This document shows positions 1 to 24,000 of a stretch of DNA of 24,000 nucleotides, one piece after another (position 1 is the stretch's first letter; each line of letters starts with the position of its first letter). Where the stretch lies: contig JAKZRK010000280.1 in NCBI GenBank assembly GCA_047518225.1, positions 1 through 24,000 of the forward strand, read 5' to 3'. The notes under the pieces are model-generated. The model was not told the origin of the DNA, searched no databases, and saw only the letters and a program-made list of their open reading frames with translations. The stretch comes from Alphaproteobacteria bacterium. GTDB taxonomy: Bacteria > Pseudomonadota > Alphaproteobacteria > GCA-2731375. A program made the position numbers and the translations under genes.

Positions 1-256
1 CTCTTAGATAAAGCTCCACGTGATACATCTCCCCGCCTTCTGCTCGCTTCGAACAAAAAACGTCAAAATGGCGGAGTTTTAATCCGCGACAATCAGATTA
101 TCTGATCGCTTCCGTGGACCACTATTGCTCCGGGATTTACAGCCATTGACGGTCGGTGATAACAAAACGGTCTTCAAGCATGCAAACCTCCTGTAAAAGG
201 AAGCTTGAATCACATTTCGGGCGAAAAGGGAATCCTGAATCTCAACAGGCCCTAGT

Positions 257-1504
257 CTACCAGGCCACGTGCTTTTGGGCTTCGGCGCGGCCTACCACCA
301 TGTGATGCACCTCGTCGGGGCCATCGGCGAAGCGCAGGTGGCGCTGGTGGTGATACATGTCGGGCAGGGGCGACCAGTGCGAGATGCCCATGGCGCCGTG
401 CATCTGCATGGCCTGATCGATAATCAGGCAGACTTTCTCGGGCACCATGGCCTTCACGGCGCTGACGTAGACCCGGGCGTCTCTGTTACCCAGAACGTCC
501 ATGGCCTTGGCCGCTTGCAGAACCATCAGGCGCATGGCATCGATTTCGATGCGTGCCCGCGAAATGACCTCGAGGTTTTTGCCCAATTTCAGAATGGTTT
601 TGCCAAAGGCTTTGCGGCTGCCCGCACGCTTGACCATGAGCTCCAGCGCCTTTTCGGCCTGTCCGACGGAGCGCATGCAGTGATGAATGCGCCCCGGGCC
701 AAGACGAACCTGGGAAATCTCGAAGCCACGGCCTTCCCCCAGCAGGATGTTTTCTTCCGGCACGCGCACATTGTTGAAGCGAATGTGCATATGGCCGCGC
801 GGCGCATGGTCCTGGCCAAACACCTTCATGCCCTCCACCATCTCGACGCCAGGGGTGTCGATGGGCACCAGAATTTGCGACTGCTGCTTGGCGGGCGGGG
901 CATCGGGGGAGGTCTTGACCATGGTGATCATGATCTTGCAGCGCGGATCGCCGGCCCCGGAAATATAAAATTTCTCGCCGTTGATGACCCATTCGCCGTT
1001 CTCCAGCACGGCCGTGGTGGCGATGTTCTTCGCATCCGACGAGGCCACGCCCGGCTCGGTCATAGCATAGGCGGAGCGGATCTCGCCGTCCAGCAAGGGC
1101 CGCAGCCATTGTTCCTTTTGCTCAGGCGTGCCCACCCGCTCCAGCACTTCCATATTGCCGGTATCGGGCGCGCTGCAGTTCAGGCTCTCGGACGCCAGGG
1201 CGTATTTGCCCAGTTCGGCGGCGATATAGGCATAGTCGAGATTATTCAGGCCCTGGCCGGTCTCGGCATCCGGCAGGAAGAAATTCCACAGGCCGGCTTC
1301 CTTGGCTTTCGCCTTGGCGCCATTCAGCAGTTCCAGTTGCCGGGGATGCCAGGTCCAGCGGTCTTCCTTGCCTTCATTAAGCTCGAAGAACTCTTCGGTA
1401 ATGGGCGCCACGTTCTCGTCGATGTGCTTTTTCAGCGCATACAACAGGGGGCGCGCCTCATCTGACATCGCCAGATTGAATAATTCCTGATCGGATTCCG
1501 TCAT
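257..1504 (-). CDS. Acyl-CoA dehydrogenase family protein (FadE / ACAD10-11-like)
   Basis: Translation of ORF 257..1519 carries acyl-CoA dehydrogenase hallmarks: YAMTEPGVASSDA, WVINGEKFYISGAG and the C-terminal RFADGPDEVH. The start is ambiguous. ATG 1519 has no Shine-Dalgarno sequence. ATG 1504 (MTESDQ...) has GAGG 9 nt upstream. ATG 1468 is also possible. Confidence 0.85.
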   Translation of the reverse strand: MTESDQELFNLAMSDEARPLLYALKKHIDENVAPITEEFFELNEGKEDRWTWHPRQLELLNGAKAKAKEAGLWNFFLPDAETGQGLNNLDYAYIAAELGKYALASESLNCSAPDTGNMEVLERVGTPEQKEQWLRPLLDGEIRSAYAMTEPGVASSDAKNIATTAVLENGEWVINGEKFYISGAGDPRCKIMITMVKTSPDAPPAKQQSQILVPIDTPGVEMVEGMKVFGQDHAPRGHMHIRFNNVRVPEENILLGEGRGFEISQVRLGPGRIHHCMRSVGQAEKALELMVKRAGSRKAFGKTILKLGKNLEVISRARIEIDAMRLMVLQAAKAMDVLGNRDARVYVSAVKAMVPEKVCLIIDQAMQMHGAMGISHWSPLPDMYHHQRHLRFADGPDEVHHMVVGRAEAQKHVAW

Positions 1505-1605
1505 GTTTTGCGGCCTCATGATAATAGTTTCAACGCCCGCGTATCCTGTGATCGCGGCCCGTTATTGTCAACGTTCATCACCGCTCCTGGGTGCGGTCAC
1601 GCTGT

Positions 1606-2268
1606 TTAGGGCGCGGGCTCCATTGGCGGCAGTTTGAGGATTTCGGTAAAGGTTTCGCCGGCGGCGATGCGGCGGTCCCATTCGGCCTCCGCCGTCAGGG
1701 TCGTTCGGCAGACCGCCAGCACGGCGGCCATTTGCCCACGGGGCACGATGGTGATGCCGTCATCATCGCCGATCACCAGATCGCCGGTCTTGACCAACAC
1801 CCCGCCGCAACTGATGGGGCCGCCTACATCGCCAGTTTCGGCGAAGTTGGGACCCGCGGGCGTTACGGCGCGGGTGAAGCAGGGAATGCCACAGTCACGG
1901 ATCTCGGCCAGATCGCGGATGGCGCCGTCGATCACCAGACCGGCCATGCCCTGTCGCATGGCCTTGTTGGTCATATTGCCGCCCAGGACGGCGTTTTGGG
2001 CATAACCGCCCGCATCGACCATCAATACATCGCCGGGCCTGGCCAGGGAGAGGGCATGCAGCAGGGGCGTGATACCGCCCGCAATGGCGCGCACGGTCAG
2101 GGCCTGGCCCAACATTACATATCCCGCGCTGATGGGCCGAATAGCCGCGTCCAGGGTTTTCGCCCTGTTCATGGCGTCGGAGGCGATGGGGCTGCGGATA
2201 TGGGCCCAGGGGGCCAGCGCCTTTTTACTCAGGCGGCGTTTCGGCAAGGCGTGCAGATAGACCGTCAT
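1606..2268 (-). CDS. RraA-family protein (4-hydroxy-4-methyl-2-oxoglutarate aldolase / oxaloacetate decarboxylase-like)
   Basis: The 220-aa ORF contains GQALTVRA, GDVLMVDAGG and LGGNMTNKAMRQGMAGLVIDGAIRD, which are typical of the RraA / dimethylmenaquinone-methyltransferase-like fold. Its ATG at 2268 lies 5 nt after the stop of the upstream dehydrogenase gene. Confidence 0.8.
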   Translation of the reverse strand: MTVYLHALPKRRLSKKALAPWAHIRSPIASDAMNRAKTLDAAIRPISAGYVMLGQALTVRAIAGGITPLLHALSLARPGDVLMVDAGGYAQNAVLGGNMTNKAMRQGMAGLVIDGAIRDLAEIRDCGIPCFTRAVTPAGPNFAETGDVGGPISCGGVLVKTGDLVIGDDDGITIVPRGQMAAVLAVCRTTLTAEAEWDRRIAAGETFTEILKLPPMEPAP

Positions 2269-2273
2269 GCCGC

Positions 2274-3524
2274 CTACATACCCAAAATACGCTTGGCGAC
2301 GATTTCGTGCTGCACTTCGTTGGAGCCGCCATAGATCGTCGCCTTGCGCTGGTTGAAATAACGCCCGGCGGTGGCGACCGCGTAATCCGGGCCCACGGGG
2401 GGCACATTGGCGCCATAATCCAGCACGCCCCGGTCAAAGGGATTGGCGTAATAGGCCGTGGCCTCGACCGCCAATTCGCCGACCTCCTGGGTCATGGTGG
2501 AGCCCTGGCATTTCAGGATCGAGGACGAGGCACCCACGCGCTGCCCCGCGCTGAGCGCGCTCAAGGTGCGCAGTTCGGTGTATTCCACCGCCCGCGCCGT
2601 CACTTCCAAGGCCGCCAGCTTGGCCGCGAAGGCCGGGTCATCGAGCAAGCGGGCGCCGTCGCTGCGTTCCTGCCTGGCGATCTCGCGGACCCGGGCCAGA
2701 GCGCCGTGCAGGCCGCCCGCATAGGCATTGCCGCGCTCGAACTCCAACAGATATTTCGCCACGGTCCAGCCGTCGTTCTCCTTGCCGATACGGTTGGCTT
2801 GCGGCACGCGCACATCGGCGAAGAAGACCTGGTTGACCTCCTGCTCCGGCGCCTCCGTTTGATCCAACAGCACGATCGGCTCCACCGTGATGCCCGGCGT
2901 GGTCATGTCCATCAGCAGGAAGGTGATGCCTTGCTGGCGCTTGCCCTCGGTTGAGGTGCGGACCAGACAGAAAATCATATCGGCCCGTTGCGCCATGGTG
3001 GTCCAGATTTTCGAGCCGTTGACGATGTAATCGTCGCCGTCGGGAATGGCGCGGGTCTGCAGCGAGGCCAGATCGGAGCCCGACCCGGGTTCGGAATAAC
3101 CCTGACACCACCAGACATTGGATTGCAGGATATCGGGCAGGTATTTCTGTTTCTGTTCCTCGGTGCCGAATTCCATGATCACCGGGGCCACCATTTTCAG
3201 GCCAAAGGCCAGGGGGCGCAGGGTGCCGGCGCGCAGCATTTCGGTCTCATAGATATACTTTTGCGTCGCGTTCCAGCCCGGCCCGCCATGTTCCACCGGC
3301 CAGTTCGGCGCGATCCAGCCCTTTTTAAACAGCGCCCTTTGCCACGCCACCTGCTCGTCCTTGTCGATATAGCCGGTCATGGACTTGGCGGTCTTGGCCT
3401 TGATCTCCGCCGTGTGATTTTCCGCGATGAAAGCCCGGACCTCGTCACGAAAGGCCTCTTCCTCGGCCGAATAATGAATATCCACGTTGCCTGCTCTCTT
3501 GTTGCCATGCGCTTTTCCGGGCAT
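2274..3524 (-). CDS. Acyl-CoA dehydrogenase family protein
   Basis: The 416-aa ORF contains CQGYSEPGSGSDLASL, YIVNGSKIWTT and the C-terminal IYGGSNEVQHEIVAKRILG. GTG at 3485 is an alternative start and would give the N-terminus (M)DIHYSAEEEAFR, which is typical of this family. ATG 3524 has no obvious SD. Confidence 0.88.
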   Translation of the reverse strand: MPGKAHGNKRAGNVDIHYSAEEEAFRDEVRAFIAENHTAEIKAKTAKSMTGYIDKDEQVAWQRALFKKGWIAPNWPVEHGGPGWNATQKYIYETEMLRAGTLRPLAFGLKMVAPVIMEFGTEEQKQKYLPDILQSNVWWCQGYSEPGSGSDLASLQTRAIPDGDDYIVNGSKIWTTMAQRADMIFCLVRTSTEGKRQQGITFLLMDMTTPGITVEPIVLLDQTEAPEQEVNQVFFADVRVPQANRIGKENDGWTVAKYLLEFERGNAYAGGLHGALARVREIARQERSDGARLLDDPAFAAKLAALEVTARAVEYTELRTLSALSAGQRVGASSSILKCQGSTMTQEVGELAVEATAYYANPFDRGVLDYGANVPPVGPDYAVATAGRYFNQRKATIYGGSNEVQHEIVAKRILGM

Positions 3525-3551
3525 CTTTATAGCGCATTGGATACCGCCTTG

Positions 3552-4433
3552 TCAGTGTTTGCGCGCGCCCAATACGGTTTCGCGATAGGTGATATAGGCG
3601 CCACAGGCGACGATTATGGCGCTGCCGAGCCAGGTCCAGGCATCGGGGAATTCGCCGAAGATAAAGAAACCCAGCACCACCGCGCCGACCAACTGGCCAT
3701 AGGTGAAGGGCGAGACGGCGGAAACCTCGGCCCATTGAAAGGCCTTGACCACGAACAAATGCCCCAAGCCCCCGAACAGCCCCATGGCCGCGAACAGCAG
3801 CCAATCAAGCTGCACCGTGGCCCCTGGCGTCTGCCAATAGAAGGGCCCCACCAGCGAGGTCAAAATAACCCCAAAGACAGCCGTATAGGTAATCGTGGTG
3901 GCGGCGCTGTCCTGGCCCGCCAGACGCCGGGTCATGATCTGAAAAATGGAATAGAACGCCGCACTGCCCACCACCAACAGCTCCGCGCCATGAAAGCCGG
4001 CGCCCCCCGGCCGGATGATGATCAGGGCGCCCATGAAGCCGACCGCAATGGCGCTCCAGCGGCGCGGACCCACTTTCTCGCCCAGAAAGGGTACCGACAG
4101 GGCGGTGACGATAAAGGGCGAGGTAAAGGAGATGGCGGCGGCGGTGGTCAGAGGCAGATAGCTCAAGGCCAGGAAATAACAGGTGGTGGAGGCCAACAGC
4201 AGCAACGAGCGCACCGCTTGCGCACCCAGGTTCCGGGTGCGGAATAGCCCCAGCCCATGGAAGGGCAGGTAGATCAACAGCATCAGGCCGAAATGGCCCA
4301 AGTAACGCACCCAGATGACCTGCTGAATGACATAATCGGCACCCAATACCTTGACCGCCGCGTTCAGGAAAGGAAACAGGGTCACCGCCAAACACATAAA
4401 GGCAATACCGCGCGCGGTGTTGTTCGCTATCAT
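3552..4433 (-). CDS. EamA/DMT-superfamily transporter
   Basis: The 293-aa protein is highly hydrophobic, with about ten predicted membrane spans arranged as two EamA-like halves. The organisation around FTSPFIVTALSVPFLGEK and SPFTYGQLVGAVVLGFFIFGE matches that family. Confidence 0.85.
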   Translation of the reverse strand: MIANNTARGIAFMCLAVTLFPFLNAAVKVLGADYVIQQVIWVRYLGHFGLMLLIYLPFHGLGLFRTRNLGAQAVRSLLLLASTTCYFLALSYLPLTTAAAISFTSPFIVTALSVPFLGEKVGPRRWSAIAVGFMGALIIIRPGGAGFHGAELLVVGSAAFYSIFQIMTRRLAGQDSAATTITYTAVFGVILTSLVGPFYWQTPGATVQLDWLLFAAMGLFGGLGHLFVVKAFQWAEVSAVSPFTYGQLVGAVVLGFFIFGEFPDAWTWLGSAIIVACGAYITYRETVLGARKH

Positions 4434-4517
4434 TCAGGATGAGCAATCATTTTAGAGGGGCTTTATCGAACTGGAGGCCAGCAGCATATAGCATCCACCG
4501 CCCCGGGGCAGGGCATT

Positions 4518-5429
4518 CTAGCCGCCGATGTGATGTTCGATGGGCGGCAGGCCGTTGATGTAGCGGGCGATGGCGCGGCGGTCGGCGTCGGTGAGGAATT
4601 TGAAGCTATCCCGCACCGCTTCTCCCATTACGCCATCGGCCGTTTCCCAATCGGGCTTGGTGCCGGTTTTCAGGAAAAAACTCAATTGCTCGAGGGTCCA
4701 GCCAAGGCCCGAGGCGGGCGCCGGCGTGATGTTGGGGGCGGCATCGCCCCCGGGGCCATCCTTGGTGCCGGCCATCCAGAATTTCCGCTCCACGGCGCCG
4801 GCGAAATTCCGCGGGCTGTGGCATTCGCCGCAATGGGCCATGGCGTTGACCAGATAAGCGCCCCGGTTCCATTCGTCGTCCTGCCCGGCGTCGGGCACGA
4901 AGTCGCCTGCGTCAAAGAACAGCACGTTCCAGAACCGCATGGGCCAGCGCCAGCCGAAGGGCGGGCCGACCTGGTGCGCCCTGTTCTTCTTGACAACCGG
5001 CGGCAGGGAAAACAGATAGGCCTTGATGGACAGGGCATCCCCGTTCCGCATCAAGGTATAGGAAGTGTAGGGAAAGACCGGAAAGTAGTGAGAGCCGTCC
5101 GGCCTGCGTCCCTTTTTCAGGGCGCGCAGAAAATCTTCGTCGCTCCAATCGCCGATGCCGGTGGTTTTGTCGGCAGTGATATTGGGGCTGTAGTAGGTGC
5201 CAAACGGGGTCTTCAGTCCGCGGCCGCCCGCGAACGGTTCGCCCTTGCCCGCGGCGTCCGTATGGCAACTGACGCAACCGGCGGCGCGGACGGCGTATTC
5301 ACCGCGTTTTACAAGATCATCGGCGCCCCCCGCCGCGGCAGAGACAGAAATGGCAAGCAAGACAGCCAACAAGGCACCGCCCGCGCGCGCGCCATCGGCA
5401 ACGCCGGACCATGCCTTATGTTCAACCAT
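4518..5429 (-). CDS. Diheme c-type cytochrome (resembles the cytochrome c subunits of membrane dehydrogenases)
   Basis: There are two CXXCH heme-binding motifs, CVSCH and CGECH. The N-terminal hydrophobic segment ALLAVLLAISVSAAAGG looks like a signal peptide or membrane anchor. ATG 5429 is the only start codon available in the open frame. Confidence 0.85.
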   Translation of the reverse strand: MVEHKAWSGVADGARAGGALLAVLLAISVSAAAGGADDLVKRGEYAVRAAGCVSCHTDAAGKGEPFAGGRGLKTPFGTYYSPNITADKTTGIGDWSDEDFLRALKKGRRPDGSHYFPVFPYTSYTLMRNGDALSIKAYLFSLPPVVKKNRAHQVGPPFGWRWPMRFWNVLFFDAGDFVPDAGQDDEWNRGAYLVNAMAHCGECHSPRNFAGAVERKFWMAGTKDGPGGDAAPNITPAPASGLGWTLEQLSFFLKTGTKPDWETADGVMGEAVRDSFKFLTDADRRAIARYINGLPPIEHHIGG

Positions 5430-5452
5430 ATGCGGCGAAAAATGCGCCGCGT
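5430..5452 (-). promoter_or_regulatory. Intercistronic stem-loop between the two cytochrome c genes
   Basis: On the minus strand the sequence is ACGCGGCG CATTTTT CGCCGCAT, followed directly by ATG 5429. GCGGCG (5432-5437) and CGCCGC (5445-5450) form a perfect 6-bp core, which extends to 8 bp with one G-U pair. The hairpin occupies the position where an SD would be expected. Confidence 0.25.
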
Positions 5453-5460
5453 CCGAACGG

Positions 5461-5877
5461 CTATTTCATCTTCTTCCGCCGTTCAGCATCACGACCGTTG
5501 TAATGGCAGGCGTTGCAGGCTTGCATGACACCGCTCAGCGCCCGCGCCACGTCCTGCTCCTCGCCGGCCTTTGCGGCGGCGACCAGCTTGGTGGCGGCCG
5601 CGGCAACCTTGGCGTGACCTTTACGCACCGACGCGGGCAGCCGTTCGATTTTCGAAATGTAGGTCTCGCGGCCCTGCAATTCCCCTGCGATCTTCGCAGC
5701 CCGTTTCATATCGAACACCATCATCGCTGCGGTGATGCTTTGAATGTCGTTGAGACCACCAACCATCGCCCCCCACACGGCTTTCGGCGCGTGCTTTTTC
5801 TGGGCCAAGGCGCCGCCGCCGAAACCAAGCGTTGCGCTGAGCAAGACGGCCACTGACAGCAAAATTATTTTCTTCAT
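5461..5877 (-). CDS. Class II cytochrome c (cytochrome c-prime / c-556 family), secreted
   Basis: The protein has a signal peptide, MKKIILLSVAVLLSATLGFGGGALA. It is about 115 aa when mature, looks helical, and has a single CXXCH (CNACH) close to the C-terminus, which is diagnostic of class II cytochromes c. I trimmed the 172-aa ORF to ATG 5877, which has GGGAAAG upstream. Confidence 0.75.
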   Translation of the reverse strand: MKKIILLSVAVLLSATLGFGGGALAQKKHAPKAVWGAMVGGLNDIQSITAAMMVFDMKRAAKIAGELQGRETYISKIERLPASVRKGHAKVAAAATKLVAAAKAGEEQDVARALSGVMQACNACHYNGRDAERRKKMK

Positions 5878-6142
5878 TTGAGCTTTCCCTGTTGATCCTC
5901 TGGCGTTGCATTCGCCTGCGCCAATATCGTTGTAATCGTGAACCGGCTTCCCGTTCACCGCGCCGACAGCAATTTCCATTCTGTCCTAACGGCCGGCGGC
6001 AGGCAACAGCCCGGCCCCGGTTTGGGTCCAATTAACTGTCCCTGCGACATTCCATGCCGGGGCCGATCTTGTTACAGTGCGGCGGGTCTGGGCACTTCAT
6101 AAACGCATGGATCAAATACTCGTGACTGGGAAGGGCGAACCG

Positions 6143-7381
6143 ATGTTTCAGGAACTAATAGCCCGCAGGGGCAGGCACCCGAATATCTCGTGGCGGGGGC
6201 GCTACGCCGATGCCTGCATCGAATTGCGCAGCGATGGGGACAGCCAGTTCCTCCACCTGGACGGGGACGGCATCCGGCTCGACGCCGCGAGGCCCGGGCG
6301 CCCCGTCACCCTGTGCCTGGATGCCAGCGCGGCGGACTGGCGCGAACTGCTGGGGGCGGCGCCCCGGCCCGGCCTGCAATCGCTGTCCGCCATGCGCCGC
6401 ACCGGCCATCTGCGCGTGTCCGGCGATCTGCTCGCCTATTATCAAAATCTGCTGGCCCTGGAATTGCTGTTTTCCCTTAGCCGCGCACGGCCTGAAAAAG
6501 CCCCGCCCGCAGCCGCCAAACCGCTGATCGAACCCATCGTGGGCCGTTACCTGAACCTGGACTTTCAGGGCCGGCCCCACCGCATCTATTTCGAGGAGGC
6601 GGGCCAGGGCATCCCCCTGATCTGCCTGCATACCGCGGGCTCCGATGGCCGCCAGTACCGGGAGATTTTGAACGATCCGGAGATCACCGCCAACTACCGC
6701 GTGGTGGTGTTCGACCTGCCCTGGCACGGCAAATCCTCGCCCCCCGCCGGTTTTCAGGACGAGGTCTATGAACTGACCACGGATGGCTACGTGGCCATGG
6801 TCATGGCGGTGAAGGCGGCGTTGGGCCTGGACAACCCCGTGGTCATGGGCTGTTCCATCGGCGGGCGGGCGGTGCTGCATCTGGCCCTGCGCCACGGCAA
6901 GGAGCTGCGCGCGGTGATCGGCCTGCAATCGGCGCTGTATGCGGAAAACAAGATCGATGGCGAGCCCGAGGGCATGCGCCCCATCCACCGCCCCGACGTC
7001 CATGGCCCGGAAATCTCGGGCGCACTGATGGTCGGCGTGATCGCGCCCCAGTCCCCCGCCGCCGATTGCTGGGAGACACTGTGGCATTACATGCAGGGCG
7101 GGCCGGGCGTCTTCATGGGCGATCTGAACTATTATTTCACCGACGGCGACATGCGCAACGGCATGGCGGGGGGCATCGATACCATCGCATGCCCGGTCTA
7201 TCTGCTGACCGGGGAATACGACACCTCGGCCACCCCGGAATTGAGCCGCCAGTTGGCCGAGGAAATCAACGCCACCGAATTCCAGGTGATGAAGGGCATG
7301 GGGCATTTCCCCATGTCGGAAAACCCCGACGCCTTTCGCGGCTACTTGCTGCCCATGCTGGAAAAAATCTCCGCCCTGTAA
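6143..7381 (+). CDS. Alpha/beta-fold hydrolase with an extra N-terminal domain of about 125 aa (SCP2-like?)
   Basis: The C-terminal approx. 280 aa contain a nucleophile elbow (GCSIGG), an LLTGEYD acid motif and a GMGHFPMSENP histidine motif. The N-terminal domain is of unknown function. I chose ATG 6143, preceded by GGGAAGGG, over GTG 6077. Confidence 0.8.
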   Translation: MFQELIARRGRHPNISWRGRYADACIELRSDGDSQFLHLDGDGIRLDAARPGRPVTLCLDASAADWRELLGAAPRPGLQSLSAMRRTGHLRVSGDLLAYYQNLLALELLFSLSRARPEKAPPAAAKPLIEPIVGRYLNLDFQGRPHRIYFEEAGQGIPLICLHTAGSDGRQYREILNDPEITANYRVVVFDLPWHGKSSPPAGFQDEVYELTTDGYVAMVMAVKAALGLDNPVVMGCSIGGRAVLHLALRHGKELRAVIGLQSALYAENKIDGEPEGMRPIHRPDVHGPEISGALMVGVIAPQSPAADCWETLWHYMQGGPGVFMGDLNYYFTDGDMRNGMAGGIDTIACPVYLLTGEYDTSATPELSRQLAEEINATEFQVMKGMGHFPMSENPDAFRGYLLPMLEKISAL

Positions 7382-7426
7382 GTATTTGTCCCCATAAATA
7401 CCCTCTACGCGCCGAGGAGTCAGCGA

Positions 7427-8671
7427 ATGACGGCGATTGAAGCAAGGGAATACTCGGCGGCCATGGATCAAGCCGACCCCCTGGCCGCTATCCGGGATAA
7501 ATTCGATCTGCCCGATGGGGTGATCTATCTGGACGGCAATTCCCTGGGCCCCCTGCCAAGGGGCGTGGCCGAGCGGCTTCAGGAGGTGGTGGCCCGGGAA
7601 TGGGGCCGGGATTTGATCCAATCGTGGAACCGCCATGGCTGGATCGATCTGGCGCAACGGGTCGGCGACCGCATCGCGCCCCTGATCGGGGCCGGGCCGG
7701 GCGAGGTAATAGTGGGCGATTCCACCTCCATCAATCTGTTCAAGCTGATGGCCGCCGCCCTGGAATTGCGCCCCGGACGCCGGGTGATCGTCAGCCAGGC
7801 GGGCAACTTCCCCACCGATCTTTACCTGGCCGAGGGGCTCATCCACCTCGCCGGGGCGGGGCATGAATTGCGCCTGGTGAAAGGCGACGATGTGCTGGGC
7901 GCCATTGATGAAAGCACCGCCCTGGTATCGCTGACCCAGGTCGATTACCGCAGCGGCCATGTCCAGGACCTGGCCGCCGTTACCGCCCGCGCCCACGACG
8001 CCGGTGCCCTGATGTTATGGGATCTATCCCATAGCGCCGGCGCCCTGGCCGTGGATTTGAATGAAGCGAAGGCCGATCTTGCCGTAGGTTGCAGCTATAA
8101 ATACTTGAACGGCGGACCCGGTGCGCCGGCCTATCTGTTCGTGGCCCGGCATCTGCAAGATCGGGTCCGCCAGCCCCTGTCGGGCTGGCTGGGCCATGCC
8201 GACCCCTTTGCCTTCGAACAGCATTACCGGCCCGCGCCGGGCATCCTGCGCCAGCAATGCGGCACCCCGTCCATTCTGGCCATGAGCGCCCTGGACGCCG
8301 CGCTGGCGGTTTTCGACGCCGTGGACATGGCCGCCGTACGGGCCAAATCCCTGGCCCTGACCGATCATTTCATACAATTGATGGAACGGCATTGCGGCGC
8401 CTTTGGCTTTACCCTGGCCACGCCAAGGGATCACGGCCGGCGCGGCAGCCAGGTTTCCTGGCAGCATGAAATGGGCTACCCCATCATGCAGGCCTTGATC
8501 GCCGAGGGCCTGATCGGCGACTTCCGCAGCCCGGATATCCTGCGGTTTGGCTTCGCGCCCCTGTACCTGCGGTTCGTGGATGTCTGGGATGCGGTCATGG
8601 TGATCGAACGGGTCATGGCGCAGCGCCGCTGGGACCGCCTGGAATTTCACCGACGCGCGGCGGTAACCTGA
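7427..8671 (+). CDS. kynU: Kynureninase
   Basis: The ORF contains YLDGNSLGP, the PLP-lysine region [14 protein letters not shown], and [11 protein letters not shown], and its length of 414 aa fits. GAGGAG lies upstream of the ATG. Confidence 0.93.
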
Positions 8672-8694
8672 ACAAAAGAGGGAATAGCAAGGCA

Positions 8695-9515
8695 ATGCCA
8701 ACATCGGGGGCCCATACGGATTTCACCAATGCCATGAGCTATGGCGATTACCTGCGGCTGGATGATCTGCTGGCGGCGCAACAGCCCCGCTCCGGCCAGC
8801 ATGACGAGATGTTGTTCATCATCATCCACCAAGCTTCGGAATTATGGATGAAACTAGTGCTGCACGAATTGCGCGCCGCCGTCGGGGAAATCCAAGCTGA
8901 CCAGCTGCGTCCGGCCTTCAAGATGCTGGCCCGGGTGTCGGGCATTCAGGAGCAGTTGATCCAGTCATGGGATGTGCTGTCCACCATGACGCCGGCGGAT
9001 TACCTGACTTTCCGCGATGCCTTGGGCCAGTCGTCGGGCTTTCAATCCCAGCAGTACCGCGGCATCGAATTCATGTTGGGCAACAAAAACGCCGAGATGC
9101 TGCGCCCCTTTGCCCATCGTCCTGATCTGCATGATCCTTTGCAGGCCATATTGGCGGCGCCCAGCCTGTATGACGTAAAACCCTGGCGCTATTGTCGAAA
9201 CGGGGCCTGGCGGTGCCCAAGAACCGCCTGAAACGGGATTGGCGGCAGCCCTATGTAGCCTCCGAGGGAGTGCAGGCGGTTTGGGGACAGGTCTATTCCG
9301 ATACCGCGCAATATTGGGATCTATATGAATTGGCCGAAAAACTGGTGGATCTGGAAGACCGGTTTCAGCAATGGCGTTTTCGCCATGTGACCACGGTTGA
9401 ACGCATCATCGGGCAAAAACGGGGCACGGGCGGCACCGAGGGTGTCGGATATTTGCGGAAAGCTTTGGAGATCCGGTTTTTTCCAGAGCTGTGGCAGGTG
9501 CGCACGGCGCTATAA
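8695..9515 (+). pseudogene. kynA: Tryptophan 2,3-dioxygenase split into two ORFs by a frameshift (8695..9231 and 9192..9515)
   Basis: The N-terminal part has [40 protein letters not shown] and APSLYD. The C-terminal part is in the -1 frame and has [31 protein letters not shown] and FFPELW. Together they are colinear with bacterial TDO as I recall the Xanthomonas enzyme. The frame switch must lie between TGA 9171-9173 (a stop in the downstream frame) and about 9185, at GTAAAACCC. Confidence 0.9.
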
Positions 9516-9537
9516 TCAGCGGCAACCATTTCCGGGC

Positions 9538-9556
9538 GGAATTGGCGGCCCCAATT
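9538..9556. terminator. Weak hairpin between the convergent kynA and enoyl-CoA hydratase genes
   Basis: GAATTGG (9538-9544) pairs with CCAATTC (9550-9556) around a 5-nt loop, CGGCC. There is no flanking T tract and the stem is AT-rich, so this is only a tentative bidirectional terminator. Confidence 0.2.
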
Positions 9557-9562
9557 CAACGC

Positions 9563-10321
9563 TCACTTTGCCGGCCAATGGGCGGTTCGTTTTTCGATGA
9601 ATGCGCGGGCGCCTTCCTTGCGGTCCTGGGAGTTCATCACCCGGGTTTGAACCTCGCCGGTGATGCCGTCAATATCGCCATAATCGAGGGAGCTGCCGCG
9701 CACCATCAATTCCTTCATGCCCTGCACGGCGACGGGGCTGAGTTCGCAAATCCTGTTGGCCGCCCTTTCCGCCTCGGCCATGAGCTGATCCGCCGGCACG
9801 ATCTTGTTGATCATGCCCACATCATAGGCCCGTTCGGCGCTGATCCGCTCGGCGAACAGCAACACCTCCGCCGCGATGGCCCAGGGCATGAGCTTGGGGA
9901 ACCAGGCGGCGGGAATGGTGGCGATGCCCCATTGCGGCTCCGGCAGCCAGAAGGTGACGTCCGGGGAGGCGATGCGGTAATCGGCGTCCAGGGCGATCCA
10001 CATACCGTAGCCGACCACGTGGCTGTGCAGGGCGGCGATGATCGGCTTGTAGACCTTTTGGGTCTGGCTGATATCGGGAAAGTCTCCCGTGTATCGGTAG
10101 CTCTCGGGCGCCCCGCCCGACAAATCGGCGCCGGCGGAGAAGCACCGGCCATTGCCCGACAGGATCGCCACCCGCAGTTCGCCATCGTCGCGAAAATCCG
10201 CCCAGACCCGCGCCAGCTCGTCATGCAGCGCGGCATTCATGGCATTCAGCTTGTCGGGCCGGTTCAGGGTGACATAGGCGATGGCGCCCTTTTTCTCGTA
10301 CTCGATGGTGGTCAGTTTCAT
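9563..10321 (-). CDS. Enoyl-CoA hydratase/isomerase (crotonase) family protein
   Basis: The protein reads MKLTTIEYEKKGAIAYVTLNRPDKLNAMN and has the oxyanion-hole motif RCFSAGADL. I trimmed the 442-aa ORF to ATG 10321, which has GGAGGAA 8 nt upstream. Confidence 0.88.
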   Translation of the reverse strand: MKLTTIEYEKKGAIAYVTLNRPDKLNAMNAALHDELARVWADFRDDGELRVAILSGNGRCFSAGADLSGGAPESYRYTGDFPDISQTQKVYKPIIAALHSHVVGYGMWIALDADYRIASPDVTFWLPEPQWGIATIPAAWFPKLMPWAIAAEVLLFAERISAERAYDVGMINKIVPADQLMAEAERAANRICELSPVAVQGMKELMVRGSSLDYGDIDGITGEVQTRVMNSQDRKEGARAFIEKRTAHWPAK

Positions 10322-10347
10322 TTTATGTTTCCTCCGATGATACCGGA

Positions 10348-10980
10348 TTATTGTTGGTTTGGCGGCCAATCCCCGGCGAAAGGCCGCGCCAGGGCCCTTT
10401 CCACCAATTCCAGGCGGTCTTGGCCGTAGAACATATCGCCGTCCACGAAATAGGTAGGGGAGCCGAACACCGAGCGTTGGATCGCCTCCTCGGTGTTTCG
10501 CGCGTAGATGGCCCGGGTTTCCGGCGACAGCGCGGCGGCGAGCAAGGGCGCCGGGTCGATGCCGGCTTCGCCACCCAGGCGGGCCAGGGTCGGGCCATCG
10601 GCCAGATCCGCATCGTCCCGCCAGTGCGCCTGTAACAGGCAATGGGCCAGTTGATCGATGTTGATGCCTAGTTGCATGGCCGCGATCAGCATGCCGTTGG
10701 ACAGAGTGACATCGTTGCCGTGATGGGTGGGGATACCCACCATCACCGGGGCGCCGCGCATTTCCGCCCAACGCACGATCTCGCGGCCGGAAAAATACGC
10801 CCGCCGTTCCGGTGTCAGCCCGTTGGTCGGCCCCGGACCAGTCACCGCCACCACCCGGCGCAAATCCATTGGCCTGTGCACGATACCGCAACCCGCCGCG
10901 TCCGCGATTTCCATCAAACGGGCCGAACCCAGATAGGCATAGGCCGAATGCGCGGAATAGAAATACTCAATATGGGCCAT
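10348..10980 (-). CDS. 2-hydroxychromene-2-carboxylate isomerase / DsbA-like thioredoxin-fold protein (kappa-GST-like)
   Basis: The N-terminus IEYFYSAHSAYAYLG has SxxS in place of the DsbA CxxC, and FGSPTYFVDGDMFYGQDRL lies near the C-terminus. I trimmed the 353-aa ORF to ATG 10980, which has GGGGAGG upstream. Confidence 0.8.
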   Translation of the reverse strand: MAHIEYFYSAHSAYAYLGSARLMEIADAAGCGIVHRPMDLRRVVAVTGPGPTNGLTPERRAYFSGREIVRWAEMRGAPVMVGIPTHHGNDVTLSNGMLIAAMQLGINIDQLAHCLLQAHWRDDADLADGPTLARLGGEAGIDPAPLLAAALSPETRAIYARNTEEAIQRSVFGSPTYFVDGDMFYGQDRLELVERALARPFAGDWPPNQQ

Positions 10981-11110
10981 TATGCCTCCCCAAGGGCGGA
11001 CCATATCATTGCCGGCACGGCTTTTCCAAATTACGGAGAATTCCAGCCAGCCCGTCATGGCCGCCTTCTGCTTCGGGGTTATCTCTGCTAAATTCCCCCG
11101 ACTGATATTG

Positions 11111-11155
11111 CCGCCGCCACGCCAGGGCGCTTTGGTCTTGGCAGCGGCGGATTTT
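11111..11155 (+). promoter_or_regulatory. GC-rich hairpin plus ATTTT in the leader of the long plus-strand operon (possible attenuator)
   Basis: CCGCCGCCA (11111-11119) can pair with TGGCAGCGGCGG (11139-11150), leaving a CA bulge. ATTTTG follows immediately, and then come the SD GAGGAGAG and ATG 11171. Confidence 0.25.
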
Positions 11156-11170
11156 GCGAGGAGAGTGTTG

Positions 11171-11912
11171 ATGACTGAACTGGTCCTGCGGGCGGACGCT
11201 GACGGGGTGGCGACGTTGACCCTGAACCGGCCGGAAGCGTTGAATGCCTTGAGCCCGGATTTGTTTGTCGAACTGCGCGGCCATGTGGAAAGCATCGCGC
11301 GCGAAGTGGACGATGTGGGCTGTGTGGTGTTGCGCGGCGCGGGGCGGTCTTTTTTGCGCCGGCAATGATTTGAAGTCGATCCAGGCCGGAGCGGAGGCGC
11401 CCTCCCCAACCTATCAGGCCGATACCATCGACATGATCGAAAACCTGCCCCAACCCGTGATCGCCGAGATCCGGGGCCATTGCTATACGGGCGGCCTGGA
11501 ACTGGCCCTGGCCTGCGATCTGCTGGTCGCCTCCACCACCGCCAAGTTTTCCGATACCCACGGCAAATGGGGCATGACGCCGCGCTGGGGCATGAGCCAG
11601 CGCCTGCCCCGGCGGATCGGGCCGCTGAAGGCCAAGGAAATGAGTTTTACCGCCCGCGCCTACAGCGGCGCCGAGGCGGCGGCCTTTGGCCTGGCCAACC
11701 AATGCGTGGAGGATGGCGAACTGGAAGCCGTGGTGAAAAAAATGGCGGCCGACATCGTGGGCAATTCCTGGCACTCCCTGCGCGGCAACAAGATGCTGTA
11801 TAACCGCGGCCAGGATTACACCTTTCACGACGGCCTGGCATTCGAGATGGCGGAAAGCCCCGGCCGCGGCCCCGATATCGAAGAGCGCCTGAAGGCTTTC
11901 GCCAAAAATTGA
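11171..11912 (+). pseudogene. Enoyl-CoA hydratase/isomerase family gene interrupted by a +1 frameshift in a T6 run
   Basis: The N-terminal part, MTELVLRADADGVATLTLNRPEALNAL...VVLRGAGRSF, ends at TGA 11366-11368. The rest, CAGNDLK...GHCYTGGLELALACD...FHDGLAFE, continues in the +1 frame to 11912. Removing one T from TCTTTTTTGC (T run 11350-11355) restores the canonical motif GAGRSFCAGNDL. Confidence 0.85.
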
Positions 11913-11923
11913 GGAAGACCGTC

Positions 11924-13336
11924 ATGTCCCAGCCGATCTGGCAATGGAGCGCCATGGATACCGCCGCTGGCATCCGAGCCGGTAAAATCACGGCCCAGGA
12001 AGCCGTCGATGCCGCCATTCAGCGCATGGCGGATACCAACGCGACCGTCAACGCAGTGACCGTTGATCTGTCCGAGGAGGCCATGGCGGCCGCCAGGGAG
12101 GCCGATGGCGTTGTCGAAAGCGGCGTGGCCCTGGGGCCGCTGCACGGCGTGCCTGTCACCATCAAGGAAAATGTCGATCAGGTGGGGCAGGCCACCACCA
12201 ACGGCGTGCCCGGCTATGCCGATGTGGTGGCGAAAGAGGACTCGCCCGTGGTCGCCAATCTGCGCCGGGCCGGCGCCATCGTCATCGGGCGCACCAATAC
12301 GCCGGAATTCAGCCTGCGCTGGTTCACCGACAATCCCCTGCGCGGCCTAACCAGGAACCCCTGGAACCACGGCGTTACCCCCGGCGGCTCGTCAGGCGGC
12401 GCGGCGGCGGCTTGTGCGCTTGGCATGGGCGCCATCGCCCACGGCAACGATCTGGGCGGATCCCTACGCTATCCCGCCTATGCCTGTGGTCTGGCCACGA
12501 TCCGCCCCTCTCTGGGACGGGTGCCCGCCTATAACCCGACAGCCGCCGAAGAACGGCCGCCGATCCTGCAATTGATGTCCGTGCAGGGGCCCATTGCGCG
12601 GGAAGTCCGCGATGTGCGCCTGGCCCTGGGAGCCATGGCGCAACATGATGCCCGCGACCCCTGGTGGGTGCCCGCGCCCCTAGACGGCCCCCGCCTGGAT
12701 CCCCCGATCAAGGTGGCGGTGACCAAGACGCCCGCCGGCATCGCCTGTCATGGGGCGGTGGCCACGGCGATAGATCAGGCCGCCGGCCACCTTGCCGATG
12801 CCGGCTATGCGGTGGCGGCGGTGAACCCGCCCCTGGTGGCGGAGATCGCTGAAAACTGGCGCACCTTGCTGATGACGGACACCAAGGTGATGATGGAAGC
12901 CAGTATCCGCGAACATGGTTCCCGGGATATCAATCAGGTCATCGATGACTATCTGGCCGCCTCCAACCCCCGCGACGGCGAGGGCTATATTCGCGCCCTG
13001 GCCGACCGCACCCGTCTGTTGCGGGCCTGGAGCGTGTTCATGGAGGATTATCCCCTGGTACTGGCCCCGGTCAGCCAGGTACCCCCCTTCCCGCAAGGAG
13101 AAGACCTGAAAGGCACGGCGCGGGTCAGGCAGATGCTGGACGAACAAAGTATGCTGTATGGTGTGAACGCTTTGGGCCTGCCCGCCGCCGCCGTCCCCAC
13201 AGGATTGCACGATGGCCTGCCCATGGGGGTGCAAATCATCGGCCCGCGTCTGCGGGAAGATCTATGCCTGGACGCGGCCGAGGCGGTGGAGCGCGCCACG
13301 GGCATCCTGGCGCAACAACTATGGAGCCGGACATGA
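11924..13336 (+). CDS. Amidase-signature (AS) family amidase
   Basis: The ORF has GPLHGVPVTIKENVD (catalytic Lys region), GGSSGGAAAA and the Gly/Ser-rich AS signature. ATG 11924 is preceded by GAGGAAG. Confidence 0.9.
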   Translation: MSQPIWQWSAMDTAAGIRAGKITAQEAVDAAIQRMADTNATVNAVTVDLSEEAMAAAREADGVVESGVALGPLHGVPVTIKENVDQVGQATTNGVPGYADVVAKEDSPVVANLRRAGAIVIGRTNTPEFSLRWFTDNPLRGLTRNPWNHGVTPGGSSGGAAAACALGMGAIAHGNDLGGSLRYPAYACGLATIRPSLGRVPAYNPTAAEERPPILQLMSVQGPIAREVRDVRLALGAMAQHDARDPWWVPAPLDGPRLDPPIKVAVTKTPAGIACHGAVATAIDQAAGHLADAGYAVAAVNPPLVAEIAENWRTLLMTDTKVMMEASIREHGSRDINQVIDDYLAASNPRDGEGYIRALADRTRLLRAWSVFMEDYPLVLAPVSQVPPFPQGEDLKGTARVRQMLDEQSMLYGVNALGLPAAAVPTGLHDGLPMGVQIIGPRLREDLCLDAAEAVERATGILAQQLWSRT

Positions 13337-13842
13337 GTACTGGATGGCCGGAAGAAATATACGGCCTGCTGCGTGAGAATGGCATCGACCAGATGGCCTA
13401 TGTGCCCGACGCGGGCCACGACCATCTGATCAAACGCTCGATCGCGGACCCCGAGGTGCATGCCATCGCCCTGACCACCGAGGAGGAAGGCGTCGGCCTG
13501 CTGGCGGGCGCCCATTTGGGCGGCGGCCGCGGCGTGTTGCTGATGCAAAGCAGCGGCGTGGGCAACTGCATCAACCTCTTGTCCCTGATCAGGGCGGGAC
13601 GTTTTCCCTTCCTGACCCTGATCTCCATGCGCGGCGATTTCGGCGAGGGCAACCCCTGGCAAATTCCCATGGGGCAATCGACCCAGCCGGTGCTGGAAGC
13701 CTGTGATGTGACCTGTCTGCGGATCGACGATCCGGCGGAGGTTACCTCCACCATCGGCGCGGCCATTACCATGGCCTTTCAAAACGAAATGCCGATCGCT
13801 GTCCTACTGGGGCAGAAGTTGATCGGCGCCAAGATATTTTAG
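13333..13842 (+). CDS. ThDP-dependent decarboxylase, alpha (PYR-domain) subunit; sulfopyruvate/phosphonopyruvate decarboxylase-like (ComD-like)
   Basis: The 169-aa protein has VPDAGHDHL, TTEEEGVGLLAGAHLGG, LLMQSSGVGNCINLL and ISMRGDFGE, matching the N-terminal pyrimidine-binding half of ComD/Ppd-type enzymes. The ATG overlaps the amidase stop (ATGA, 13333-13336). Confidence 0.8.
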   Translation: MSTGWPEEIYGLLRENGIDQMAYVPDAGHDHLIKRSIADPEVHAIALTTEEEGVGLLAGAHLGGGRGVLLMQSSGVGNCINLLSLIRAGRFPFLTLISMRGDFGEGNPWQIPMGQSTQPVLEACDVTCLRIDDPAEVTSTIGAAITMAFQNEMPIAVLLGQKLIGAKIF

Positions 13843-13851
13843 AGGTGAAGT

Positions 13852-14475
13852 TTGGCAAATCCGAATGAAGGCGGCCGTGCGGCCGGCAAGACGGCGACCG
13901 GGCATCTGGACCGGCGCGCCGCGGTCAAGACCCTGTTGGATATGCAAGGCGATGTCCTGATCGTGGCCGGCCTGGCCGGGGCCAAGGGTGACGTGGTGGC
14001 GGCCGTGGGCGACGACCCGCGGGTTTTCGGCTTTGCCGGGGCCATGGGCGCGGCGGCGTCCATGGGCCTGGGCCTGGCCCTGGCGCAGCCCGACAAACGG
14101 GTCATCGTGGTCACGGGCGATGGCGAATTGCTCATGAACGTGGGAACCCTGGCCACCATCGCGGTGGCTAATCCGGCCAATCTGGGCATTATTTGCGTCG
14201 ATAACGAGCATTACGGCGAGACCGGCTTTCAACGCAGCCACACGGGCCTGGGAACGGATCTTGCGACCATGGCCCAGGGCGGCGGCATCGGCGCGGTGCG
14301 CACGGTGCGCGAGACGGCCGAACTGGAGGATGCGGGCGAGATGCTGCGCAACAGCAACGGCGCCGCCTTTGTCCTCTTGAAGGTCGCCGTGGACGATCCA
14401 CCCAAGATCAGGACCTCCTGGGATGCGGCCTTTCACAAAAACCGTTTCCGACAGGCCCTGCTGGGACATCCATGA
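13852..14475 (+). CDS. ThDP-dependent decarboxylase, beta (PP-domain) subunit; ComE-like
   Basis: The ThDP-binding motif GDGELLMNVGTLATIAVANPANLGIICVDNEHYG (GDG...N) is present. A TTG start at 13852 is inferred from AGAGGTGAAG just upstream and from conserved sequence that begins before the first in-frame ATG. Confidence 0.78.
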   Translation: MANPNEGGRAAGKTATGHLDRRAAVKTLLDMQGDVLIVAGLAGAKGDVVAAVGDDPRVFGFAGAMGAAASMGLGLALAQPDKRVIVVTGDGELLMNVGTLATIAVANPANLGIICVDNEHYGETGFQRSHTGLGTDLATMAQGGGIGAVRTVRETAELEDAGEMLRNSNGAAFVLLKVAVDDPPKIRTSWDAAFHKNRFRQALLGHP

Positions 14476-15695
14476 CCGCAGGGTTTCCGCCAAAACCTAA
14501 ACTGGCGGCCCGCATGAGCCGTTTCCAACCTTCCGCCTCCCAGGCGGCGGCGCAACAGGCGCGGGATCTGGCGGCGGCGGGCCGGGACATTATTTCCCTG
14601 ACCGCCGGAGAGCCGGACTTCCCCACGCCCGATCACGTCAAGCGGGCGGCCATGGCCGCCATGGGCCGGGAGGAGACGAAATATACCAACCGCGACGGCA
14701 GCCCGGAGATGAAGGCGGCGGTGATCGAAAAATTTCGCCGCGACAATGACCTGGACTATCGACCCGATCAGATCATCGCCTCGACCGGGGCCAAACAGGT
14801 CATCTTCAATGCCCTGATGGCCACGGTGGAAAGTGGCGGCGAGGTTATCGTGCCCGCGCCCCATTGGCTGTCCTATCCGGACATGGTGCGGCTGGTGGGC
14901 GGCGAAGCCGTCATCGTCCCCTGCCCGGCGGAGCGGCAATTCAAACTGCAACCCAGTGACCTGGAGGCCGCCATCACGCCCGCCACGCGCTGGTTGATCT
15001 TCAATGCGCCGGGCAATCCCGCCGGCGCGGTCTATAGCGCCGGCGAGATTGGTGACCTGGCGGATGTGCTGATCCGCCGCCCCTGGGTCGGCATCATCAG
15101 CGACGATATCTACGAGCATCTGCGCTATGACGGCCTGCCCTTCGTCACCTTGGCCCAACATTCCGACGATCTTCATGACCGCACCCTGTGCGTCAATGGT
15201 GTTTCAAAAGCCTATGCCATGACCGGCTGGCGCCTGGGCTATGGCGCGGGGCCAGCCAACTTGATTAAGGCCATGGCCGATGTGCAGGGCCAGTCCACGG
15301 CCTGTCCATCTTCCATCTCTCAGGCCGCCGCAATCGCGGCCCTGACGGGCGGGCAGGAACTATTGGCGGAACGGGCTGCCATCATGCAGGCACGGCGCGA
15401 CCTGATTTGCGGTTTGCTCAACGATTGTCCGGGCCTGCGCTGCCACCCACCGGGCGGGGCGATGTATATTTTCTGCTCCTGCGCCGGTCTGATCGGGGCC
15501 CGGACCCCGGACGTCGGGCGCATCGAAAGCGACGGCGATTTTACCGCCTATTTGCTTGCCGCCGGCGTCGCCGTGGTGCCCGGCGCCGCCTATGGCCTGT
15601 CGCCCTATATTCGGATTTCCTTTGCCCTGCCCGAAGCCGAATTGACCGCCGCCGCCGCCCGCATTCGCGCCGCCTGTGAAAACCTCAAAGTGTGA
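14472..15695 (+). CDS. Class I/II PLP-dependent aminotransferase (aspartate aminotransferase-like)
   Basis: The ORF has LTAGEPDFPTP, NAPGNPAG and the PLP-lysine motif NGVSKAYAMTGWRLGY. The ATG overlaps the upstream stop (ATGA, 14472-14475). Confidence 0.9.
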   Translation: MTAGFPPKPKLAARMSRFQPSASQAAAQQARDLAAAGRDIISLTAGEPDFPTPDHVKRAAMAAMGREETKYTNRDGSPEMKAAVIEKFRRDNDLDYRPDQIIASTGAKQVIFNALMATVESGGEVIVPAPHWLSYPDMVRLVGGEAVIVPCPAERQFKLQPSDLEAAITPATRWLIFNAPGNPAGAVYSAGEIGDLADVLIRRPWVGIISDDIYEHLRYDGLPFVTLAQHSDDLHDRTLCVNGVSKAYAMTGWRLGYGAGPANLIKAMADVQGQSTACPSSISQAAAIAALTGGQELLAERAAIMQARRDLICGLLNDCPGLRCHPPGGAMYIFCSCAGLIGARTPDVGRIESDGDFTAYLLAAGVAVVPGAAYGLSPYIRISFALPEAELTAAAARIRAACENLKV

Positions 15696-15704
15696 GCGTT
15701 TAAG

Positions 15705-17792
15705 ATGAGCCGTTACGCCCTGGGCATCGATATCGGCGGCACCTTCACCGATGTGGTCTTGTATGACCGCGAGGGGGGCCGGCGCCTGAGCCGCAAGATA
15801 TTGACCACGCCCGGTGATCCGGCGGCGGCCGTGCTGGATGCGGTGGACCGGGTGCTACACGATGAAGCCATTGCCCCCGGCGACATTGAACGGGTGGTGC
15901 ATGCCACGACCCTGTTCACCAACGCCCTTATAGAACGCAAAGGCGCCAAAACCGCGCTTTTGACCACGGAGGGTTTCCGCGACAGTTTGGAGATCGGGCG
16001 GGAGCGGAAGTACGACCTGTATGATCTGGCGGCGAAAAAGCCCCGCCCCCTGGTCCCCCGGGAACTGCGTTTCGAGGTTGGCGAGCGCATTCTGGCGGAC
16101 GGCAGTGTCTATCGGGCCTTGGAGACCGACGCCCTGACGGAAATCGCCGAGGCGCTAACATTGGCCAAGGTTACCTCGCTCGCCATCGTCTTCCTGCATG
16201 CCTACCGCAATGATGATCACGAACAGGCCGCCGGTGCGCGCATGGCTGAACTGCTGCCCGATCTGGCGATCAGCCTGTCCAGCGATGTGGCCCCGGAAAT
16301 CCGGGAGTTCGAGCGGGCCTCGACCACCGCCGCCAATGCCTATGTGAAACCCCTGGCGCGGGATTATCTGGGTGCCTTGAGCAGCCAATTAAGGACCCGG
16401 AATATCGCCGCCCCATTGTTGTTGATGCTGTCCAGCGGCGGTTTGACCCATGTGGGCGAGGTGCGCCGCTCGCCGGTGCAAATGCTGGAATCCGGTCCCG
16501 CCGCCGGCGCCCTGGCCGCCGCCGATATTGGCCGGGCCGAGGGGTTGGGCCATGTCCTGGCCTTCGACATGGGCGGCACGACCGCCAAGCTGTGCCTGAT
16601 TGATGGAGATGAGCCGGCCATCGCCTATCGCTTCGAGGCGGCGCGGGAACGCCGCTTTGCCGAGGGCAGCGGCCTGCCCATCCGCATCTCCACCGTGGAA
16701 TTGCTCGAGATTGGCGCCGGCGGCGGTTCCATCGCCCGCCTGGACAGCCTGGGCCTGTTAAAAGCCGGACCGGACAGCGCCGGCGCCGTGCCCGGACCCG
16801 TGGCCTATGGCCGGGGCGGCGCCGCGCCCACGGTAACCGATGCGGATTTCGCCCTCGGTTATCTGGCAGCGGAGGGTTTTGCCGGCGGCGCCATTGACGT
16901 AGACCTGCCCGCCTGTCACACGGCAATCGAGGCACTTGCGGATCGGGCCGGCCTGTCATGGGAAAAACTGGCCTGGGGCATTCATGATCTGGTGAACGAG
17001 AACATGGCCTCGGCCGCCCGCGTGCATATCGCCGAAAAGGGCCGCGACCCGCGCAACTACACCCTGGTCGCCACGGGGGGTGCGGGGCCCGTGCATGCCT
17101 ATTATCTGGCCGGCAAGTTGGGCATCAAACGCATCGTCTGTCCCCGCAATGCAGGTGTTGCCTCGGCCTTTGGTTTGCTGCTGGCGCCGGCGCGCGTCGA
17201 CCGCACCGCCGCCTTTGCCGCCCCCCTGGACAGCTTGGATTGGCCGGCCCTGGAAACCGCCTATGGGGAATTGGAAGCCGCCGCCCGCCAGGTCATCGCC
17301 GACACCGGGGCGGATGCAGGCGGCGCCCAGGTACGGCGGCTGGCCGATATGCGCAATATTGGCCAGGGCTTTGAGCTGGTGGTGACGCTGCCCCCCGGTC
17401 CTTACACCCCCGCCAGCCACGATGGCTTGTTGGCGGCCTATGCCCAGGCTTATCAGGTTCAATTCACCCGGCCGCCGCCGAATGTTCCCGTCGCCGTCGC
17501 CGCTATCCGGGTACGCCTGACGGCCAAGGGAGACGCGGCCGTCGATGATCTGGCCCAGGGCCCGGACCGCCCCCCGGCGGAGAAGCGCCGGCGCCAGGTC
17601 TATTTCCCCGAAACCGACGGCGCCGTGGCGACCGCGATCCATGACCGTGCCGCCATGAGGGCCGGGGAAACATTCACCGGCCCCGCCGTGGTCGAGGAGC
17701 CTGAATCCACCATGGTCATCGGACCCGGTGGCCGCTTTCACCTTTCCGCCGGCGGCAACCTGATCATCGACCTGCCCGAGGATACGCCATGA
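15705..17792 (+). CDS. hyuA: Hydantoinase/oxoprolinase family protein, A subunit (ATP-dependent cyclic-amide hydrolase/carboxylase family)
   Basis: The 695-aa protein has the N-terminal ALGIDIGGTFTDVVLYD and a second actin-like ATPase motif, AFDMGGTTAKL. Confidence 0.9.
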   Translation: MSRYALGIDIGGTFTDVVLYDREGGRRLSRKILTTPGDPAAAVLDAVDRVLHDEAIAPGDIERVVHATTLFTNALIERKGAKTALLTTEGFRDSLEIGRERKYDLYDLAAKKPRPLVPRELRFEVGERILADGSVYRALETDALTEIAEALTLAKVTSLAIVFLHAYRNDDHEQAAGARMAELLPDLAISLSSDVAPEIREFERASTTAANAYVKPLARDYLGALSSQLRTRNIAAPLLLMLSSGGLTHVGEVRRSPVQMLESGPAAGALAAADIGRAEGLGHVLAFDMGGTTAKLCLIDGDEPAIAYRFEAARERRFAEGSGLPIRISTVELLEIGAGGGSIARLDSLGLLKAGPDSAGAVPGPVAYGRGGAAPTVTDADFALGYLAAEGFAGGAIDVDLPACHTAIEALADRAGLSWEKLAWGIHDLVNENMASAARVHIAEKGRDPRNYTLVATGGAGPVHAYYLAGKLGIKRIVCPRNAGVASAFGLLLAPARVDRTAAFAAPLDSLDWPALETAYGELEAAARQVIADTGADAGGAQVRRLADMRNIGQGFELVVTLPPGPYTPASHDGLLAAYAQAYQVQFTRPPPNVPVAVAAIRVRLTAKGDAAVDDLAQGPDRPPAEKRRRQVYFPETDGAVATAIHDRAAMRAGETFTGPAVVEEPESTMVIGPGGRFHLSAGGNLIIDLPEDTP

Positions 17793-19405
17793 GTTCTTTC
17801 GATGCCGTGACCCTGGAAGTGATCTGGAACCGCATGATCGCCAGCGTGGACGAGGCGGCCAAGGCCATCGTCCGCACCTCGTTTTCCACCCTGTCCAACG
17901 AGGCCAATGATTTCGCCTGCGTTCTGACCGATGGGTCCGGCCAGTTGCTGGCCCAGAACAGCGGCTCCATCCCCTCCTTCATCGGCACCCTGCCCGCCAC
18001 CGTGCGCCACACCCTGGAGCGTTTCGGGCACGATGGTTTGCACCCCGGCGATGTCATCTGCACCAACGATCCCTGGCTGGGCACCGGGCATCTGAACGAT
18101 TGCAGCATCGTGCGCCCCATTTTCCGCCAGGGGCGCCTGATCGCCTTTGCCGCCACCGCATCGCATATGCCCGATATCGGCGGCCGCATCCGATCCGTCA
18201 AGGCGCGGGAAATCTTCGAGGAAGGCTTTCATATTCCCCTGTTGAAGATCTTACGCGCCGGGGAGCCGGACCAGACATTCTTTGAATTATTGCGTACCCA
18301 GGTCCGCACTCCGGACCAGACCGAAGGCGATATCCACGCCCAGATCACCGCCAACTACCTGATCGAAGACCGGGTGCTGGCCATTCTGGGGGAATATGGT
18401 CTGGACGATCTGGTTGAACTATCGCGGGAATTGAACGGCCGCACGGAAGCCGCCATGCGCGCGGCCCTGGCGGAGGTCCCCGACGGCATCTATCCCTACC
18501 AAATGCTGACCGACGGGCTGCGCGCCGATGCGCCCTTTACCTTTGCCCTGAGCCTGACCATCAAGGGCGATACGGCGCATTTCGATTTCGCCGGCACCTC
18601 GCCCGTGCAGCCCAGGGCGATCAACTGCCCCTTCTGCTACACCTACGCCATGTCCGCCTATGCCATTAAATGCGCCCTGTTGCCCGATGTGCCCAACAAT
18701 TCCGGCATGTTGCGGCCCATAGAGGTGACGGCGCCCGAGAACAGCCTGTTAAACCCCCTGCCCCCGGCGTCCGTGGGCGCGCGGGCCAGCACCGGCCATT
18801 ATGTTCCCATCTTGGCCTTCGGCGCCCTGGCCGGGGTATTGCCGGACCGGGTCATGGCGGCGGCCGGCTCGCCCCTGTGGAATTGCACCCAGTCAGGGGT
18901 GCGGCCCGATGGCCAGCCCTATGCCACAAATCTGTTTTTCAACGGCGGCATGGGCGCGACCGCCGCTTCGGATGGGGAGCATGCCATCTCGTGGCCGTCC
19001 AATCTGTCGTCCACGCCGGTTGAGGTCGCGGAACAATCGGCTCCCCTGTTGTTTCATTACAAGCGCCTGCGCCCCAATTCGGGCGGTGCGGGGCAATATC
19101 GCGGCGGCCTGGGCCAGGATATGTTGATCGAAAGCCTGTCCGAGAGCCCCATCGCCGTGACCTTCATGGCGGAACGCACCCGATACGGCGCGCCGGGTTT
19201 GGCGGGCGGCGGGATGGGCGAAGTCGGCGCCGTGCAGATCAACGGTTCGGAGGCGGATAACCGGGCCCAGCATCATTTGCAAACGGGCGACCGCATATTG
19301 ATCGCCACGCCGGGCGGGGGCGGCTATGGTTCCCCAAAGGCCCGCGGCGTGGAGGACGCCGCCAGGGACCGCCGGCAAGGCTATGTGAGGGAGGATGTCG
19401 AATGA
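17789..19405 (+). CDS. hyuB: Hydantoinase B/oxoprolinase family protein, B subunit
   Basis: The 538-aa protein has DAVTLEVIWNRMIASVDEAAKAIVRTSFS, NDFACVLTD and the C-terminal PGGGGYGSP, all typical of HyuB. It shares an ATGA overlap with hyuA (17789-17792). Confidence 0.9.
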   Translation: MSSFDAVTLEVIWNRMIASVDEAAKAIVRTSFSTLSNEANDFACVLTDGSGQLLAQNSGSIPSFIGTLPATVRHTLERFGHDGLHPGDVICTNDPWLGTGHLNDCSIVRPIFRQGRLIAFAATASHMPDIGGRIRSVKAREIFEEGFHIPLLKILRAGEPDQTFFELLRTQVRTPDQTEGDIHAQITANYLIEDRVLAILGEYGLDDLVELSRELNGRTEAAMRAALAEVPDGIYPYQMLTDGLRADAPFTFALSLTIKGDTAHFDFAGTSPVQPRAINCPFCYTYAMSAYAIKCALLPDVPNNSGMLRPIEVTAPENSLLNPLPPASVGARASTGHYVPILAFGALAGVLPDRVMAAAGSPLWNCTQSGVRPDGQPYATNLFFNGGMGATAASDGEHAISWPSNLSSTPVEVAEQSAPLLFHYKRLRPNSGGAGQYRGGLGQDMLIESLSESPIAVTFMAERTRYGAPGLAGGGMGEVGAVQINGSEADNRAQHHLQTGDRILIATPGGGGYGSPKARGVEDAARDRRQGYVREDVE

Positions 19406-19599
19406 GCAGCAATAACGTGGACGAGGCGGCCCTGGCACAACTGGCCCGGCATTTGGGATTAGAGAAGCTGTATGAGGCGCAGCCGGAGTTGGTGCGCCAA
19501 GCCTACGACGGCGGCCGCGCCATGGCCCGGCGCCTGCAACGGCCCGACGATATCGCCGACGAACCGGCCCATGTTTTCCGGGCCGACAACAATGTCTGA
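19402..19599 (+). CDS. Small 65-aa protein, AtzG-like/GatC-like candidate partner of the downstream amidase
   Basis: A strong SD, GGAGG (19390-19394), lies 7 nt before ATG 19402. The ATG overlaps the hyuB stop (ATGA), and the ORF's 3' end overlaps the amidase ATG by 8 nt. The protein is acidic and helical, and its C-terminal DEPAHVFRA resembles my recollection of the DUF4089/AtzG-like small proteins found next to AtzE-type amidases. Confidence 0.6.
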   Translation: MSSNNVDEAALAQLARHLGLEKLYEAQPELVRQAYDGGRAMARRLQRPDDIADEPAHVFRADNNV

Positions 19600-20998
19600 A
19601 AAGATTAAGGACCTGGCGTTTTTGAGCCTGACGGAGGCCGCGGCGCGGATCCGCACCGGCGAGCTATCGCCCGTCACCTACGCGCAATGCCTGCTGGACC
19701 GTATCGGCGCCCATGACCACTCGTTCGACAGCTTCCTCCGCGTTCTGACCGAAAGCGTCCTGCAGGAGGCGGCGGCGGCGGAGCGCGCGGTAAAGGCCGG
19801 CGAGACTTTAGGGCCCTTGCATGGCGTGCCCTTTGGCCTGAAAGACATTATCGATGCCGCCGGTCTGCCGACCACGGCGCATTCACAAATCCTGGCTCAG
19901 CAGCCGCCCAAGACCGGTGATGCCGCCGTGACCAAACGCCTGCGCGCGGCAGGGGGGATATTGCTGGGCAAGTTGGCGACCCACGAATTCGCCCTGGGCG
20001 GGCCATCCTTCGATCTGCCCTGGCCGCCGGCCCGCAACCCGTGGAACCGGCAGCGTTTTCCGGGCGGCTCTTCGTCCGGCTCCGGCGTGGCGGTGGCGGC
20101 GGGGTTCCTGCCCATGGCGCTCGGCACGGACACCGGCGGCTCCGTCCGCAACCCGGCGACGGCCTGCGGCATCGTCGGCATGAAGGCGACCTATGGCCGG
20201 GTCAGCCGCCAGGGCGTGGTGCCCTTGTCCTATTCCCTGGATCACGTGGGACCCATGACCCGGACGGTAGGCGACAATGCCCTGATGTTGAACGCCCTGG
20301 CCGGCCACGATCCCGCCGATCCGGCCTCGGCCGATGTGCCGGTCCCTGACTACACGGCCCAGCTTGAGCAAGGCGTCAAGGGCCTGCGCATAGGCGTCAT
20401 CCGCCATTTCCATAATCGTGACACGATCGCCGACCCGGTGGTGGCGGACGCCATCGAAGACGCGTTGGGGGTCTTGCAGGAACTGGGCGCCGAGGTGGCC
20501 GAGATCGAGACCGAACCCCTGGTCACCTACGCCACCTGTAACCGGGTGATCCTGCTGTCGGAAGCCTATGCCATCCATCGCCATTGGCTCGCCGAACGGC
20601 CTGGTGAGTACAGCGCGTCGTTCCTGGAACGGATCCTGCCCGGCGCTTTTCTGACGGCGGATGACTATGTGGATGCCTTGCGCCTGCGCCGGCGATTGAC
20701 CGCTGGTTTCAACCAGACCATCCGGGACCTGGACGGGGTCATTGTTGCCTCCTCCATGGACCCACCGTTTGTCATTGACGACGCGGCGGAGATTGCCCTG
20801 AAATATACCCGTCAGGCCCGTGCGCCCTTCAACCTGACCGGCAACCCGGCCCTGTCCCTGCCCATCGGTTTCGATGGCGACGGCCTGCCCCTGGCCATGC
20901 AGATCGTGGCCGGGAATTTTCAAGAGGCCATGATCTATCGTATCGCCGCCGCCTACGAGGCCGCCACGACATGGCATGACCGCCGCCCTCCCCTATAA
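19592..20998 (+). CDS. Amidase-signature family amidase (GatA/AtzE-like)
   Basis: The ORF has GPLHGVPFGLKDIID and GGSSSGSGVAVAAGFLPMALGTDTGGSVRNPATACGIVGMKATYGRVSR, the full AS signature with the Ser-cisSer-Lys triad context. I preferred ATG 19592 (MSEKIKDL...). An in-frame ATG at 19571 is also possible. Confidence 0.9.
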   Translation: MSEKIKDLAFLSLTEAAARIRTGELSPVTYAQCLLDRIGAHDHSFDSFLRVLTESVLQEAAAAERAVKAGETLGPLHGVPFGLKDIIDAAGLPTTAHSQILAQQPPKTGDAAVTKRLRAAGGILLGKLATHEFALGGPSFDLPWPPARNPWNRQRFPGGSSSGSGVAVAAGFLPMALGTDTGGSVRNPATACGIVGMKATYGRVSRQGVVPLSYSLDHVGPMTRTVGDNALMLNALAGHDPADPASADVPVPDYTAQLEQGVKGLRIGVIRHFHNRDTIADPVVADAIEDALGVLQELGAEVAEIETEPLVTYATCNRVILLSEAYAIHRHWLAERPGEYSASFLERILPGAFLTADDYVDALRLRRRLTAGFNQTIRDLDGVIVASSMDPPFVIDDAAEIALKYTRQARAPFNLTGNPALSLPIGFDGDGLPLAMQIVAGNFQEAMIYRIAAAYEAATTWHDRRPPL

Positions 20999-21016
20999 AG
21001 AAACGAGGCACCTTAG

Positions 21017-21907
21017 ATGTTATCGACCCATGGACGTTACGAGTTTTCCCCGATCAGCCAACGGCCCGATTATTCCTGGCCCGAGGGCAAACGCCTGGCG
21101 GTCTACGTGGCCCTGAACGTGGAACAATTCGCCTGGGATGAAAGCATTGAATCCGCCATCGCCCCGTCCGGCATGCACAACAAGCAAAGCGTCTATGCCT
21201 GGCGGGACTATGGCAACCGGGTCGGTTTCTGGCGCCTGATGGAGCTGTTCGACGAACTGGACATTCCAATCCAGGGGCAATTGAACGCATCGATCTATGA
21301 CCATGCCCCGCAGATAGCCGAACGCCTGCGTCAGCGCGGCGACGAGTTCCTGGGCCACGGCATCACCAACTCGGAAGAGCAAGGTATCCTGGCTGAGGAC
21401 GCGGAACGCGCCTTGATCAAGACCACGACCGATGCCATCACCCGGAACGAGGGCAAGGCGCCCATGGGCTGGATGAGCCCCTGGCTGTCGCAAAGCGATC
21501 AAACCCTGGATCTATTGGCCGAGGCCGGCTACCGCTATCAGATGGACTGGTGCTGTGATGATCAGCCGATCTGGATGACAACAAGGGGCGAACCCATCCT
21601 TGCCATGCCCTATCCGGTGGAATTGAACGACAACCGGGCCATTGTCTTGCACAAGATGACGCCGGTGCAGTACGCCGACGCCCTGATCGATAATTTCGAT
21701 GAAATGCAGGAGCAATCGGTCCGCCAGCCCCTGGTCTTCCCGATCTCGTTGCATACATTCGTCGTTGGCCAGCCTTTTCGCCTGCGCCAGTTGCGCCGGG
21801 CCCTGAAGCATATCGCCGCCCACCGGGAACAAATCTGGCTCACCCGGCCCGGCGATATCTGCCGCCACATTGAAAGCCTGCCCGCCAGCGTCGTGCCAGG
21901 AAGCTGA
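21017..21907 (+). CDS. Polysaccharide deacetylase (CE4) family protein, PuuE-allantoinase-like
   Basis: The 296-aa protein has WPEGKRLAVYVALNVE, RDYGNRVGFWRLMELFDELDIP and GHGITNSE, resembling metal-independent PuuE-type cyclic-amide hydrolases. ACGAGG lies upstream of the ATG. Confidence 0.78.
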   Translation: MLSTHGRYEFSPISQRPDYSWPEGKRLAVYVALNVEQFAWDESIESAIAPSGMHNKQSVYAWRDYGNRVGFWRLMELFDELDIPIQGQLNASIYDHAPQIAERLRQRGDEFLGHGITNSEEQGILAEDAERALIKTTTDAITRNEGKAPMGWMSPWLSQSDQTLDLLAEAGYRYQMDWCCDDQPIWMTTRGEPILAMPYPVELNDNRAIVLHKMTPVQYADALIDNFDEMQEQSVRQPLVFPISLHTFVVGQPFRLRQLRRALKHIAAHREQIWLTRPGDICRHIESLPASVVPGS

Positions 21908-21936
21908 GAAGAAACTAAAAAGCGGATTAAATCCAT

Positions 21937-23118
21937 ATGAGCGATGTGAAGCGCGGCCGGGAATTCCTCAACACCCCAGGGCCGACGAATATTCCCGACC
22001 GTGTCCTGAACGCCATGCACCAGCCGGCCGTGGACTTCGCCGCGCCGCCGTTTTTCAGTATGGCGCGTGGTTGCTTCGAGGATTTGAAACCGATTTTCAA
22101 GACCGAGGGACCGGTGTTCATCTATGCCGCCTCGGGCCATGGGGCCTGGGAGGCGGCCCTGACCAATACCCTGTCCCCCGGCGATCATATTCTGGTGCCG
22201 GAAACCGGCAACTTCTCGCTAAAATGGGGCCTGATGGCGGAATCCCTGGGCCTGGTGATCGAGCATCTGCCCGGCGATTGGCGCCATGCCATTGATCCGG
22301 ACGCGGTGGAACAGCACCTGCGCGAGGACCGCGAGGGCCAGATCAGGGCGGTGCTGATGATCCACGTGGATACGGCCACCGGAATTATCTCGGACGTGGC
22401 CGCCGTGCGCCGGGCCATCGACAACGCCAATCATGGCACATTGTTCATGGTCGATACCATCGCCTCGCTGGCGACGGTGGATTTCCAAATGGATGCCTGG
22501 GGTGTCGATGTGGCCATAGCCGCGGCGCAAAAGGGATTGATGTGTCCGCCCGGGCTTGGCTTTACCGCCTGCAGCGAAAAGGCGCTGCGGGCCGGGCAAA
22601 ATGCGCGGTTGCCGCGCAATTATTGGGACTGGCGGGAACGCATGACGGAGGAGCAATACATCCGTTTCTGCGGTACCGCGCCGGAACATCTGTTGTTCGC
22701 CCTGCGCGAGGCCTTGAACATGCTGGCGGAAGAGGGCCTGCCGGCGATATTTGCCCGCCATAAACGCCTGGCCGGCGCGGTCCGCCACGCGGTTGCCGTC
22801 TGGGCCAGCGACGGCGGCATGGCATTCAACGCCATTGTGCCCGAACAGCGGGCCAATTCGGTGACCGCCATCCGCGTCCCAGCGGGCTTTGACGGCGAGG
22901 CGGTCCGCGTTGAGTCCCGGGAACGCTTTCAGGTCAGCCTGGGCGGCGGCCTGGACCGCCTCAAGGGCGATGTCTTCCGCATTGGCCATATGGGCGATTT
23001 GAACAGCCCCATGATCCTGGGCGCCCTGGCCGGCGTGGAGGCCACCTTGCAGGCCCTGGAAATACCCCACGGCCGTGGCGGCGTGACCGCCGCCATCGAT
23101 TACCTTGTGACCCATTAG
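21937..23118 (+). CDS. Class V PLP-dependent aminotransferase (alanine/serine-glyoxylate, PucG-like)
   Basis: The ORF has NTPGPTNIPDRVLNAM at the N-terminus, a PLP-lysine context of VDVAIAAAQKGLMCPPGLGF, and the C-terminal FRIGHMGD. Confidence 0.88.
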   Translation: MSDVKRGREFLNTPGPTNIPDRVLNAMHQPAVDFAAPPFFSMARGCFEDLKPIFKTEGPVFIYAASGHGAWEAALTNTLSPGDHILVPETGNFSLKWGLMAESLGLVIEHLPGDWRHAIDPDAVEQHLREDREGQIRAVLMIHVDTATGIISDVAAVRRAIDNANHGTLFMVDTIASLATVDFQMDAWGVDVAIAAAQKGLMCPPGLGFTACSEKALRAGQNARLPRNYWDWRERMTEEQYIRFCGTAPEHLLFALREALNMLAEEGLPAIFARHKRLAGAVRHAVAVWASDGGMAFNAIVPEQRANSVTAIRVPAGFDGEAVRVESRERFQVSLGGGLDRLKGDVFRIGHMGDLNSPMILGALAGVEATLQALEIPHGRGGVTAAIDYLVTH

Positions 23119-23122
23119 AGCC

Positions 23123-23749
23123 ATGATAAAACCGGACCGGGCGGAAGACTGGCGGGTTTATTATCAACGCACGGGCGGCCGCCCGCCACGCGAAACCCTG
23201 TTGCGCGCCCTGGCCCGGTTCGAGGCCGAAAACCCGGTGGGCTGGGTAGGCCGGGCCGTTGATCTGGGCTGTGGCGGCGGCCGCGATACCATCGAAATTC
23301 TGCGCCGGGGCTGGTCCGTGCTGGCGATCGATGCCCAGGCCTCGGCCATCGAGACCCTGATGGGGCGGCCGGAACTGGTGGAATTCGGCGTCGAGCCGGA
23401 CACCCAGGTGGCGCGAATGGAACAGGCCCTCTGGCCAGGGTCGGATCTGGTCAATTCCTCGTTCGCCCTGCCGCTTTGTCCCCAGGTGGATTTCCCTGGC
23501 CTGTGGCAGCGCATTCATGACGGCCTGACGCCGGGTGGTCGATTTAGTGGTCAATTGTATGGCGACCGCGACCAATGGGCCGGCGATCCCAGCAACAGCC
23601 ATTTCACGTTGAGCGAAGCGCGGGATTTATTGCGTGCCTATGATATCGAGCTGTTCCGGGAAGAGGAAACGGATTCCGTCACCCCGCGCCGCACCGCCAA
23701 ACACTGGCACATCTATCACATCGTCGCCCGGAAGCCGGCCCAAACCTAG
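23123..23749 (+). CDS. Class I SAM-dependent methyltransferase
   Basis: SAM-binding motif I is present (AVDLGCGGGRD), followed by acidic post-I residues (LAIDAQ) and LTPGGRF. It begins 4 nt after the upstream stop. Confidence 0.8.
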   Translation: MIKPDRAEDWRVYYQRTGGRPPRETLLRALARFEAENPVGWVGRAVDLGCGGGRDTIEILRRGWSVLAIDAQASAIETLMGRPELVEFGVEPDTQVARMEQALWPGSDLVNSSFALPLCPQVDFPGLWQRIHDGLTPGGRFSGQLYGDRDQWAGDPSNSHFTLSEARDLLRAYDIELFREEETDSVTPRRTAKHWHIYHIVARKPAQT

Positions 23750-24000
23750 AGCAGTTCCGGGCTATCGTGGATCATTTTATGACGCCGCCATTGGGCCGGC
23801 GAACACAGCAGCAAAATTACCGCCACCGCCAAAAATGAGGCCGAGGCCGAGGCGGCAATGGGCAGTTCATAGCCGCCGCTCAAATCAAAGGCGAAGCCGG
23901 CCGCCACCGGCCCGACCAGATTGCCAAGGGCCGTGCCTGAATACAGTACGCCCAGAATTCCGCCCACATTCTTGACGCCGAAATAGTCCGCCGCCAATGC
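23746..24000 (-). CDS. MFS transporter, C-terminal fragment (the gene continues beyond the window end)
   Basis: The last two hydrophobic spans read DYFGVKNVGGILGVLYSGTALGNLVGPVAAGFAFD, reminiscent of oxalate/formate-antiporter-like MFS proteins. The frame is open to position 24000. Confidence 0.6.
   Translation of the reverse strand, partial: ALAADYFGVKNVGGILGVLYSGTALGNLVGPVAAGFAFDLSGGYELPIAASASASFLAVAVILLLCSPAQWRRHKMIHDSPELL

Follow-up and report, generated by a model that had tools for sequence, protein, structure and literature searches.

Which substrate could call for twelve contiguous genes that bring together ATP-dependent ring opening, amide hydrolysis, transamination, decarboxylation and methyl transfer in a marine alphaproteobacterium? 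The genes lie in the stretch of 24,000 nucleotides that we analysed (the window). As far as their sequences allow one to judge, they would form a single conserved catabolic cluster for nitrogen scavenging, and the compound that it degrades would most likely be a small carboxylated cyclic amide, that is, a lactam, a cyclic imide or a hydantoin or ureide. We give this reading a probability of about 55%.

The cluster runs from 11171 to 23749 on the (+) strand and is tightly packed (Table 1). Recomputed coordinates and junctions are exactly those of a previous description made from the letters alone (the sequence-only reading): twelve same-strand genes, four ATGA overlaps (13333, 14472, 17789 and 19402), one 8-nt overlap at 19592, and gaps of 11, 9, 9, 18, 29 and 4 nt elsewhere. 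The gene-by-gene layout has to be amended for its first member, the crotonase gene, which is not an intact reading frame. No regulator had been noticed, and regulator domains were indeed absent from the window ORFs scanned; the cluster also comes without genes for an aldehyde dehydrogenase or a dedicated uptake system. A promoter scan of the upstream divergent region found no sigma-70-like site, and no Rfam RNA family was found within the window.

Table 1. Features of the cluster and its borders in the window
Feature	Position	Strand	Supporting match or remark
Divergent intergenic region between a DsbA-like gene (-) and the first cluster gene	10978..11170	.	presumed promoter region, position only
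ECH, crotonase/enoyl-CoA hydratase family, frameshifted	11171..11912	+	repaired product vs PF00378, 4.5e-44
Ami1, amidase-signature amidase 1	11924..13336	+	PF01425, 1.2e-88
TPPa, split ThDP-dependent decarboxylase, alpha (Pyr-domain) subunit	13333..13842	+	TIGR03845
TPPb, split ThDP-dependent decarboxylase, beta (PP-domain) subunit	13852..14475	+	PF02775, 7.8e-18
AspC, class I aminotransferase, accessory in relatives	14472..15695	+	PF00155, 1.2e-66
HyuA-type subunit, ATP-dependent hydantoinase/oxoprolinase/lactamase family	15705..17792	+	PF05378, PF01968, PF19278
HyuB-type subunit	17789..19405	+	PF02538, 1.1e-150
Conserved 65-aa ORF	19402..19599	+	conserved in 18 related loci
Ami2, amidase-signature amidase 2, GatA/AtzE-like branch	19592..20998	+	PF01425, 1.6e-102
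CE4-fold hydrolase, related to PuuE allantoinase and PuuE-family imidases	21017..21907	+	PF01522
AGXT, class V aminotransferase, serine/aspartate:glyoxylate type	21937..23118	+	PF00266
MT, small SAM-dependent methyltransferase, invariably last gene	23123..23749	+	PF13649, PF08242, PF08241
MFS transporter, C-terminal part, monocarboxylate/oxalate-formate type, convergent	23746..24000	-	PF07690

The ECH gene spans 742 nt, which is not a multiple of three, and its N-terminal 65 codons (11171-11368) are in a different frame from the C-terminal part ending at 11912. This +1 frameshift consists of one extra T in a T6 run at about 11350-11355: in place of the TCN-TTY-TGC (Ser-Phe-Cys) of 17 of 17 relatives, the window has TCTTTTTTGC. 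The extra T is also found in two other assemblies of the same lineage. In relatives, the intact protein has 246-269 residues, with a dN/dS of 0.12-0.17. The product scores 211 bits against NF004840 (cut-off 253), and where canonical hydratases have their second catalytic Glu it carries another residue, within a motif, FSDTH, shared with 3p85 and 3qyr, two uncharacterised structures from mycobacteria.

Profile searches upheld, at the family level, every enzyme assignment of the sequence-only reading. Its finer labels ('PuuE-like', 'AtzE/AtzG-like', 'ComDE-like', 'PucG-like') hold as superfamily resemblances, but each curated equivalog cut-off is missed: none of the products reaches those of the NCBIfam models for PuuE, AtzE, ComDE, CapAB or BhcA. 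The translations show catalytic motifs in the two amidases, as well as the PLP lysines, the ThDP motif (GDG...N in TPPb) and the SAM motif. CapA and CapB are the best NCBIfam matches of HyuA and HyuB (478 and 216 bits, against equivalog cut-offs of 1000), while in the PDB HyuB best matches N-methylhydantoinase 7hk5 (230 bits), then caprolactamase 6yra_B (187 bits). The CE4 protein, with PuuE 3cl6 as best PDB match, scores 127 bits against the PuuE model TIGR03212 (cut-off 425). AspC reaches 529 bits against NF004769, the aspartate transaminase model (cut-off 617), and AGXT 383 bits against BhcA (cut-off 650). AGXT, of class V, is much nearer to serine:glyoxylate aminotransferase (the Arabidopsis structure, 288 bits) than to PucG (131 bits).

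Ami1, in which the motifs GGSSGG and GGSxRxPA and the Lys can be read, passes the cut-off of subfamily NF005687 (632 vs 428 bits); among solved structures, an unnamed amidase (8xac), another amidase (5h6s) and urethanases come closest to it. Ami2 scores 321 bits against GatA (cut-off 481) and 300 against AtzE (cut-off 461), with GatA (241 bits) and AtzE 6c62 (216 bits) as best PDB matches. The 65-aa protein is probably its small partner subunit. It belongs to a family of 59 members, every one 'hypothetical' or unnamed, its gene shows a dN/dS of 0.13-0.36, and homologous small ORFs lie directly upstream of Ami2 homologues, overlapping them by a few nucleotides, in Variovorax and Roseivivax. Its suggested likeness to AtzG is backed only by gene position and by a weak match of PF13318 (2 of 14 family members, best E-value 0.015); a comparison with AtzG and GatC in the PDB gave no significant sequence or fold match.

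Gene order and overlaps are common to 20 species-level marine metagenome-assembled genomes from a clade of uncultured Alphaproteobacteria of the deep sea and low-oxygen zones, the cluster proteins being 70-94% identical (HyuB 80-94%). A gene-neighbourhood check thus found adjacency kept where the sequence-only reading had taken its loss as fatal to the claim. The Ami1-TPPa junction is -4 everywhere except in one locus (L018, +8), that of HyuA and HyuB is -4 in most related loci, and that of the small ORF and Ami2 is -8 in 17 of 18. Purifying selection acts on every one of the twelve genes, the 65-aa ORF included (dN/dS 0.08-0.36). The stable unit is the ECH-to-MT block, with MT kept in all 17 loci that cover its position, while the upstream flank varies. 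The housekeeping genes that flank the cluster are also syntenic within the clade, so conservation there is weaker evidence than recurrence across phyla. The convergent MFS gene, whose end at 23746 makes it overlap with the stop codon of MT, is kept downstream in at least 11 relatives along with housekeeping genes, and its adjacency to the cluster may be mere general synteny; against the SfMCT model (cut-off 320), its orthologue from L018, which is full-length, reaches 224 bits.

Elsewhere, sub-modules recur independently, in other lineages and in another gene order. Plasmid 2 of Variovorax sp. RA8 (NZ_LR594663, 271-283 kb) encodes HyuA (51% identity), HyuB (56%), CE4 (52%), AspC (57%), the small ORF with Ami2 (46%) and a second amidase. 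In Bradyrhizobium LTSP885 the order is Glu/Leu-type dehydrogenase, ABC transporter, HyuA, HyuB, TPPa (59%), TPPb (48%), GntR, aldehyde dehydrogenase and AspC (52%). HyuAB also occurs with CE4 (48%) and AGXT (46%) in L023 and L024, and a CE4 gene sits between HyuA and HyuB in Rokubacteria. AspC homologues (52-57% identity) adjoin HyuAB in Variovorax, Bradyrhizobium and L049; TPPab homologues (48-69%) neighbour genes for amino-acid dehydrogenase, aldehyde dehydrogenase and PxpA lactamase; and Sulfitobacter CE4 homologues adjoin a hydantoin-racemase-type gene, a D-hydantoinase and a carbamoylase. Across 60 HyuAB loci outside the clade, almost no neighbours are held in common. Neither full-text literature searches nor the annotated plasmid relatives yielded a characterised gene-for-gene equivalent or a named pathway, as the sequence-only reading had supposed: the enzyme families are familiar, and for their combination we found no description.

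The proposed steps, all drawn from family membership and gene context, would begin with HyuAB spending ATP to open an otherwise stable ring. The PuuE-related CE4 hydrolase would then open or deacylate a second amide or imide bond, and the two Ser-cisSer-Lys amidases, one as a heterodimer with the 65-aa protein, would strip terminal amide or carbamoyl groups as ammonia. The alpha-amino acid thus freed would pass its amino group to glyoxylate through the AGXT-type enzyme, or be transaminated by the AspC-type enzyme. From the anionic 2-oxo acid so formed, the split ThDP enzyme would produce an aldehyde by decarboxylation, to be oxidised by enzymes encoded outside the cluster. Crotonase and methyltransferase are part of the conserved unit, but we could assign neither of them to a step. 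A similar flow from ring opening to decarboxylation had been suggested before, and Bradyrhizobium and Variovorax echo it independently, but transamination falls outside the invariant core, since AspC occurs in only three lineages (among relatives, L006 and L021), AGXT is missing in three relatives, and a reduced nine-gene version (L020, L022) lacks Ami1 and both aminotransferases. The steps from amino acid to 2-oxo acid may thus not be core.

Two juxtaposed modules, perhaps on one transcript, might instead serve different substrates, ECH-Ami1-TPPab(-AspC) acting on a 2-oxo or amino acid and HyuAB-small ORF-Ami2-CE4(-AGXT)-MT on a cyclic amide. This is the less probable view, even though TPPab accompanies a dehydrogenase and an aldehyde dehydrogenase without HyuAB on Bradyrhizobium and Sinorhizobium plasmids, Variovorax has HyuAB, CE4 and amidases without TPPab, and the TPPb-HyuA junction is the most variable of the clade (-4 to 227 nt, AspC present or absent). 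That same junction is a 4-nt overlap in nine relatives, however, HyuAB and TPPab are adjacent, with AspC, in Bradyrhizobium LTSP885, and what stays stable in relatives is the whole ECH-to-MT block, next to a variable upstream flank. It is harder still to see here an organosulfonate or phosphonate pathway, in which sulfopyruvate (or phosphonopyruvate) would be the true substrate of the TPPab decarboxylase and AspC would be a cysteate aminotransferase, with the class V enzyme interconverting aldehyde and amine and the hydrolases freeing a sulfonated amino acid from an amide conjugate. The nearest curated models of TPPab are indeed ComD and ComE, followed by phosphonopyruvate decarboxylase, yet both subunits stay under the cut-off (TPPa 132 vs 148 bits for TIGR03845, sulfopyruvate decarboxylase alpha; TPPb 123 vs 221.5 for TIGR03846). 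The best PDB match, for TPPb, is the beta subunit of a split phosphonopyruvate decarboxylase (9iz3); TPPa shares 69% identity with a gene on a Bradyrhizobium plasmid whose annotation is phosphonopyruvate decarboxylase and which has a cysteine dioxygenase gene and an ABC transporter of three genes in its vicinity. Against this, Xsc, a sulfite exporter, PEP mutase and PhnX/PhnA are absent from the window and related loci, the class V enzyme, which also matches PhnW/AepZ models (1e-38), is far nearer to glyoxylate aminotransferases, and no sulfonated lactam or imide of natural origin is known to us.

A biosynthetic cluster, finally, seems very improbable. HyuAB would be an ATP-dependent carboxylase or a lactam-forming enzyme, the GatCA-like pair an ammonia-supplying glutaminase, and the methyltransferase would tailor the product. 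Acetone and acetophenone carboxylases do belong to the HyuAB superfamily, but HyuB is much nearer to N-methylhydantoinase and caprolactamase. Ami2 is nearest to GatA, a glutaminase subunit, and coupling joins the small ORF to HyuB on one side and to Ami2 on the other, but in Roseivivax the small ORF-Ami2 pair neighbours a TRAP importer with no HyuAB present, and in Variovorax it stands away from HyuAB. Catabolic operons seldom carry a methyltransferase; still, the cluster includes four hydrolases but lacks genes for a ligase, a synthetase or a carrier protein, and the neighbours in relatives are catabolic (LysR/GntR regulators, importers, aldehyde dehydrogenases).

The catabolic reading of a cyclic-amide cluster invites comparison with known systems. 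In the hydantoin (hyu) and creatinine routes, an ATP-dependent HyuA/HyuB hydantoinase is followed by a carbamoyl-amino-acid amidohydrolase. The likeness lies in this succession of HyuA/HyuB and amide-hydrolysing enzymes, and in the closest solved HyuB relative being an N-methylhydantoinase; but the M20 or nitrilase-type carbamoylase, hydantoin racemase and sarcosine-oxidising enzymes are absent here, where two amidase-signature enzymes, CE4, a split ThDP decarboxylase, two aminotransferases, a crotonase and a methyltransferase are found instead. The caprolactam pathway of Pseudomonas jessenii combines the caprolactamase CapAB with an aminotransferase, and resembles our cluster in HyuAB-type, ATP-dependent lactam opening followed by transamination; yet the two aminotransferases of our cluster, one class I AspC-like and one class V glyoxylate-type, belong to alpha-amino-acid types and not to the omega-transaminases, and the HyuA/HyuB scores are far under the equivalog cut-offs.

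AtzE-AtzG, the 1-carboxybiuret hydrolase of the atzDGEHF cyanuric acid operon (PMC6219798), likewise joins an amidase of the GatA/AtzE branch to an overlapping small ORF upstream, but the PF13318 match is weak here, the AtzE cut-offs are not reached, and AtzD, AtzH and AtzF are absent. PuuE-family enzymes hydrolyse cyclic imides (PMC11424739), and with PuuE allantoinase and the imidases BpIH/AfIH the CE4 protein shares its fold family, the Glu and the second catalytic His; the Trp of the PuuE Glu-His-Trp triad is Asn here, however, and the cluster has no other purine-catabolism genes. As for the Variovorax RA8 cluster, likewise uncharacterised, it differs in order and strands and has LysR regulators and a TTT binding protein, whereas the window has a split ThDP decarboxylase, a crotonase, a class V aminotransferase and a methyltransferase that the plasmid cluster lacks.

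The ORF listing of the window, together with a direct reading of the junctions, bears out every coordinate that had been proposed from the sequence alone for a putative twelve-gene operon resembling a pathway of cyclic-amide catabolism. Besides four ATGA overlaps and a single 8-nt overlap, gaps of 11, 9, 9, 18, 29 and 4 nt separate the genes; these junctions, ranging from -8 to +29 nt, are conserved in relatives. A convergent transporter gene of the MFS family ends at the 3′ border of the cluster. Scanning for promoters and terminators gave nothing above expectation (8 terminator-like sites against 11.3 expected, no excess), and no Rfam family was found in the window. Short, conserved junctions and the terminator count are indirect evidence for a putative single transcript. 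Two acyl-CoA dehydrogenase genes on either side of an RraA/HMG-aldolase-like gene lie far upstream, one of them PimC-like (393 bits, for a cut-off of 624), without apparent relation to the cluster.

Features of the window, with family assignments and scores against curated models (bits, score vs cut-off)
Feature	Position	Strand	Family or content	Model and score
Twelve-gene cluster	11171-23749	+		
ECH	11171-11912 (N-terminal 65 codons, 11171-11368)	+	crotonase, PF00378	NF004840 211 vs 253
Ami1		+	amidase-signature enzyme	generic subfamily NF005687 632 vs 428 (above)
TPPa / TPPb		+	split ThDP enzyme	ComD (TIGR03845) 132 vs 147.95; ComE (TIGR03846) 123 vs 221.5
AspC		+	class I aminotransferase	aspartate transaminase 529 vs 617
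HyuA / HyuB		+	hydantoinase/oxoprolinase	CapA 478, CapB 216, each vs 1000 (NF050156, NF050157)
Small ORF (65 aa)		+		
Ami2		+	amidase-signature enzyme, GatA/AtzE branch	GatA 321 vs 481; AtzE 300 vs 461 (NF006631), 286 vs 425.75 (TIGR02715)
CE4		+	polysaccharide-deacetylase fold	PuuE (TIGR03212) 126.7 vs 424.6
AGXT		+	class V aminotransferase	BhcA (NF045640) 383 vs 650
MT		+	small SAM methyltransferase	no close named model
ATGA overlaps	13333, 14472, 17789, 19402	+		
8-nt overlap	19592	+		
MFS gene	23746-24000	-	convergent transporter	
Opposite-strand pair	9563-10977	-	second crotonase; DsbA-like (2-hydroxychromene-2-carboxylate isomerase-type)	
Upstream kynurenine block	6077-9515			
TDO	8695-9515 (AA insertion, 9177-9178)		tryptophan 2,3-dioxygenase, split	
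Acyl-CoA dehydrogenase group	257-3524	-		
115-nt stretch	141-255			

At the level of families, the sequence-only reading stands for each gene, as judged with Pfam and NCBIfam. The specific enzyme names that it used do not: no product of the cluster attains the curated NCBIfam cut-off of any named enzyme, and these names must therefore be understood as resemblances, not identifications. The HyuA and HyuB pair matches PF05378, PF01968, PF19278 and PF02538 with strong E-values. Among solved structures HyuB is nearest to N-methylhydantoinase and caprolactamase, while acetone and acetophenone carboxylases are distant. The split ThDP decarboxylase (TPPab) is encoded by adjacent genes, for a 169-residue TPP_enzyme_N-like subunit (TPPa) and a 207-residue TPP_enzyme_C subunit (TPPb). 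The nearest structures are GatA, then AtzE, for the amidase Ami2; 8xac and 5h6s, both named just 'amidase', then urethanases, for Ami1; PuuE for CE4; and plant serine:glyoxylate aminotransferase for AGXT (288 bits, against 131 for PucG). The crotonase ECH is devoid of the second catalytic glutamate of canonical hydratases, and displays an FSDTH motif as in uncharacterised mycobacterial structures.

A HyuB alignment, used to scan bacteria and archaea with each species represented by a single genome, returned 80 loci. In the best 20 of these 80, HyuB is 80-94% identical to that of the window, and all belong to marine MAGs of Alphaproteobacteria or 'Rhodospirillaceae', recovered from Saanich Inlet, the Black Sea, the Caspian Sea, the Arabian Sea, Antarctic waters and depths of 3000-4000 m. 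The adjacency of the genes is conserved in these best 20 loci: wherever the contig covers it, and reduced forms excepted, the order ECH-Ami1-TPPa-TPPb-HyuA-HyuB-small ORF-Ami2-CE4-AGXT-MT is kept, and so are the overlaps. The aminotransferases are the variable part. Within the clade, AspC is confined to L006, L021 and the lineage of the window; its divergence matches that of the neighbouring genes, which suggests an ancestral gene with repeated losses. L006, L020 and L022 have no AGXT. L022 is also without Ami1 and AspC, which leaves a reduced form made of ECH, TPPa, TPPb, HyuA, HyuB, the small ORF, Ami2, CE4 and MT; L020, a short contig that starts at HyuB, has the same AGXT-less arrangement downstream. 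As L006 possesses AspC without AGXT, the two aminotransferases may be interchangeable.

Synteny extends beyond the cluster on its downstream side (the MFS gene, then MlaC-like, LolD, LolC/E and ProS genes), so that conservation within the clade must partly reflect phylogenetic inertia. The upstream boundary varies. Directly before ECH, and on the same strand, many relatives have genes for an alpha/beta hydrolase (abH), a reductive-dehalogenase-like Fe-S protein (PF13486, PF13484), kynureninase (KynU) and tryptophan 2,3-dioxygenase (TDO), a block found in most of the loci L007-L022, and possibly a module dealing with tryptophan or kynurenine in halogenated form; the window has the block without the dehalogenase-like gene. 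A link between this block and the cluster was considered and set aside. The last upstream gene is abH, KynU or TDO according to the relative, and in the window, as in the rest of its lineage and in L004, a pair of opposite-strand genes stands between the kynurenine genes and ECH. The kynurenine genes are therefore treated as a separate module.

In the window, ECH is not intact. Within its 742-nt span, a supernumerary T, in a T-run at about 11350, puts the N-terminal codons and the remainder out of frame with each other: the window reads TCTTTTTTGC at a place where 17 of the 17 relatives covering the site have TCN-TTY-TGC (Ser-Phe-Cys). The extra T is also present in two near-identical metagenome assemblies, L001 (3 mismatches with the window over 15,961 nt) and L002 (11 mismatches and one gap). 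TDO is likewise split, into ORFs of 178 and 107 residues, by a 2-nt AA insertion common to the window and L001, L002 having an intact gene of 272 codons. That the extra T is shared by the assemblies, and that the TDO insertion has no counterpart in L002, makes us lean towards a real, recent disruption of ECH rather than a consensus error. The repaired gene displays dN/dS values of 0.12-0.17 against its relatives, so any inactivation would be young. Taken together, the two frameshifts suggest that pseudogene formation is ongoing in this strain lineage. A programmed +1 frameshift was rejected as unlikely, the T-run being conserved in no relative.

L001 and L002 both harbour, at 15962-17138, an element of the IS630 family, about 1.18 kb long (DDE_3 transposase; ends TAGTGTCC...GGACACTA), in opposite orientations, inserted at the TA of the MT stop codon (corresponding to about 23747 in the window, where it is absent). 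A 115-nt stretch near the start of the window, 100% identical to L001 19139-19253 and also present in L002, is probably an IS end or repeat: in both assemblies it is found some 3 kb beyond the downstream end of the cluster, next to IS genes (DUF4096 / DDE_Tnp_1).

The recurrence of sub-modules with a different gene order outside the clade is a stronger argument for functional linkage than synteny within it. Plasmid 2 of Variovorax sp. RA8 codes for HyuA, HyuB, CE4, the small ORF with Ami2, and AspC (46-57% identity), plus another amidase. Bradyrhizobium sp. LTSP885 associates an amino-acid dehydrogenase, an ABC transporter, HyuA, HyuB, an ALS-like ThDP enzyme, TPPa (59% identity to the window), TPPb (48%), GntR, an aldehyde dehydrogenase and AspC (52%). 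Two alphaproteobacterial MAGs (L023 and L024, one labelled Acetobacterales) combine HyuAB with CE4 (48%) and AGXT (46%); theirs is a different HyuAB cluster (3.4-21.5 kb), which comprises HyuA, HyuB with a further paralogue of it, two CE4 genes and the AGXT-type aminotransferase, as well as two HpcH-type aldolases, three D-glutamate cyclase paralogues and two genes of the arylmalonate-decarboxylase/hydantoin-racemase fold. In Rokubacteria a CE4 gene sits between HyuA and HyuB, and on a Sulfitobacter plasmid a CE4 homologue is found among genes annotated as aspartate/glutamate (hydantoin-type) racemase, D-hydantoinase, carbamoylase and HyuAB. Homologues of TPPab (48-69% identity) are located on Bradyrhizobium and Sinorhizobium plasmids with genes for amino-acid dehydrogenase, aldehyde dehydrogenase and PxpA lactamase. 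The closest of them (69% and 54%), on Bradyrhizobium guangxiense plasmid p53363 (233-254 kb), neighbour a Glu/Leu-type dehydrogenase, an aldehyde dehydrogenase, a three-gene ABC transporter, PrpD, a CoA transferase, a cysteine dioxygenase and a crotonase; one of the two is annotated as phosphonopyruvate decarboxylase, probably wrongly, the group being uncharacterised. Other contexts are less telling. Among the HyuAB loci outside the clade (60 clustered; about 55 others), HyuA and HyuB alone recur as neighbours, with no clue about the substrate, and HyuAB behaves as a portable cassette. A groundwater proteobacterial MAG has one HyuA followed by four tandem HyuB paralogues (64, 57, 56 and 53% identity to that of the window; L070, 10001-16700). 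The annotated plasmid contexts of Ami2 homologues in Agrobacterium and Planktothrix were uninformative.

The 65-residue ORF is a genuine gene: 18 related loci keep it, its LGL...EP.H.F pattern is invariant, and its dN/dS values are 0.13-0.36. Its family comprises 59 database proteins, none with a name or a Pfam domain. Homologues lie directly upstream of those of Ami2, with an overlap of a few nucleotides, on the Variovorax plasmid and on a Roseivivax plasmid, where no HyuAB is nearby, so that we predict that its product pairs with the amidase rather than with HyuAB. Position and overlap are compatible with an AtzG/GatC-like partner subunit. The AtzG-like family PF13318 is the top Pfam family, weakly (2 of 14 members, best E-value 0.015); a profile search of the PDB gave no match, and the AlphaFold2 model, a three-helix unit with pLDDT 79, had no significant Foldseek match.

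What could such a set of enzymes achieve? Repeatedly, the contexts bring together an opener of a ring or amide, an enzyme converting an amino acid into a 2-oxo acid, and a split ThDP decarboxylase, followed elsewhere by an aldehyde dehydrogenase; hence a catabolic reading, whose flow is that put forward from the sequence alone. We favour, with a probability of about 0.55, a pathway that scavenges nitrogen from a small cyclic amide, imide or ureide bearing a carboxyl group, each step of it being inferred. HyuAB would open the ring at the expense of ATP, CE4 and the two amidases would release further amide nitrogen, a glyoxylate- or 2-oxoglutarate-linked aminotransferase would yield a 2-oxo acid, and TPPab would decarboxylate it. 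A GatA-like amidase with an oxoprolinase-like HyuAB is compatible with a glutamine- or pyroglutamate-type compound, and a PuuE-like CE4 alongside a glyoxylate aminotransferase would fit a ureide or hydantoin. Sulfopyruvate and phosphonopyruvate are the substrates of the nearest relatives of TPPab, whose own 2-oxo acid may accordingly be anionic, for example a dicarboxylate.

These same relatives might hint at a sulfonate or phosphonate link; with both ComDE cut-offs missed, we deem this quite improbable. Two juxtaposed modules would agree with plasmids where either HyuAB or TPPab is met in other company; Bradyrhizobium sp. LTSP885 has both, together with AspC, and we hold mere juxtaposition to be unlikely. 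A biosynthetic role, for a set of families whose recurrent contexts read as catabolic, seems very remote indeed. Within the scavenging pathway that we prefer, a bolder and decidedly more tentative proposal is that of an undescribed dedicated route, through which Alphaproteobacteria of the mesopelagic and of oxygen-minimum zones, forming a widespread clade, would mineralise a specific marine cyclic amide or imide (lactam-type dissolved organic nitrogen). The route would join ATP-driven ring opening, a new 65-residue partner family for GatA/AtzE-type amidases, and a split ThDP decarboxylase whose substrate would be some anionic 2-oxo acid other than sulfopyruvate and phosphonopyruvate.

Much of the organic nitrogen dissolved in the sea is amide and heterocyclic nitrogen, a fraction that is poorly understood, and the cluster is conserved in many uncultured Alphaproteobacteria of oxygen-minimum and deep waters. 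Once identified, its substrate would give a function to a subgroup of HyuAB that is widely distributed, to a previously unannotated family of small proteins pairing with amidases, and to a group of split ThDP decarboxylases now mis-annotated as phosphonopyruvate/sulfopyruvate decarboxylases. Genuine and conserved, the cluster has a wide ecological distribution; it is also one among many uncharacterised catabolic operons, made of common families.

With reference to known systems, a search of the full-text literature found no characterised equivalent of this combination of enzymes, and the nearest annotated relatives of the cluster are themselves unnamed. HyuAB falls short of the equivalog cut-offs of the caprolactamase CapAB. 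Ami2 scores higher with GatA than with AtzE, and neither the window nor the related loci contain the genes for AtzH, AtzF and cyanuric acid hydrolase, which accompany AtzE and AtzG in their operon. The allantoinase PuuE is described, in a passage of PMC11424739 citing Ramazzina 2008, as using a metal-independent Glu-His-Trp triad; in an alignment with 3cl6, H-G-Y-R-W of PuuE faces H-G-I-T-N of CE4, Asn thus replacing the Trp of the triad so described, while the downstream catalytic His is retained. TPPab shares with ComDE a split alpha/beta ThDP architecture without central domain. AGXT resembles BhcA of the beta-hydroxyaspartate cycle, and none of the bhcBCD partner genes is present in the window. 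As a kind, the cluster is a hyu-type cyclic-amide utilisation cluster, having in common with the classical ones the ATP-dependent HyuA and HyuB pair. Classical hyu clusters include a carbamoylase and a racemase, whereas neither an M20/nitrilase-type N-carbamoyl-amino-acid amidohydrolase nor a hydantoin racemase was found among the twelve products and the scanned ORFs of the window; what this cluster has in addition is a GatA/AtzE-type amidase with its new putative small partner, a CE4 hydrolase distinct from PuuE, and a split ThDP decarboxylase.

What the first reader, a model, noticed from the sequence alone, without database searches (positions are those of the whole stretch)
19402..20998. 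GatC/GatA-like (AtzG/AtzE-like) small-subunit plus amidase pair coupled to HyuB, outside a cyanuric-acid context
Seen in sequence: a 65-codon ORF has a strong GGAGG SD. Its ATG overlaps the hyuB stop, and its 3' end overlaps the start of an amidase-signature amidase by 8 nt. This is classic stoichiometric coupling.

Established knowledge: in Pseudomonas sp. ADP the amidase AtzE (1-carboxybiuret hydrolase) needs the approx. 68-aa protein AtzG. The AtzEG complex is structurally a vestige of GatA/GatC from the GatCAB tRNA amidotransferase.

Inference: this ORF is the equivalent obligate partner, judged from its size, position and C-terminal DEPAHVF-type motif. No AtzD, AtzH or AtzF-like genes are nearby, and the pair sits directly behind hydantoinase A/B, so it probably acts on a different carboxylated or carbamoylated amide. 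Automated annotation would easily miss the small ORF. The other amidase in the operon (11924-13336) has no such partner.
Basis: partly seen in the sequence, partly recalled or inferred. Interest (0 to 1): 0.65.

Follow-up and report, generated by a model that had tools for sequence, protein, structure and literature searches.

The report
Small partner gene of an amidase
A conserved 65-codon gene overlapping the start of an amidase gene most likely encodes a small non-catalytic helper subunit distantly related to AtzG and GatC, so this is a new example of a known two-part enzyme design, not a new kind of system.

Summary
A 65-codon ORF (19402-19599) has a GGAGG Shine-Dalgarno site. It overlaps the hyuB stop (ATGA) and overlaps the amidase start (19592) by 8 nt.

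It is a real gene. dN/dS is 0.08-0.26 among orthologues, and it belongs to a family of at least 55 clusters of 58-77 aa proteins ending in DEPAHVF.

No Pfam or NCBIfam model recognises it, including PF13318 (AtzG-like) and GatC. Profile-profile comparison links the family to AtzG-like proteins over its full length (44-84% probability; score 25.6 against 8.8±1.8 for shuffles) and more weakly to GatC.

Across the family, the only constant neighbour is an amidase from one clade:
- 10 of 10 and 25 of 29 loci have the small ORF directly upstream, mostly with 4-nt overlaps.
- 18 of 19 amidases found without reference to the small ORF have one.
- Natural amidase-small-domain fusions are common (97% HHalign match).

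That amidase clade groups with GatA and AtzE. The HyuAB linkage is specific to this lineage.

Most likely this is an AtzG-type partner subunit of an amidase whose substrate is unknown. Binding and obligate dependence are untested.

This scan has noted the same kind of pair on other DNA about 170 times.

The parts
19390..19394 (+). GGAGG Shine-Dalgarno site, 7 nt upstream of the small ORF's ATG
   Evidence: Read directly from the sequence.
19402..19599 (+). 65-codon gene for the small DEPAHVF-family protein, the putative non-catalytic amidase subunit (P0001)
   Evidence: Translation. Homologues. dN/dS 0.08-0.26. HHalign to AtzG-like proteins. AF2 monomer: helices 8-17, 21-26 and 28-44, then an extended tail.
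19592..19599 (+). 8-nt overlap ATGTCTGA: the amidase start codon lies inside the end of the small ORF (translational coupling)
   Evidence: The same junction occurs in L002 and L008-L010. Across the family, 17 of 26 junctions overlap (15 by 4 nt, one each by 8 and 19 nt).
19592..20998 (+). Amidase-signature amidase, 468 aa (P0002), with a Lys84/Ser160/Ser184 triad. It belongs to a clade sister to GatA and AtzE.
   Evidence: PF01425, 344 bits. NCBIfam best matches are gatA, PRK06169 and the AtzE family, all below their cut-offs. Best PDB matches are GatA, then AtzE. Tree. Motifs.
17789..19405 (+). hyuB (hydantoinase B/oxoprolinase family). Its stop overlaps the small ORF start (ATGA). This is context specific to this lineage.
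   Evidence: PF02538, 503 bits. Orthologous loci. Not found next to the module in 39 other loci.
15705..17792 (+). hyuA (hydantoinase A/oxoprolinase family), operon context
   Evidence: PF01968 and PF05378. Best NCBIfam match is caprolactamase alpha, below its cut-off.

Best explanation
The 65-codon ORF is a real gene for a small, non-catalytic protein. Its family (about 58-77 aa, consensus L..LA...GLE.L....P......A...A.....R..RP....DEPAHVF) has no curated model. The family is a distant relative of AtzG (Pfam PF13318) and, more distantly, of the N-terminal half of GatC.

The small protein is translated in step with the downstream Ser-cisSer-Lys amidase through the 8-nt overlap. It most likely binds that amidase stoichiometrically, using its N-terminal helical module and extended C-terminal tail. 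Its likely role is to stabilise or assemble the enzyme, as AtzG does for AtzE and GatC does for GatA.

The amidase belongs to a clade that is a sister of GatA and AtzE. Its substrate is unknown. In this operon it probably hydrolyses an amide made downstream of the HyuAB-type ring-opening step.

Shown here:
- The gene is real.
- The adjacency and translational coupling are conserved.
- Fusions of the domain to such amidases exist.
- Remote profile similarity to AtzG-like proteins exists.
- The amidase is close to GatA and AtzE.

Inferred, not shown:
- Physical binding.
- Dependence of the amidase on the small protein for solubility or activity.
- Stoichiometry.
- Substrate.
For: **1. It is a real gene.** dN/dS is 0.08-0.26. 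There are 17 close clusters and 55 clusters at 50% identity.

**2. The amidase is the only constant neighbour.**
- In 10 of 10 diverse genome loci the ORF sits directly upstream of a P0002-like amidase, in otherwise unrelated contexts.
- In 401 Alphaproteobacteria genomes, 25 carry the family.
- In 25 of 29 loci from that search the ORF abuts the amidase start.
- 17 of 26 junctions overlap, and 24 of 26 lie within 8 nt of each other.

**3. The converse holds.** Amidases were collected without reference to the small ORF. Of those scoring at least 400 bits to P0002, 18 of 19 have a recognisable small ORF upstream. Six more have one by inspection.

**4. Fusions exist.** Many metagenome and genome proteins of 540-551 aa are an amidase plus a C-terminal domain. 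That domain matches the small-ORF family at 97% HHalign probability, E 3e-11. The fusion clade nests inside the clade of small-ORF-linked amidases.

**5. The fused domain appears docked in a structure prediction.** AF2 of one fusion gave pLDDT 93 and pTM 0.93. The linker has no secondary structure yet scores pLDDT 81-92. The two helices of the domain score 94-96.

**6. Remote homology to AtzG-like proteins and GatC.**
- HHalign to 13 PF13318 members: 44% (P 2.3e-4, 53 colinear columns), 77% and 84%.
- Column-shuffle null: 8.8±1.8, maximum 13.5, against 25.6 observed.
- One family member hits PF13318 directly at 3e-5.
- To GatC: 10-44%.

**7. The amidase is closest to GatA and AtzE.** This holds by sequence, by fold for the fusion relative and in the tree.

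**8. AtzG biology is established.** AtzG is non-catalytic, forms an obligate complex with AtzE, and AtzE is insoluble without it (PMC6219798).
Against: - No Pfam or NCBIfam model matches P0001, even at permissive thresholds.
- Profile searches of the PDB never retrieved AtzG (6C62 chain B). GatC (2df4_C) appeared only at E=0.9, among noise.
- Foldseek with the monomer model found nothing.
- HHalign probabilities are moderate. The highest (84%) used a profile that includes four sequences I picked because they looked intermediate.
- No complex model of the window's own pair could be made.
- In the fusion model the most conserved motif, DEPANVF, has pLDDT of only about 60. How and where it binds is therefore unknown.
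- Three of 29 amidase loci show no partner.
- Solubility dependence is assumed by analogy with AtzE.
Confidence: 0.75

Rival explanations
1. The small protein does bind the amidase but is not homologous to AtzG or GatC. It would be an independently evolved helper whose helix-helix-tail shape and EPAxVF-like ending are convergent.
For: - No direct Pfam hit.
- AtzG was never retrieved from the PDB.
- Foldseek found nothing.
- HHalign probabilities are only 44-84%.
- AtzG-like versus GatC profiles show no detectable similarity, so the method is near its limit.
Against: - The HHalign match is colinear over the full length and about 9 SD above shuffles.
- One family member hits PF13318 at 3e-5.
- Intermediate small ORFs with VEPAVVF or EPAPVFRP tails sit in front of related amidases.
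- The three partner-bearing amidase groups cluster together.
Confidence: 0.15
2. The small protein is an adaptor that tethers the amidase to HyuAB, as GatC bridges GatA and GatB. This would channel a labile ring-opened intermediate from HyuB to the amidase.
For: - The ATGA overlap with hyuB is conserved in two of the three orthologue groups; the third has a 3-nt gap.
- The conserved tail is left unplaced in the single-chain fusion model, as if it binds something else.
Against: - HyuA and HyuB are not adjacent in any of the 10 + 29 other loci of the family.
- Neighbours there vary: PAS-LuxR, methyltransferase, APH, luciferase-like, SDR, TctC.
- The only universal neighbour is the amidase. At most this would be an added, lineage-specific role.
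Confidence: 0.06
3. The ORF matters only as a translated leader that delivers ribosomes to the amidase start, which lacks a Shine-Dalgarno site. Alternatively, it encodes an inhibitor or immunity-type protein for the amidase. In either case it is not a structural subunit.
For: - The amidase ATG has no obvious Shine-Dalgarno site and lies inside the small ORF.
- Tight overlaps are the rule across the family.
Against: - The amino-acid sequence is under purifying selection.
- The motif is conserved across proteins of only 30-40% identity.
- The domain is permanently fused to active-site-intact amidases in many organisms, which does not fit a leader or an inhibitor.
- The context is metabolic, not a toxin-immunity locus.
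Confidence: 0.04

Closest known systems
AtzG-AtzE, 1-carboxybiuret hydrolase of Pseudomonas sp. ADP (PDB 6C62/6C6G; Pfam PF13318 AtzG-like; PMC6219798)
   Same: - A protein of about 65 aa is encoded directly upstream of a GatA-like amidase-signature amidase and is translationally coupled to it.
- Both small proteins have a helical N-terminal part and an extended tail ending in an EPAxVF-type motif (EPAPVF in AtzG-like proteins, DEPAHVF here).
- Remote profile similarity exists.
- The amidase is among the nearest relatives of AtzE.
   Different: - The small protein does not match PF13318.
- The two families occur at separate loci in the same genomes.
- The amidase is below the AtzE-family cut-offs (286-300 bits against 426-461) and forms its own clade.
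- No atzH, atzD or atzF is nearby.
- The operon context is HyuAB, a PuuE-like hydrolase and aminotransferases.
- Substrate, binding and obligate dependence are not shown here.
GatC-GatA within the GatCAB tRNA-dependent amidotransferase (e.g. PDB 2DF4, 3H0L, 4WJ3)
   Same: - GatA is the best solved-structure match of the amidase (240 bits; Foldseek E 1e-40 for the fusion relative).
- GatC is likewise a small subunit encoded just upstream of gatA.
- There is weak colinear profile similarity to GatC residues 3-52.
   Different: - The genome has its own gatC-gatA elsewhere (contig C281).
- The small protein lacks the roughly 40-residue C-terminal half of GatC.
- No GatB-like partner is nearby.
- The amidase scores 321 bits against the gatA cut-off of 481.
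- The context is catabolic, not tRNA metabolism.
Natural amidase/small-domain fusion proteins (540-551 aa) found here in metagenomes and genomes (L096, L098-L132)
   Same: - The amidase part is 40-50% identical to P0002 and lies in the same clade.
- The C-terminal domain matches the small-ORF family at 97% HHalign probability.
   Different: - One polypeptide, with the small domain after the amidase instead of a separate gene before it.
- Uncharacterised, with no literature found.

Membership tests
AtzG-like (Pfam PF13318, formerly DUF4089) | Matches the Pfam model at or above its 24-bit gathering score | tested here: not met
   No hit for P0001 at E<=10. PF13318 finds nothing in the window's genome at E<=1. 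It does find 18 of 301 genomes of the same class. Only 1 of 55 family members hits it, at 3e-5.
AtzG-like (Pfam PF13318, formerly DUF4089) | Remote (profile-profile) homology to family members over the full length | tested here: inconclusive
   HHalign probabilities are 44% (P 2.3e-4), 77% (P 2e-5) and 84% (P 7e-6), with 53-55 colinear columns. The observed score of 25.6 compares with 8.8±1.8 for 150 column shuffles. This is suggestive but below the usual 90-95% level.
AtzG-like (Pfam PF13318, formerly DUF4089) | Small (about 60-75 aa) protein encoded immediately upstream of a GatA/AtzE-type amidase and coupled to it | tested here: met
   8-nt overlap in the window. The same arrangement occurs in 10 of 10 and 25 of 29 family loci.
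AtzG-like (Pfam PF13318, formerly DUF4089) | Forms an obligate complex with its amidase; the amidase is insoluble alone (PMC6219798) | not testable with these tools
   No multimer prediction was available. The only indirect evidence is the fusion proteins.
AtzE family amidohydrolase (TIGR02715 / NF006631) | The amidase scores above the curated family cut-off | tested here: not met
   286 and 300 bits against cut-offs of 426 and 461. It forms a separate clade, 99% SH-aLRT, from the AtzG-linked amidases.
atzG-atzE-atzH cluster (PMC6219798) | An AtzH (DUF3225/NTF2-like) gene next to the pair | tested here: not met
   Pfam scans of all larger ORFs in the window show no such domain. The downstream gene is a PuuE-like polysaccharide deacetylase-fold protein.
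GatC (Pfam PF02686) / GatCAB | Matches the GatC model, and the partner is the gatA equivalog with a GatB present | tested here: not met
   No GatC hit for P0001. The genome's real gatC is on contig C281. The amidase scores 321 bits against the gatA cut-off of 481. HHalign to GatC gives only 0.7-44%.
GatC/AtzG-type fold (two N-terminal helices followed by an extended tail that lies on the amidase) | Predicted structure superposes on GatC or AtzG and occupies the same site on the amidase | tested here: inconclusive
   The AF2 monomer has helices 8-17, 21-26 and 28-44 (pLDDT >90) and an extended tail 45-65 (pLDDT about 60). This agrees in outline, but Foldseek against the PDB found nothing. No coordinates or complex model could be compared.
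Amidase signature family (Pfam PF01425), for the 19592-20998 gene | Pfam match above the cut-off and an intact Lys/cis-Ser/Ser catalytic triad | tested here: met
   344 bits against a cut-off of 27. GLKD (K84), GGSSSGS (S160) and TDTGGS (S184) are present and invariant in the family alignment.

The most novel reading that the evidence does not exclude
A GatC-derived 'belt' subunit may be the ancestral and still general feature of a whole superclade of amidase-signature enzymes. That superclade would include GatA, AtzE, the clade found here and further clades. The belt would exist as several sequence families that databases cannot see, and would have been fused to the enzyme more than once. If so, thousands of proteins annotated simply as 'amidase' or 'GatA' would be hetero-oligomers that misfold when expressed alone. 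The invariant DEPAHVF tail, which a single-chain model leaves unplaced, would have its own role, for example clamping the second protomer or gating the active site.
Probability: 0.4. Interest if true: 0.55.

Novelty: new member of a known kind. Interest (0 to 1): 0.38.

Why it matters
**For enzymology.** If the small protein is needed for folding or assembly, as AtzG is for AtzE, anyone expressing this widespread clade of 'amidases' alone may obtain insoluble or inactive protein. More than 7,900 relatives at E<=1e-60 were seen in one capped search. Pathway reconstructions would also miss a subunit.

**For annotation.** The small family has no Pfam or NCBIfam model, so it is labelled 'hypothetical protein' or left unlabelled. 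The alignments built here, together with the natural fusions, would support a new model and a link to the AtzG/GatC superfamily.

**For evolution.** The work adds a third partner-bearing sister group beside GatA and AtzE. It also shows a plausible series: small gene upstream, small gene downstream, then fusion.

It does not reveal a new mechanism. The substrate of this amidase and the pathway of the surrounding operon remain unknown.

Tried and rejected
- **Direct family scans.** Pfam at E<=0.1 and E<=10, and NCBIfam, gave nothing for P0001.
- **PDB sequence searches.** Searches with P0001, A1 and A11 returned only noise: designed helical repeats. GatC 2df4_C appeared at E=0.9 and AtzG was never listed.
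- **Modelling the window's own pair as one chain.** I read the overlap with a four-letter codon (AACA=N) to join the two genes. I did not pursue it further.
- **Alignment A6.** MAFFT placed the distant small proteins inside the amidase region, so I discarded it.
- **The search for related loci with A3 and A4.** Both failed for lack of a conserved 7-column stretch. A subset with an invariant DEPAHVF (A5) worked.
- **Foldseek of the 65-aa monomer model against the PDB.** No meaningful hit. This is uninformative for so short a helical protein.
- **HHalign to GatC.** Comparing the family (A3), or the AtzG-like proteins (A2), with GatC (A9) gave nothing. A link to GatC appears only weakly with broadened profiles.
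- **First shuffle script.** It timed out and was rerun.
- **Longer amidase start at 19472.** Considered and rejected on homologue lengths and gene calls.
- **HyuAB as a general partner of the module.** Rejected, since it appears in 0 of 39 other loci.
- **The primary AtzEG paper (PMC5961051).** It is not held in the library. Statements about AtzG rest on PMC6219798.
Full report
**What is in the sequence**

- An ORF of 65 codons runs from ATG 19402 to TGA 19597-19599.
- GGAGG lies at 19390-19394, 7 nt upstream of the ATG.
- The ATG shares ATGA with the stop of hyuB (17789-19405; PF02538, 503 bits).
- The amidase ATG at 19592 lies inside the end of the small ORF, so ATGTCTGA is shared, an 8-nt overlap.
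- A longer in-frame ORF from 19472 exists. The homologous amidases are 463-472 aa, begin at the same residues, and are called from the overlapping ATG in orthologous loci.
- The amidase (P0002, 468 aa) is a typical amidase-signature enzyme: PF01425, 344 bits, with K84, S160 and S184 in the GLKD, GGSSSGS and TDTGGS motifs.

**Is the small ORF a gene?**

Yes.
- It has 17 homologous protein clusters at 65-100% identity. Several are already called 'hypothetical protein' in public MAGs, so annotation does not always miss it.
- The C-terminal RPDDIADEPSHIFRADNNV is nearly invariant.
- Between the window and three orthologue groups, dN/dS is 0.08-0.26 with dS of about 1 or more. This excludes the overlapped ends.
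- A profile search of 1.8 billion representatives found 55 clusters of mostly 58-77 aa proteins. Their consensus is L..LA...GLE.L....P......A...A.....R..RP....DEPAHVF.

**Direct family tests are negative**

- Pfam and NCBIfam give nothing for the small protein, even at E<=10.
- PF13318, now named AtzG-like, finds nothing in the window's genome at E<=1. The same model finds 18 of 301 genomes of the class.
- The genome's true gatC is on another contig.
- PDB sequence searches give only noise.

**Remote homology**

I extracted 13 AtzG-like proteins (A2) and 17 GatC proteins (A9) from genomes of the same class.
- The family profile A3 aligns with A2 over 53 colinear columns at 44% probability, P 2.3e-4, score 25.6. 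In 150 column shuffles of A2 the score was 8.8±1.8, with a maximum of 13.5.
- One family member hits PF13318 directly at 3e-5. It is probably P0067, which is the top hit of my own AtzG-like HMM.
- Adding the fused domains described below raises the match to 77% (P 2e-5). It also gives a weak colinear match to GatC residues 3-51: 10%, score 19.8 against a null of 9.6±2.2.
- A further broadened profile, A11, gives 84% to AtzG-like proteins and 44% to GatC. That profile contains four sequences I chose by eye as intermediates, so those figures lean towards the hypothesis.
- AtzG-like versus GatC profiles show nothing. The AtzG-GatC relation was established structurally in the literature, and sequence methods are near their limit here.
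- Shared features are a helix carrying A..GL, a second long helix, and a tail with E-P-A-x-V-F (EPAPVF in AtzG-like proteins, DEPAHVF here).
- I rate homology to the AtzG/GatC group as probable, not proven.

**Structure prediction**

- AF2 of the small protein alone (41-sequence alignment) gives helices 8-17, 21-26 and 28-44 at pLDDT above 90, and an extended tail 45-65 at about 60. This is what one expects of a protein whose tail needs a partner.
- Foldseek found nothing with this model, which is uninformative for so short a chain.
I dropped it.

**Genomic association**

- In nine orthologous loci the whole operon is conserved. It contains kynureninase, often TDO, ECH, amidase A, a split ThDP enzyme, HyuA, HyuB, the small ORF, the amidase, a PuuE-like hydrolase, a class-V aminotransferase and a methyltransferase.
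- In ten more distant loci (small protein 37-45% identical), the small ORF is always directly upstream of a P0002-like amidase (430-640 bits). HyuAB is not adjacent. The neighbours are unrelated: PAS-LuxR, methyltransferase, APH, PhoX, luciferase-like, SDR and TctC.
- In 401 sampled Alphaproteobacteria, 25 genomes carry the family, some two or three times.
- Of 29 loci from that search:
  - 25 have the ORF abutting the amidase start.
  - One has it just downstream of an amidase.
  - Three are fusions.
  - One is a false hit.
- In 26 junctions, 15 are 4-nt overlaps, and 24 lie within 8 nt.
- I also collected amidases without reference to the small ORF:
  - 18 of 19 scoring at least 400 bits to P0002 have a recognisable small ORF upstream.
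  - Among 10 weaker ones, two are recognised by profile.
  - Six more have an upstream small ORF with a VEPAVVF or EPAPVFRP tail by inspection.
  - Three of 29 have none.
- The conserved unit is therefore small ORF plus amidase. The HyuB coupling belongs to this lineage's operon only.

**Fusions**

- One genome (L096) encodes an amidase with the small-protein domain at its C-terminus.
- A metagenome scan found at least 30 such proteins of 540-551 aa at 51-62% identity over the whole length. This is a real architecture, not an assembly error.
- Their C-terminal domains match the small-ORF family at 97% HHalign probability, E 3e-11.
- In two genomes, a divergent amidase carries the domain at its C-terminus and is followed by a P0002-type amidase.
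- AF2 of one fusion (L110) gives pLDDT 93 and pTM 0.93. The linker 461-484 has no secondary structure yet scores pLDDT 81-92. The two helices of the domain score 94-96. This suggests that the linker and domain lie on the amidase.
- The DEPANVF tail stays at about 60, so where it binds is open. pTM is dominated by the large amidase domain. I could not inspect contacts, so this is supportive, not decisive.

**The amidase**

- Its best solved relatives are GatA (237-241 bits for the top two) and AtzE (216 bits), ahead of peptide amidase.
- NCBIfam ranks gatA, PRK06169 and the AtzE family first, all below their cut-offs.
- The fusion relative's fold matches GatA first, then AtzE.
- In a quick ML tree of 67 amidases:
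  - The small-ORF-linked and fusion amidases form one clade (99% SH-aLRT).
  - Fusions nest inside that clade.
  - The one locus with the reversed gene order is their sister.
  - This clade, GatA (100%) and the AtzG-linked amidases (100%) join together, apart from the other amidases, with weak support (80%).
  - Only six 'other' amidases were sampled, and the root is set on one long branch. The superclade is therefore tentative.
- The window's second amidase (11924-13336) is a PRK07487-subfamily enzyme, has no small ORF, and lies outside the clade.

**Comparison with what is known**

- AtzG is a non-catalytic protein that forms an obligate heterotetramer with AtzE. AtzE is insoluble without it, and the pair is thought to derive from GatCA. 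atzG-atzE-atzH clusters are already known to be widespread outside cyanuric-acid operons (PMC6219798).
- I found no paper describing this DEPAHVF family or GatC-like partners of other amidases.
- This scan has recorded the same kind of pair on other DNA about 170 times. That includes reports of fused modules.

**Verdict**

- This is a new, uncurated family-level member of the known GatC/AtzG-type small-subunit design, attached to its own amidase clade.
- Binding, necessity and substrate remain to be tested.

Noticed in passing
L096; L098-L132; L063:9966-11594 (-); L067:10006-11634 (-): A widespread family of 540-551 aa proteins consists of a P0002-like amidase plus a C-terminal domain homologous to the small ORF (97% HHalign). 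It looks like a Rosetta-stone fusion, with the gene order reversed relative to the split form.
   Followed up: yes
L082:102-1662 (+) and L083 (- strand): A divergent amidase (about 140 bits to P0002) carries the small-protein domain at its own C-terminus and is followed immediately by a P0002-type amidase. This hints at hetero-amidase assemblies.
   Followed up: partly
window 8695-9231 (+): The tryptophan 2,3-dioxygenase ORF is only 178 aa, against 272-276 aa in orthologous loci. It is probably a frameshift or an assembly error.
   Followed up: partly
window 6077-8671 versus L002-L010: The orthologous loci have a 403-407 aa Fe-S (reductive-dehalogenase-like) gene between the alpha/beta hydrolase and kynureninase. 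The window has none there. The window alone has an AspC-like aminotransferase (14472-15695) between the ThDP subunit and hyuA.
   Followed up: no
window 11265-11912 (+): The first operon gene (enoyl-CoA hydratase) matches only profile positions 49-220 from a TTG start.
   Followed up: no
L208 (G000:C270:17000-20400), ORFs 768-1247 and 1266-2399: A second P0002-like amidase in the same genome (309 bits, 41% identity) is split by a stop or frameshift. It has no recognisable small partner ORF, so it may be a pseudogene.
   Followed up: partly
L198, L199, L202-L205 (upstream of the amidase starts): More distant relatives of the amidase (300-385 bits) are preceded by small ORFs that my profiles miss. 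These ORFs end in VEPAVVF, EPAPVFRP or similar. They look like a continuum of partner families between the DEPAHVF family and AtzG-like proteins.
   Followed up: partly
window 13264-14475 (+): A split ThDP enzyme sits inside the amidase operon. Its beta subunit gives sulfopyruvate or phosphonopyruvate decarboxylase-like hits below their cut-offs. It is preceded by an ORF of about 170-190 aa with no Pfam hit. Its function here is unknown.
   Followed up: no
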